A stretch of DNA of 61,529 bases from positions 1-61,529 of the forward strand of contig CAZSLA010000001.1 of the NCBI GenBank assembly GCA_964607795.1, read 5' to 3'. The position numbers and the translations under genes are program-made. This stretch comes from an uncultured Gammaproteobacteria bacterium. GTDB taxonomy: Bacteria; Patescibacteriota; Microgenomatia; UBA8517. The notes under the pieces were generated by a model, which did no database searches, was not told the DNA's origin, and saw nothing but the letters and a program-made list of their open reading frames with translations. Of the stretch, positions 1 through 61,529 are shown piece after piece; within the stretch, counting starts at the first letter, position 1, and each line of letters begins with the position of its first letter.

Positions 1-1
1 T

Positions 2-145
2 ACCAGCGAATACGACTTTATCCATTCAATCTGGGAGAAAGTAGACACAGAAGCCAAGAGACGGGCAAAACTGGTCCAAAAAACTAATCAATCCACTGAA
101 GCTAACCAGGCAAGTCTCATTGAGGAGGGAAACCTCTATGAGTAA
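2..145 (+). CDS. 3' end of ORF entering from left edge (hypothetical, partial)
   Basis: Frame 2 is open from the window edge to TAA at 143-145; no recognisable motif. Confidence 0.25.
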   Translation, partial: TSEYDFIHSIWEKVDTEAKRRAKLVQKTNQSTEANQASLIEEGNLYE

Positions 146-338
146 ACAGTCCAAAAATACTTCTAAAACAGACTCTCAACTATTAGACAATTTACTGGTC
201 GTGCTGTGCGATTTGATAATAGACTCTTTTATTATGAGGCAGCAGACGAAAGGCACTAAAACACGACATACTAAAGATGAACTCAAACAGTCCTTTCGAG
301 ACTCGAATAGCCGTCTTAGCAAGTCCGAAAGGGTTTGA
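138..338 (+). CDS. small hypothetical protein (66 aa) preceding the recombinase
   Basis: GAGGAGG at 122-128, 9 nt before ATG 138; ends 4 nt inside the recombinase reading frame; no motif recognised. Confidence 0.35.
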   Translation: MSKQSKNTSKTDSQLLDNLLVVLCDLIIDSFIMRQQTKGTKTRHTKDELKQSFRDSNSRLSKSERV

Positions 339-364
339 GTTCACTAGGACGGCTTTTTGAGTCT

Positions 365-2032
365 ATGAACACAACTAAACCAAGAAAACGCGCCATTTTG
401 TATCTAAGATTTTCTGATCCAAAACAGATGGGCGGATCAACTATTGAAGTGCAGGAGAAAATTGCACGAGCCTCCTGCGAAGTTGAAAATTTTGACGTAG
501 TAGACGTCATCAAAGATGAAGCGGTATCAGCGGACATCAAAAAGAGTAAACAAACACTTCGAGTAGCCCATCTTCTGGAGTTCTGTAAAGAAAGAAAAGG
601 GACTTTTGATGTGCTGGTCGTTTTCAAGCTGGATCGTTTTGCCCGCTCTCAAGAAGAACACCACTGGCTGCGTGGTCAACTCCTCAAAATGGATATTCTT
701 CTGCGATCTGCCACAGAAAAGATAGATGAGTCTCCTGCAGGTAAGCTTGTCGAGGGTGTATTAGCAGCAGTTAATGAGTATGACAATGAGGTAAGACGCG
801 AAAGATCACGCTTGGGACTATGGCGAAGAGTTGAACAGGGGTTATGGCCATGGTATCCGCCAATTGGCTATATGACAGATCCCAATAAACCCGCTGATGT
901 TAGATTGGTACCTCATGTACCCGATCCTGTTTGCAATGAAGCAATACCATACATCTTTACTCAATTTTCAACAGGAGTTGTCAGCAAGCCCGAATTATCA
1001 AGAGAATTGAAAAAAAGAAAGCTACGAAACTTCAGAGGTAAACTTTTGACATTTTCTGTCCAAACTTTAGATAATATTCTTGGCAACATTTATTATCCTG
1101 GTTATCTCAAGACAAATGAGGGTAAAATAGTAGAGGGGAAACATAAACCCCTCATTGAATTGAGTTTGTACCAAAAATGCCAAGATGTTATGAAGGGACG
1201 AAGTAACAACACAGACAAGACTCGTAAAAGATACCATCCTGACTTTCCGCTCAGAAAATTTGCTCATTGCGGGTTTTGCCACCATCCGCTAACTGCTGCA
1301 TGGTCTAACTCCGAACACTCTGGCAAGTATGCCCACTATTGGTGTTATAATTCTGAGTGTGAAAGATATAGAAAGACAATCCGTAAAGCCGATATAGAAG
1401 GAGGTTTTGGCTCATATTTAGCCACAGTAAAGCCATCAGACGTCCTCATAGACCGTTTTGACAAAGTATTTATGAAACGGTATGAACAAAGAGAAATTGA
1501 CATCAGAGGCGACTATGTAAGGCAAGTAGAAGTCGTCAAACAACTTGAGAGTGATAAAGAGTGGGTTATTGCACAAGCTAAAAAGGGCATTTTCAAAGAC
1601 GATACATTTAGAGATGAACTAGCAAAAGCAGAACAGAAGTTAACACTAGCCAAAATGGAGCTTACTCACATGCATGCAGAAGAAATGAATGTCGAGGCAT
1701 TACTTGCTTACGCTTACAATTTTATTCGAACCGTAGAAAATACTTGGTTAGACGCTCCTTTTGAGTCAAAGATCAAATTACAGAGGCTAATATTTCCAAA
1801 AGGAGTAGAGTATGCCAATGGAGAGTTTTCGAACCCCGAATTATCCCCTCTTTTCAAGCTAATCGGGGTTTTAGCCGATGAAAAATTAAGTTTGGTGACC
1901 CCGGAAGGACTCGAACCTTCAACCATCAGCTTAAAAGGCTGTTGCTCTGCCATTGAGCTACGGGGCCACGGAATTAGCCCACTTGGGCTTGTTATATTTT
2001 ACTCCAAAATAAAAATTGAGGCAAATAAGTAA
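365..2032 (+). CDS. large serine recombinase (resolvase-type N-domain, recombinase domain, zinc ribbon, coiled coil)
   Basis: AILYLRFSDPKQ catalytic-Ser context and VFKLDRFARS in N-domain; Cys cluster CGFCHHPL...YWCYNSEC; ATG 365 preferred over TTG 335; last ~45 codons are the antisense of tRNA-Lys so the functional C-terminus is uncertain. Confidence 0.85.
   Translation: MNTTKPRKRAILYLRFSDPKQMGGSTIEVQEKIARASCEVENFDVVDVIKDEAVSADIKKSKQTLRVAHLLEFCKERKGTFDVLVVFKLDRFARSQEEHHWLRGQLLKMDILLRSATEKIDESPAGKLVEGVLAAVNEYDNEVRRERSRLGLWRRVEQGLWPWYPPIGYMTDPNKPADVRLVPHVPDPVCNEAIPYIFTQFSTGVVSKPELSRELKKRKLRNFRGKLLTFSVQTLDNILGNIYYPGYLKTNEGKIVEGKHKPLIELSLYQKCQDVMKGRSNNTDKTRKRYHPDFPLRKFAHCGFCHHPLTAAWSNSEHSGKYAHYWCYNSECERYRKTIRKADIEGGFGSYLATVKPSDVLIDRFDKVFMKRYEQREIDIRGDYVRQVEVVKQLESDKEWVIAQAKKGIFKDDTFRDELAKAEQKLTLAKMELTHMHAEEMNVEALLAYAYNFIRTVENTWLDAPFESKIKLQRLIFPKGVEYANGEFSNPELSPLFKLIGVLADEKLSLVTPEGLEPSTISLKGCCSAIELRGHGISPLGLVIFYSKIKIEANK
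1893..1967 (-). tRNA. tRNA-Lys (anticodon UUU), CCA encoded
   Basis: Manual cloverleaf: acceptor GGCCCCG/CGGGGTC, D-stem GCTC/GAGC, anticodon loop CTTTTAA, T-arm GAAGG-TTCGAGT-CCTTC, 3' ACCA. Confidence 0.9.
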
Positions 2033-2064
2033 GGAATCTAAAAGTTCTAAAAACGCAAGTTGAG

Positions 2065-2571
2065 TTATGCATTGACCTTGGGTAATCCAGTGCCGCCAAG
2101 AAAATTTGCATTACCATCTAACATATATAAATGGATTACTAAACAGGCACCGTCAAACTTCCTATAGTTGAAAGTGGCATCGGCGTCTTCATATGCCTTG
2201 CCCAAAGCCCAAGTGTTAACTTCACCATGTTCTAAAATAAGTCGCAAGGTATCCCTTTTGTATCTTCCGGAAACACTTAGGTTATTAATTTCGGGGGAGT
2301 GGTATGCTTTTTCATCCCATTGCGTGCGTAATCTAAGGGTATATTCCTCAAGCTTTGCATTTAATTGTTTAAGTCTTTCTTCTCTTGCACTATCGGGAAT
2401 ATCTTTGGCACCGAATTTAATAGCTCTTGTATCTCCTTGGATCTGCTCAAGGGCTTTCCCGTAAGCTTGATTTAAGCGTGTGTCATATTGATCTAATGCA
2501 GATTCAAATTCTATTTTTTCTTGCTGTTCTGTTTGAGGTGTTGCTGGAAAGGCTTCGTTGAAGTCTGTCAT
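2065..2571 (-). CDS. hypothetical protein (168 aa)
   Basis: Longest ORF in region, protein-like composition, no recognisable motif. Confidence 0.55.
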   Translation of the reverse strand: MTDFNEAFPATPQTEQQEKIEFESALDQYDTRLNQAYGKALEQIQGDTRAIKFGAKDIPDSAREERLKQLNAKLEEYTLRLRTQWDEKAYHSPEINNLSVSGRYKRDTLRLILEHGEVNTWALGKAYEDADATFNYRKFDGACLVIHLYMLDGNANFLGGTGLPKVNA

Positions 2572-2867
2572 CTTTATTTACTCTACGGTTGATTATACAC
2601 GAAATTCAAGAAAATAAATATCCCAAAGGCATCCGACTAGCACCAGCTGGGGAGATTGGGGCCACTGGCAATAAAAAATAGTGAACCTTTTTACGCCTAA
2701 GCGCCAGAGCAGGTTCACTGCGAAAAACGCTCTGTTTATCTTTGTCAGTCCACAAGCAAGGAATTGACGCCCATCATACAGCAAGACTTGTCTCTCGTTG
2801 CCTCCATCGTCGGGATTTTTGTCTCGCAAATAAGCCTCATGGCGGCGGCAACATCTCGTCGTTAAAA

Positions 2868-3362
2868 TCATTGAAGGCTGGTGATTATCGAACTAACAAT
2901 AGTGTTAATCTTGTTGCAAAAGATACCCGTTGATTTTGAGTCTGATGGTTTATCATCTATTTTAATCATATAAATTGTTCCATTCGAGGATTTCAGATAA
3001 ATTAAATTTTTACCACCGTCTTCTTGGGGTTTTAACACATATACATCTTCGCCACTAATGTTATAAGTATTTTGAGAGTCGATCAAATTCTCCAGAGAGT
3101 CGTTGTACTTTGTCACTAAATACTGCTCTAAAGCCTCACTTGTAATCCTTTCTGCATCTACTGTTACAACATGGCAGTTGGTATTATCCTCGACCTTAAT
3201 TTGCCACCCATCAGGAATTGTGTTTACAAATTTATTTTCTAAAGGTTCTGACGAATCGTTGAGCCCGCTGCCCAGAGCTAATCCCAAAAGAAACATAAGC
3301 ACACATGCCAAGGCGACGGCGAAAACCTTGGAAGGTTGTGTTGATTTGATTTTTTTTGCCAT
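2868..3362 (-). CDS. hypothetical membrane-anchored/secreted protein (165 aa from MAKKIK)
   Basis: N-terminal basic stretch followed by hydrophobic helix VFAVALACVLMFLLGLALG; start moved to ATG at 3362. Confidence 0.55.
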   Translation of the reverse strand: MAKKIKSTQPSKVFAVALACVLMFLLGLALGSGLNDSSEPLENKFVNTIPDGWQIKVEDNTNCHVVTVDAERITSEALEQYLVTKYNDSLENLIDSQNTYNISGEDVYVLKPQEDGGKNLIYLKSSNGTIYMIKIDDKPSDSKSTGIFCNKINTIVSSIITSLQ

Positions 3363-3433
3363 GCCTGGGGGAATTATACGATTTTGGCTTATCAAGATCA
3401 AACAGTTCAGCTGGACATAGCTTTAGTGAAGGC

Positions 3434-3454
3434 TGGTGACCCCACGGGGAATCG
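3434..3454 (-). repeat. orphan copy of the 3' end of tRNA-Glu (with CCA)
   Basis: 18 nt tgaccccacggggaatcg identical to 3519-3536 of the intact tRNA-Glu, preceded by tgg (= CCA in tRNA sense). Confidence 0.8.
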
Positions 3455-3518
3455 CCGTGCATAACAAATACATTAATATGCACTCCTCGATTGCACGAGG
3501 GGGAACGAACGTAGTGAG

Positions 3519-3590
3519 TGACCCCACGGGGAATCGAACCCCGGTTATCGGGATGAAAGCCCGATGTCCTAACCTCTAGACGATGGGGCC
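3519..3590 (-). tRNA. tRNA-Glu (anticodon UUC), no encoded CCA
   Basis: Manual cloverleaf: acceptor GGCCCCA/TGGGGTC, anticodon arm TCGGG-CTTTCAT-CCCGA, T-arm CGGGG-TTCGATT-CCCCG. Confidence 0.9.
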
Positions 3591-3648
3591 ATGTTTGGCC
3601 TTGTTGCCACCAGTTGCTTAGTCGAAAGAGCCTGTCGGCACTTGGTGC

Positions 3649-3713
3649 CGATGTCCTACCTCGCTTGCGCCGACTTCGTCTAAGACGATGGGGCCATGTT
3701 TGGTCTTGTTGCC
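3649..3713 (-). pseudogene. degenerate duplicate of the tRNA-Glu 5' half plus its upstream flank
   Basis: Repeats gatgtcct...gacgatggggccatgtttgg(c/t)cttgttgcc of 3562-3608 with a ~20-nt insertion; no T-arm, so not a functional tRNA; a weaker third copy lies at ~3719-3745. Confidence 0.65.
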
Positions 3714-3892
3714 CCCTTCGTTTAAGACAATGGGGACCAGGTAGTTCGCTTCATATTTTAGCAAGTATTTCCCAAAGTTGCCATCTTATGCTAAAATACT
3801 TCTAGAGTTTGGTAAGAAAAAGACGCTTCAAGTTATTCACTTGTTCAGATAGTTCTTTTTCCCAGAAAACTATTTGAGGAGGTGAGTTAGGT

Positions 3893-4156
3893 TTGCAAAA
3901 TCAGAAAAAAATTTATGTAGGGAATCTTCCCTGGTCCGTTCGTGATGAACAACTCAAAGAGCTTTTTAGTTCTTTTGGTGAAATCGTTGATGCTGTGGTC
4001 ATCACTTTTCGCGACACAGGCAAATCCAAAGGTTTTGGCTTTGTCGAGTTTGCCGATGAGAAAGCCGCTGCCAAAGCAGTTGAGGAAATGGATCAAAAAG
4101 AAGTAGAGGAAAGAAACATTATCGTTAAAATGGCACGTCCACCTAAAGAAGAGTAA
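3893..4156 (+). CDS. RRM-type RNA-binding protein (87 aa)
   Basis: RNP2 IYVGNL and RNP1 KGFGFVEF motifs; GAGGAGG upstream; TTG start. Confidence 0.9.
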   Translation: MQNQKKIYVGNLPWSVRDEQLKELFSSFGEIVDAVVITFRDTGKSKGFGFVEFADEKAAAKAVEEMDQKEVEERNIIVKMARPPKEE

Positions 4157-4215
4157 GGATTTACCACCTTGGTGGCCGGGCTTTTGCTTGGCCACCACTA
4201 AGGTGGAATTTTCAA

Positions 4216-4244
4216 TTGACCTTGTTTGAAATCTAATATATAAT
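4216..4244 (+). promoter_or_regulatory. sigma-70 consensus-like promoter for 16S rRNA
   Basis: TTGACC (4216-4221), 17-nt spacer, TATAAT (4239-4244), ~150 nt upstream of 16S. Confidence 0.7.
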
Positions 4245-4322
4245 GACTTCCACAACAGCGGTTAACTTGTCCGGTTAATCCGGAATAATAACTTCATGTA
4301 GTTTTTGAGTAAAAATTATTTA

Positions 4323-4334
4323 GTTCTTTGACAT
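4323..4334 (+). promoter_or_regulatory. boxA-like element in 16S leader
   Basis: GTTCTTTGACAT, identical 12-mer also at 11309-11320 in the 23S leader; resembles rrn antitermination boxA (TGCTCTTTAACA type). Confidence 0.4.
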
Positions 4335-4391
4335 TCAATATGCGTCTGTAAAGCGTAGACGAACTGTGTAAACACACAAGTTCTCGTCACT

Positions 4392-5874
<1,483 letters not shown>

Positions 5875-6030
5875 AAGGAGTGAATAAATGACACCCCAGT
5901 TTTTAGATTATGGATTGACTGGTCCGCAAGGACAAATAAACCAGATCCGCCTAGGCTTGCGATAAAGCCAAATTCGTTTTACAGGCGCATATTGGAGGTC
6001 AAAACTAAATTGATCCTCAAAAAGCAGCAA

Positions 6031-6059
6031 AAAAATCCCGTTTCAAACGGGATTTTTTG
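6031..6059 (+). terminator. rho-independent terminator after 16S
   Basis: atcccg-tttcaaa-cgggat hairpin followed by TTTTT, flanked 5' by A-run. Confidence 0.75.
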
Positions 6060-6133
6060 CAGGAGAATTTAAGGAAAATTAGTTTATTTTTCACAAAAGC
6101 AAAGCTAAGTTTCATTTGTTATGATGAATAAAT

Positions 6134-7240
6134 ATGGATCCTGCCCGCCCGAGCTTTAAAACCGTTGAAATTCAGCCTGAAAACCAGCCTCCAGAGCATC
6201 CTGTGCAACCTGTGGTATATAAGCCCCCTGCAGTGCAATTGGTGGGTAAAAGGCGCGCAAGTAGCCTTATGTTTATGGTGCCGGCATTTCTACTTTTGGC
6301 AACCATCTTTTTAGCCGGTTATTTTACCAATGAATACCTCCAGTCCATAACTCCCAAGGTTCCGGCGAGCGTGCCCATGGCCACTTTGATTCCGGAAGCT
6401 ATCCCCACCCCGGAAGCCATTATCAAAAGCAAGCTTTTTTTTCACCCCAGCCTTGCTTTTTCCTTTGCTTATCCGGAAAATCTTGCTTTGACAGATTGCG
6501 GCTTGGACCTCTATTTTTTTCCGGCCATACAGCTGGAGACTGATGCTCGCACCATTTGCAATGACCCCAAAGGGGTAGTGTTGAGCCTGAAAACCTCAAG
6601 GAGCAATCTTTACCAAAAAGCATCCGTGTCCGAGGATGTTGAGGAAGAACTTGTGGCGGTTTCCGGCTATGATGCGATTTTACAAAAAATAACCCCGGTG
6701 GGCCAAACCAGTTTTACTAAAAGGCTAAGTTTTGAGGGGCCTGATCGGTTTTATTTATTAAGTCTCACAGATTCTGCCTATGAACAGGTCTTTGAGGAAA
6801 TATACACAAGCCTGGCTTTTAAAGTGGACGTTACCAAAAACTGGCGGGGTTATGAAACCGGCTTGGGTTTTAGTTTAAAAGTCCCCCCTGAGTGGCAGGC
6901 GGTGGAGCAGGGAAGCCAACTAACAATTCGTAAATTTACAGCCAAAGACATTCCGAGCATTGTTTTTGAAGTAGGCGAGCAGGGCAATTTGACTGTGGCC
7001 GAATTTATAAACTCAAATAAAAACCTGCCCGGATGGAAGACACAGCCTAAGCTGGACTTGCGAAGCATCGACGGTGAAATTGCCCAGGTAATTAAGGGCC
7101 AGCTCAATGGTAAGTGGTGCAGCTTTGTAGCGGTTTGGTACAGAGGCAAGTTAATGCAAATTGCCTTTACGGATGAAATTGCCGGGGATAATGAAATTGT
7201 TTTTGAAGTTATGCTGGCCACGATCGAGATCCAATCCTAG
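6134..7240 (+). CDS. hypothetical membrane-anchored protein (368 aa)
   Basis: Pro-rich N-terminus, one TM helix (LMFMVPAFLLLATIFLAGYF), large extracytoplasmic part; no motif recognised. Confidence 0.7.
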   Translation: MDPARPSFKTVEIQPENQPPEHPVQPVVYKPPAVQLVGKRRASSLMFMVPAFLLLATIFLAGYFTNEYLQSITPKVPASVPMATLIPEAIPTPEAIIKSKLFFHPSLAFSFAYPENLALTDCGLDLYFFPAIQLETDARTICNDPKGVVLSLKTSRSNLYQKASVSEDVEEELVAVSGYDAILQKITPVGQTSFTKRLSFEGPDRFYLLSLTDSAYEQVFEEIYTSLAFKVDVTKNWRGYETGLGFSLKVPPEWQAVEQGSQLTIRKFTAKDIPSIVFEVGEQGNLTVAEFINSNKNLPGWKTQPKLDLRSIDGEIAQVIKGQLNGKWCSFVAVWYRGKLMQIAFTDEIAGDNEIVFEVMLATIEIQS

Positions 7241-7249
7241 GCTTTGGCT

Positions 7250-9379
7250 TTATGCATTTTTTAAGCTCCAGCGTTCGCGGGAAATTTTAAGCACCTTTTC
7301 CCGGTTTTGATTTCTGGATACGGGCAACGGCAGGGTATTGGCCAAAAATGGCCTTGCCGCGTGGCCGTCGATCATGAGCTTGATGGCAATTTGAAAATTG
7401 CTCAGATTGACCAGGTCATTTTCGCTAAAAACTTCGGCAAATTCCTTGTGGATGATAGCAGCATCCTCGGCGCCGATGGCAAAACTGATGAGTGAGCCAA
7501 CATTGCCCAAAATGGCCTTTTGTACTTCCTCTGGGATCTGGGCCATGTATTGGTTTGCAAGCATCAAACTCAGTCTGTACTTTCTGGCCTCGGAGAGGAT
7601 TTTAATAAAAGATGGAGTAGCAAAGTTTTGAAACTCGTCGACGTATAAATAATGGTCCACGCGCGTGTCTTCGGGTGTTTCCACCCTGTGCATGGCCGCA
7701 AGCTGGAATTTGGTAATGAGCACCGCCCCCAGTAGGGCCGCGTTGTCCTCGCCGAGTCTGCCTTGAGAGAGGTTGCATAGCATGATTTTGCCGGTATTGG
7801 CAATATTGTCTATGTGCATCGTGCTTTTGGGTTGGCCGATGATGCGGCGGATCATGGGGCTTGTCACAAATTGGCCAACTTTGTTTTGGATCGGAGCAAT
7901 GGCTTCTTTTTGCAGTCGATCGGGCATTTTTTCGTATTCGATTTTCCAAAAGTTAATTAGGCTTCGGTCGTCGATTTTTTGAAGGACATTATTGCGATAG
8001 CCTTTATCCGCAAGGAGTCTCAAGACATCGGCCAAAGTGGTGCTTTCGATTTGTGTGAGCGTGAGAAGACAATTGCGAAGGATGTATTCCATGCGCGCGG
8101 ACCAGACATTGGCCCAGATTTTGGTAAATACAGCCATGATGCCGCTCACCACAAGCTCAGCTTCTTCGCGGTTTGTTACTTCCAGGGGGTTAATGATAAT
8201 CGGATATTCGCGGTCCGCGGGATTAAAGTAAACAACATCATTTATTCTGTGAGCGGGGATGTAATCAAGTACGGTTTCGCAGAGGTCCCCGTGCGGGTCA
8301 ATGACGCTTAAGCCGCGGTCTTTTTTCAGATCATCAATTACCATGTTGGCAATCATCGTGGACTTGCCCGTGCCCGTTTTCCCCACAACCCACATGTGCC
8401 GGCGGCGGTCGCGGTCTTTTATGCCAAAGATGGATTCGTGGTTTTTAAACGGTGTCTTGGCAATAAAATTTATGGTTTTTTTGTTTTCCTCACTTAAATT
8501 TAAAGAAACGGGGAGGTTAGCCGGTGGTTCGGAAAGGACCGAGGTGCCCCAGACAATGTTTGCGGTTTTGATTTTCTCATTGGGTAAATGCCAAAGCGTG
8601 GCCAGTTCAATGATATTGAAAATGTCTTTGGAAGTGACCATGCGTTTTTTTAAATACTCCCGGGGGTTGCCGCGTTTTAAAAAAGACGAGCCTTTAGTCG
8701 CCAGGGAATTGCCGTCGCTTCTGGTGAATACGCCCATGGCGCTTTTAATTTCTGTTAGGGTTTTTTTTGAGTTTGCACCCAGCCTTATGGAGGTCCTGAA
8801 ACCGGGGTAAGAAATTTTTTCTTTTATTATGGATTCGTCCGGGTGTTTGAGATAAGCTCCTTCTTCAGTTTTACCGCCGCCGGTGTCGGCAAATCTATTT
8901 CCGGCGTTTTGCCAGCTGGTACCGGCGCTTTCCAGGGCAAATTGGATAATTGCAAATTCATCAGGGTCTCCTTTGGATAAAACAGACAAAACTGAAGACA
9001 AAGGATCAATGTCCAGAAAGCTTCCGTAGGTTGCTAATGGGTAATAATTACCCTTTCTTGTTGTTAGAGTCGTAACTTCCAGTTCGCGCTCTCCTATGGG
9101 GTCTTTACCATTTTCAATGATCACCAAAGGGTAATTGGAGCGAAGTTGAGTTTCTACAAAGGCTGCAAGTTCGATACTACAGGTAATGGCAAAGTTGATT
9201 TGCTGGTTCATAAGGACAATTTCCAAAGCTAAAGCCTCCGGGCGTTGGCCGAGGAGTCGCTGCCAGCTGGTGACGGAATTGATTTGCGTTAGTGTTGCCA
9301 AAAAGGTTTGGGCGGATTCGGGCGTGGTTTCAGAGTTTCTGGGAACTTTTAGAAATAATGTCGTCAGTTGATCCTGCAT
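7250..9379 (-). CDS. soluble P-loop ATPase of the TraD/TraG/VirD4 coupling-protein type (FtsK/HerA superfamily)
   Basis: Walker A VVGKTGTGKST, Walker B HYLYVDEFQNF, ARKYRLSLMLANQ motif; no N-terminal TM helices. Confidence 0.7.
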   Translation of the reverse strand: MQDQLTTLFLKVPRNSETTPESAQTFLATLTQINSVTSWQRLLGQRPEALALEIVLMNQQINFAITCSIELAAFVETQLRSNYPLVIIENGKDPIGERELEVTTLTTRKGNYYPLATYGSFLDIDPLSSVLSVLSKGDPDEFAIIQFALESAGTSWQNAGNRFADTGGGKTEEGAYLKHPDESIIKEKISYPGFRTSIRLGANSKKTLTEIKSAMGVFTRSDGNSLATKGSSFLKRGNPREYLKKRMVTSKDIFNIIELATLWHLPNEKIKTANIVWGTSVLSEPPANLPVSLNLSEENKKTINFIAKTPFKNHESIFGIKDRDRRRHMWVVGKTGTGKSTMIANMVIDDLKKDRGLSVIDPHGDLCETVLDYIPAHRINDVVYFNPADREYPIIINPLEVTNREEAELVVSGIMAVFTKIWANVWSARMEYILRNCLLTLTQIESTTLADVLRLLADKGYRNNVLQKIDDRSLINFWKIEYEKMPDRLQKEAIAPIQNKVGQFVTSPMIRRIIGQPKSTMHIDNIANTGKIMLCNLSQGRLGEDNAALLGAVLITKFQLAAMHRVETPEDTRVDHYLYVDEFQNFATPSFIKILSEARKYRLSLMLANQYMAQIPEEVQKAILGNVGSLISFAIGAEDAAIIHKEFAEVFSENDLVNLSNFQIAIKLMIDGHAARPFLANTLPLPVSRNQNREKVLKISRERWSLKNA

Positions 9380-9995
9380 ACTACTATTTTATATTATATG
9401 AGCACTTGGTTAATTTGTCAGGTAAAGATCGTCTGTCTTGGCAAGTGGTTGGTTTTTGTTCCTCGCCAAGACAGACAAATGACAGTCTCTATACCCAGCT
9501 TAACCAGGGCTTGTTGGTATCCAGCGGCAGGAGGCTTCTGTGGACATTATAGTCTCTAAGTTTAAGAAAAGTCCGTACCGATTTTTTGGCTTTGCGGCAT
9601 GGTATTTCAACTTCGATTGTGATGGTGCCGTTTCGGATCAAAGGCCCAGCGATGACCCTAGCTGGAATACAATTTCCCTGGCTGTTATTAATATGCATAA
9701 GTCTTCCGGCCGAGTTTTGAAAGTCATCCCAGACGCGAATCGCGTTCATTTCTATGCTGCTCCTTTTGGCTAATATGTGCAAGAAACTTATGCCTATTTT
9801 AGGACAGAATCTGCTTTGGAGCAAGTTGGGAACTAATCAGGTAATTGAAGACTAGAGTAATCTGTCTCTCGGGGTGTTGTTCTTAGCCAGTTTTTGTGCC
9901 TTATTTAGGTTACTGCCGCCTTTGCAATTTCTCTAGGCAGTATCCCTGCTGTCGAGCGATCTTTAATCACAGCTTGGAAATATTTAGAGGCACCC

Positions 9996-10679
9996 TTAAT
10001 AGTCTCTAATGGATGACCACCACTTACTTAGGGCATCAATTGCATACAAAGAAGCAATAGTAGCAACTCGTTCCCACCGGCTTATTTCCTCTGAAGCTTG
10101 AGTGGATTGCTCATAAGACTGCCTCAAGGCGTTAAATGTTTCTCCGGTTGGATTAGTCCGATGAGCTAGCCGATTGTGTCTAAACCGGGCCAGAGTTTTC
10201 GCAGTTGGCTCTTCGGCTGCCTCAATAATTTGATTCATCCTTTGAGCTGCGAGATTAAGAAATGCTGTATTTTCCGTCAAAACTGAAAGAGTCATTAGAT
10301 AGCCAACTTCTTCTCCCGCCATTTCTGTTTTAAATTCGTAAGGATTGCCTCTGGTGTCCTCGTTAATTTTACCGGTAGCTTCCTGTACAGCAGGATTTCT
10401 ATAAACAGTGACTATGCCTCTTCGTGTTTCTCCTAGATAATGAGCCACTGTAGGAGCTTCCCATGAACGATCAGCTCTACTTTTGTTAGCCACAACATTA
10501 ATTCTAGAGGCCATTAAAAGTCTTTTTTTATTATCCTCAGACAATTGAGCAAAATCTTGAAGTGGAAATTCTATCGCAGATTGAGTTACTTGAACAGCTT
10601 TAGCTACATTCCCAGTAGCCCGCAGCCTTTCAGCGGCAAAAATCTGCTCTTCAGACAGAGGAAAATGCTCTGTACTCAT
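9996..10679 (-). CDS. hypothetical protein (227 aa)
   Basis: Clean ORF whose ATG lies 4 nt after the 3' end of tRNA-Ile on the same strand; no motif recognised. Confidence 0.6.
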   Translation of the reverse strand: MSTEHFPLSEEQIFAAERLRATGNVAKAVQVTQSAIEFPLQDFAQLSEDNKKRLLMASRINVVANKSRADRSWEAPTVAHYLGETRRGIVTVYRNPAVQEATGKINEDTRGNPYEFKTEMAGEEVGYLMTLSVLTENTAFLNLAAQRMNQIIEAAEEPTAKTLARFRHNRLAHRTNPTGETFNALRQSYEQSTQASEEISRWERVATIASLYAIDALSKWWSSIRDY

Positions 10680-10683
10680 AATG

Positions 10684-10757
10684 TGGGTGTGCTTGGATTC
10701 GAACCAAGGACCTCTGTCTTATCAGGACAGCGCTCTAACCAACTGAGCTACACACCC
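10684..10757 (-). tRNA. tRNA-Ile (anticodon GAU), no encoded CCA
   Basis: GGGTGTG acceptor, anticodon arm CTGTC-CTGATAA-GACAG, T-arm CTTGG-TTCGAAT-CCAAG. Confidence 0.9.
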
Positions 10758-10866
10758 AATATGTGCGATTATTTTAACCTACAAAATCTATTATGACAAT
10801 TCTTTTGTATAGATGCTTTAGTATTTACGATGGTATTGAGAAACTCCCGTGCTCTTAATTTTAAAG

Positions 10867-10895
10867 TTGACGGGGATTGTAAGCCTGTGTATAAT
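10867..10895 (+). promoter_or_regulatory. sigma-70 consensus promoter upstream of tRNA-Ala/23S/5S
   Basis: TTGACG (10867-10872), 17-nt spacer, TATAAT (10890-10895). Confidence 0.7.
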
Positions 10896-10901
10896 GTATA
10901 T

Positions 10902-11056
10902 ACCTGTAAAAATACAGGCAGCTTTTGAGTTCGGAAACTTAATGAGAAGCATTCGACTAACCAGACATATTTATTTTGCCCGATTGGGGCGTTTGTAGCG
11001 AAAAAGGAAAATTGCTTTAAAGTGGTTTAACCGACTCAAAAGAGTCGGATTTTTTT
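10902..11056 (+). ncRNA. candidate ~155-nt leader RNA or small RNA (promoter to terminator)
   Basis: Bounded by the consensus promoter and a strong intrinsic terminator; only a 17-codon ORF without good RBS inside. Confidence 0.3.
11031..11056 (+). terminator. rho-independent terminator upstream of tRNA-Ala
   Basis: ccgactc-aaaa-gagtcgg hairpin followed by ATTTTTTT. Confidence 0.75.
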
Positions 11057-11080
11057 GCACTTTAGACACGGACCAAGCCT

Positions 11081-11142
11081 GGCCTGTAAGAGTCTTAGCA
11101 TGCCCACAATGGGCCTGTAAGAGTCTTAGCATGCCCACAATG
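11081..11142 (+). repeat. 31-nt tandem direct repeat (2 copies) seeded by the 5' end of tRNA-Ala
   Basis: ggcctgtaagagtcttagcatgcccacaatg twice, then ggcctgta continues as the real tRNA-Ala 5' end. Confidence 0.85.
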
Positions 11143-11215
11143 GGCCTGTAGCTCAGCTGGCTAGAGCACTACATTTGCAATGTAGGGGTCACCGGTTCAA
11201 ATCCGGTCAGGTCCA
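11142..11215 (+). tRNA. tRNA-Ala (anticodon UGC), no encoded CCA
   Basis: Acceptor GGGCCTG/CAGGTCC with G3:U70, anticodon arm CTACA-TTTGCAA-TGTAG, T-arm ACCGG-TTCAAAT-CCGGT. Confidence 0.9.
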
Positions 11216-11308
11216 CTGGGAATTTTTAAGTAGACTGGTAAACGGCGAATGGCGCTGAAATGCGGATCAGACGCGAGTCGCTGGCTACTAGTTTATTTGA
11301 AAGAAGTT

Positions 11309-11320
11309 GTTCTTTGACAT
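11309..11320 (+). promoter_or_regulatory. boxA-like element in 23S leader
   Basis: GTTCTTTGACAT identical to 4323-4334. Confidence 0.4.
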
Positions 11321-11956
11321 CTGAAGAGAAAGGTCGCAAGTTTTTACAAACGCAGACAGTGGATGCCTTGGTATCAACTACCGAAAAAGGACGCACAAGA
11401 CCGCGATAGTCGCCGGAGAGGAGCCTTGATCCCGTGATCCGGCGGTTTCCGAATGGGATAACCCGATCTCCTTTAGGGGATCATTCCTTGGCCAAATCTC
11501 TGCCTTTGGCAGAGTACTAACTGAGGAAAGGGAACCACCCGAACTGAAACATCTAAGTAGGGTGAGGAAGAAAAATCAAGCGAGATTGCCTTAGTAGCGG
11601 CGAGCGAAACGGCAAAAGCCCAAAGGCCATGAGATGGCAGCAATGCTTATCTCACGGCCGGTTGTAGGAGCCCAATGTGGGCCCTTGATTAATAGTGGAA
11701 CGGCATGGAATGGCCGATCAAAGAGAGTGAAAATCTCGTACACGAAATTAACTCAAGGCCCTAGGGATGTCCTGAGTACCACGGTGCACATACATTGTGG
11801 GAATCTGGGGGAACCATCCTCCAAGGCTAAATATGGTTGGTAACCGATAGTGAACTAGTACCGCGAGGGAAAGGTGAAAAACAGGGCTGTAAGCCCGTTG
11901 AAATAGTATCTGAAACTGTTTGCGAACAAACCGGTAGAGCCTGTTCGTAGAACAGG

Positions 11957-12073
11957 AATTTTCAAGGACCAATTCTCAATTTTCATTGAATTTTCAATGT
12001 ATTAATTTTCAATATTTGAAACATTGATGCATTGGTATTTGATTGTAAATTGTAAATTGTAAATTGGAATTTC
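11957..12073 (+). other. AT-rich intervening sequence (IVS) at the helix-25 position of 23S
   Basis: ~115 nt of AT-rich sequence with tgtaaat x3 between conserved flanks, absent from E. coli-type 23S; arms partly self-complementary. Confidence 0.75.
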
Positions 12074-12643
12074 CCGCTCTGCGAGCGGGTGATACCGTGC
12101 CTATTGAAGAATGAACCGGCGAGTTGTTTCATAGTGCTTGCTTAACCCCGCGAGATGTGTCTATAGCCACTTTGGCTTGGGCCTATCTCACGGGGGGAGG
12201 CACAGGGAAACCAAGTCTGATAAGGGCGCTTAAGGTACTATGATACAGACCCGAACCCAGGTGATCTAACCATGAGCAGGGTGATGTCCGATGACCATCG
12301 GACGGAGGCCCGCACCGTTGTAAGTTACAATTTGCTCGGACGACTTGTGGTTAGCGGTAATATGCCAATCGAACCTGGAGATAGCTGGTTCTCCCCGAAA
12401 GGTCTTTAGGGACCGTGTTCTAGCAAAAACGTAGCAGGGGTAGAGCTACTGGATGGGGTGCTGAGCGTAAGCAAGGTATCTCAATCAAACTCCAAATACT
12501 GCTATGGTATGCAGAATAGACAGCCCCGGAGGGCTAAGCTTCCGGGACAAAAGGGAAACAACCCAGACTTTCAGCTAAGGCCTCTAAATTTTAACTAAGT
12601 TTTAAAGGAAGTTTTGTTCCACAGACAGCCAGGAGGTTGGCTC

Positions 12644-12681
<38 letters not shown>

Positions 12682-12761
12682 TGGTCAAGGAGCAGGGCGC
12701 CGAAGATGTATCGAGGATTAAGTTAAATGCCGAAGCTAGAGATGCTTGTGCTTTGCACTGG

Positions 12762-12917
12762 TAATTTCTGATTAATCTAATTGGCCTAATTTTTAAACAA
12801 CAACCAATATCCAATTACACAATCCCAGTATTTTGTTTTTATTGACAGTTTTAGTAATTGGCAATTTATAAATTGGTATTTTATTAGAAATTAGGTATTA
12901 GAAATTAGGAATTTCCT
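12762..12917 (+). other. AT-rich intervening sequence (IVS) at the helix-45 position of 23S
   Basis: ~155 nt AT-rich insert between GCCGAAGCT... and ...GGTAGGGGAGCG; internal 14-nt tandem tattagaaattagg x2. Confidence 0.75.
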
Positions 12918-13699
12918 GAGCAGAGCGCAGGTGTGGTAGGGGAGCGCTCCGATGTGCGGTGAAGTTTCAGTGTAAACTGAGGTGGAGCTATCGGAGGTGA
13001 GAATGCCGGTATGAGTAGCGTACAAGTCCGGTGGGAATCCGGACCGCCGAATGCCCAAGGTTTTCCCGGTGAAGTTCGTCTGCCGGGAGTAAGTCGGCTC
13101 CTAAGGCGAGGCCATATGGCGTAGTCGATGGATAACTGGTTAAAATTCCAGTACTTGTATTAGATCGTTTACCTGCGTAAGCAGGTTCTAGCTGGGGGTT
13201 GACAAGGCAGGATGGTTGTCGCTCCTTCGTGAAGTGGAGTGCATGCTGCAAAATAGTTTTGGTTGGAAAATCCGCCAAAATGTTCAATTGAGCAGTGTGC
13301 GGAGCCTTGAGAGATCAGGGTCACGATAATCCATTCAGCCTGCGAGAAAAGGCTCGCAGCGAGATCTAATATAAGCCGTACCGCAAACCAACACAGGTGG
13401 GCTGGTTGAGTAAACTAAGGCGAGCGAGAGAAGGAGGGTTAAGGAACTCGGCAAACAAGCTGGACGTAACTTAGGGAGATGTCCTGTCCCGCACAATTTT
13501 GATGCGGGATCGCAGCTAACGATTGTCATTCGACTGTTTATCAAAAACACAGGTCCATGCAAAGTTGAAAAACGAAGTATATGGGCTGACGCCTGCCCAG
13601 TGCCGGTAAGTTAAGAGGATGGGTGACCCCCGCTTAGCGGGGATAGCTCTGAATCGAAGCTCCGGTAAACGGCAGCAGTAACTATAACTGTTCTACGGT

Positions 13700-14398
13700 A
13701 GGAAATTTAACTGCCGTAGTAAAATCTGACTATATGCTGGAAACTCTGAGTATCCGGTGCTAGTTGATATTTGTATTTTATTCGGATTAGAATAAATTGA
13801 TGTCAACTGATAATGCATCTGGTGCAGACAATCAGCAGGAAAGATTAGAAACAATCGGCTGGATTGTAGGATTTACTGATGGAGAGGGATGTTTTTCCGT
13901 CAGCATAGTTCGAAATCAAACGAGTTTGTTGGGTTGGCAGGTAATGCCTGAATTTGTAATAACTCAAGGAGAAAAAAGCCTAGAGGCTTTACGCAAAATT
14001 AAGCGATTTTTTGGCTGTGGAAATATTTTTATTAATAGAAGATATGATAACCACACAGAAAATCTATATAGATTTTGTATACGATCTCTAAGAGATATTA
14101 ATGAAAAAGTTGTTCCTTTTTTTAGGAAACATCAATTGCAGACTGCAAAAAGTGAGGAGTTCAAGCATTTTGCAGCAATTATGGACATGATTAAAAAAGA
14201 GAGCACTTAAAACATGAAGGCATTGTTGAAATAGCACAAATTGCCAGCTTAATGAACGCAAAAAAGCCAAGAATGTTGCTAAAATCCTCAGACACTAATA
14301 CGTCAGACCCCGATTTGATCGGGAAAGATAGAGTGCGAACTGCATAGCGATATGCAGAACAATAATTAGGTGACTAATTATTAATTAACGTGTTTAAG
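13700..14398 (+). mobile_element. intron (group-I-like) in 23S domain IV, E. coli ~1931 region, carrying a LAGLIDADG ORF
   Basis: Interrupts AACTATAAC..GGTAG|CGAA.TTCCTTGTCGGGTAAG; boundary ambiguous by 2 nt; P1-like 9-bp hairpin ctacggtag/ctgccgtag with U-G pair at t13699. Confidence 0.75.
13797..14210 (+). CDS. LAGLIDADG homing endonuclease (single-motif type), C-terminally truncated by a frameshift
   Basis: IGWIVGFTDGEGCFSV motif; conserved C-terminal part (EHLKHEGIVEIAQIASLMN) continues in another frame after the A6 run at 14193-14198. Confidence 0.8.
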   Translation: MMSTDNASGADNQQERLETIGWIVGFTDGEGCFSVSIVRNQTSLLGWQVMPEFVITQGEKSLEALRKIKRFFGCGNIFINRRYDNHTENLYRFCIRSLRDINEKVVPFFRKHQLQTAKSEEFKHFAAIMDMIKKEST

Positions 14399-14403
14399 CG
14401 AAG

Positions 14404-14435
<32 letters not shown>

Positions 14436-14514
14436 TGGCGTAACGAGATGACAACTGTCTTAACCCTTCACTCGGCGAAATTGCGATGGCTGTGAAGACG
14501 CGGCCTACATACAC

Positions 14515-14548
<34 letters not shown>

Positions 14549-15057
14549 TCTGGCATTGTTTTGGACACTTCAACTGTTGAGCGTAGGAGGGACTCCGGTT
14601 TAACCGGAGATCAATGAAACACCTCTCTTTGGAGTGCTCACAAAACTTACTTATTGGCCCTGAAGACGGGTCCAAGGAAAGTGTCAGATGGGCAGTTTGT
14701 CTGGGGCGGATCCCTGCCAAATTGTAACGCAGGGGCACAAAGGTTGGCTTACCATGGATGGAAATCATGGGGAAAGGGTAAAGCTTAAAGCCAGCTTGAC
14801 TGCGACACTGACGGGTGGAGCAGGTGCGAAAGCAGGTCTTAATGATCCTCCGATTCATCATGGGTATGGTCGGAGCTTAACGGATAAAAGTTACCCCGGG
14901 GATAACAGAGTAGTCGCGCCCGAGAGTTCATATCGACGGCGCGGTTCGCTACCTCGATGTCGGCTCACCACATCCTGGGGGGGGAGCACCTCCCAAGGGT
15001 TGGTCTGTTCGCCCATTAAAGTGGTACGTGAGCTGGGTTCAGAGCGTCGTGAGACAG

Positions 15058-15880
15058 CTGATGCCGTAAGACATTTCGGCATGACAAGTCTAAACTGTCT
15101 CTCCCTTTAGACGCTTTTTGAAGTCAATGGTAGAAATTATTGTCTTTTTGTCTAAATAGAAAGAAGGGATATAAATCTGGCTATATGCTGGAAACTCTCA
15201 GGATATTTATCTACTAGTATATAATTTAATTACTAGTAAAAATGGTAAATTGGAGACAATCAGCAGGAAAGGCTAGTTTTGAGTCTCTTGTCAGCGGATG
15301 GCTATCTTGTCGGTTTTGTTGAAGGTGAAGGAATGTTTTATATAGGAATAGTTCCCTCAAAAGAAACAAAATCGGGTTGGCAGGTGATCTATTTTTTAAA
15401 GTATCTCAAAATCCTGTCGGAAGGCAGGTTTTAGAGTGCTTCTTAAAAAGATAAGATTGCGGCTATATTAAAAAGAATAGTAAAACTGATAAGACAGATA
15501 AATCCTTAGCATATGTGGTGCGAGATTTGAAAAGCCTACAAAAAAGGTAATTTCATTTTTTGAAGGTAAATTGGTAATCAAACGGCAGGTGTTTGAACAA
15601 TTCAAACAAGTTGTTAATATGGTTGCCGAAAGAAAGCACCTAACGCACAAGGGTATATCTGAAATTTTGGAAATTGCATACGATATGAACACTCGTAAAA
15701 GAAGAGTCGATAAGAATGCAATACTCCAAGGTTATATCAAGCTAGAATCCTCACAGGCCATACGCCAGAGTCCGGTTTAACCGGACAAGATATGGTCGGA
15801 CCCCGGTAGCGATATCGGGAGCTAATGGGAACAAGAAACCATTAGCCGGACAATACATAATTGTCTAAGTAACAAGAATG
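15058..15880 (+). mobile_element. second intron in 23S domain V (after GTGAGACAG, E. coli ~2600 region), related to the first
   Basis: Interrupts CGTCGTGAGACAG|..TCGGACTCTATC; shares aatctgRctatatgctggaaactct and gtcRgacccc blocks with the first intron. Confidence 0.75.
15242..15780 (+). pseudogene. decayed LAGLIDADG homing endonuclease gene
   Basis: GDNQQERL..DGYLVGFVEGEGMFY motif, then frameshift at the T-run near 15395, in-frame TAA, and C-terminal part ERKHLTHKGISEILEIAYDMN (ORF 15571-15780); ATG 15242 is out of frame with the motif. Confidence 0.75.
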
Positions 15881-16011
15881 TCGGACTCTATCCGGTGTAT
15901 GCGTTTGAACCTTGAAGGGAGCTGGCCACAGTACGAGAGGACCTGGCCGGAGGAATCCCTAGTGTGCCGGTTGTCGCGTCAGCGGCAACGCCGGGTAGCT
16001 ACATTCCTATG

Positions 16012-16044
<33 letters not shown>

Positions 16045-16231
16045 CACCCTAAGATTAGGGTTCGTCCGCCATCTGGCGGAGAGACTCCTGGAAGAACACC
16101 AGGTTGATCGGCTGGACGTGGAAGCAGAGTAATCTGTTAAGCGTATCAGTACGAATCGGTCCAATGACTTGCGAACTTTTCTCTTCAGTTTTGAAAGAAC
16201 AACACAAGCTCTTTGATTTGAATCCAAAATT

Positions 16232-16379
16232 GTCTCGGTGAAGATAGCGATGTGGACCCACCTGACTAGCCTCGCCTAGCTTTGGCTAGGCGGGCCCATT
16301 CCGAACTCAGAAGTGAAACGCATCAGCGCCGACGATAGTGCTTGGGCAACCTGGCGCGAAAATAGGATATTGCCGGGAC
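16232..16379 (+). rRNA. rrf: 5S rRNA with ~29-nt internal hairpin insertion (148 nt)
   Basis: CCCACCTGAC...CCATTCCGAACTCAGAAGTGAAACG core; helix I GTCTCGG/CCGGGAC; extra tagcctcgcctagctttggctaggcgggc at 16267-16295. Confidence 0.85.
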
Positions 16380-16429
16380 AATTTTAGATTTAAGTCGAAG
16401 AAATCCAAAAGAAAGGTGGTTTATGGATC

Positions 16430-17557
16430 TTGGCAGCAAAAAAGCAAAAAGACAAAATACAAGCACCAGCTTCTAAAAACAATAAGCCCAAAAGCATGGA
16501 GGAGCTGTTGGCAAGGACCGGCTTTCAGATTAAATCCTTTCAAGAAGGCGACGAAATCGAGGCTACAGTGACGGACATTTTGCCCCAGACCGTGACGTTT
16601 AATATCGGTGGCAAAAGTGAAGGCATTTTAACGGGACCTTTGTTTGACGAAGTTCGCGACCTGGCCCGAAGCCTAAAAAGCGGCGATCAAGTAAAGGCAA
16701 CCGTGGTGGATACCGAAACGCGCGAAGGCTATGTGCGGCTTTCTTTAAAGCAATATGCGGCCAATATCCAGTGGGACGAGCTTAGAAAAGCCCAGGAAAA
16801 TGGCAAAATCCTTCCAGCTATTGTAAAAAGCGTTAATGATAAAGGCATGGTTGTGGCGCTCATGGGTATAGTCGGCTTTATTCCTTTATCACATGTGGGC
16901 AAAAATGCCTTGCAAAAAGGCGACAGGCTGGTTGATGAGGAGGTAAAGCTCAAGATCATGGAGCTGGATCCCAAGCGCGGTCGGGTGGTGCTTTCAGAAA
17001 AAGCAGTTTCCGAGGCTGACCAGCTGGAGCTCGAAGCCAAAGCTATTGCCAAGCTTAAGGCCGGAGAGATCCATACAGGTGAAGTTACTCAACTTACCAA
17101 TTTTGGTGCCTTTGTAAGGCTTGATGTTAGTGTGGGAAAAAAGCCCGTTGCCATCGAAGGTCTGGTGCACATTTCTGAAATTTCCTGGGATAAAGTGGAA
17201 AAAGCCGAAAGCCGGCTGAGTGTGGGAGATAAAGTCCGGGTGAAGATTTTGGAAGTAGGGGAGGGCCGTGTAGCACTGTCAATTAAGCAGGCAAAAAAGG
17301 ATCCTTGGGACGAGGCAACCGCCAAGTATAAGCCGGAAAGCAAGCACGCGGGCAAAGTCGTCAAGCAAAGTAGCTTCGGCGTTTTCATTGAACTTGAGCC
17401 AGGGGTAGAGGGGCTTTTGCATATTACCAAGATTCCTCCGATATACGAATTTAAAAAAGGTCAGGACGTGCAGGTTTATATTGAAGAGATTCACGCTTCG
17501 GAGCGTAAAATCGCCCTCGGCCTGGTGCTTACCACAAAACCGGTTGCGTATAAATAA
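16430..17557 (+). CDS. rpsA: 30S ribosomal protein S1 (four S1 domains)
   Basis: Four repeats of the S1 OB-fold pattern (G..V.G.V......G..V.L...V.GL.H.SE); TTG start with AAAGGTGG upstream. Confidence 0.85.
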   Translation: MAAKKQKDKIQAPASKNNKPKSMEELLARTGFQIKSFQEGDEIEATVTDILPQTVTFNIGGKSEGILTGPLFDEVRDLARSLKSGDQVKATVVDTETREGYVRLSLKQYAANIQWDELRKAQENGKILPAIVKSVNDKGMVVALMGIVGFIPLSHVGKNALQKGDRLVDEEVKLKIMELDPKRGRVVLSEKAVSEADQLELEAKAIAKLKAGEIHTGEVTQLTNFGAFVRLDVSVGKKPVAIEGLVHISEISWDKVEKAESRLSVGDKVRVKILEVGEGRVALSIKQAKKDPWDEATAKYKPESKHAGKVVKQSSFGVFIELEPGVEGLLHITKIPPIYEFKKGQDVQVYIEEIHASERKIALGLVLTTKPVAYK

Positions 17558-17583
17558 TTATTGCCCGTAAGCTATAATAGGCC

Positions 17584-18897
17584 ATGGCCAAAAAGAGCAA
17601 GTTTGTTTGCCAGCAGTGCGGGTATAGCCAAACCGGTTGGAGTGGAAAATGCCCAGAATGTAGCTCCTGGGGCACATTAGTAGAAACGATTGAAACTCAA
17701 AATTTCGGTAAAAAAGCAAAAAATAGAACAAAAATTAAACATCCGGTTAATTTGAGTTCTGTTAAAGCGCAAGACACCAAAAGATTAACTACAAAAATAG
17801 TTGAATTGGACCGCATTTTGGGTGGAGGTTTAGTGCCCGGGCAGGTGGTCTTGCTTGCAGGTGAGCCAGGGATTGGTAAATCCACACTTCTCCTTCAGCT
17901 TTCGGACAACTTATCCGGCGCACTTTATGTATCAGGTGAGGAATCTGTGGGACAAATCAAGGTACGCGCAGACAGATTAGGAGTTAAATCAAGTAGCATT
18001 GAGATTTTGGAAGAGACCAATACAGACGCAGTTTTGGAAGTAATTAATTCCTATTCATCCGGAAAAAATCCTCCAAATGTCATAATAATAGACTCAATCC
18101 AGACTATGTCAACTATAGATTTATCTGGCATGGCAGGCTCTGTGGGTCAGGTAAGAGAATCGGCTTTTCGCTTGATCCAAACCACCAAAGCACTGGGTAT
18201 ACCTCTCATCATGGTTGGTCACGCGACCAAAGAAGGCACAGTAGCCGGGCCGGCAACGCTTGCCCACATGGTGGATACTATCTGCTGGTTTGAGGGTGAC
18301 AAAGAACTTTTGGTAAGAATTTTAAGAAGCGTAAAAAACCGTTTTGGCCCAACCGACGAAATCGGCTTGTTTAAAATGGAGGAAAAGGGCCTGGTCAGCA
18401 TAGAAGAGAGCGAAAAATTGTTTGTTTCAGACTCAGACAAAAAAGTTGCGGGGTCTGCAGTTACCTGCTTGATGGAAGGAACCAGACCGGTTTTGGTGGA
18501 AATCCAGTCTTTGGTTGTACCCACACACACGGCCTATCCCAGGCGGATTGCGCAAGGAATAGATGTAAAAAGACTGGAAGTCATTTTGGCGGTTATTATC
18601 CAAAGATTGCGTTTGCCTTTTTGGGAAAAAGACGTTTATTTAAATGTTGTCGGTGGCTTCACTGTAAAAGAGCCGGCGGCGGATCTTGCCATAGCATTAT
18701 CGCTTGTAAGTTCATTCAAGGGTATAGCCATGCCCAAGGCAGTTTGTGTGGGAGAGTTGGACCTCTCCGGTGGTGTGCGTACCATCTTTGCCAATAGCAA
18801 GCGTAAAAAGCAAGCCAGCCGCCAAGGCTATAAAATTTTTATTTCCAGTGAGGAGTTTGCCAATTTAACTTCTGTGGTCGGCCGTTTTATAAAGTAA
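17584..18897 (+). CDS. radA: DNA repair protein RadA/Sms
   Basis: N-terminal zinc finger CQQCGY...CPEC, Walker A GEPGIGKSTLLLQ, KNRFG motif, Lon-like C-terminal domain. Confidence 0.92.
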   Translation: MAKKSKFVCQQCGYSQTGWSGKCPECSSWGTLVETIETQNFGKKAKNRTKIKHPVNLSSVKAQDTKRLTTKIVELDRILGGGLVPGQVVLLAGEPGIGKSTLLLQLSDNLSGALYVSGEESVGQIKVRADRLGVKSSSIEILEETNTDAVLEVINSYSSGKNPPNVIIIDSIQTMSTIDLSGMAGSVGQVRESAFRLIQTTKALGIPLIMVGHATKEGTVAGPATLAHMVDTICWFEGDKELLVRILRSVKNRFGPTDEIGLFKMEEKGLVSIEESEKLFVSDSDKKVAGSAVTCLMEGTRPVLVEIQSLVVPTHTAYPRRIAQGIDVKRLEVILAVIIQRLRLPFWEKDVYLNVVGGFTVKEPAADLAIALSLVSSFKGIAMPKAVCVGELDLSGGVRTIFANSKRKKQASRQGYKIFISSEEFANLTSVVGRFIK

Positions 18898-19020
18898 GGA
18901 GTTTTTCTACAAGTTATCCACAGTTAATAGTGTTTCTATAAAAATACCGAAAACATGGTATTTATTCTATAATATATATTATAGGTATATAAAAAATATA
19001 AGAATAATTTGTTATGGGAT

Positions 19021-19050
19021 TTGACAAAACAGGGGATTGGGAAGTATAAT
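19021..19050 (+). promoter_or_regulatory. sigma-70 consensus-like promoter
   Basis: TTGACA (19021-19026), 18-nt spacer, TATAAT (19045-19050). Confidence 0.6.
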
Positions 19051-19068
19051 AACTTAGTTCTTTAAATA

Positions 19069-19145
19069 AAAAAGAGCATCACTATCGCTGCAGCCTCTCT
19101 TTCGACTTGAGAAAGAAAACTAACACGACTAGCAATGCTCTTTTT
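19069..19145 (+). ncRNA. candidate structured small RNA
   Basis: 11-bp closing stem aaaaagagcat/atgctcttttt enclosing an inner hairpin tctttc/gaaaga, ~15 nt downstream of the promoter; no ORF. Confidence 0.3.
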
Positions 19146-19310
19146 AATTAATTTACCTTAGGGCAGGCCGGAAAAAGGTAAATCATTAATAGACTAGACA
19201 GTTTTCACAGTGTTTGTCAAGGGCTTCTTTTTTTGGTAGCTTAAAAAGCACGATTATTCGGCTCTAGAGAGGGTGGGTGGTGTGTAGGGCAGGCTCACTA
19301 CCCACTCTCT

Positions 19311-20069
19311 TTGGGGCCGATTTTTAGTATTTTATTGAGACAAATGTTTTATTATCCAGCGTTTCCAGTAGACACTTATGCTTTAGTGGGCATTGAAAAT
19401 AGCCAGCCGAAGGAAACTTTGGCAAATGAGCCTGCGGCAAATCATCGGTATTCCCGTTTACCCAAGCACAAATTAGCCTCAATTATTGCCATCTTCGGTT
19501 TGCTTTTAATCGTTGGCAGCTATGCACCCTCAATTTATTACACCGTCCAAGCCCAGGGCAGCGAATTTTGGCAGCGTTATATGCTGAACTTTGGAGAAGA
19601 TAAAATTTCCGAAATTTCCGATGTTCAGGACAATTGGCAGCCGCCTTTGGACACGAAGCTGCCTGTAGAAAACATGCTCGTTATCCCCGCAATCGGCGTG
19701 GAAAGCCAGATCCATGTGAGTAGCTATAAAGATTATGAAGAGGTTTTGAAGCAAGGTGTGTGGAGGGCGCCGGATTTTGGCACGCCCGATAAACGCGATA
19801 AGCCGACGATATTAGTAGCCCATAGATATGGGTATTTGCGCTGGAGCAATTTGTTCCGCCGCCGCAATTCTTTTTATAATCTTACGAAGTTAAAAGAAGG
19901 GGACATGGTGGAGGTTATTTGGAGGCAAAGAAAGTATGTTTATGCCGTTTATGACGAAAGTGAGGGGGAAAAGATTGAAGATTACAGCGCGGACCTGATA
20001 TTATACACTTGCCGCGATTTGACAAGTAACGTGAGAATTTTTAAATATGCAAAATTACTGCGTATTTAA
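19311..20069 (+). CDS. sortase family transpeptidase
   Basis: TM anchor, His motif ILVAHR and catalytic Cys motif LILYTCRD; start may be ATG 19344. Confidence 0.8.
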   Translation: MGPIFSILLRQMFYYPAFPVDTYALVGIENSQPKETLANEPAANHRYSRLPKHKLASIIAIFGLLLIVGSYAPSIYYTVQAQGSEFWQRYMLNFGEDKISEISDVQDNWQPPLDTKLPVENMLVIPAIGVESQIHVSSYKDYEEVLKQGVWRAPDFGTPDKRDKPTILVAHRYGYLRWSNLFRRRNSFYNLTKLKEGDMVEVIWRQRKYVYAVYDESEGEKIEDYSADLILYTCRDLTSNVRIFKYAKLLRI

Positions 20070-20209
20070 TTAATCCTATATGTTAGTGATTACAGGAGTG
20101 AATTGCTGTTTAAATACATCCTGTAGTATTGACAAATAAAATGATTGATGCTAATATACTCAAATTACCGGCACAAATTATATAGCCGGTTTTTTAAAGA
20201 GAAACATAT

Positions 20210-20479
20210 ATGAAAAACTTAATACTTAGCTTAATGATTGTCTTTAGCTTGTTTTTGGCCGTACCCGGTGCAATATTTGCCGCTGAGCAGGAAGTGTGCA
20301 CCACCTCATACGGCCAGGGCGTGGTGTGCGGCAAGAAAAGCTTTGAAGAGCCAAAAGAAATTGTGTCTGCTGGCTTGGCCGAGGATTTGCGTCTTATTGG
20401 CGCTGGTTTGATCGTGTTTGCTTCAGTTTTGTATTTAAAAAATAGAAGAGCCAATTCATTTGATGAAATTGGCGGTTAA
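20210..20479 (+). CDS. small secreted protein (89 aa) with C-terminal TM plus basic tail
   Basis: Signal peptide MKNLILSLMIVFSLFLAVPGAIFA, C-terminal LIGAGLIVFASVLYL-KNRR; no LPXTG. Confidence 0.65.
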   Translation: MKNLILSLMIVFSLFLAVPGAIFAAEQEVCTTSYGQGVVCGKKSFEEPKEIVSAGLAEDLRLIGAGLIVFASVLYLKNRRANSFDEIGG

Positions 20480-20599
20480 ATAGCTCTTTTACAAAGGCTA
20501 TACATTTTTTTATTAAACTACTTGAGGTGGACATCTGGGGACTAGCCTTAGTCCCTGGTTTTCCACTTCAAGTTGGTTTATGAGGAAAGGAGGCGTGTG

Positions 20600-20905
20600 G
20601 TGCTAGTGATTCGGCGTGCAGCTCTGGGAGTAGTAGTCGTTTTTGTAATACTTTTTCTCCTAGAGTTTCTTTTGGGCGGGGTGTTTGTTGAGCTGTCCGG
20701 CTCAGTAAACCAAGGGTTTGCTTGGGTTACGGACAACGCCAAACACGTTTTTCAATCCTTTTCACTTTACATCGCTGAAAGGCGAGATGAAGTGGAGCCC
20801 ACACCGACCGAGCCACCTGACTTTCAACAACAGGCAGAAGAGTTGTACCCGTTCGCAGCAAAAACCATCGATGAGATAGAAGCAATGGAGGAGGCTCAAA
20901 GATGA
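20600..20905 (+). CDS. hypothetical membrane protein (GC-rich island)
   Basis: AAGGAGG at 20587-20593 then GTG 20597/20600; TM helix; stop overlaps next ATG (ATGA). Confidence 0.55.
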   Translation: MLVIRRAALGVVVVFVILFLLEFLLGGVFVELSGSVNQGFAWVTDNAKHVFQSFSLYIAERRDEVEPTPTEPPDFQQQAEELYPFAAKTIDEIEAMEEAQR

Positions 20906-22089
20906 AGAAGAAAGTACTGCTCGCGCTGATCCCTGTGTTTTTGTTGGCTTTTCCTGCCTTGGCGCAGGAAGCGTACACCCATGAGGTGTATGGGTTGCGC
21001 CCCGAAGAGCTCCTGCCCATCATGGACGCAGACATGCAGATTGTACCTGACTCTGAACTGCACAATGGTGACCGTGTAGTCGTCGTGTCTGAGTCTGAAT
21101 TTGAATTCGGCGGACAATCCTTCACTTTCTTCCACATTACAAACCCGACTGAGGGCTATGTGTGGAAGGAATACGTCCGACCTCTCCAACAATTTGAGGG
21201 GGAGTGGTCGCTTGAACGTGCAGTGGAGGCAAACCAGGTCCGCGGGGCGTATTCAGCAGGACCTTGTCGCGGAGAAGGTATGGCGGAGGAAGATTGCTGG
21301 TATTTGACCGGCGTTTTTACGCTCTCCAATCCGCTGAACTGCTGGGTAACCGGCCAGCGAGTTAATCCCGATCCGACCCAGATCTGGGAGCCGTTTCGCG
21401 ATTTAGATCGCGCACCGGTCATCGGTATCCCGCCGCTTGCTCAGAACCTGGCGGCTTACGCGGTGAACCTTCGTCCATACTGCGTTGAACAAGACGCGCT
21501 TGAGGGCGAGGGAAGTCGAGAAGCTGTGCCTGAAGAGGTCATGGTTGACTTTTTTGACCTCACGGGGGGCAACGGTGAACCGCTCAAGTTGTGCGGTCCG
21601 CAGTGTTTTGAAGTTCCCATTTTGTCGCAAACGGATATGGACCAATCTGGCCCGTGGTACGTAACGAACGTTTGCGGCAACTGGACCGACGGCTATACGA
21701 CTGCCGAAGGCGCGCACCCCGACAACATCAGGCCTGACTTTGCAGAGGCAAGCGACGCAGAATTCATCTCTGTGCCGCCGCACTCCTACAAAGTGCCGGT
21801 TTGGGGTGCAACGCTGCGCTCGTGTGAGGTTTCGTACGTTTGCTCAGTGACTCCGATCTCGGGTCAGACGGTAAGCTTGCTTACCGCACCTGACGGCACT
21901 CAAAGCCGCACTGTGGCAGAGGGTGAAATCCTCGCTCTTGATGGGTACGTCAATTATGACGGATCCCGTTACTGGAGGATCACCGATGCTGTTTGGGTGC
22001 TTGAGGATGAAAGCGTAGCAGATTTCGCCTGCTATTCGCCTCTGCCTACCGGCGAAGATGAGGTTCTCGGCCATCTGGTCGTGGAATAG
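20902..22089 (+). CDS. hypothetical secreted protein (395 aa, GC-rich island)
   Basis: Signal peptide MKKKVLLALIPVFLLAFPALAQEA; Cys-rich; no motif recognised. Confidence 0.7.
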   Translation: MKKKVLLALIPVFLLAFPALAQEAYTHEVYGLRPEELLPIMDADMQIVPDSELHNGDRVVVVSESEFEFGGQSFTFFHITNPTEGYVWKEYVRPLQQFEGEWSLERAVEANQVRGAYSAGPCRGEGMAEEDCWYLTGVFTLSNPLNCWVTGQRVNPDPTQIWEPFRDLDRAPVIGIPPLAQNLAAYAVNLRPYCVEQDALEGEGSREAVPEEVMVDFFDLTGGNGEPLKLCGPQCFEVPILSQTDMDQSGPWYVTNVCGNWTDGYTTAEGAHPDNIRPDFAEASDAEFISVPPHSYKVPVWGATLRSCEVSYVCSVTPISGQTVSLLTAPDGTQSRTVAEGEILALDGYVNYDGSRYWRITDAVWVLEDESVADFACYSPLPTGEDEVLGHLVVE

Positions 22090-22208
22090 CTCGTATAGCC
22101 ATACCAACCCACGGGGTGGAGATATTGCATTCTTTTTGCATATCAACACTCTGTGGGTTGGAAGTTTTTTATTTCCTCTAAAAATAATTTGGAAAAAATA
22201 AAAAGTTT

Positions 22209-23000
22209 ATGAAAACACTAAGCATTGTCATACCCGTCTACAACGAAGAGAAACGTGTCTCTTCAAGCTTTAGGGCAGTTATAAATTTTAGAAATAACCG
22301 CCACATTTGTGTGGAAAAATTTATTTTTGTCAACGACGGAAGCACGGACAGCACCGCGGCCCTAATTCGTGGTTTTATAAAACGTTTCCAGGGGCGGCTT
22401 GCCTGTGGGGCTAAAGTCGAGCTGATTTCTTATAAACAAAACCGTGGTAGAGGGTATGCAATCAAAAAGGGTTTGAGGAAAGTGCGTACTGATTACGCCC
22501 TCTATGTTGATTCTGATTTGTCAATACCGTTATCTAATTTATCCAGGTTTTACAAAGGTATAAAACTGGGGAGTGATCTGTTGATCGGTAGTAAAAAGAA
22601 GCCGGGAAGTGTAGCCAGGCCGCAGCGCAGCCTCCTCAGACAGGTCGTGGGTTACGGACATACTTTGGTGGCAACGATGCTTTTGGGACCGTATGCGTGG
22701 GACTACCAGGGTGGTTTCAAGATGTTTTCTCAGAAATTTATCCGTGAGGTAATGCCGTTTACCAGTCAAGAACGTTGGGGGCTTGATATGGAGGTTGTTT
22801 TTTTGGCTAAAAAACTTAACTATGACTTTGACGAAGTACCGGTCGTCTGGCGTTCGGTTGACGAAGGCAGTACTGTCAAACTCGGGCGCGACATACGCCG
22901 TGCTTTGAGTGACATGTTGGCCATCAGAAAGGCGTGGTCTTACAAAACATACGCCGGTGTGGTTTCCTCATTTAATCTTCGCAAAATCTCAATACAATAA
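22209..23000 (+). CDS. family-2 glycosyltransferase (Dpm1/GtrB-like)
   Basis: LSIVIPVYNEE, VNDGSTDST, DSD motifs. Confidence 0.85.
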   Translation: MKTLSIVIPVYNEEKRVSSSFRAVINFRNNRHICVEKFIFVNDGSTDSTAALIRGFIKRFQGRLACGAKVELISYKQNRGRGYAIKKGLRKVRTDYALYVDSDLSIPLSNLSRFYKGIKLGSDLLIGSKKKPGSVARPQRSLLRQVVGYGHTLVATMLLGPYAWDYQGGFKMFSQKFIREVMPFTSQERWGLDMEVVFLAKKLNYDFDEVPVVWRSVDEGSTVKLGRDIRRALSDMLAIRKAWSYKTYAGVVSSFNLRKISIQ

Positions 23001-23020
23001 AGTTGTAGGATCCACTAAGT

Positions 23021-24283
23021 ATGAAAAAAGAAAAGGTATTGGTTATAAGTACCTATCCACCTAAGGGTAGCTTGTACGGGCATAAGTTAAGCGCGGTGGC
23101 GTCCTATGCAAAAAATACCCTGACTTCGATCAAAGATCTGGAAATTGAGTTTGTCGTGCTTGCGGATAAAAATCAAGACCCAGATAGCTATAGAGAGGGA
23201 AATGTCTGCCTCAGGCGCGTCTGGAGCACTGACGATTATTTTGTTTTATGGCGTCTGGTAAGAGAAATTCGAAAACACCAAGATGCCAAGACCATTTTTG
23301 TTGAGTTTGAATGGACAATGTTTGGAAAAAGAATGTGGTTGAGCGGGTTTTTCCCCTTATTCTTGCTTGCCTTAAATCTAATGCATAAGCATGTCATTGT
23401 GGTTACGCACGCGGTTCTTCTGGATGCGGCAGAAGTATCGGGACAAATCGGAAGTTCGTCTGGAAGCCTTAGAGTCAGACTTTTGAGTTTAGGGCTGAAG
23501 TGTCTTTACTGGACTATCGTCAGACTTAGTAAGAAGGTTGTTGTGTTTGAAGAGCATCTGAGGAGTCGGCTAATAGGGCTTGCCGGTAGAGACAAAAAGA
23601 TAGTTACTATTCCTCATGGGGTCGAAATAGTCAGGTATAAATATCCACCCTCGGTTGCAAAGCACAAACTTGGTCTGACGACTGACGAGTTTGTCGTTAT
23701 GGCTTTTGGCTTTCATGTCTGGTACAAAGGCACGGATTGGATAGCTTCGCAATTTGCAGATTTTTTTCAAGCCAATCCGGACAGTAAGCTTGTTTTGTAT
23801 TTAGTTGGTGGGCCGTCGCCGAAATATCTTGATGATTCTGTTTATCAAAATTTTCTTTCAAAAATCGACAGGGCGGCAAAATCGAGTAAAGGCAAGATTA
23901 AGGTCACGGGATTCGTAGACGAGCAGGATATAGGCTTGTATTATGCTGCCTCTGACCTTGTTGTTTTGCCATATAGAGTATTTGTCAGTTCAAGCGGCCC
24001 ACTTTCGCTTGCCTTTTCCTACGCTAAGGCATTTCTTCTTTCCCAGCCTCTGCATGATTATTTTGAAACTGATGATTTTGCACGAAGTGCCAAAGCCTCA
24101 GCAGTAAAGTGTGATGAGTGTGTCTTTTCTTTTCGTGAAGGCGAACTGCTAGACTTAATTAAGAAAGTTAAATCAGACAAGGCAAAAAGGCAAAAGCTTG
24201 AAAAGTTTTCCCGTCTCATGGCAGAAAGCCGTAGTTGGTCTAAAACTGGGCAGAAATATAGGCAAATGATTAAGTCATTATGA
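23021..24283 (+). CDS. GT-B fold glycosyltransferase (GT4/group 1-like)
   Basis: C-terminal half with VGG....KGKIKVTGFV....YYAASDLVVLPY pattern typical of group-1 glycosyltransferases. Confidence 0.75.
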   Translation: MKKEKVLVISTYPPKGSLYGHKLSAVASYAKNTLTSIKDLEIEFVVLADKNQDPDSYREGNVCLRRVWSTDDYFVLWRLVREIRKHQDAKTIFVEFEWTMFGKRMWLSGFFPLFLLALNLMHKHVIVVTHAVLLDAAEVSGQIGSSSGSLRVRLLSLGLKCLYWTIVRLSKKVVVFEEHLRSRLIGLAGRDKKIVTIPHGVEIVRYKYPPSVAKHKLGLTTDEFVVMAFGFHVWYKGTDWIASQFADFFQANPDSKLVLYLVGGPSPKYLDDSVYQNFLSKIDRAAKSSKGKIKVTGFVDEQDIGLYYAASDLVVLPYRVFVSSSGPLSLAFSYAKAFLLSQPLHDYFETDDFARSAKASAVKCDECVFSFREGELLDLIKKVKSDKAKRQKLEKFSRLMAESRSWSKTGQKYRQMIKSL

Positions 24284-25110
24284 CGCAGATATTAAATGTT
24301 ATTGCCAGGCCGTTTATTGGCTCGGGCATAAGTAAACGGATGCCCTTTGTAAAATATGTGTTTTTTCGTCTTTACCAAAAAACCGGCGGAAGCAAGAGTG
24401 AGTTTATAATTCCTTTGGGTTTGCGTTTGCTAGTTCCTCCCGATGATCTTGGGCCGGGGATGTTTTTATCGCTTAAAGGAGAATATGAGCCCTTCATGAC
24501 GTTTTTGTTTTTGAAGGCCATTAAAGAGGGTGATACGGTCTATGATGTCGGGGCACATGTGGGATATTACAGCCTATTGGCGGCAAAAAAGGTGGGGTCC
24601 AACGGATCAGTTATCAGCTTTGAGCCTCACCCCGATAATTTTTCTTATCTCAAAAAGAATATAGTTGCCAATAAGTTGTCCCCGCAAATTACGCTTATAG
24701 AGAAGGCTGTTTCACAAAAAATCGGAAAAATAAGGCTTAATTTGGGCAAAACGAGCGGCGAACATACGACTTTGGGGGAAGCTAAAAAATACATAGAAGT
24801 TTTAGCAACGACTTTAGATGAGATAAGTGTTAAACACCGAAGGTTCCCGGACACTATCAAAATCGATACCGAGGGAGCAGGGTCATTGGTTTTGAAGGGG
24901 GCTCTAAAGCTTTTGCACAACACCCAAACTAAAAATATTTTCATTGAAGTTTCGAGTGTAGATGAATTTTACGAGGTAAAAAAAACCTTACTTGAAAACG
25001 GTTTTTCTTTACATGTCATTGATGAGAGACAAAGAGAGCTAAAATCAATTAAGGAAGCCGTAAGAATGCTTGCTAGATACGGTTTTATCAATTTGTATGC
25101 AAAAAGATAA
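24280..25110 (+). CDS. FkbM-family SAM-dependent methyltransferase
   Basis: VYDVGAHVGYYSL...VISFEPHPDNF..L..N pattern. Confidence 0.8.
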   Translation: MTQILNVIARPFIGSGISKRMPFVKYVFFRLYQKTGGSKSEFIIPLGLRLLVPPDDLGPGMFLSLKGEYEPFMTFLFLKAIKEGDTVYDVGAHVGYYSLLAAKKVGSNGSVISFEPHPDNFSYLKKNIVANKLSPQITLIEKAVSQKIGKIRLNLGKTSGEHTTLGEAKKYIEVLATTLDEISVKHRRFPDTIKIDTEGAGSLVLKGALKLLHNTQTKNIFIEVSSVDEFYEVKKTLLENGFSLHVIDERQRELKSIKEAVRMLARYGFINLYAKR

Positions 25111-28100
25111 AAGGGCAATTCCGTTTTTATTGATCTTTGTAGTCTGGATGGTGGTGGTGGCAACTAATTACAAAAACATTCCCATCTTAGGCTGGGACAG
25201 TCTGGCTACTAACTTGAATATAAAACTAGGGTTTTCCCGCGCCACAAGCGGAGCTTGGCTTGAGTACTTTGGTCTGGGCACGCCATCAGGCCTGCCCATT
25301 GTCACTGATCTTTCTAGGCTAGTTTTGCTTTGGCCAGCGAGTTTTTTTGTTTCCTCATATATGCTTCGCAATTTATGGGTATTTGCTATGCTCCTTTTGG
25401 GGCCCCTTGGCGTGTATCTGCTGTTGTCGGAAATTTTCGGCAAAGAAAAGCGTAGTTCAATAGCTGCTTTGACGGGTTCTTTTTTCTATCTTTTTAACTT
25501 CGCGACGATCCAGTATTTTCATGCTCCGTTTGAAGCATTTGTAACCTTTTATGCGTTTTTGCCGTTTGGGCTTTTATTTCCTCTGTGCTTTTGTAAAGGC
25601 AAATCCCGAAGCCTTTTAAAGCTACTTTTAAGTTTAATCCTTTTCTCTACTGCTTTTTATGTCCAGACGCTGTTTGTCGTTTACCTTTTAGTGTTAATCG
25701 CGTTTTTTGTACCTTTTTTAACCCGTAAAGATAAGTTTTTAAAATTTATCAAGCTTGTTTTATTTATATTGGCGGTGAATCTATATTGGCTTCTGCCTGT
25801 GGGTTATTACACCCTGACCAGTAGCTCATTTATCACCGACTCGAAAAGTAACCAGCTCTCAACTTACGAGACCCGGCTTATGAACCAGGCGCGCGGGGGA
25901 ATGGACGATATAGTGTTTCTTCGTGGTTTTTGGGTAGACTATACGGATTTCAACGGCAAGGAGTTTGCATATCTCATGGAAACATGGCGAATGTGGACTG
26001 AAAGTGCTAGCTACCGCATTTCAATGACTACCATTTTGCTAACCTCCCTTTTGGGATTACTTGCATGTTTTTTGTCGGGCAAACGCAGAATTTCACTGGC
26101 AGTAATTGTGCTTGGTGCCAGTTCAGCCATTATGTTGAGCGCAGGCAGGGGCATTATCGGTCAAATATTTTATTATTTTGCAGACACACTACCTTTGTTT
26201 GAACAAATATTCCGCTCTCCTTTTACTAAGTGGTCGCTTATTTTGCCGCTTTCTTTTGCCATGGGAATAGGTCTTTTGCTGGTCCACCTGGGCAAAAGAA
26301 CTTCAATCGTCGTTGCCACTTTGTTGATTGCACTCTCTTTGTATCAGGTCAAGCCGGTGTTTGAAGGAAAGTTGATATATGACAAAGTATATCAAAATAT
26401 TCCAGACCAATATGAAAAATTATTTGAATTTTTTTCTCACGAACCTAAACAAACAAGAATTGCAAAATTTCCTGTCCAAACTTTTTGGGGCTGGGACTTT
26501 TATGACTGGGGTTACCGAGGCTCCGGCTTTTTGTGGTATGGCATTGAGCAGCCGATTTTAGACCGCGCCTTTGATGTGTGGAGCCGCGAAAACGAAGGCT
26601 TTTATTTTGAAATGAACCGCGCCGTTTATCAAAACGATCCGGTTCTGTTTGAACAAGTTATAGCTAAATATCAAATCAGCTACGCTCTGGTGGACGAATC
26701 GGTCATTGTTATCGGCGGGGACCAAAGCCAGCTAAATTATCAAGGCATCCACACGCTTTTACAGGAAGCTGGGGCTAAAAATGTTTTTGCTGAGGGCAAG
26801 CTTAAGGTTTATAAATTTGATACCCCACAAAAGTTTGTCCAGGCACCCTCTGGCTATTCCTTAGCAAAGTCCGTGGGCGAGTCCACAAGGGAAGACCCGA
26901 TTTATTTGCAAAACGGAGACTATGTGGCATCGGATAATGTAATTTATCCGTTTTGGGGCTTAAACAGAGAGGGCGTAAAAAATGTTAATTATGAAAACGG
27001 CTTTGATGGGGAAAAAGTGGTTTTATCCCAGGAGCTTGAAAATCTATCTGAATATGCTTTATGGATACCACCATTAAGCGAAAGTGAGCCGGTTTATTTG
27101 TCCGGAGAAGTGTTTTTGCAAGGTAGAGATTTGACGTTGAATTTTCAAAAGTTCGTTGATTTTGAGGGGGCGCCTGCCCTTGAACCCATTACAATTACTC
27201 TGGCGCGTAATTACTCTGAGCTGATTGTAGTTTTGGGCCAGACCATGGTACGCGTATCCGAGGGGCAAAAAGAAAGCTTTGCTAACGCTAGGTTTTCTTT
27301 GACCTCGGGCATGGAGGTCCAGCTTTTTGATGCCGGCAGTACCAGAAGTATTGACTTGACAGCTGGTTTTTCTTCTGCCTCTTTTAAAACTTGCTGGGAG
27401 CGCGAAGGCGGAAGCCCTGAGTTTCAGGTTGTTGAAACGCCTTTGGGCATCAGGGCTCAGATCAAAGATGCGGTTGCGTGTAACTCCACCAAGGTAGGGG
27501 ATCTCGGGCCATTAAAGCACTTTGTCCAAATAAGTCTGCCTTACCGCTCGGCCGATGGAGCACGGCCTCACTTTTGTTTGGTTAATGAAGGCGAAAGCGA
27601 GTGTCTGCACGAGGATGTTTTTTACCACACAAAGCCAAGCGCGGATTGGGGAGTTATCAGTAGAGAAGCAGTTTTGCCTGGTAGCAAGGCTTATTGGCTT
27701 GTGCTTTCCGCCAGGCCGCCCGAGGAAAAAGGCGAAAGCTGGGAGATAGAATACCAAAGACCTGAGGTTTTGGTCTATCCGCTTTTAAGTGAGGTTGTTA
27801 TCGAGCCTTCTTTATTAGTAGAGTATTTTAAACCGTTAAGTTTAAATGTCAGTGATACCAAAGCGCTGAAGCTTTCTTTTCCGGCAAATAAAAACGTGCT
27901 TGACTTTGCAGGTAGTGGCAATGAGCGTAACTGCGATGTATTTGAGCGTGGCAGCGCGTTTAAAGCAATAAAGGATAGCAAGGTGGTTTATCAAGCAAGC
28001 GGCAGGGGAGCCGTGTGCGATTATTTGCTTTCGGGCATGGATAGCGGGAGTGAATACCTAATCCGCTTCCAAGGTAAGCACCTCAAGGGCCGGTCTTTAA

Positions 28101-28642
28101 AAGCATATTTGTATGACCCGGGTTCGGGGAAAAATGATCTCGAAGTCCTGATGGATGGCCAGGAATTTGATAATACTTTTTCGGTTCTTTCTTGGCCGTG
28201 GGAAGAAGAATATGTGCTGAATCTCGAAGGACGGTCTTTTGGTCAGGAAACTTCAGAAATAGTATTAGATCTGGTTAATTTTTACCACTTTCCAGTAAGC
28301 TGGGTTTCGCGTTTTCGCTTGATTAAAAGTGAAAGCGGGATTATGGCTAATGACATTGAGGTCAAGAACCACGACAAGTTGGGGAATTATTTGTATTCAG
28401 TTGATATTGATGCAAAAAACCAAGGGTTAATCAGTTTCTCCCAAGCCCATGATCCAGGCTGGGTGGCTTGGGGTGACGGGCATGTTTTAAAACACCATGC
28501 GTTTAATTCCTGGGCAAATGCTTGGGAAGTACCTGGGGGCAGCTATACCGTTTACATCTTTTATTGGCCTCAGATTCTGGAGTATATCGGCTTTATTTGT
28601 TTGCTTTTCATCCCCATAGCTTTAGCCCTTGACAGGAATTAG
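25097..28642 (+). CDS. giant polytopic membrane protein, GT-C/AftD-like glycosyltransferase candidate
   Basis: About a dozen hydrophobic segments in the first ~430 aa, ~750-aa soluble domain, terminal TM; family call from architecture and neighbourhood only. Confidence 0.6.
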   Translation: MQKDKRAIPFLLIFVVWMVVVATNYKNIPILGWDSLATNLNIKLGFSRATSGAWLEYFGLGTPSGLPIVTDLSRLVLLWPASFFVSSYMLRNLWVFAMLLLGPLGVYLLLSEIFGKEKRSSIAALTGSFFYLFNFATIQYFHAPFEAFVTFYAFLPFGLLFPLCFCKGKSRSLLKLLLSLILFSTAFYVQTLFVVYLLVLIAFFVPFLTRKDKFLKFIKLVLFILAVNLYWLLPVGYYTLTSSSFITDSKSNQLSTYETRLMNQARGGMDDIVFLRGFWVDYTDFNGKEFAYLMETWRMWTESASYRISMTTILLTSLLGLLACFLSGKRRISLAVIVLGASSAIMLSAGRGIIGQIFYYFADTLPLFEQIFRSPFTKWSLILPLSFAMGIGLLLVHLGKRTSIVVATLLIALSLYQVKPVFEGKLIYDKVYQNIPDQYEKLFEFFSHEPKQTRIAKFPVQTFWGWDFYDWGYRGSGFLWYGIEQPILDRAFDVWSRENEGFYFEMNRAVYQNDPVLFEQVIAKYQISYALVDESVIVIGGDQSQLNYQGIHTLLQEAGAKNVFAEGKLKVYKFDTPQKFVQAPSGYSLAKSVGESTREDPIYLQNGDYVASDNVIYPFWGLNREGVKNVNYENGFDGEKVVLSQELENLSEYALWIPPLSESEPVYLSGEVFLQGRDLTLNFQKFVDFEGAPALEPITITLARNYSELIVVLGQTMVRVSEGQKESFANARFSLTSGMEVQLFDAGSTRSIDLTAGFSSASFKTCWEREGGSPEFQVVETPLGIRAQIKDAVACNSTKVGDLGPLKHFVQISLPYRSADGARPHFCLVNEGESECLHEDVFYHTKPSADWGVISREAVLPGSKAYWLVLSARPPEEKGESWEIEYQRPEVLVYPLLSEVVIEPSLLVEYFKPLSLNVSDTKALKLSFPANKNVLDFAGSGNERNCDVFERGSAFKAIKDSKVVYQASGRGAVCDYLLSGMDSGSEYLIRFQGKHLKGRSLKAYLYDPGSGKNDLEVLMDGQEFDNTFSVLSWPWEEEYVLNLEGRSFGQETSEIVLDLVNFYHFPVSWVSRFRLIKSESGIMANDIEVKNHDKLGNYLYSVDIDAKNQGLISFSQAHDPGWVAWGDGHVLKHHAFNSWANAWEVPGGSYTVYIFYWPQILEYIGFICLLFIPIALALDRN

Positions 28643-28710
28643 AACTCTTATATAATAACAAGATTTCTTCATTTAGATTAGTTTTCCTGCCGCTTATATT
28701 TTTGTAAATT

Positions 28711-29253
28711 ATGAATATTAAGTTAATGCTTGCGGCTACGGCTGGGCTATTAATCAGCTTTGTTGTGGCCACAAAAACAGTTCCCGCGCAAACCCAAACG
28801 AGCTGGGCTCAATGCCCATCCGGGGAAGAAATTGTGCGTTGCCAGACGTTTGATTGCCCCCAGGGCGACACCAATAAAGACGGAGTCTGCGACCTCAAAG
28901 ACGAAAAAGCACGCCTCACCGACGCTAGAAACGATGCTTTGTGTGCCAATCCTACATCCGGCTGTGGCCAGGTGAATTATTTTTCCTCTGGCGCAAATAA
29001 TGCTTGCAGCGTGCGCGTCAAAGAAAATGGCAATAGCTGTGACCTTTATAAAGCAGTTGATCCAAACTTTACCACACCCGTACCAACGCGAAGTCCAAGC
29101 TCTTCTCCCAAGCCTACAACTACGCCCAGGCCAACGTCTTCACCTGCGTCCAAAGGCGGGCAACTACCGGATACAGGCGCTGGAGAGTATGCCGCCTTGG
29201 CCCTCGTGTGCATGCTTGTGGGCCTTACCATTAAGCGTTTTACCTTGCCATGA
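28711..29253 (+). CDS. LPXTG cell-surface protein (sortase substrate)
   Basis: Signal peptide, Cys-rich domain, Pro/Thr/Ser linker, LPDTG + hydrophobic helix + KR tail. Confidence 0.85.
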   Translation: MNIKLMLAATAGLLISFVVATKTVPAQTQTSWAQCPSGEEIVRCQTFDCPQGDTNKDGVCDLKDEKARLTDARNDALCANPTSGCGQVNYFSSGANNACSVRVKENGNSCDLYKAVDPNFTTPVPTRSPSSSPKPTTTPRPTSSPASKGGQLPDTGAGEYAALALVCMLVGLTIKRFTLP

Positions 29254-29897
29254 GATTGTCAAGCCTTGAGTTTTGGGGAAATAACCTTTTTTTAGGTTCC
29301 ATGGCTGCGGTTATGGTTATGTACGGGCCGTATTATCAAAGCCTCTATAAGCGCGACATTTATGCTTTTTCACCTCCTCAGGAGCTTGAACAAAAAGCGG
29401 AAGTAACACATAACAAAGAATTGTCATATGGTGAGGTGAAAGAGGAAGCAGCCAAGTGGGGAGTAGATTCATTTTTTTCGGTTGTGGTCCCCAGGGTGGG
29501 AGCAAGCGCCAATGTAATTATGAACGTGGACCCGGCCAATAAAAGAGTTTACCAGGAAGCCTTAAAAAAAGGTGTGGCTCATGCTCAAGGCACGTCGTTT
29601 CCGGGCCGGGGCAGGGTGATCTATTTATTTGCCCATTCTACGGATTCGCTTGCAAATGTGCTGCGCTTTAATGCCGTTTTTTACAGGCTCAATGAATTGG
29701 AAACAGGGGACGAAATCATTGTCTTTTATGGAGATCATAAATATACTTACCAAGTTTTTGAAAAGCACATTGCCGAGCCCATGGACACGGACTGGCTTAG
29801 CCGCACAGATGATATCTTAATTTTGCAGACCTGTTGGCCGCCGGGGACGAGCAGCAAGCGCTTGATCGTGGTAGCAAAGCCTCTTGACCCGGCCTAA
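29250..29897 (+). CDS. sortase family transpeptidase
   Basis: IYLFAHS His motif and LILQTCWPPG Cys motif; ATGA overlap with the LPXTG gene. Confidence 0.8.
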   Translation: MRLSSLEFWGNNLFLGSMAAVMVMYGPYYQSLYKRDIYAFSPPQELEQKAEVTHNKELSYGEVKEEAAKWGVDSFFSVVVPRVGASANVIMNVDPANKRVYQEALKKGVAHAQGTSFPGRGRVIYLFAHSTDSLANVLRFNAVFYRLNELETGDEIIVFYGDHKYTYQVFEKHIAEPMDTDWLSRTDDILILQTCWPPGTSSKRLIVVAKPLDPA

Positions 29898-29938
29898 AGG
29901 GTATTTTATAATAAGGTAATTGCTTCTCTCATACTTTC

Positions 29939-31186
29939 ATGGTTATTAATAATACTAACGGCGATAAAATTCCTTCTACTGACGAGCCCAGGTTGGTAGT
30001 GGACGATCGTGTCCTTCCGGATTCCGGTCTTCCCACGGAAAACATAGAGGGCATTTTAGATATTGCCAATGAAGGCTCAGGGCTTTTGCGCCCGGATTAT
30101 GCCGCCTCAAGCCGTGATGTGTATATTTCAGCCTCGCAAATCAGGCGTTTTAACCTGCGAAACGGGGACCTCATCTCAGGGCTTGCCCGAAGGCCCAAAG
30201 AAAATGAGCGCTATTGGGGCCTTTTGAAAGTGGAAAAAGTCAACGGCCAGGGGGCGGTGGAAATGCAAAACAGGGTGGATTTCGAAGAGCTTTTGGCTAT
30301 TTATCCAGATAAAAAAATTGAGCTTTCAACTGGCAAGGAGCCTTTAAGTACGCGGGTGGTTGATTTGATTTCGCCCATTGGTTTTGGCCAGCGGGGCTTG
30401 ATTGTTTCCCCGCCCAAAGCAGGGAAAACCTATTTGTTAAAAAATATCATCTCCGGCATTGCTGCTAATTATCCCGAATCTCCCGCGGGTAAAGTCAAAG
30501 CAGGCCGCAAGGCGCATTTGGTTGCGGTCTTGATCGGCGAGCGCCCTGAGGAGGTAACGGATATCAAGCGCCATATGGCCTCAGTTACGGGTAATATGGG
30601 CGAGGTAGCCGCGAGCAATTTTGACGAGCCGCCAACCAATCAGACGCGGGTGGGTGAGCTAGCCCTGGACCGCGCCAAGCGCTTGGTTGAGCAGGGGGGG
30701 GACGTAGTCATGGTTTTGGATTCCATCACCAGGATGGCTAGGGCATATAATTTAGCCCTGCCAACCTCAGGCAGAACCTTGACCGGAGGATTTGACCCGG
30801 AGGCTTTGTTCCCGGCCAAAAAGTTCTTTGGCGCTGCCCGTAAAATCGAAGGCGGTGGGTCCTTGACCATTATCGGTACTTGTCTAATCGATACCGGCAG
30901 CCGTATGGATGACCTCATCTACGAGGAATTTAAGGGTACCGGCAACATGGAGCTCCACTTAAACCGCAAGCTTTCGGAAAAGCGTATTTACCCCGCAATT
31001 GATGTTACTCGCTCGGGCACGCGCCAGGAGGAGCTTTTATATAGCGAAGAAGAGCTCAAGCAGGTTCATACTTTAAGGCGCATGCTTGAGATGATGCCAG
31101 AGGACGAGCGCACAGAGACCTTACTTGAGCGGCTTGGCAAAACAGAGAGTAATAAAGACTTTTTGGCTTCGCTCAAAACCGTTTAA
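29939..31186 (+). CDS. rho: transcription termination factor Rho
   Basis: OB/RNA-binding region RFNLRNGD, Walker A SPPKAGKTYLL, VLDSITRMARAYN, IDTGSRMDD, ELHLNR motifs. Confidence 0.93.
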   Translation: MVINNTNGDKIPSTDEPRLVVDDRVLPDSGLPTENIEGILDIANEGSGLLRPDYAASSRDVYISASQIRRFNLRNGDLISGLARRPKENERYWGLLKVEKVNGQGAVEMQNRVDFEELLAIYPDKKIELSTGKEPLSTRVVDLISPIGFGQRGLIVSPPKAGKTYLLKNIISGIAANYPESPAGKVKAGRKAHLVAVLIGERPEEVTDIKRHMASVTGNMGEVAASNFDEPPTNQTRVGELALDRAKRLVEQGGDVVMVLDSITRMARAYNLALPTSGRTLTGGFDPEALFPAKKFFGAARKIEGGGSLTIIGTCLIDTGSRMDDLIYEEFKGTGNMELHLNRKLSEKRIYPAIDVTRSGTRQEELLYSEEELKQVHTLRRMLEMMPEDERTETLLERLGKTESNKDFLASLKTV

Positions 31187-31241
31187 GTATTACTTTGGCG
31201 TTGAAGTTTGCGAGCGCTTGTGTTAAGGTGTTCTGAGACTG

Positions 31242-32345
31242 ATGATAAGGCCCAGGCGCCAATTCATTACAATCCTAACCGATCTCAAGCAATTCTCCCT
31301 TGAGCTTTTTGTTTTTATATCCCACTATTTAAGGCTTCAGTTTGTGCGCTTTGAAGCCGGCAAAAGCTTTTTTGTCGTCTCGCTTTATCGCCAGCGGGGA
31401 AGGCTGTCGAGAAGGCTTATTCACTCGGGCATGGCCGGTATCACCGCATTCGGAGTGATGGTGGCTCCCATTGTGGCCCAGGAATTTCCCCAGACTCATG
31501 TGGACCCTTGGGATGCGCCTTCACCGTCTTCGGTTTTGGGAGCTTCGATCGATAATTCTTCCACATCGACCGTGTTTTCAGAAAAAACACGCGACAGGAT
31601 TTTAGAATACATAGTTGCCGAAGGTGATACGGTAAGCACTATTGCAGTCAAGTTTGATATATCTGAAGACACTATCCGCTGGCAGAATGATCTCAAAGGC
31701 GACAACATTAAAGTAGGGGCCACGTTGGAGATCCTGCCGGTTACCGGCATTTCTCACAAAGTGCAAAAGGGTGATACCGTCTACTCTATTGCCAAAAAAT
31801 ACGACACTTCCGCCCAGGCAATAGTTGACTTTCCTTATAACACTTTTGTCAACGATGAGACTTTTGAGCTGGCTATCGGCCAATTCGTAATTGTGCCGGA
31901 CGGCATCAAGCCCGAAGCTGCCAAGACCCAAACAGCTCCTGCATGGAGGTCAATCACTCCGGATGCTGGGTCGGTGGTGGCTTCCGGGCAATTCGTCTGG
32001 CCAACCTCTGGATCCATTACCCAGCGCTATAGCTGGTTCCACCCCGGTGTGGACATTGCCAATCGCGCTGCGCCCGCGATTTTGGCGGCTGATGCTGGTA
32101 AAGTAATTGTGGCCGGCTGGCCGGATAATTATGGTTATGGCAACCGGGTGGTTCTGGATCACGGCAACGGCACCCGCACTTTGTATGCCCATTTGTCAAA
32201 GATTTATGTGGTTTCCGGCCAAACGGTTAACCGCGGAGCCACCATCGGGCAAATGGGCTCCACCGGTAGGTCCACGGGCACACACCTTCACTTTGAAATC
32301 ATAAGCGGCGGTCAGCATGTTAACCCGCTTAATGTGCTAAAATAA
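31242..32345 (+). CDS. LysM-domain M23 peptidoglycan metalloendopeptidase
   Basis: Two LysM repeats (GDTVSTIAVKF.., GDTVYSIAKKY..), M23 motifs HPGVDIA and GSTGRSTGTHLHFE. Confidence 0.9.
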   Translation: MIRPRRQFITILTDLKQFSLELFVFISHYLRLQFVRFEAGKSFFVVSLYRQRGRLSRRLIHSGMAGITAFGVMVAPIVAQEFPQTHVDPWDAPSPSSVLGASIDNSSTSTVFSEKTRDRILEYIVAEGDTVSTIAVKFDISEDTIRWQNDLKGDNIKVGATLEILPVTGISHKVQKGDTVYSIAKKYDTSAQAIVDFPYNTFVNDETFELAIGQFVIVPDGIKPEAAKTQTAPAWRSITPDAGSVVASGQFVWPTSGSITQRYSWFHPGVDIANRAAPAILAADAGKVIVAGWPDNYGYGNRVVLDHGNGTRTLYAHLSKIYVVSGQTVNRGATIGQMGSTGRSTGTHLHFEIISGGQHVNPLNVLK

Positions 32346-32353
32346 GGCCGTTT

Positions 32354-32424
32354 GGGCCGTTAGCACAGTGGTAATGTGCCCCGTTCGCATCGGGGAGACG
32401 GGAGTTCGATTCTCCCACGGTCCA
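32354..32424 (+). tRNA. tRNA-Ala (anticodon CGC), compact D-arm
   Basis: Acceptor GGGCCGT/ACGGTCC with G3:U70, anticodon arm CCCCG-TTCGCAT-CGGGG, T-arm GGGAG-TTCGATT-CTCCC; only 71 nt, D-stem/position 26 squeezed. Confidence 0.75.
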
Positions 32425-32563
32425 CTAAGAAGAATAAGCTTAGTAACTCTTTCCAGATTATTCAATTCGAGCCAAAAGAGAAATAATTGGCTTGTCGCAA
32501 CTTATATGAAAATGGTGTAGATGTTTTTGAGTTTTGGTACTCATCAAAATTAGTCAAAATATC

Positions 32564-34585
32564 TTAAGGCAGTGGGGTGGGAGAGGCATTTGGATTCGGG
32601 CTGGGAGTTAGCTCCGGCATTGGTGGTTCAGCATCTTCGGGAAGCTCAATTGGTGGCTCTAGGACCTGCTCTGGGCTTTTCGGGGCATTTAAGTTTTCGC
32701 CTTCGGCAGATTCAGCTTGATTGCGCTGCGATTCCATTTCTTCAAGCGCTTTGGTAGCAATCTGATAATCCTGGGAATTGCGCTCAACCAAAGAAAGTAC
32801 AAGTGACATTTCCTGGATGGCTTTATCAATCTGCTTGTTTTGCTGGTAAGCATAAGCCAGGTTAAAGTGGGAATTGGCAAGGTCCGGCTTGGATGCCACG
32901 GCCAGCTCAAAAATGCGGTTGGCATTATTATAATCGCCGGTGCCATAGTATATGCCGCCCAAAGCAATTCTCAGCTCGGGGTTAATGGGGTCGAGGGCAA
33001 TTGCTTGGCGGAAAGTTTCAACCGCAAAAGCATCCGCATTGTCCGCCAGAGGTATGATTGCCTGATAGATGCGCGCCAGAACTTCCCAGTTGCCGGCTCG
33101 AGTTGGGTTTAAGGCCACGGTGGATTTGCCTTCGCGGATTGCTTGCTGGATGAGCTGGGCAATAGTCGTGCGATCCTTATCTGTGATGTTTTCATTTCCG
33201 GCAATGGCATTGGCAAGGGCAAGGTTTAATTGAGCGTAAGAGGTGTGATAACGATCCGCGTACGGGCTTGTGGTAATGGCTTTTTGGAATAGATCATAAG
33301 CCATGCGCCCGTCATTGGCAGCTACCGCATCCAAGGCTTGTTGATAGACGTATTCTGCATAGGTAACTTTGACGCCAAAATACATGAGGGCTATTAAGGC
33401 AATAATCAAAGGCAGAGTAACCACTAAAACTGGTAAGCGCGAGGCTAATTGGTCGTGCTCAACATTTTGATTGGTGCTTATGGCCCCTAGGTTTGTGGGA
33501 TTGACGCTCGTGTTTAAGGCCAAAAGCACAAACAACAGGGGGGTAATAATGATGTTCGTTGGAAAAAAAACCAAAAGGATGGCAAGGACGGTTAAAGAAG
33601 CAATGGTTGCGCTATCAGACTTGCCAAAGCCCATCAGTTTCCAATCTCTGCCTGGGGATTTATAAATGCGCGAGGCGGAGTAAAGTAGCAGGATCAAGGA
33701 AGCCAGACCCAAAAGCCCGGTTTCAGTGATGGCAGTAAGGAAAAAGCTACGCGCCGAAGTAAAGCGCATTTGCCACAGGTTGGTTGAATTGTAGTCCAAC
33801 GGGCGGAACTTATTAAAAGCCGTTATGTAATTGCCCGGTCCCATGCCCAGGATCGGGCTTACTTTCAAAGAATCAATGGTAACAGACCAGGAGGTATTAA
33901 AGGACGGCAAAACAACTGAGGTGCTTTTGCCGGGCAGGGCATTAAAGGCGGAAATAACTGCACCAAAAACGATAAGCGTAAGCGACACCCCCCAAAAGAC
34001 GCGTTTGGCCGTGTCAGCCCCGGAAATGATGGCCCGTATGCCCAAAGGGATCATGACAATGAAAAACATTAAGGCTGGAAGCGTCCCACCCAGTGGAGAA
34101 AAGCCATCCACGCGCATGAATGCGGGGACGGCCGTAATTGAGCTAAAGACGTTAGCCGCGGACAAAAGTGAAAACACAGAAGCAATAACGGCTGAAGTAA
34201 AAAGCACCAAAGGCACTGCCTTTTTTTCCTTCTCGGATTCTTGATTAATGATCAAATATAAAAGAACGCCGGCAGCCATAATTGTTGCTGTGCCCGGCAG
34301 AAAAAAGGCTTCGAGCTTGTTGGGCGTGTTTAAAACTGCGCTTGCGATGTAAGAGACTCCCAGCAAAAGAACGGGGAAGTCAAAAGAACCAATTGAGATG
34401 CTTATTTTTCCGCTCGCGATGATTTTGAGGGCTTTAATAAATAGAAGAATTGTTATACCCACGACCAAGACAACAATTTTGGGAGTTGTGTAGGGATTGG
34501 CAAAAAAAGAAATGGCAATCAAAGGCAGCAAAAATAAAGTTGTGTAAAGCACGTAGCGCTCAATTATTTCTAAGGTCTTATGCAT
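32564..34585 (-). CDS. O-antigen-ligase/polymerase-like polytopic membrane protein with C-terminal TPR repeats
   Basis: About 10 or more TM segments over ~400 aa, then TPR-like repeats (AIALDPINPE.., AVASKPDLANSHFNLAYAY..) and a Pro-rich tail. Confidence 0.65.
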   Translation of the reverse strand: MHKTLEIIERYVLYTTLFLLPLIAISFFANPYTTPKIVVLVVGITILLFIKALKIIASGKISISIGSFDFPVLLLGVSYIASAVLNTPNKLEAFFLPGTATIMAAGVLLYLIINQESEKEKKAVPLVLFTSAVIASVFSLLSAANVFSSITAVPAFMRVDGFSPLGGTLPALMFFIVMIPLGIRAIISGADTAKRVFWGVSLTLIVFGAVISAFNALPGKSTSVVLPSFNTSWSVTIDSLKVSPILGMGPGNYITAFNKFRPLDYNSTNLWQMRFTSARSFFLTAITETGLLGLASLILLLYSASRIYKSPGRDWKLMGFGKSDSATIASLTVLAILLVFFPTNIIITPLLFVLLALNTSVNPTNLGAISTNQNVEHDQLASRLPVLVVTLPLIIALIALMYFGVKVTYAEYVYQQALDAVAANDGRMAYDLFQKAITTSPYADRYHTSYAQLNLALANAIAGNENITDKDRTTIAQLIQQAIREGKSTVALNPTRAGNWEVLARIYQAIIPLADNADAFAVETFRQAIALDPINPELRIALGGIYYGTGDYNNANRIFELAVASKPDLANSHFNLAYAYQQNKQIDKAIQEMSLVLSLVERNSQDYQIATKALEEMESQRNQAESAEGENLNAPKSPEQVLEPPIELPEDAEPPMPELTPSPNPNASPTPLP

Positions 34586-34688
34586 TGTATTTATTATTCT
34601 TACTAATTTCTTGGCTTGTCAAGAGGTAATTATTTCAAACTATGGTTAATTATATAAATATATATTAAAAGATATAGTAAGCTATATA

Positions 34689-35639
34689 TCAGTCTATTAC
34701 TATATCCCAGTTGAAATTTACCTTTTTAATTACTATTTCATCAAAGCCCACGATAAACATACCCTCTTCTTGTTTTTTGATGTAAATGATTTGATTAGCG
34801 GTGGAGCTTGTGGGTGTGATGTTAATGATGCTGTCTGCTGTGACGAGGTCATTATATATAATAGTACCATTGGTGCCGACATTTACCACGCCTCTGCCGC
34901 TTGTGGTCTTTTGCAAGTCGAGCTCGCTCGTCATTTCCAAAATTATCTGCTTCTCATCAATTAAAACCGGCTTTGCAGCTAAGAAAACGTCTTTGTTGTC
35001 GGGATTTAGTCGGATACTGATTTGTTTGTCCTCCCAAGTGTATGTATTGTCTATGGCAAGGTGCTCAATTTGTGTAGTGGCTATATTTTCCCCTTGCTTA
35101 GCAATCACATTGGACCATGGGCTTGTGGGGCGCTCCGTAAGTATGATCTGAAGGAGCATTAGAATTACTGCTGCCGTGGAAATCAAAACAGGGATCGCCG
35201 GCTTTGTCCTCTTCGTATTAGTATTAGCGGCAAAAGCCTGCGGGCCATAAAATGGTTCAATTGGCCGGGTGGCTATTTTGTTACTTCCCACGTTTTTAAT
35301 GCTTTTGGAAAAATCCGCTCCAATGTAGTTGTGCCCCAAAAGATAAGTAGCCAAGTGGCGGATGCTCGTCAAGCGCCGGTTAATGGTCAGGCGCGGGGTC
35401 TGGGAGGAAAGCAGAAATTGCTTATAACTATTAATTGTATTTTCGTCCAAAGTTAAAATTACTTTGTCAAGCATTTCTGTTCTTGGAAGGCTCACTATGA
35501 GCCAGCGGACAAAATGGTCAAAATCGGATTTGTAATTACGGATGCTTCTGTCGCTAATGTGCAAGCTTTCTAAATGCCTTCGGAAAGCAGGATAAATTAC
35601 TGAAGTAATATTTTTTTCTGAAAATTGTGTGGCAGTCAT
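34689..35639 (-). CDS. membrane protein with tyrosine-recombinase N-terminal (SAM-like/core-binding) domain but no catalytic domain
   Basis: FRRHLESLHISDRSIRNYKSDFDHFVRWL ... INRRLTSIRHLATYLL, then TM helix PVLISTAAVILMLLQIIL and a beta-rich C-terminal part. Confidence 0.6.
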   Translation of the reverse strand: MTATQFSEKNITSVIYPAFRRHLESLHISDRSIRNYKSDFDHFVRWLIVSLPRTEMLDKVILTLDENTINSYKQFLLSSQTPRLTINRRLTSIRHLATYLLGHNYIGADFSKSIKNVGSNKIATRPIEPFYGPQAFAANTNTKRTKPAIPVLISTAAVILMLLQIILTERPTSPWSNVIAKQGENIATTQIEHLAIDNTYTWEDKQISIRLNPDNKDVFLAAKPVLIDEKQIILEMTSELDLQKTTSGRGVVNVGTNGTIIYNDLVTADSIINITPTSSTANQIIYIKKQEEGMFIVGFDEIVIKKVNFNWDIVID

Positions 35640-36223
35640 TTGAGTGTAGATTATATAAATTAGATATGATTATACAATTATTAATTCTTTTGTAGGCTTC
35701 GTCAAGAGGGAATTTAGAGTACTTAACCCACATTTGATTAACATTGGATGACAGAATTGATCTCCGATAGTAAATGGTTGAGATGGGAAAATAAGGTTTT
35801 CATTCACCCATATAACATAATTTCCGCATAGGATGTAGCCTAGTAATAAACGCAAATCTGTTTTTCAGTTTATCTCATAAAAATTTTACTTTTAAAATAT
35901 ACGCATGCAATTTGAGGTGCGTTTAATGATAAAATTATAGGAAAATACCAAATGCGTAAATATTATTGTGGATAATTATTGTCGATACATAAAGGAATTA
36001 AATTAGAAGAAATTTATACAAAAAATAATATATTTCCGCAAATTAATAAGCTTAAGTTGCGTTAAAAATTTTTTATAAATAATGAGGTAAGAAATATTAT
36101 TAGCAGCCGCACATTCAAATTGCTATGGATTTCAATAGCTACTTTTAGCCCAAGGAATTGGTATTTAGTATTTTTCCTTGCGATAAACCCATAGATAGAC
36201 TAAAATTACTAAATCAAGTTTCA

Positions 36224-38899
36224 ATGAATATTAAGTATAACCATAGGCAAATAGAAGCCAAGTGGCAAAAGCACTGGGAGGAAGATGGAGTGTTTGCGCC
36301 AAAAAGTATGACTAAGGCAAAGGATCCTTTCTATAATCTGTGGATGTTTCCATATCCTTCAGCAGAAGGTGTGCATGTAGGCACAATCTTTTCTTCGACT
36401 GGAAGTGATGTCTATGGGCGTTTTATGCGGATGCAGGGAAAAGACGTTTTTCAACCGATAGGGTTTGACTCATTTGGAATTCACTCTGAAAACTATGCAA
36501 TTAAAATAGAATCAACGCCTCAGGCCATGCTTGCCAGAGCCTTAGAGCACTACAAGGAACAATTCAAGGATATAGGGCATGGCTACGACTGGACGCGGAC
36601 AGTGACTACTTCTGATATAGATTATTATAAATGGACACAGTGGCTTTTTGTAGTTTTATTTAAGGCGGGTCTTGCATATAAAAAGCAAGCGTCCGTCAAT
36701 TGGTGTCCCTCATGCAAGACTGTTCTTGCCGACGAGCAGATAGTCACCCCAGCTCAAGCAGGAAAGATGCCACAAGGCTATGATTCAATTAAAGATCTGC
36801 CCGAGGGTATAAGGATATGTGAGCGTTGTGGCTCTATTCCGGAAAAGCGAGACCTTAGTCAATGGTTTTTCCGGATAACCGATTATGCGAACAGATTACT
36901 TGATAACCTTGACAAGATAGATTGGTCTGAGCGTGTTGTTAAGGCCCAGCTGGAATGGATAGGTAGGAAAGAGGGCATTAACATAGCCTACACAATTAAA
37001 GGAAAAAGTGTAGGGATTACCTGCTTCACGACCCGGCCAGACACAAATTTTGGGGCGACGTTTATTGTTGTTTCTCCGGAATATGCTCGAGATAACCTGG
37101 TAGATAAGGTCAGTAGCAAATCAAAACAAAAGGTATCTGAATATATCAATAAATCTCTTGCCAAAACAGAACAGCAAAGAAAAGAGGAAGCAAAGACAAA
37201 AACAGGAGTATTTACCGGCTTATACGCAGTAAATCCATTAAACAACTATCTGATGCCTATTTGGATTTCTGATTTTGTGCTCGCAGATTTTGGTACAGGC
37301 GCGGTTGTTGGTGTACCTGGGCATGACAAGCGTGACTTTGAGTTTGCAAGCGCCTTTGGCATCACAATCAAGCGGGTGGTGGTTGGCTCGGACGGTGATA
37401 AGGGTGAAATTGTAAGTATAGATCAGGTAGAGGAGAAAGAAGGGGTTATGATTAACTCCGATTTTCTAGACGGCCTAAGTACCCGTGAGGCGTCTGTAAA
37501 GATAATGGATCACATTGAGGAGAAGGGATGGGGTCAACGTCATACGACCTACCATTTACGTGACTGGCTTATCTCAAGACAGCGCTATTGGGGTCCTCCT
37601 ATTCCGATGATTTATTGCGATGCTTGCGCCCAGGCTGGCAGGTCATGGTTTACTAGCAATGACAGAGAAAAATCAACTAATTCCTCGGTCCAATCACTCC
37701 TGCATTCAGAGCAGACTGACTGGGAACACGCAGGTTGGTATCCCGATGATAACTTGCCGGTTAAACTGCCCGTAATTAATGACTACAAACCCAAGGGAAT
37801 GGGGAGTGGGCCCTTGGCAGATCATCCAGAGTTTTACGAAACCACTTGTCCTCAATGTGGGGCACCTGCTCGCAGAGAAACCGATGTCTCAGATACATTT
37901 CTTGATTCTTCCTGGTATTTCTTAAGATACACTTCAATTGATGCAGATAGTGCCAGTAACGAACCTTTTGATGGGGGTATAACAAAACGTTGGTTACCTG
38001 TAGATTTATATTTTGGCGGTGCAGAACACGCAGTATTACACCTTATGTACGCGCGGTTTGTAACACAAGTACTCTATGACTTGAAGCTTATTGACTTTGA
38101 AGAGCCTTTCCCGCGCTTTTTTGCCCACGGCCTTATGATAAAAGACGGAGCCAAAATGAGTAAGTCAAGGGGAAATGTGGTCAACCCCGATGAATATATT
38201 GACAAATACGGAGCGGACGCACTGAGGCTTTATCTCATGTTTATGGGGCCTATGGATAGTAGTCCGGACTTTCGTGATACCGGAATCGATGGGGCAAGAA
38301 GGTTTGTTGAACGCGTTTGGAACTTGTTTGTTGATTCTGGCATCAGTTCTTTACTTCCTCGGGACTCCGATCAAAATCGGAGATTCAGTCGTAAAGCTGC
38401 CGATGATCAAAATCAGCATGATGAGGCAAAGCTATCTATCAAAATCCATCAAACTATAAAAAAGGTTACCAAAGACATGCAAGGCTTTGCTTACAATACA
38501 GCCATAGCTGCGATTATGGAGCTTGTCAATGAGATGAAAAAAAAGCCCGCGGCTATTACCCGCGAATCGCTTGTGGTTTTGTGCAAGCTCATGGCTCCGT
38601 TTACGCCCCATATGTGCGAAGAACTATGGACCGAGTTTTTGGGTGAGGAGTTTAGTATTCACCGTGCCAGTTGGCCTCAATTCGACCCCGAGCTTGTGGT
38701 TGACGAAACCATTACCATAGTCCTTCAGGTCAACGGCAAGCTGCGCTCAACTATGGCTGTGTCCTTGGAACTTGCCCAGGATAAAGCCGCCTTGGTGGAG
38801 CATGCCCGCAAAGATGAAAAGATCAGAAAATACATTCAGGGCAAAGAGACCAAAGAGATTGTCATTCCGCAAAAAATTATCAATTTTGTGGTAGATTAA
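36224..38899 (+). CDS. leuS: leucyl-tRNA synthetase
   Basis: Class I signature (P.PS...HVG), KMSKSRGN, editing domain; start moved to ATG 36224 (MNIKYNHRQIEAKWQK). Confidence 0.93.
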   Translation: MNIKYNHRQIEAKWQKHWEEDGVFAPKSMTKAKDPFYNLWMFPYPSAEGVHVGTIFSSTGSDVYGRFMRMQGKDVFQPIGFDSFGIHSENYAIKIESTPQAMLARALEHYKEQFKDIGHGYDWTRTVTTSDIDYYKWTQWLFVVLFKAGLAYKKQASVNWCPSCKTVLADEQIVTPAQAGKMPQGYDSIKDLPEGIRICERCGSIPEKRDLSQWFFRITDYANRLLDNLDKIDWSERVVKAQLEWIGRKEGINIAYTIKGKSVGITCFTTRPDTNFGATFIVVSPEYARDNLVDKVSSKSKQKVSEYINKSLAKTEQQRKEEAKTKTGVFTGLYAVNPLNNYLMPIWISDFVLADFGTGAVVGVPGHDKRDFEFASAFGITIKRVVVGSDGDKGEIVSIDQVEEKEGVMINSDFLDGLSTREASVKIMDHIEEKGWGQRHTTYHLRDWLISRQRYWGPPIPMIYCDACAQAGRSWFTSNDREKSTNSSVQSLLHSEQTDWEHAGWYPDDNLPVKLPVINDYKPKGMGSGPLADHPEFYETTCPQCGAPARRETDVSDTFLDSSWYFLRYTSIDADSASNEPFDGGITKRWLPVDLYFGGAEHAVLHLMYARFVTQVLYDLKLIDFEEPFPRFFAHGLMIKDGAKMSKSRGNVVNPDEYIDKYGADALRLYLMFMGPMDSSPDFRDTGIDGARRFVERVWNLFVDSGISSLLPRDSDQNRRFSRKAADDQNQHDEAKLSIKIHQTIKKVTKDMQGFAYNTAIAAIMELVNEMKKKPAAITRESLVVLCKLMAPFTPHMCEELWTEFLGEEFSIHRASWPQFDPELVVDETITIVLQVNGKLRSTMAVSLELAQDKAALVEHARKDEKIRKYIQGKETKEIVIPQKIINFVVD

Positions 38900-39471
38900 G
38901 GCCGCGTGAGGATAAAGATTAAAAGAATGATGCCTAAAATTGCGGCAATGGCAAAAGCGCCTCCGATGCGAAGGATATTTAGTCCGCCGCCGTTTTGCGG
39001 TGCTGGCGTGGGTGTAAGCTCTGGCAATTCAGCCTCATCAAGCTCTCCGATTTGCGCGTTTTCCAAAAGCGGTATGCGCTGCACGCCACCTTGCATGACT
39101 GTGGGGCCTGTGGGTGCATTTACTCGTTCGCTCCGTTCTTTGGTGATAAACAGGCTGGAAAAGGCCGTGGATGTTTCAAATTTTACCTTGCCCAGGCCCA
39201 CAGATCCGAGTTTTTCAGCCTTGTCACTGCCGATGGGGTTTGCCCAGACAATATAATTAAAAACATCTGTGCCGCCCGGGTAGGTGATATCGCGGCAGGT
39301 GACTAGAATATTATAATTAAGGTCCTGCATAATGGCGCTTAGGGCAAAGCAGCGAGCTTGTTCACCCTCAACATTGCGAAGCTCAATCAGGCCCTCGGAG
39401 GCTTGTGTGTGGCTGGGTGCAGCCAAAAACACAAATAGGCCCAGGATTGCTATAGAAATTGCTTTCTTCAT
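38896..39471 (-). CDS. hypothetical secreted protein with C-terminal TM anchor
   Basis: Signal peptide MKKAISIAILGLFVFLAAPSHTQA and C-terminal IGGAFAIAAILGIILLIFIL. Confidence 0.65.
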   Translation of the reverse strand: MKKAISIAILGLFVFLAAPSHTQASEGLIELRNVEGEQARCFALSAIMQDLNYNILVTCRDITYPGGTDVFNYIVWANPIGSDKAEKLGSVGLGKVKFETSTAFSSLFITKERSERVNAPTGPTVMQGGVQRIPLLENAQIGELDEAELPELTPTPAPQNGGGLNILRIGGAFAIAAILGIILLIFILTRP

Positions 39472-39510
39472 TACTAACTATTGTACTACAATTAATATTA
39501 ATAATCCAAG

Positions 39511-40146
39511 ATGGACTGGCAAGGCGTTGTGTTTAGGCACCGCATACAGATAGTCTTAGCCCTTATGGGTGCAATTTTAAGCGGCTTGGGGATTTATCTT
39601 TTGTTTTCTTCTTTGCATAATGAGCCCGCAATCCAGGTGATTGATGAAGCTGCCAATTTTCACGAGGGCAAAGTAATTGTCCAGGTAACTGGAGCTGTGA
39701 ACTCGGGCGGGGTATTTGAAATGGATGCCAATGCACGTGTGGTGGATGCCATTGACAAGGCCGGAGGGCTTTCGGAGGAAGCAAATACCGATTGGGTGGA
39801 TCAGGTGTTAAACATGGCAAGCAAATTAACCGATGGCCAAAAGATTTATATTCCCAAAATCGATGAGCAGTCAGATGCTTTAAGTGCTAATAATTCTTAC
39901 GGGGGGTACGACACTTTGGGGGAGACTTCAGATGCCGATCCATTGAGCATAGGATCAGGTTCCCAGCTTACAAATATTAATACCGCAAGCCAGTCGGAGC
40001 TAGAGAAATTGTGGGGAATTGGCCCTGTTACTGCTCAAAATATCATTGAACAAAGGCCTTACTCAAATATTAATGAGCTTTTAGAGAAAAAGATTTTGAA
40101 AGCAAATGTCTTTGAAAGAAACGAAGATCTCCTGACCGTTTACTGA
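39511..40146 (+). CDS. comEA: competence protein ComEA (SLBB + helix-hairpin-helix)
   Basis: N-terminal TM, C-terminal INTASQSELEKLWGIGPVTAQNIIEQRPY HhH motif. Confidence 0.85.
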   Translation: MDWQGVVFRHRIQIVLALMGAILSGLGIYLLFSSLHNEPAIQVIDEAANFHEGKVIVQVTGAVNSGGVFEMDANARVVDAIDKAGGLSEEANTDWVDQVLNMASKLTDGQKIYIPKIDEQSDALSANNSYGGYDTLGETSDADPLSIGSGSQLTNINTASQSELEKLWGIGPVTAQNIIEQRPYSNINELLEKKILKANVFERNEDLLTVY

Positions 40147-40147
40147 C

Positions 40148-41221
40148 ATGAAGACACTTTGGCTAATCCTGGCTTTGATTTTGGCTTACAGCCTGTTGAA
40201 AGTCCAAACCCGACAAAATTATTTACAAGGTCTGGAGGGCAAAAGGCTGGCTTTGGCCGGACGCGTTGGCTCGGAGCCCATTTTTTATGAGAATGCTCAA
40301 AGTCTAAAAATCCATGGCATTTCGATAAATTTACCAAGGTACCCGGAAGTGAGCTACGGGGATCGGGTGACAATTGAGGGAGTTTACTCCCAGGGAAAAT
40401 TAAACGATGCTGCAATTATCGCCCATACACCTACTAATGGGCTTATTTTTAAGCTTCGAAATAGGCTGATTAGTTTTTACAAACAGGCTTTGCCCGAGCC
40501 GCATGCAAGCCTGGTGGCGGGCATTGTTATGGGCAGCAAAAAAGATATACCCAATAGCTTTTGGCAGGATCTTAAAAAAACCGGCACACTGCATGTAGTG
40601 GTGGCATCCGGCATGAATGTAACTTTGGTTGCGGGCTTTTTAATGGAAGCCTTGGTACAGGTGATGAACCGCAGGCGAGCGGTGATAATTGCCGTTTGCG
40701 GTATTTGGCTGTATGCGCTTTTAAGTGGCTTTGAGGCTCCAATTGTCCGAGCCTCGATCATGGGGAGCATCGTTTTTTCAGCACAAAAGTTGGGGCGAGT
40801 GTATGACGCGTGGCGGGGACTAATGCTTTCCGTCATCCTTATGCTTTTATTTAAGCCTTTGTATATTTCTGATCTGGGCTTTCAGCTTTCGGTTTTGGCA
40901 ACCGCATCTCTGATAAAGTTTGGAGTAGTATTTAACCGTTTATTATACTTTGTTCCTGGCATTTTTCGCGAAGGTCTGGCTACTTCTTTGGCTGCCCAGG
41001 TGGGTGTGGCGCCGCTTTTGTTTATTACCTTTGGCGATCTTAACCCATTTTCGCCCTTTATCAATGCCCTGGTTTTGTGGACTATCCCGTACATCACCAT
41101 CTTGGGCATGCTTGCCGGCATTTTGGCTTTGATGGCTACCGGGCCGGCGGGGCTTGTTTTATCTTTAGTGTATCCTTTGACATTTGTTTTTGTTAAGGTA
41201 GTGATTGGGGCTTCTTTTTAA
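40148..41221 (+). CDS. comEC: ComEC/Rec2 membrane channel part (split gene, N-terminal portion)
   Basis: OB-like N-region then competence domain HASLVAGIVMG....TGTLHVVVASGMNV and multiple TM helices. Confidence 0.8.
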   Translation: MKTLWLILALILAYSLLKVQTRQNYLQGLEGKRLALAGRVGSEPIFYENAQSLKIHGISINLPRYPEVSYGDRVTIEGVYSQGKLNDAAIIAHTPTNGLIFKLRNRLISFYKQALPEPHASLVAGIVMGSKKDIPNSFWQDLKKTGTLHVVVASGMNVTLVAGFLMEALVQVMNRRRAVIIAVCGIWLYALLSGFEAPIVRASIMGSIVFSAQKLGRVYDAWRGLMLSVILMLLFKPLYISDLGFQLSVLATASLIKFGVVFNRLLYFVPGIFREGLATSLAAQVGVAPLLFITFGDLNPFSPFINALVLWTIPYITILGMLAGILALMATGPAGLVLSLVYPLTFVFVKVVIGASF

Positions 41222-42061
41222 ATGAATAAAAAGCTGCTAACTTTTTTGACTCTAGTCATTAGTCTTTTGTTTTTGGTTATTTTTTCCTGGCCTGACGACA
41301 GGCTTCATATCGTGGCCTGCGACGTGGGCCAGGGTGATGCCTTTTTGCTGATGCATAAACAAGCTCAGGTTTTGGTAGATAGCGGGCCGGGTTCCAAGGT
41401 GTTGGACTGTCTCACAAGATACATGCCTTTTTGGGACAGGACGCTTGAGCTTGTAGTTTTGACCCACGCGCAAAAGGACCACTACGGCGGGATGGATGCT
41501 GTACTTGAGCGCTATCAAGTGCAAGCACTTGTGGCTTCGAGCTTGGGTTCTAGCAGTGAGGAATACCAAGTGATAGAAAAGATGGTGGGGGATCTGGGCA
41601 TCCAGGTTATCCGGCCATTTGCCGGCAGGAAGGTGCGAGTAGGTTTGATATCTTTAGATATCTTGTGGCCGAGCCATGAAGCATTGGCATCACTTGATGT
41701 CAATGATGACCCCAATAATTTTTCCGTAGTTTTTGAACTTCAATATAAGGATTTTGAGGCTTTGTTTACCGGCGATATTGGCCCGGAGACAGAAGGCAAA
41801 ATCCTTGCTCTGGGCAAAGTGAGGGACGTTGAGCTTATAAAAGTACCGCACCATGGAAGTAGGAATGGGCTTAGCAAAGCGTTTTTACAGGCGGCGCGCC
41901 CGGAGGTGGCATTTATAGGCGTGGGAAAAAATTCCTGGGGCCACCCGCACAGGGAAGTACTGGACATGCTTGGCGAACATGGTGCCCAAATATATCGCAC
42001 AGATGTGAATTCCTATTTTGAACTTGTTACCGATGGTAGGGTTTGGAAGGTAATTGATTGA
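41222..42061 (+). CDS. ComEC-type metallo-beta-lactamase domain protein (split gene, C-terminal portion)
   Basis: VACDVGQGDAFLL, VLTHAQKDHYGG, KVPHHGS motifs; starts 1 nt after the stop of the channel part. Confidence 0.8.
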   Translation: MNKKLLTFLTLVISLLFLVIFSWPDDRLHIVACDVGQGDAFLLMHKQAQVLVDSGPGSKVLDCLTRYMPFWDRTLELVVLTHAQKDHYGGMDAVLERYQVQALVASSLGSSSEEYQVIEKMVGDLGIQVIRPFAGRKVRVGLISLDILWPSHEALASLDVNDDPNNFSVVFELQYKDFEALFTGDIGPETEGKILALGKVRDVELIKVPHHGSRNGLSKAFLQAARPEVAFIGVGKNSWGHPHREVLDMLGEHGAQIYRTDVNSYFELVTDGRVWKVID

Positions 42062-42132
42062 CTATAGGACAATATTTTGCTATCATTCGCTCATTCCCGT
42101 TAGCTCGTTTCAAATTCAAAAAGGAGAGTCAA

Positions 42133-43146
42133 ATGAACGCACTCCCCAAGCTCAAGTCCAATACGGCAGAGCTGGTTTTTGATGTTTCGTGTTGGCTTTT
42201 TGTTTTCCTGGCAGCCGTGTCTTTCTGGTGGCTGGGGGTCTGGAAGAACGGTCACACAGCACTTTTGGGATTGGTGGTGTTTTTGTTCGTCATTCGCTCG
42301 GGCGTCTTTGCCTTTGCCGAGCCATCCCGCAGTCGGCGCGAGGTGATATTGATTATGGTGCCATATATCGCCATTGTGCCCGTGACATTCGTCCGTTTGT
42401 ATGAGTACCCACCTATGGCCTGGGTGCTTTTGGGGTTTTTGAACTTCTGGTTTTTCCTTTTGATTGTCTACGATTTTGTGGACATGAGAAAGTCCCAGGG
42501 GTCGGACGCATCAGTCGAACCGCCGAGCACAATCCAAGCGCCTGAACCCACCTTGACTTCGGTTCAGCACTCTCTATCTAAAGAAAGCACGAGGGGAGGT
42601 TACTCGGGTGGAGCTGGGGCAGATGGTTTAAGGCTAGAAATTCCCAAGCTGCAACAGGCTGATACCCAGGATGGGGTGGCAGTTGTACCTGGGGAGTCCC
42701 AGATTGAGCCGCCGCCGCAGAGGGATGCTGCGTGGTTTTGCAAAACTCTGACAACTCTGAAAATGAACCTCAATCAACGCGTGCAGAGCAGTTATGCAGA
42801 TCTGCGCGTTGAGCTTGAGGTTCACTTCCTAAAAACCAATCTGGACCGCGAAGTCCTCGAGAGGCATAATGTTCCAGCAGAGCTTGTAGATGCTATTGAC
42901 AAAGGCGACTATAAAGCTCTTTTGAAGCTTCTTCGAAGCCGTTCAATAATGAACGAAGTTCTACTCAATGACCTTGCTCAGGCTTTGGCCGAGGGCTGCA
43001 AGCCCCAGGAGCCTGAGATTCAGACGAGGAGGAGAAATCATGAACCAGAGAGAGATCAACAACAGGGATCCTTTAATCAGATTGTTTCAGGTTCTGATTT
43101 GGATCCCGGCGTTGATAACGGGGATTATATGTCTCTTGTTCCGTGA
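42133..43146 (+). CDS. hypothetical membrane protein (GC-rich island)
   Basis: AAGGAG at 42121-42126 before ATG 42133; four hydrophobic segments then acidic/Pro-rich tail. Confidence 0.55.
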   Translation: MNALPKLKSNTAELVFDVSCWLFVFLAAVSFWWLGVWKNGHTALLGLVVFLFVIRSGVFAFAEPSRSRREVILIMVPYIAIVPVTFVRLYEYPPMAWVLLGFLNFWFFLLIVYDFVDMRKSQGSDASVEPPSTIQAPEPTLTSVQHSLSKESTRGGYSGGAGADGLRLEIPKLQQADTQDGVAVVPGESQIEPPPQRDAAWFCKTLTTLKMNLNQRVQSSYADLRVELEVHFLKTNLDREVLERHNVPAELVDAIDKGDYKALLKLLRSRSIMNEVLLNDLAQALAEGCKPQEPEIQTRRRNHEPERDQQQGSFNQIVSGSDLDPGVDNGDYMSLVP

Positions 43147-43552
43147 TCCAAAGATGTACAACTATGCTTCCGCATTTACAAGCGGTGCGTTTTTCTTGCA
43201 TCTTACCTCGTTTCTTTTTGAGCGTTCTGCTCAGAAGGTAGAGATGCTCTTGATTACACTTGGTTTTGTTGCTAGCGGACTTGTCCCTGTTAAGACGCGC
43301 AGCTGGCACGACCTGACGGTGATCGATCCCTATGCCTCAACGGCTGTCATGCTCGCGACCGCAATCGTCGCTGTTGCATATAATGCGGTTGTTGAGAACA
43401 TTGAATGCTGTGTCGAGTCCTTGCGCGGGCGCTTGGCAAAGATTTTGAGGCCAAGCTTTAGGCTTCCGTCTCTGGGTAAGCCCGCATTGAATTTGCATTT
43501 GCGGCGTACAAAGGCGGAGCCTAGGCAGGCAATCGAAGAAAGACCTTCGTAG
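43040..43552 (+). CDS. hypothetical membrane protein (GC-rich island), overlaps the previous ORF by 107 nt
   Basis: GAGGAGG just upstream of ATG 43040; several TM segments. Confidence 0.5.
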   Translation: MNQREINNRDPLIRLFQVLIWIPALITGIICLLFRDPKMYNYASAFTSGAFFLHLTSFLFERSAQKVEMLLITLGFVASGLVPVKTRSWHDLTVIDPYASTAVMLATAIVAVAYNAVVENIECCVESLRGRLAKILRPSFRLPSLGKPALNLHLRRTKAEPRQAIEERPS

Positions 43553-43655
43553 ATCCTGCAAACGGGCATGCCCTACAAATCCAATTCATCAGAATTCTTG
43601 ATGGAGGGGAGGCGTAGGGCATTTTTGTGCTAAAATTGGAAGTAATATTGCTCAC

Positions 43656-43727
43656 GCCCTTGTAGTTTAATGGACAAAACAGCGGTTTCCGGAACCGTAG
43701 CTGGAGGTTCGATTCCTCCCAGGGGCA
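43656..43727 (+). tRNA. tRNA-Arg (anticodon CCG), no encoded CCA
   Basis: Acceptor GCCCTTG/CAGGGGC, anticodon arm GCGGT-TTCCGGA-ACCGT, T-arm GGAGG-TTCGATT-CCTCC. Confidence 0.88.
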
Positions 43728-43729
43728 CA

Positions 43730-44042
43730 ACGATTATAAGCACGAAACCAAATTATGCATTTATAGATAGCCAGAACTTGAATCTTGGTGTAAAAAGCCA
43801 GGGCAAGAAAACCTATTTGTTTATCGGATATGTTCATGGCAATCAAGCTCTTTATACGTATTTACAAAGTAAAAATTAAAGGTAATGTGGATGCTGAGCT
43901 AGTTTTGCGCACGATGATCGAATACAAAAATTATGATAAGGCCATAATAGCATCGGGGGATGGAGATTTTCATTGCCTAATTGAATGTTTGGAAAGTAAG
44001 GGTAAACCTTACAAGATTATTGCTCCAAAAGGAAAAGCTTAA
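43730..44042 (+). pseudogene. decayed NYN/LabA-like (DUF88) nuclease-domain gene
   Basis: NYAFIDSQNLNLG in one frame and KGNVDAELVL...IIASGDGDFHCLIE in another; no start codon, internal deletion and frameshift. Confidence 0.6.
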
Positions 44043-44148
44043 AGTGAAATCCGAGAAATAAAAAGAGAGGCATTTCCGCGGGGAACAAGGTCCGCCTTTG
44101 GTAGTCCTCTCATTTCATTGTGATACGCTATTATAATATATTTATTTT

Positions 44149-45840
44149 ATGTACCAAGAATTAATTACAGAAGCAATCAAAGAAGTAGTTGCAAGCTTGG
44201 GTTTGGAGGTGTCTGAAATCAAGCTCCATAAGCCAGTGGTGGAGGCATATGGCGATTATGCCACGAGTGTTGCCCTCAAGTTTCCCAACTCAAAAGTAGT
44301 TGCAGATAAAATATATCAAATTATAAAACAAGATGATAAACTACAAAATATAGTATCAGAAATTCAGGTTGTTGGGCCGGGATTCATCAACTTCACCCTG
44401 GCCCAAAGTGCCCTTTTGGAGAATGTTTCTTTTGTCCTTAACCAAAAAGATGACTTTGGAAAAAGTAAATTGGGAAATGACCAGACTGTAGTGATTGATT
44501 ATTCCTCGCCCAATATCGCCAAGCGCTTTTCTGTCGGGCATTTGCGTTCAACCACGATCGGCAGTGCCCTCAGTAATCTATATGCCGCTTTGGGTTATAA
44601 AGTCATTGGTGACAATCACCTGGGGGATTGGGGTACGCAGTTCGGCATGATTTTGGCGGCGGTCAAAAAAAATAATTTAGACATCAAACATCTCTCGGTT
44701 GATGATCTGGAAAAGCTTTATGTGGATTATGCTGTCGAAGCCAAAAAGGATGAGAGTATGCGCGAAGAGGCAAAGGCCTGGTTTAAAAAATTGGAAGCCG
44801 GAGATGGGGAAGCGCGGGCTATGTGGCAAAGCGCGGTGGAGATTTCAATGGTCGAATTTGAGCGGATCTATAGGCTGTTGGGAGTACAAATAGGCCATAA
44901 ATTCGGAGAGAGCTTCTATGAGGATAAAATGGCCTCAGTTATTGCCGAGGCCAAAGCAAAGAGCTTGGCTTACGAAAGTAAAGGGGCCTTGATCATGGAT
45001 TTGCCCAATATGTCGCCGGCCATGCTTTTAAAGTCCGACGGTGCGACCACTTATTTTACCCGCGACCTAGCAACAGTTAAGTATAGACTTGAGGCTTTTG
45101 AGCCAAAGCTCATCATCTACGAAGTCGGAGCCGAGCAAACGCTATACTTCCGGCAGGTCTTTGCCGCAAGCAAAAAGCTGGGCTGGACACAGGGGGTTGA
45201 CTTGGTACATGTGGCCCACGGCCTTTTTCTTCTGAGCGGCAAAAAGATGTCGACGCGTGAAGGTACGACGATCAAACTTGAGGAACTTTTGCAAAAAGCT
45301 ACTCAAAAAGCGCGTATGCTCATAGACGGGGCGCAAGTAGGCAAAGACATGACCGAGGATGAGAAAAATAAAATCAGTGAGCTAGTCGGCATAGGAGCCA
45401 TTAAATATTTTGACCTCAAACACGCGCCCACAAGTGATATCAACTTTGTCTGGGAGGAGGCCCTGAGCATGGATGGTAATAGCGGACCCTATGTCCAATA
45501 CGCCGCCGTGCGGGCAAATTCTGTGCTTGAGAAAAACGGATCTCCAGCCTTTGACTCGCAATTTGCACACAAATTTCAGGGCAGGGCGCTTGCGGCCGAG
45601 GAGCTTGCCATCCTTAGAGCCCTCGTCCACTTTCCTGAAATTCTTTCAAGCGCGGCCTTTGGCTTTGCCCCGAATTTTCTTGCCAATTATCTATACGCTT
45701 TGGCGCAAAATTTTAATACTTTTTATGCAGCCTTGAAAATTGGAGATGATGAGTTTCGTCTTGCATTGACCGCGGCGGCTTCTCAGGTTTTACAAAACGG
45801 GCTTCGTGTTCTTAACATCCGTGTGCCGGGAAAAATGTAG
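44149..45840 (+). CDS. argS: arginyl-tRNA synthetase
   Basis: SSPNIAKRFSVGHLRS (HIGH-type), GDWGTQFG, KMSTREG, anticodon-binding C-terminus. Confidence 0.93.
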   Translation: MYQELITEAIKEVVASLGLEVSEIKLHKPVVEAYGDYATSVALKFPNSKVVADKIYQIIKQDDKLQNIVSEIQVVGPGFINFTLAQSALLENVSFVLNQKDDFGKSKLGNDQTVVIDYSSPNIAKRFSVGHLRSTTIGSALSNLYAALGYKVIGDNHLGDWGTQFGMILAAVKKNNLDIKHLSVDDLEKLYVDYAVEAKKDESMREEAKAWFKKLEAGDGEARAMWQSAVEISMVEFERIYRLLGVQIGHKFGESFYEDKMASVIAEAKAKSLAYESKGALIMDLPNMSPAMLLKSDGATTYFTRDLATVKYRLEAFEPKLIIYEVGAEQTLYFRQVFAASKKLGWTQGVDLVHVAHGLFLLSGKKMSTREGTTIKLEELLQKATQKARMLIDGAQVGKDMTEDEKNKISELVGIGAIKYFDLKHAPTSDINFVWEEALSMDGNSGPYVQYAAVRANSVLEKNGSPAFDSQFAHKFQGRALAAEELAILRALVHFPEILSSAAFGFAPNFLANYLYALAQNFNTFYAALKIGDDEFRLALTAAASQVLQNGLRVLNIRVPGKM

Positions 45841-45849
45841 TGCCTTTCT

Positions 45850-46446
45850 TTAAAGTAAGCTGTTGGCAATGGAAAAGTATATGGTGACGGACACCAAGTC
45901 TTGGATGATGGTTGCGATCGGGCCGCTGGCATTGGCCGGGTCAAGCCTGATTTTTCTAAAGAGATAGGGGACAATGAGCCCGGAAAAAAGGGAAGAAACA
46001 ATTGCGCAAAATAGCGAAAGCCCGAGAACTAAAGCTATACTAAGCTTGTTATTGTTGATTGCTAAATATAAAAAAAGAGTTAAGGCAAGAATTGTGGAGA
46101 TGAGGGTGACAACAATTAGTTGTCTGATAAAGTAATTTAGAAATTTTACGCGGTGGAGGGCCATGTCGCGGATTACAAAAGTTTCCATTTGCGTGCCTAC
46201 AGCGTCGCTGATGTAAACAATCAAAGGAATGAAAGTGGCCAGGATTAGATTTTCTGAGAGCACTGCTTCGGAATTTTTTACTATTTTGGAGGCAATAATA
46301 CCCCCTATGAGGCCTACGATTAACCAAGGCAAGCGGTGGTAGATGGATTTATAAATCGGAAGCTTGAGGACATTGTCGATATTTTCGGCCCTCTGTTTTT
46401 TATGGTGCATAAATAAATGTAACACATTTGCTATACTAAGTTTCAT
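45850..46446 (-). CDS. MgtE-type divalent cation transporter, membrane domain only
   Basis: Five TM segments with DAVGTQ and PANASGPIATIIQD motifs of the MgtE channel domain; real start probably an internal Met. Confidence 0.65.
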   Translation of the reverse strand: MKLSIANVLHLFMHHKKQRAENIDNVLKLPIYKSIYHRLPWLIVGLIGGIIASKIVKNSEAVLSENLILATFIPLIVYISDAVGTQMETFVIRDMALHRVKFLNYFIRQLIVVTLISTILALTLFLYLAINNNKLSIALVLGLSLFCAIVSSLFSGLIVPYLFRKIRLDPANASGPIATIIQDLVSVTIYFSIANSLL

Positions 46447-47740
46447 GCATTACCAAAAGTACACGCTAACTAATGGCCTGCGCGTAATTATCATCCCCAT
46501 GCCTGCTGTAGCATCCGCTACAGTCACCATCTGGGCAAATGTAGGAAGCAGCATCGAGCCCAGGAGTAAGGCCGGTATTGCCCATTTTTTTGAGCATATT
46601 GTTTTTAAAGGGAGTATTAAGCACCCCAGTGCTAAAGCAATTTCCGAGGCAGTTGATAATTTCGGCGGCGAGCAAAACGCTTTCACCGGTAAAGAAATGA
46701 CGGGTTTTTACATCAAAGCTCCCGTTTCTAGATTTGATGATGCGGTGGACATTTTAAGCGATATGGTCTTTAATCCCCTGATCCCCAAAGCAGAAGTGTC
46801 CAGGGAAAAGGGAGTGATCAAGGCGGAGCTGGACATGTATCGTGATACCCCGGTGCAGCATATTTATAATATTTACGAGGAAGAGGTGTTTAAAGCTACG
46901 CCCCTAGAACACACAGTCATTGGTACAAAAGAGACAATTGATACAGTCGTGCGCCAGGATTTCTTGCAGTATCAGAGAAATTTCTATGTGCCCAAAAATA
47001 TGCTGGTTACGATCGCGGGAGGGGTAGAGGCTAAACATGCAAAGAGATTGGCGGCTAGATATTTGACACTAGAGCCGAAAAAAGGCAAGGAGAAAATCCA
47101 AAAATCTAATGTCTATCATCTAAAATCTAGCAGTCCTCGTATTCGCATCGAATACAAAAAAACGGATCAGGCACATATGCTTTTGGGTTTTCGCGGTATC
47201 GGCTTAAAAGACAAAAAAATGCGTTTTGCCGAAGACGTCCTGCGGGCAATTCTGGGCGGCGGCATGAGCAGCCGAATGTTCACTGAGGTGCGCGAGCGCC
47301 GTGGCCTGGCATATGCCGTAAAAACCAGCAATTTTAATTATATCCATACCGGCTCTTTCCAAACGTATGCCGGTGTAGAGCCGGGTAAAGCCGTAGAGGC
47401 TTTGAAGGTGATTTTGGCTGAATACACAAAAATGACCGATATTAAAGCCGCAAAAATTACGACCGAAGAGCTGATAAAGGCAAAAGAATTTTTAAAAGGC
47501 CATCTTGCACTGTCCCTGGAGGATACAAGTGAAGTGGGGGAAATCTATGGCGTGAATGAGCTTCTCATTGGCGAGATTATCACTCCAGAAGATATGATAA
47601 AGGCGATAGACAAGGTAAGCCTGGAGGATGTGATTGCTGTAGCAAAGCACCATTTTAAGTCCCAAAGGATGTCTTTGGCAGTCATCGGGCCGTATAAATC
47701 TGAGGCTCCTTTTTCATCTTTAATTTACAATTTCCATTAA
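46445..47740 (+). CDS. M16-family zinc peptidase (pitrilysin-like)
   Basis: HFFEHIVFKG (HxxEH) motif near the N-terminus; start moved to ATG 46445. Confidence 0.88.
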   Translation: MHYQKYTLTNGLRVIIIPMPAVASATVTIWANVGSSIEPRSKAGIAHFFEHIVFKGSIKHPSAKAISEAVDNFGGEQNAFTGKEMTGFYIKAPVSRFDDAVDILSDMVFNPLIPKAEVSREKGVIKAELDMYRDTPVQHIYNIYEEEVFKATPLEHTVIGTKETIDTVVRQDFLQYQRNFYVPKNMLVTIAGGVEAKHAKRLAARYLTLEPKKGKEKIQKSNVYHLKSSSPRIRIEYKKTDQAHMLLGFRGIGLKDKKMRFAEDVLRAILGGGMSSRMFTEVRERRGLAYAVKTSNFNYIHTGSFQTYAGVEPGKAVEALKVILAEYTKMTDIKAAKITTEELIKAKEFLKGHLALSLEDTSEVGEIYGVNELLIGEIITPEDMIKAIDKVSLEDVIAVAKHHFKSQRMSLAVIGPYKSEAPFSSLIYNFH

Positions 47741-47760
47741 TCAAGTTACAATTACTACAA

Positions 47761-48327
47761 ATGAAAAACGAAATCACTGAAGAATACACGGTAGTTTTGA
47801 TCAAGCCGGATGGTGTAAAACGCGGCATCATCGGTGATGTGATTTCGCGCTTTGAAAGGGTGGGGCTTAAGCTTTCGGCGGCAAAGCTCATCTGGGTAGA
47901 TGAGATAACCGTGGGTAAGCACTATGTGAATGATAAAGCCTATCTCAAGACTGTGGGTGAAAAAACCTTAGAAAATTATAAAAAGTACGGGCTGGACGTT
48001 CGCGAAAATTTGGGCACCAGGGATCCTATCAAAATCGGCAAAATGATCCGGAAATGGAACATGGAGTTTTTAAGTAGTGGCCCTGTATTTGCCATGCTTT
48101 GGGTGGGGTCAGGGGCCATATCATTGGTACGCAAAATGGTGGGTCACACTTTTCCCTCTGAGGCTTTGCCTGGTACCATCCGTGGGGATTATAGCCTGGA
48201 GTCTGCCCATATAGCCAATATGCTTAAGCGTCCAGCTAGAAATATCGTCCATGCTTCGGGCAATGAAAAAGAAGCTCAGTTTGAACGTAAACTTTGGTTT
48301 AGGGAAAAGGAAATATATAATTATTGA
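47761..48327 (+). CDS. ndk: nucleoside-diphosphate kinase with an internal ~35-aa insertion
   Basis: VVLIKPDGV, SGPVFAML, GTIRGDY, NIVHASG (catalytic His) motifs; 188 aa versus the usual ~140-150. Confidence 0.8.
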   Translation: MKNEITEEYTVVLIKPDGVKRGIIGDVISRFERVGLKLSAAKLIWVDEITVGKHYVNDKAYLKTVGEKTLENYKKYGLDVRENLGTRDPIKIGKMIRKWNMEFLSSGPVFAMLWVGSGAISLVRKMVGHTFPSEALPGTIRGDYSLESAHIANMLKRPARNIVHASGNEKEAQFERKLWFREKEIYNY

Positions 48328-48349
48328 TTATCCATGTATACTTAAGTTA

Positions 48350-49990
48350 GTGAGATATATCCAAAAATTATTTATTAATCTTATTCTTTTTTCATCTTTC
48401 TTTTTCATTTTTCCTACAATTACTTACGCATCAACCTATTATGTTTCGCCCCAAGGTAATGATGCAAATAATGGCAGCGACTCTTTGCCGTTTAAGACAA
48501 TACAGAAGTGTTTAAATGCTCTTTATCCAGGCGATACGTGTCTTCTTAAAGAAGGGGAGTACAAAATGACTCAGTGGGGAGGGAATCGGTTTGTTCGCTC
48601 CGGCACGACTCAGCAGCCGATTACTGTATCAAATTATCCTAACCAGCGTGCAGTCATCCGCGGGACATACACAGGAGATCAGTACTACGGAGGAGTAGAA
48701 ACAGCAGCTTTTGACGATTGGAATGGAAAGATAGATTATGTCCGGATCATTGGTCAGGATTTGTCAGAGGCCCGTGCACTTCCAGAACCAACAAATCCTG
48801 TTATTCTTGGTCTAAAACCTTGGGAATCCACAGAGGATCGGATGAGTTCCAAAGGTATTATTTTTGTTGAACATTGGAACGGTATTATTTCTTTTAAAGA
48901 CTCGAGCCACTGGGAAGTCAGCGGAGTGGAGAGCTATGGCAATGGAGAGTTCTGCATTTACAGTAAGAACGGATCATCTGCCGAGTGGTATGTTCATGAT
49001 ATTGTTTGCCACAGAAACGATGAACACGGCATCCAACTCAACGGGGATTACAACAGGATTGAAAACAATGAAGTATACCACAGCGCAATCCATGGTAATG
49101 CTTCAGTACCCGGAGGTAATACTAATGGTGGCTTTGGTATCAGTGTATTGGGAAACCACAATATCATTAGCAAGAATATTATTCACGACATTGTCAACGG
49201 CGGGATTCTTTTTGAAGAAATTATGGGGAAAAACGCAGGGGATAATGTCGTTGAGTATAATATTCTTCACAATACGTTCTGGGGCATAACAGATATTGGC
49301 GGGGACGGAAACATCATCCGGAACAACATTATCTATAGCGATCAGCAGCGGACAGAGCGAACAGGCATCTGGATTACTCGCTATTGGGGAAATACAGATC
49401 CTAAGGATAATAAAATATACAATAACACTATTTTGGGCACCTTTTCGGATGGAGCTGTTGTACTTCAGAATGATACCAATACAGATCTTCGAAACAATAT
49501 TTTCCTGACTTGGGACGGAAAGAATACTCTTCGTGGCAGTCCCGCAATCCAATCCAACAACCTTAAATCGGGATTAATAAGTAGCGTATTTCAAGATGCG
49601 ACCACAGGCAACCTTCATTTACAGGCAAATTCTCCTGCTATTGATGTTGGAACCAGTTTAGGAACCTGTATAAATCCAGTTATGGCAGCGACGGAATTAT
49701 GTGTTTGGGATGACTATGAAGGGGTTCTCCGTCCGCAAGGTTCTGCCCCGGACATAGGAGCATATGAATATCGTATTGGAACTCCCGGCCCTACTCAGGC
49801 CCCAACATCCACTCCCACTTCAATCCCTGGTGATGCTAATTCTGACCATAAAGTTGATGAACAAGACTATGCTATCTGGCTCGACCACTATAATCAGCAA
49901 ACAGATGGCGGATCAGGTGTTGGAGACTTTGATAATAACGGTAAAGTTGACGGAATAGATTATGTTATCTGGTTAAACAATTACCAGTAG
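48350..49990 (+). CDS. secreted right-handed parallel beta-helix protein with C-terminal dockerin-like repeats
   Basis: Signal peptide; repeated N.I..N.I motifs; C-terminal GDANSDHKVDEQDY and GDFDNNGKVDGIDY calcium-binding repeats; GTG 48350 start is a guess. Confidence 0.75.
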   Translation: MRYIQKLFINLILFSSFFFIFPTITYASTYYVSPQGNDANNGSDSLPFKTIQKCLNALYPGDTCLLKEGEYKMTQWGGNRFVRSGTTQQPITVSNYPNQRAVIRGTYTGDQYYGGVETAAFDDWNGKIDYVRIIGQDLSEARALPEPTNPVILGLKPWESTEDRMSSKGIIFVEHWNGIISFKDSSHWEVSGVESYGNGEFCIYSKNGSSAEWYVHDIVCHRNDEHGIQLNGDYNRIENNEVYHSAIHGNASVPGGNTNGGFGISVLGNHNIISKNIIHDIVNGGILFEEIMGKNAGDNVVEYNILHNTFWGITDIGGDGNIIRNNIIYSDQQRTERTGIWITRYWGNTDPKDNKIYNNTILGTFSDGAVVLQNDTNTDLRNNIFLTWDGKNTLRGSPAIQSNNLKSGLISSVFQDATTGNLHLQANSPAIDVGTSLGTCINPVMAATELCVWDDYEGVLRPQGSAPDIGAYEYRIGTPGPTQAPTSTPTSIPGDANSDHKVDEQDYAIWLDHYNQQTDGGSGVGDFDNNGKVDGIDYVIWLNNYQ

Positions 49991-50003
49991 GATATTGCTA
50001 ATA

Positions 50004-53000
50004 TCATGGGCTACCTTCATCCGGGCCAAATCTTACCGCACCTTGGTTTATCACCTTCCTAATTTGGGTGGGGGAGAGGGCATAATTATAAATCCTTACA
50101 TCATCGATATTTCCCTCCATATATCCCACACCCTCAATTCTCCCGATATCTAGATCAGTGGCATTTAAGCCCGCTGTTGTAGTTACTGCCACATGCTGCC
50201 ATGAACCGGTAGCTAAAGTTGTTGTTAGCTTTCCGTTTACATAAATTGTTTCTGTCCCAAAACCGTTTGCTGTTACTGTTCCGTTGTTTACCCACACATA
50301 ATCGGTTCCATTTAAATCAATAAAATATTCTGTAGATGTTGTTGGTTTAACCCAGAAAGAAACAGTAGATACAATAGAGGGGCCGCTCCCTACATCTACA
50401 AAATCATTCGTTCCATCAAAACCAAGACTTCCATTAAATTTTCCCGTTGTCCCGTCATTCCACATCTCAGTGGCGTCTCCGCTGTTGCATGTTCCTACGG
50501 TGTCATTATCACCTGAAGTATCACCTGGAATTATTGTTCCATTATAACCGTTTCCTGAGGAATCGTATGCCGTTGTACCTTGACATTCATCAAAGAGATA
50601 GTGTGCAATCGGTTTGCCGCGATTGTAATCGTAGGCGATCTGGGCGGGAGTACGGGCATAGTTGTAAATTTTGACTTCATCAATGAGCCCGTTAAAGCGA
50701 TATGCTCCACCGTAGAGATTAGCAATAGCAAGTCTTGAATCATTGGTTCCGATGGCAGTAGAATAATCTCCTGATGCCACAAGGGTGCCGTTGACATAAA
50801 TTTTAACTTCGTCAGTTCCACCTGCATTTTTGTCATAAGTGAAGGCAACATGAGCCCATTTATTATTGGAAAAAACATCATCTGAAGTATACGCGCGTTC
50901 GGCGTTATTGATCCAAACGCTTAGGTTGTTTGTCCCCGTTCCTCTAGAAGAGAATGTCCAGGCTGTTTGATAGCTTTTATCAACAATACGGGTATACTTT
51001 CCTTGATTTGCTCTGGATTTTATCCATGCCTCAACCGTGATGGCGTCAGTAATATCCAGAACAGAACCAGTTGTGTCCTGATACCATGCATATTCGGAAG
51101 TTCCGTCAAAATCAAGACAGCTGCCAAATTTACACGGAACCCAGTCTGAATTATCAATATAAACTAAAGTCATGTTAAGTCCATTGCCTGAGTGGTCGTA
51201 AGTATATGAGGAACCTGTGTTTTCATCCATAGGATAATAAGCCACAGGTGGGTTCCCAGCTCCATCTGTTAAATTATTCGCCTCATTTTGGCCGGTGCCT
51301 AAGTTTATGGCTGAACCTGCGTTCATATCTATTTTAATTTGGTCTTCTGTCAGTGCAGAGGAGTAGATTTTGACTTCATCGATATAACCGGCGAAGGCAG
51401 TGTTAGTAGCGACAGTATCATCAGCATCATATTCACCAACAGTAAAATCACTTGCTTTATCCTCAAGCCCGAGAAAAGATCCATTGGTACTATTTTGTCC
51501 TACAAATTTCCCATCAACATACAATTTTAAATCTCCCATTGCTCCCGCAGTCCCGCCATTAAAGGTAAAAGCCACATGATACCAGGTATTTTGTGATATC
51601 TGATCATTTGCTTGGGAGGCAGTAATGGCTTGTGAAGCGGACTCATCATATATCTGTACTCCAAAATTACCTGTTGTATCAGCATCATCATTCTCCAGAT
51701 ATAATCTGTAATTTGCCATGTTATTTGTATCATCCCATTTGGCGATAATAGCATCTTTTTCGGAAGAACCAGGCATGGTAGTAACATATACCCACGCACT
51801 ACCTGAAAAAGGCTCATTCCCATTAAAATCAACCTCACTATCATTTGCTGTTGCTATGCTTACTTCTTCTCCTGCAGCATCCCACAATAAACATCCATTA
51901 ACTTTACACTTAGATTCAGTTTTCCAAGTTAAGTTACTATCTACTATTCCATTTTCGTTTCCAATAGAATCATATGCTGTTGTTCCATACTGTTCATCAA
52001 ATTTCCAGTATAGTACTTGGCTACCTATTGGGGAACCTCCTGTTGGGTGGCCGGCGTTCATGTCTTCAACAATTTGCTGTGGAGTGCGGGCATAGTTATA
52101 TATTTTAAATTCATCAATATAGCCGTCAAAACGGTTTGCAGAGCCGCCACCAACCAAAATATTGTCTGTATCAGTATTGGGGGAACCGTCACCGGCTGTG
52201 CTTGATCCTCTATTGATTCCATTTATCCACAAAGTTAGCTCGTCATCGTCATCATCTTCATAGGTCATGCAGATATGGTTCCATGTATTGACAGGAATTG
52301 CGTTTGAAACAACCAGGCTAGCATCAGTAGCCGCCAGATCAATTGTTCCTTGAATATCAAGATAGCCCATTTGTTGTTTGAGATTTTGAGTTTGTATATA
52401 GATCTCCGAGCCTTTCCTGAATACTTGTCCATAACCATTCTGTCCATCAGATCGAGCATAAATCCAAGCACAATATGTAACGGCATTTTTCAGGCCCTCG
52501 TTCATATCAATAAGACTGGTATTTGTTATGGTGGCATAATTTTCAGATGCATCGAAGTTTAATGCGCTGCCGAATCTTCCGGGAACCCAGTCGTTTTGGG
52601 TTATGCTAGTAAGTGTGGCATTAAGCCCATTACCAGATTTGTCGTAAGAAGTTGAAGTGCCAGAATTTTCATCGAATGGAAGGTGGAGTACTGGTCCTGG
52701 AGCCCAATTATAAAGATCCTTAACCTCTTTTTCTGATAGGGCACGGTTGTAGATACGGACTTCGTCAACGTTGCCTTTAAGGCTCTCATCTGGTCTGCCC
52801 CCAATTTTTATAGTTTCTCCTGTACTAACATTTCTAGTGGTGGTACCCTTGCCCATCTGTTGGCCATCTAGAAATATTATTACTGCATTACCATCATGCG
52901 TAACTGTTACCAAATGCCATCGATTTTCTCCAACTATCGCTGGTGTAGATATATAAGGGCCATTATGATATATCCACTCAAATTTGTTCTGAGAGCCTGC

Positions 53001-54590
53001 GTTCCAATAATAATATAAATCCCATCTATCACCTGCCCCGGAATAACCTGAAACAATTGGTTGATATCTTTTTGTTAAATCTGAAATTTTTACCCAAGCA
53101 GATACAGTTATCGGTGTAGAAAGATTATTAGTGCTTAAGGGGGTATTGACATAATGCTGGTTTCCATCAAAAATTCCGCCATTGCTAAATTTACCTGCAC
53201 CGGTAGTGGGTACGCTGCATCCTACTCCATAACACGAGGCAGTCCCGTTATGCTCATTCCCAGAGGCATCTTTGACTTCTCCGGCTGCACCGGTCCAGCT
53301 TGTTTCATCCATCTTCCAATATCCAACTAATCCTTCTGATAAATATTTCTGTGTTTTTACCCCCAAAACTTCAGCATAAAAGTTATAATCAACCTTCACT
53401 TGAGTCGCCGAGCGGGCATAAGCGTAAATCCTAACTTCATCAAAGAAACCTTCGTATTGTTGAGCCGCACCATTTCGAGTGCCTAGGTGAACATCAATCG
53501 AATTTTTAGTTGACCCAGTTAAAGTGTTCTGAGTGATGGTAATAGCTTGTTCTTCCGCGTCGAAATAAACCTTGACTCCCGAAGCATTTCCAGAACCATC
53601 ATAGGTAACCACAAGATGGTGCCACTGGTTATTAGCATAATCCAAACCGTTGCTTGTGCGAATTTCAATAGTATTCGATCCATAAGTATTAACTAGTTGA
53701 AAATAAATGTAATCACCTGAACCTGTTTGAATATTCCAGCCTTCGTATGGGGATGAACTATTTTGTTTTGAAACTAAAGTATAAATACCGGCATGAGGAA
53801 CCTTCATCCATAAACTAACCGAAAAAGCATCAGTACGATCAAAATCTAGATAATCCCGATCGCCAAAATTAATTGTATCTCCCTGGTCAAACCACAAACA
53901 TTTTCCTGACAGACAAAGCTCTTCAGTTTTCCAGTCAGCATTGCTTTTTGCTCCATCATTTCCATTTTGAGTTGAATCACACACATCATTACTTCCTCCT
54001 GGGCATGTATCATCTACTCCTTCATCCAACTTCCACCAGGCAATAGGCCCTGGAGCATTTTCTTCACTTCCCATGCTCCCGATAGTGTAATTACTAGCTT
54101 CAGTTGCAAATCCAGAAGAATTAAAGCCGTTGGGAGCGCTGGAATTGCCATAATACATATAAATTACTTGTGTACCCGCCGGAAAAGTATCAAAAAAAAC
54201 ATCAATATCAGTATAAGAAGTTCCACAGCCTAAATTAATATATGGATTAATATAATAGGGGAGAAGTTCCCCATTTTGTTTAGTAAAACGTATATCTCCA
54301 CAATCTACCTGAAATTTGCCAGATGCCGAGGTATCTAAATATGGTCGGCCGCCAGCTCCATCAAAAGCAATATAAACATTATTCTCTGCTGTTGTGTTAT
54401 TAGTAACCAGTATCTTTTTTCTATACATCCAGCTATCATTCCACCACTCAGCCTCAGCTCCGCCCGGTTTGTAAAGCATAATTAAAGCAATCGGCGCAAG
54501 CACGGCAATTACGCCAAGGGCAATCCATGTTCGCAATTTGATTTTTGACATAAGACGATAGATGTTAGATTTTAGAGATTGCATACTCAT
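50004..54590 (-). CDS. giant surface protein: TM anchor + DUF2341-like module + ~7 LamG/concanavalin-like repeats (1528 aa)
   Basis: WWNDSWMYRKKI...CGDIRFTKQNGELLPYY N-module; repeated units ending DEV[RK]IYN.A[LR][ST]; paralog of 55051-59076. Confidence 0.85.
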   Translation of the reverse strand: MSMQSLKSNIYRLMSKIKLRTWIALGVIAVLAPIALIMLYKPGGAEAEWWNDSWMYRKKILVTNNTTAENNVYIAFDGAGGRPYLDTSASGKFQVDCGDIRFTKQNGELLPYYINPYINLGCGTSYTDIDVFFDTFPAGTQVIYMYYGNSSAPNGFNSSGFATEASNYTIGSMGSEENAPGPIAWWKLDEGVDDTCPGGSNDVCDSTQNGNDGAKSNADWKTEELCLSGKCLWFDQGDTINFGDRDYLDFDRTDAFSVSLWMKVPHAGIYTLVSKQNSSSPYEGWNIQTGSGDYIYFQLVNTYGSNTIEIRTSNGLDYANNQWHHLVVTYDGSGNASGVKVYFDAEEQAITITQNTLTGSTKNSIDVHLGTRNGAAQQYEGFFDEVRIYAYARSATQVKVDYNFYAEVLGVKTQKYLSEGLVGYWKMDETSWTGAAGEVKDASGNEHNGTASCYGVGCSVPTTGAGKFSNGGIFDGNQHYVNTPLSTNNLSTPITVSAWVKISDLTKRYQPIVSGYSGAGDRWDLYYYWNAGSQNKFEWIYHNGPYISTPAIVGENRWHLVTVTHDGNAVIIFLDGQQMGKGTTTRNVSTGETIKIGGRPDESLKGNVDEVRIYNRALSEKEVKDLYNWAPGPVLHLPFDENSGTSTSYDKSGNGLNATLTSITQNDWVPGRFGSALNFDASENYATITNTSLIDMNEGLKNAVTYCAWIYARSDGQNGYGQVFRKGSEIYIQTQNLKQQMGYLDIQGTIDLAATDASLVVSNAIPVNTWNHICMTYEDDDDDELTLWINGINRGSSTAGDGSPNTDTDNILVGGGSANRFDGYIDEFKIYNYARTPQQIVEDMNAGHPTGGSPIGSQVLYWKFDEQYGTTAYDSIGNENGIVDSNLTWKTESKCKVNGCLLWDAAGEEVSIATANDSEVDFNGNEPFSGSAWVYVTTMPGSSEKDAIIAKWDDTNNMANYRLYLENDDADTTGNFGVQIYDESASQAITASQANDQISQNTWYHVAFTFNGGTAGAMGDLKLYVDGKFVGQNSTNGSFLGLEDKASDFTVGEYDADDTVATNTAFAGYIDEVKIYSSALTEDQIKIDMNAGSAINLGTGQNEANNLTDGAGNPPVAYYPMDENTGSSYTYDHSGNGLNMTLVYIDNSDWVPCKFGSCLDFDGTSEYAWYQDTTGSVLDITDAITVEAWIKSRANQGKYTRIVDKSYQTAWTFSSRGTGTNNLSVWINNAERAYTSDDVFSNNKWAHVAFTYDKNAGGTDEVKIYVNGTLVASGDYSTAIGTNDSRLAIANLYGGAYRFNGLIDEVKIYNYARTPAQIAYDYNRGKPIAHYLFDECQGTTAYDSSGNGYNGTIIPGDTSGDNDTVGTCNSGDATEMWNDGTTGKFNGSLGFDGTNDFVDVGSGPSIVSTVSFWVKPTTSTEYFIDLNGTDYVWVNNGTVTANGFGTETIYVNGKLTTTLATGSWQHVAVTTTAGLNATDLDIGRIEGVGYMEGNIDDVRIYNYALSPTQIRKVINQGAVRFGPDEGSP

Positions 54591-54617
54591 AATTTACAAT
54601 TTCCAATTATCAATTTT
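54591..54617. repeat. left arm of imperfect inverted repeat bracketing the four-helix-bundle gene
   Basis: aatttacaatttccaattatcaatttt; 22/27 complementary to 55018-55044. Confidence 0.8.
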
Positions 54618-54643
54618 CAGTGTATGGATTAATTTCATAATTC

Positions 54644-55015
54644 TCAATGTTTATTTCTAGATGACCTAGAAATTTTTGAAAATATCAACAAAAGTTCTTG
54701 TGTTTCTTGCCAAAGTTCTTTGATTTGCTCTTTCTTTTCGGGGTTTGCCCTGGCCAGAAGCCTCAACCAATGTTTAGCTTCCTTGGTTTCTTTTTTGCAA
54801 ATTCCTATTTTGTGTATAAAATCTCTCTTGCTTTCAGATTCATTAGCCTCGCAGTAATTTACCCCCATTGACCCGTCGGATCCAACAAGTTGGTCAATTA
54901 TTCTTTTATTAAAAGCAGTTATTTTTATGGGTTTGACCAGGTCGATAATTGCCTCAGCTAATTTTGCAGTTCTTTCTTCTAGGTCAAATTGGTAATTTTT
55001 TAATTGATTATTCAT
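54644..55015 (-). CDS. four-helix-bundle protein (23S rRNA intervening-sequence protein family, Avd-like fold)
   Basis: IIDQLVGSDGSMGVNYCEANESESKRDFIHKIGICKKETKEAKHWLRLL matches the family pattern Q..RS..S...N..EA....S..DF..K......E..E...WL. Confidence 0.8.
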   Translation of the reverse strand: MNNQLKNYQFDLEERTAKLAEAIIDLVKPIKITAFNKRIIDQLVGSDGSMGVNYCEANESESKRDFIHKIGICKKETKEAKHWLRLLARANPEKKEQIKELWQETQELLLIFSKISRSSRNKH

Positions 55016-55017
55016 TG

Positions 55018-55044
55018 AAAATTGGTCTTTGTAAATTGGAAATT
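55018..55044. repeat. right arm of imperfect inverted repeat bracketing the four-helix-bundle gene
   Basis: aaaattggtctttgtaaattggaaatt; contains the 13-mer ttgtaaattggaa identical to 12057-12069 in the 23S helix-25 IVS. Confidence 0.8.
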
Positions 55045-55050
55045 ATTACT

Positions 55051-58000
55051 TTACTCTCCAAACCTCACCACCACCCCGCCATTAAATAATTTTTTCACCT
55101 GGGTAGAGGATAGGGCATAGTTAAAAATTCTAACATCATCAATCTGGCCAGAATAATAATTAGTGCTAATGCGGCCAATACTCATATCATTTGCTGTGAT
55201 TGCGCTGCCACTGACTACTACCACATGATGCCAATTGTTGTCTGGGAAACTTGTTGTTGCCTTACCGTCAATGTATACCGTTTCCGTACCAAAACCTCCG
55301 ATGCTCATAGTGCCACCAGACATTGCTACTGTGTCGCTGGATGATAACTGTAGAAAACTTTCAGAGGAGCCGTTGGGTTTTGCCCAAAAACTTACAGTAT
55401 AAATATCGCTTCGTGTGATGTTTCCGATATCTACATAATCCCCATCTCCATCAAAATTCAAACTCGCTCCATATTTCCCGGCAGCGCCGGAGCCCCAGGC
55501 GGAATTTGCAGTATTGCACGTTCCAACTCCCGCACTGTTTCCACCAACTGTTGTTACGATTAAGGTTCCATTGTTTCCGTTTTTGGATGAATCATGGATT
55601 GTCGTTCCTTCGCACGCATCAAACTTCCAGTGCGCCACCGGTGCACCGCGATTGTAGTCATAGGCGATTTGGGCAGGCGTACGGGCGTAGTCGTAGATGC
55701 GGACGTGGTCGATTTGGCCCGAAAAAGGCTGAAACAATCCAACATTATCTGAAGCTGTGTATGAACCAATTCTGAAAGGGTTACTAGATTGGAAATCTTG
55801 CCCGTTCCAGATAGAAATACTTGCTGAGGCGTCAAATTTTCCATCCACATAAATTGATGCAGCGCCATCTCGATCAATTGTTGCAACAATATAATGCCAC
55901 TGATCATCTGCCACATTTGCAACTCCTTGAATGATTACGTCGCTCCCCCCGCTACCCCTAATGAAAATTTTTGCTTGACCCATGTTGGTGGCGATGCCAT
56001 ATCGAAAATTTGTATTTGAGGCCCTTGCTTTGCTTAGGGCGTACTGTTGACTGCCAGACACTGTTGTTTTTAGCCAAAGCGATATAGTCATATCCTTTGT
56101 TCCCATGTCCAGGATATCGCCGTATTCCGTGTAATCATCCACCCCATCAAACTCCAAACACGCCCCCTGTTTACATCCCGATTTCCAGGTCGCGCCGTTG
56201 ACGGTGCCGTCGTTGGCATTGCCGCTGGAGTCGTAGGCAAGCGTGTCCTGCTTCTCGTCAAACTTCCACTCGGCAATCGGCGGAGCGCCCGCGCCGTCGG
56301 CGAGCTCGTCGGCTTCGTCGCTTCCGCCAAAAGACATCGTAGTTTTCGGTACGGGGTTCTCCACACTTTCTATCGGATGCCCAGCGTTCATATCCTCAAT
56401 AACTTGTGCTTGCGTCCGGGCATAGTTATAGATTTTGACTTCATCAATGATGCCATTTAACGTTCTGCTCCCAGCATTACCTCCTATCCAGAAGTGGACT
56501 TTTGGACTTGCAGTACCGGTCGTAGTACTACTATTTACTCCATGTAATATGCCATCAACATAAAATTTTGTGTTAGCAAAATCAACCTCATTTTGGGAAG
56601 TTCCTACCACTGCATATGCTAGGTGATGCCATTGGCCATCATTTACATTGATAGGAGTACTGGCATAATTAATGCCGTATAATTTACCTGCAATTACTCC
56701 AGGATTACTAGAATTCCAACCAGGGTGGATAGTACCATAGTCTCCTGTCACAAAAGAAGCTAAAACATTGAAAGCAACTTTTCTGATTTTTACCCAAGCC
56801 TCAAACGTATAAGTATTAGGCTGTAAGACAGTTGAAGTGCCGGCATTAATGTAATCATCAACTCCGTCAAATTCACATGCTTTCCCAATTTTTCCAACCA
56901 CACTACAATTCATCCCTGTGTTATTACCCCCATCAATGGTAGAGCCATTATTTCCATATCCGGATAAATCATGAATTGTTTTCGCGTCTCCACTTACACC
57001 TTCATCCATAGGCCAATACCCCACCGGCCCAGGTGCCCAATTATACAAAGCTTTTACTTCATCAACCGAAAGTGCACGGTTATATATGCGTGCTTCATCC
57101 ATTTTGCCATAAAAATAGTCTTCGTCGGCATTGTTGCGTCTGCCAATAAATAAGTTGGTATTGGTTTTTTGAAGAGGTCCAAGATTTGCATCATAAGTAC
57201 ATTTTTCTTGACCATTAACATAACCCTTCATGGTTTTTTGATCATAAGTAATAGTAAAAAGATTCCATTGATCTAGCAAAGAACCTGATATAACACAATT
57301 GGTAGTTCCTGAGGCAGTTCCTGATTCATTCCAAATTTCATACCGCCATGAAGTAGCTGAATTATTGCTTCGTCTCAAACGGAAATTACATCCGTTGGCT
57401 GAACAGTTATAAGAGAGGAGACCTTCATCATCTTCATATGCTGCTTGGGTGGGGTAATAAACCCATACTGAAGCCGTAAAAGAATCCAAATTACCGGGAT
57501 ATAAAGTAGATATATAATCATTGTCACTACCAAAAGCTATACCGGAACCAAACTTTCCACCCACCTGGTGTCTAATTTCATAGGCACAATTGTCGGGTGC
57601 TTGGGCTAGGGCAGTACTCACGGTAATAGTTTTTGTAGCTCCGGTGTAGTCAGAAATAACTCTCTCTGTCCCACTAATAATAGATCCACAAGCACCAGTA
57701 AACCGCAAAATCATCCCGTTATAGGCATCATCTGTTGTTGAAAGGCTGTCTGAGTCAGAATCAATGAGTGTCGTGGTACTATTGCCGCTCGCGTCAGAAG
57801 TCCCTGCTTCTTGGGCATTAGTCAGTGTTCCATTATTACCGTTTCCCGAAGCATCAGCTACGCTGGTTCCGGAGATCTCATCCATCTTCCAATATCCAAC
57901 TAATCCTTCTGATAAATATTCTTGTGTCTTTACTCCTAAAACCGTAGCGTATTGATTAAAATCTGCCTTTACCTGATCTGCAGTTCTGGCATATGGATAA

Positions 58001-61529: not shown

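Follow-up and report, generated by a model that had tools for sequence, protein, structure and literature searches.

To understand why a gene of the four-helix-bundle (4HB) family associated with 23S rRNA intervening sequences (IVSs) should lie between two giant surface-protein genes, we analysed a stretch of DNA of 61,529 nucleotides (hereafter the window) that also contains a 23S rRNA gene (11336-15101, plus strand) with two IVSs of its own. To our knowledge, no settled account of where rRNA IVSs and the S23p (23S_rRNA_IVP) protein come from, or of what they are for, has emerged since about 1990. The question raised by this locus is whether its 4HB gene belongs to an element of the same kind, carried here in an mRNA.

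The spacer between the two giant DUF2341/Laminin_G_3 genes extends from 54591 to 55050 and is taken up entirely by the cassette. Both neighbours, identified with Pfam, are encoded on the minus strand: the upstream gene (55051..59076, 1341 aa) has its stop codon just ahead of the 5′ arm of the cassette, and the downstream gene (50004..54590, 1528 aa) has its start codon in the last triplet that follows the 3′ arm. An initial annotation had described an ORF bracketed by arms that fill this spacer; its coordinates are right, and an inverted-repeat search extends the arms, in the same register, to 37 nt (54589-54625 and 55010-55046, 81% complementary). Each arm is built of tandem heptamers, AATTTNC on the 5′ side and the complement on the 3′ side. 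The 5′ arm (55010..55046, minus strand), delimited by the inverted repeat and the sequence, starts 4 nt past the upstream LamG stop codon and reads AATTTCC AATTTAC AAAGACC AATTTTC A-ATG, in phase with the start codon (55015-55013) of the 4HB gene (S23p / 23S_rRNA_IVP family; 54644..55015, minus strand, 123 aa), which fills the loop of the stem-loop. A short non-repeat linker recognised from the sequence (54626..54643, minus strand), which is unpaired in predicted folds, separates the stop codon of the ORF (54644-54646) from the 3′ arm (54589..54625, minus strand). The latter reads TGAAAAT TGATAAT TGGAAAT TGTAAAT T, is complementary to the 5′ array and abuts the downstream LamG gene at its ATG (54590-54588), as the 3′ array likewise abuts the ATG of the next gene at two homologous loci (L014 and L054). 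The order of elements is an upstream stop codon, (AATTTNC)n in phase to the ATG, the ORF, the complementary array and a downstream ATG. TRF detects a period-7 array at 54591-54616, and in the window it reports such arrays only in the cassette and in the two 23S IVSs. The region is AT-rich (37% GC) and no terminator-like site was found in it. One promoter-like match in the arms (10/12), with its -10 box inside the ORF, was not counted as evidence, and the missing Shine-Dalgarno sequence was dropped as a hallmark of the cassette since most genes in the window lack one. The heptamer arrays, the family-wide layout and a second 4HB gene (59091..59660) before the other LamG gene, all described here, go beyond the initial annotation.

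That annotation had assigned the ORF (54644-55015, minus strand) to the four-helix-bundle family of 23S IVSs, and both profile HMMs agree, PF05635 with 47.2 bits (cut-off 33.8) and TIGR02436 with 66.4 bits (cut-off 24). The AF2 monomer model of the 123-aa protein has a pLDDT of 83, and its top nine Foldseek matches are chains of 2RLD and 2GSC, with TM scores of 0.57-0.70 when normalised to the query and 0.64-0.75 when normalised to the target; phmmer also matches 2RLD at 2.5e-10. Both 2RLD and 2GSC are pentamers of the S23 family, and the oligomeric state of the family is taken from these two structures. Homologues of the protein number more than 3500, with 67-79% identity across Patescibacteria, and 44 columns of the alignment are invariant. 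PADLOC and PHROGs gave no match for the cassette, and its reading as a defence-system or phage gene was rejected.

The predicted duplex between the 5′ and 3′ flanks has an energy of -39.4 kcal/mol, compared with a mean of -20.1 and a best value of -32.6 among 200 shuffles, none of which (0/200) matches it, and for the two arms by themselves, connected through a GAAA loop, the z scores are -2.1 to -2.5. The arm duplex is beyond chance. The 481-nt fold as a whole is unexceptional (z -1.15), but the arms are paired in the MFE and centroid structures alike. Terminal inverted repeats that enclose the rest of the element, a feature of IVSs, are present in the cassette. In a strain-level relative (L001) the stem is a perfect 24 bp (-28.8 kcal/mol, z -4.2), of which the window's own predicted stem is a weakened version. 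The 5′ array of this relative, AATTTCC AATTATC AATTTTC, has one unit fewer than that of the window, and its upstream LamG protein is 1020 aa long, compared with 1341 in the window, a difference due to an indel in domain number. Between the cassette ORFs of the window and L001 there are one synonymous and seven non-synonymous changes, and the copy in the window may be decaying, although the family is strongly conserved.

The 4HB gene is carried in the same frame of arrays at ~150 homologous loci from Patescibacteria, Planctomycetota, Verrucomicrobiota and one DPANN archaeon. The heptamer varies from cassette to cassette, yet both arms of one cassette always match, and GC-richer heptamers (AATGACG) occur in Planctomycetota. 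At loci with two cassettes (L096, L022, L140 and L058) the heptamers differ between the cassettes and are matched within each; such paired copies share only 28-57% identity. Both flanks show a self-identity of 0.43 at a lag of 7 nt, against a background of ~0.29 (76 loci), and the positions rich in adenine lie at -1, -8, -12, -19, -26 and -33 relative to the ATG. Across 145 loci the mean duplex between 5′ and 3′ flanks is -33.2 kcal/mol, compared with -17.4 for shuffled partners and -18.1 for reversed partners; swapping partners between loci gives -22.4. Pairing is equal in sense and antisense RNA (-33.2 versus -33.4 kcal/mol, 570 versus 621 G-U pairs, 145 loci), so nothing points to selection on the sense RNA rather than on the DNA; as a proof of RNA-level selection, strand-specific G-U bias proved to be a neutral test. 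The notion of five heptamers per arm, matching the pentamer, is also unsupported: arrays have ~3-9 units without a sharp mode, as judged by an array-extent measure that failed on one third of the loci owing to a conserved 4-nt phase shift.

Cassettes are co-oriented with the upstream neighbour at 129 of 132 loci and with the downstream neighbour at 121 of 131 (92-98%), with median gaps of 53 and 72 nt to the neighbouring genes. Among the neighbours are tRNA synthetases, TGT, Wzy-like genes and a cas operon, and of the 173 clusters of neighbours 135 are singletons. Giant DUF2341/LamG genes adjoin the cassettes most often (12/263, mostly downstream), followed by other giant surface proteins; this is an observation that could point to a host function and in that respect tells against the reading that we favour below. 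Other mRNA spacers are filled by hairpins of the IVS type that lack an ORF, as between the genes for IleRS and RecO (L006). None of the homologous loci (0/168) lies inside rRNA; copies located there are supplied by the literature (PMC11270868). No earlier description of heptamer-flanked copies outside rRNA was found in the literature searched, the coverage of which is incomplete.

Both IVSs of the window's 23S rRNA gene are devoid of an ORF and lie on the plus strand, where cmscan places them as insertions after model position 583 (helix-25 IVS, ~11944..12090) and at model position 1218 (helix-45 IVS, ~12755..12926). Their predicted hairpins are stable, with -58.3 kcal/mol (z -7.6) for helix 25 and -63 kcal/mol (z -6.1) for helix 45. 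The helix-25 IVS has the heptamer dialect of the cassette (AATTNTC / TGTAAAT). The helix-45 IVS, with a TRF period of 7 at 12883-12913, has a different dialect (CTAATTN / ATTAGAA), which also surrounds 4HB genes of other genomes, as in L050 (90% over 50 nt). Two matches between cassette arms and the helix-25 IVS that had been reported initially, 18/20 for 54603-54622 with 11969-11988 and 13/13 for 55029-55041 with 12057-12069, hold as given, and the similar block noted in the helix-45 IVS is present there as taattggcaatttataaattgg. When a cassette arm is aligned with the IVS sense to sense, the result is at least as good as that for the plus strand, a point that the initial annotation had missed. 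Within the window alone these matches are borderline (blastn-short E 0.015-0.06), and the within-window shuffle test of the arm-IVS pattern has a circular component, since both copies went into the pattern. Comparison with other genomes, in the form of sequence alignments, provides strong evidence for the relation. When the 16S, 23S and 5S sequences of the window were compared with the 168 loci by blastn, only 23S positions 616-738 and 1514-1582 matched, which correspond to the two IVSs, and most of the matches, with E values down to 4e-14, adjoin a 4HB ORF. In addition, the helix-25 IVS retains a cassette-type leader, '...cattgaattttcaATG', with an ATG at 11997 that is followed by TAT TAA (M-Y-stop), and this leader is collinear with those of L010, L020 and L014 through the in-phase ATG. 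Because the helix-25 IVS still has the leader and ATG, the 23S IVSs look like miniature derivatives of cassettes. The cross-genome arm matches and the collinear leader bear out the earlier proposal that the cassette is an element of the same kind as the two ORF-less rRNA IVSs.

The second 4HB gene (59091..59660, minus strand, 189 aa), which differs from the first in having a 4helix_suffix domain and is likewise cassette-like, is located directly upstream of the 1341-aa LamG gene. It scores 75.7 bits with TIGR04258 and 34.3 bits with TIGR02436, has a local GC content of 53% and encodes a protein with more than 8000 homologues that is 100% identical in L001. Its 3′ flank (59053..59088, minus strand) consists of 9-nt units in tandem (TRF period 9/18) that read ACGACATAT in the sense orientation and have complementary counterparts at the 5′ end (59651-59678) and within the ORF (59505-59544). 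The flanking repeats of this 4helix_suffix family are 9-nt units, with a less regular inverted symmetry at L089, L090 and L092, and at L089 the homologue of this gene again precedes a giant LamG gene. A solitary array of the 5′ type was found at 47721..47760 (plus strand), where AATTTAC AATTTCC ATTAATC AAGTTAC AATTACT ACAAATG runs into the ATG of an NDK gene. This leader array matches the cassette arm at 16/16 positions (blastn-short E 0.001), and no complementary partner was found for it.

The initial annotation had further suggested that the element is mobile or duplicative. The diverse contexts and the coexistence of ORF-bearing and ORF-less forms speak for this suggestion, which is supported only in part. 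The cassette shares terminal inverted repeats with transposons and MITE-type elements. It contains no transposase or recombinase, the 4HB gene being its only ORF, and the only recombinase in the window is located at 335-2032, 52 kb away. No target-site duplication is evident by eye at the ends of the window cassette, where the array ends are hard to delimit. Among the loci compared there was no empty site and no identical copy in different contexts; the identical proteins P0016 and P0094 occur in one context each. A difference between L002 and L004, considered as a presence/absence polymorphism, turned out to be an unrelated 1040-bp IS in the 5′ array of L002, with an 8-bp duplication.

The reading that we favour, with a probability of about 0.55, is that the cassette belongs, in an ORF-bearing form, to a widespread family of IVS-type stem-loops. 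Located in an mRNA, it would probably be a substrate of RNase III and a passenger that is largely selfish and seldom moves. Situated between co-directional genes, it would be transcribed within their RNA, and the two arrays could pair in the operon transcript to form a stem of ~25-37 bp that has the ORF in its loop. By analogy with rRNA IVSs, the stem is probably an RNase III substrate, and a cut at this position would part the cistrons of the two giant genes from each other, release the 4HB RNA and expose the downstream gene's start region, otherwise enclosed in the stem. No rnc gene is present among the scanned ORFs of the window, which is a small part of the genome. The cassette family would then reside, as a passenger of this kind, in transcribed spacers and at the tips of rRNA hairpins, and the element's own repeats are the probable target of the conserved 4HB protein. 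This offers a model that combines RNase III processing of mRNAs at the stems, binding of the arrays by the 4HB protein and the existence of autonomous and non-autonomous copies. The locus and its ~150 relatives show that the complete IVS layout, with inverted heptamer arrays and an ORF, belongs chiefly to operon spacers, whose copies outnumber those in rRNA; the latter are often ORF-less. Annotators gain a rule for recognising cassettes, and the model would account for the 'association' of the 4HB protein with cas, restriction and surface-protein operons, which should be treated with caution since it may reflect passenger insertions, not functional links.

A domesticated host regulatory module, which needs neither mobility nor RNase III, is an improbable alternative. 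It would serve the neighbours, especially giant surface-protein genes: the stem would hide the starts of the 4HB and downstream genes, ribosomes ending the upstream gene would melt it and thereby couple translation, and binding of the arrays by the 4HB protein may provide feedback control. Such a device would suit the location of the 5′ array right after the upstream stop codon and of the end of the 3′ array at the downstream ATG, the presence of a 4HB gene before both LamG genes in the window and before that at L089, the size of the DUF2341/LamG neighbour cluster, which is the largest, and the strong conservation of the 4HB protein. However, the contexts are varied and mostly singletons (135/173), ORF-less arrays in rRNA helices and in other spacers are left unexplained by a module for one neighbour gene, and the 1:7 ratio of synonymous to non-synonymous changes argues against strong host-level constraint on the copy in the window.

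The equal pairing of sense and antisense RNA and the symmetrical use of G-U pairs are consistent with a recombination element that acts at the DNA level, to which we likewise allow a slim chance. Here the arrays, as single- or double-stranded DNA, would be hairpin or recognition sites that serve a recombinase or replication slippage and fold-back, like attC or the ends of IS200/IS605, and the RNA stem would be a by-product. Arms that are specific to each cassette are expected if they are copied together, and a heptamer number that differs between strains (window versus L001; Coxiella, PMC4990558) and the IS that landed inside one array (L002) would also fit. Against this, neither recombinase, transposase nor integrase is present in or beside the cassettes and no target-site duplication was seen; the co-orientation of 92-98% and the in-phase start and stop junctions point to constraints from transcription and translation, and the rRNA copies occupy exact helices with documented excision at the RNA level (PMC4990558, PMC11270868).

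That the 4HB protein is the Avd of a diversity-generating retroelement (DGR) diversifying the LamG proteins is suggested by the fold and Pfam family that Avd shares with it (PMC10053308), by the plausibility of giant surface proteins as targets and by an Avd chain, 8UB7_C, among the structural matches (rank 42, TM 0.53). We reject this reading as highly improbable, as a reverse transcriptase (RT) and a pair of template and variable repeats (TR/VR) are absent from what was scanned. No RT domain is found in the scanned window ORFs of at least 100 aa (the main non-nested ORFs outside rRNA genes, which leaves out nested ORFs of 101-194 aa and a few rRNA-overlapping ones), the direct repeats in 49.9-61.5 kb are only paralogous LamG segments of 63-76% identity, and there is neither an RT among the neighbours in L001-L008 and L089-L092 nor a PADLOC match. 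Finally, chance likeness among AT-rich, low-complexity spacers, with no real element, would suit the short within-window matches (E 0.015-0.06) and the 37% GC of the region, but it has next to no likelihood and is refuted by the shuffles (0/200 reach the flank duplex), by the recurrence of the matched-arm layout at ~150 loci, GC-richer AATGACG heptamers included, by the lack of period-7 arrays in other AT-rich spacers of the window and by the cross-genome blastn matches to the IVS segments (E to 4e-14).

A more far-reaching reading is doubtful, with a low but real chance: IVS elements would be a distinct and ancient class of self-recognising elements, shared by Bacteria and DPANN archaea, in which an Avd-like pentameric 4HB protein binds its own heptamers and so drives excision, protection or re-insertion of the stem-loop. 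If this were true, about one heptamer would be bound per subunit, on RNA or single-stranded DNA, re-insertion would be into transcribed spacers and the tips of rRNA hairpins, hairpins without an ORF (rRNA IVSs and those in spacers) would depend on the protein in trans as non-autonomous derivatives, the Avd of DGRs would be a domesticated relative, and dialects that track the protein lineage would reflect co-evolution of protein and repeat.

Among known systems, integron cassettes resemble the element in being promoterless single-ORF units, co-oriented with their neighbours and bounded by imperfect inverted repeats, but they have attC on one side only and need IntI and attI, neither of which is present at the window cassette. 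Heptamer repeats are known from Cyanobacteria as STRR. Intergenic arrays of direct TAACTGA heptamer repeats are found in Beggiatoaceae, Cyanobacteria and Bacteroidetes (PMC4679880). Like the arrays described here, they lie just upstream of start codons without a Shine-Dalgarno sequence, vary in copy number and are patchy in their taxonomic distribution; they differ in being direct repeats on one side of the gene, with no complementary partner or link to PF05635 described. Correia elements of Neisseria are co-transcribed miniature inverted repeats that are processed by RNase III and alter the fate of mRNAs, and elements of the REP/ERIC type are intergenic hairpins. Both are hairpins with terminal inverted repeats in operon spacers, transcribed with the flanking genes, and Correia elements are the closest functional analogue of the ORF-less copies. 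Unlike the cassettes, they have no ORF, an unrelated sequence and no tandem heptamers, and they are not known from rRNA helices. The Avd protein of DGRs shares the four-helix-bundle fold and forms a pentameric assembly that binds nucleic acid (PMC10053308). In the window, by comparison, no RT, TR or VR was found. We know of no description of Avd genes as being wrapped in inverted heptamer arrays.

The closest likeness is to the IVSs of 23S rRNA, which carry an ORF in Leptospira and are ORF-less at helices 25 and 45 in Salmonella, Yersinia, Campylobacter and Rhizobiales. With the ORF-bearing forms the window cassette shares a PF05635 ORF in the loop, terminal inverted repeats and heptamers before the start codon, as well as a highly transcribed host RNA and the lack of a promoter of its own. 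The helix-45 IVS of Coxiella burnetii has three to four tandem heptamers directly before the ATG of S23p, set in a terminal stem of 28 bp; the first heptamer is where RNase III cuts, and the heptamer copy number is strain-variable (PMC4990558), as it is between the window and L001. The heptamer is GACAGAT in Coxiella and AATTTNC in the window, and excision by RNase III, which removes classical IVSs from the precursor RNA without religation, has been demonstrated for the former and is predicted by analogy for the latter. It also departs from classical 23S IVSs in lying in an mRNA spacer, at 54.6 kb, and not in rRNA. An old proposal regards IVSs as relics of a mobile element, with the ORF serving mobility (summarised in PMC4990558), and the rRNA insertions of CPR bacteria include short, non-intron ones at classical IVS sites (23IS2 and 23IS4) and a few 23S_rRNA_IVP ORFs (PMC11270868). 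That heptamer arrays are common to ORF-less IVSs and mRNA-borne cassettes is not stated in the IVS literature searched. The two 23S elements of the window match ORF-less IVSs in their location in helices 25 and 45 and their long hairpins, and they use the heptamer dialects of 4HB cassettes, the helix-25 copy keeping only ATG-TAT-TAA. With relatives of the cassette in ~150 other genomes flanked in this way, rRNA IVSs seem to be one variant within a broader family of stem-loops carried inside transcripts.

The four-helix-bundle gene between two giant LamG genes belongs to a conserved cassette in which matched arms bracket an ORF co-oriented with its neighbours, and this cassette is akin to the intervening sequences (IVSs) of 23S rRNA. 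The spacer that holds it (460 nt, 54591-55050) is flanked by minus-strand DUF2341/Laminin_G_3 genes encoding proteins of 1341 aa upstream (55051..59076) and 1528 aa downstream (50004..54590), and its sole ORF, also on the minus strand, encodes 123 aa (54644..55015). Profile searches upheld the assignment of this ORF to the four-helix-bundle family in the initial annotation (PF05635, 47.2 bits, cut-off 33.8; TIGR02436, 66.4 bits, cut-off 24). The ORF matches the S23-family structure 2RLD at the sequence level, and its predicted structure is a helical bundle with 2RLD and 2GSC as top structural matches.

Inverted repeats of 37 nt and 81% complementarity surround the ORF (54589-54625 and 55010-55046) in the register originally proposed, although that description overlooked the heptameric nature of the arms. 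On the minus (transcribed) strand the 5′ arm reads AATTTCC AATTTAC AAAGACC AATTTTC A-ATG, running into the ATG so that the start codon is in phase with the heptamers, and the 3′ arm reads TGAAAAT TGATAAT TGGAAAT TGTAAAT T, followed directly by the ATG of the downstream LamG gene. A Shine-Dalgarno-like sequence is missing from most genes of the window, even though the 16S rRNA terminates in CCUCCUUU, and the organism seems to start translation for the most part without Shine-Dalgarno pairing. Period-7 arrays of the cassette kind were detected by TRF only in the cassette and in two rRNA IVSs, and were absent from the other AT-rich spacers of the window. A solitary array at 47721-47760 (AATTTAC AATTTCC ATTAATC AAGTTAC AATTACT ACAAATG) overlaps the end of an M16 peptidase gene and enters the ATG of NDK; it matches the cassette arm at 16/16 positions, and no complementary array was found downstream of it.

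The 5′ and 3′ flanks of the cassette form a duplex of -39.4 kcal/mol (200 shuffles: mean -20.1, best -32.6), with z-scores of -2.1 to -2.5 for the arms alone. When the whole 481 nt was folded, the proposed stem was recovered, with the arms paired in both the MFE and centroid structures, but overall stability was unremarkable (z -1.15), as expected because the loop is coding sequence. The reported matches of the arms to the 23S insertion (18/20 and 13/13) proved exact; the palindromic type of the arms means that these plus-strand matches have equally good sense-to-sense counterparts (for example, cassette caaagaccaattttcaATG aligned to IVS caaggaccaattctcaattttcattgaattttcaATG). Individually, arm-IVS matches inside the window are borderline (E 0.015-0.06), and we consider comparison across loci to provide the decisive evidence against chance.

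The 123-aa protein has >3500 homologues, with 67-79% identity across Patescibacteria lineages; an alignment of 21 sequences has 44 invariant columns. We fetched 168 loci, none of which was rRNA-embedded as judged by blastn with the 16S, 23S and 5S of the window. In nearly all loci, 5′ tandem heptamers end in ...C-AATG and complementary heptamers begin at or overlap the stop codon; lag-7 self-identity is 0.43 in both flanks, compared with about 0.29 at neighbouring lags, and adenine-rich positions recur at -1, -8, -12, -19, -26 and -33. The mean flank duplex across 145 loci is -33.2 kcal/mol, compared with -17.4 for shuffled partners, -18.1 for reversed partners (a control that preserves composition and repeats) and -22.4 when partners are swapped between loci. 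The heptamer 'dialect' varies between cassettes (AATTTTC, CTAATTN, AATGTCA, TCAATAT, and AATGACG in Planctomycetota and Verrucomicrobiota), yet the two arms of any given cassette always match. Dialect shows a modest correlation with protein similarity (0.61 vs 0.55). Four loci (L096, L022, L140 and L058) each carry two cassettes 1-2 kb apart with unlike, self-matched dialects, and complementarity is therefore a property of the cassette and not of genome composition.

About 40 of the 168 loci match the 23S of the window by blastn (E down to 4e-14). The matches are confined to 23S positions 616-738 and 1514-1582, its two IVSs, and most of them directly adjoin the four-helix-bundle ORF. The IVSs form long hairpins in helix 25 (about 11944-12090, z -7.6) and helix 45 (about 12755-12926, z -6.1). 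The 5′ arm of the helix-25 IVS aligns collinearly with cassette leaders such as those of L010, L020 and L014, through an in-phase ATG (11997) that is followed by TAT TAA; the simplest reading is that this IVS is a cassette whose ORF was lost. The helix-45 IVS uses the dialect CTAATTN/ATTAGAA, and over 50 nt its 3′ arm shares 90% identity with the 3′ arm of the L050 cassette. ORF-less hairpins of the cassette type also occupy mRNA spacers, between IleRS and RecO in L006 (1105-1275), in L002 (7350-7545), in L045 (2070-2225) and twice in L026.

Elsewhere in the rRNA region, the 23S has further insertions (13758-14400), one of which is AT-rich and contains an ORF for a LAGLIDADG_1 endonuclease (13797..14210). 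It probably represents an intron of a type often seen in CPR rRNA; at the gathering threshold, Rfam detected no group I intron. The 5S match (16234-16378) spans 145 nt against a 120-position model and may also hold a small insertion. The 16S and 23S lie 5.4 kb apart (5872-11336), separated by tRNAs and protein-coding genes, among them a TraG/VirD4-like coupling protein (7250..9379) and an unknown 368-aa ORF, and beside tRNA genes upstream of the 16S is a large serine recombinase (335..2032); an integrated conjugative or mobile element may be present here. Just upstream of the 23S, a perfect 31-nt tandem repeat (11081-11150, 100% identity over 2.3 copies) overlaps a tRNA (11142-11215) at its 5′ end.

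Cassettes share the strand of their upstream neighbour in 129 of 132 loci and of their downstream neighbour in 121 of 131, with median gaps of 53 and 72 nt, approximately the array length. The 263 neighbours are diverse, grouping into 173 clusters of which 135 hold a single member; the largest cluster (12 members) comprises DUF2341/LamG giant proteins, as in the window, followed by other giant surface proteins, PilC-like and Wzy-like proteins. This LamG enrichment makes it possible that the cassette is a host regulatory module serving surface-protein genes, although such a role leaves the ORF-less copies in rRNA and unrelated spacers unexplained. A function like that of Avd, the DGR accessory protein of like fold, is not supported, since no RT domain was found among the window ORFs scanned and a TR/VR pair is absent; Avd ranks only 42nd among the structural matches, and the ORF matched no defence-system or phage protein families. 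Chance similarity is ruled out by the comparative data.

The arrays would pair within the operon transcript and, by analogy with rRNA IVSs, RNase III would cut the resulting stem, parting the giant-gene cistrons and releasing the start of the downstream gene. The arms pair equally well in sense and antisense RNA, and a DNA-level role is therefore also possible. No target-site duplication, empty site or identical copies in differing contexts were found in the loci examined. In L002, a 1040-bp insertion sequence (2951-3990, encoding 280 aa) lies within the 5′ heptamer array of a cassette, flanked by an 8-bp duplication (caatttcc), and is missing from the otherwise identical contig of L004.

A strain-level relative, L001, has the same gene order and 97-99.6% identity over the region. 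Its 5′ arm, AATTTCC AATTATC AATTTTC, pairs perfectly with the 3′ arm, which is the same in both strains (24 bp, -28.8 kcal/mol, z -4.2); in the window AATTTAC AAAGACC replaces AATTATC, adding one unit and weakening the stem. The substituted unit resembles 'caaggacc' of the helix-25 IVS, which hints at exchange between arrays. Between the two cassette ORFs there are 8 codon differences, 1 synonymous and 7 non-synonymous, several of which alter a family-invariant position in one of the two strains, compared with synonymous to non-synonymous ratios of 3:0 in a second four-helix-bundle gene and 33:35 in the LamG genes. Although numbers are small, the window copy may be under relaxed constraint, as has likewise been argued in Coxiella. 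The upstream LamG gene differs by an indel of ~930 nt (56325-58553 vs L001 1442-2737; 1341 vs 1020 aa), reflecting domain-number variation, and divergence is very uneven along the locus (0.4% at 58.5-60 kb, 5.6% at the LamG C-terminus, 0.7% in the downstream LamG gene), which suggests recombination.

The second, different four-helix-bundle gene (59091..59660, minus strand, 189 aa, TIGR02436 plus the TIGR04258 suffix domain, 4helix_suffix) immediately precedes the 1341-aa LamG gene, giving the layout 4HB-LamG-4HB-LamG. Its local GC is 53% against a 44% background, and it is flanked (59053-59678) by complementary arrays of 9-nt units, ATGTCNTAT / ACGACATAT, with more copies within the ORF; related units, read as K-S-Y or K-T-Y in translation, are found again at the N-terminus of the protein and in two of its loops. 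The gene belongs to a very large family, and homologues lie directly upstream of a 1845-aa giant LamG gene (L089, 2501-3079) and, in a type I-C CRISPR-Cas operon, between cas7 and cas4 (L092, 2501-3094), with less regular inverted symmetry of the flanks in both. Some members are named 'restriction system protein' in JGI records, and 23S rRNA IVP is among the CRISPR-associated genes in one published list (PMC10910872). Associations of this kind may represent passenger insertions.

ORF-bearing and ORF-less rRNA IVSs, and family members outside rRNA, were already known. In the searchable literature we found no description of the whole IVS layout around non-rRNA genes, of arms as cassette-specific heptamer arrays, of cassettes as co-oriented operon passengers, or of arms common to ORF-less rRNA IVSs and cassettes. 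The helix-45 IVS of Coxiella has 3-4 tandem heptamers ahead of the S23p ATG, inside a 28-bp terminal stem; RNase III cleaves at the first heptamer, and heptamer copy number differs among strains (PMC4990558). Among insertions in CPR rRNA are a small number of 23S_rRNA_IVP ORFs and, at the classical IVS sites, short insertions that are not introns (PMC11270868). The literature thus supplies the fourth combination, an ORF-bearing element in rRNA, both in Coxiella (PMC4990558) and in those few CPR ORFs (PMC11270868).
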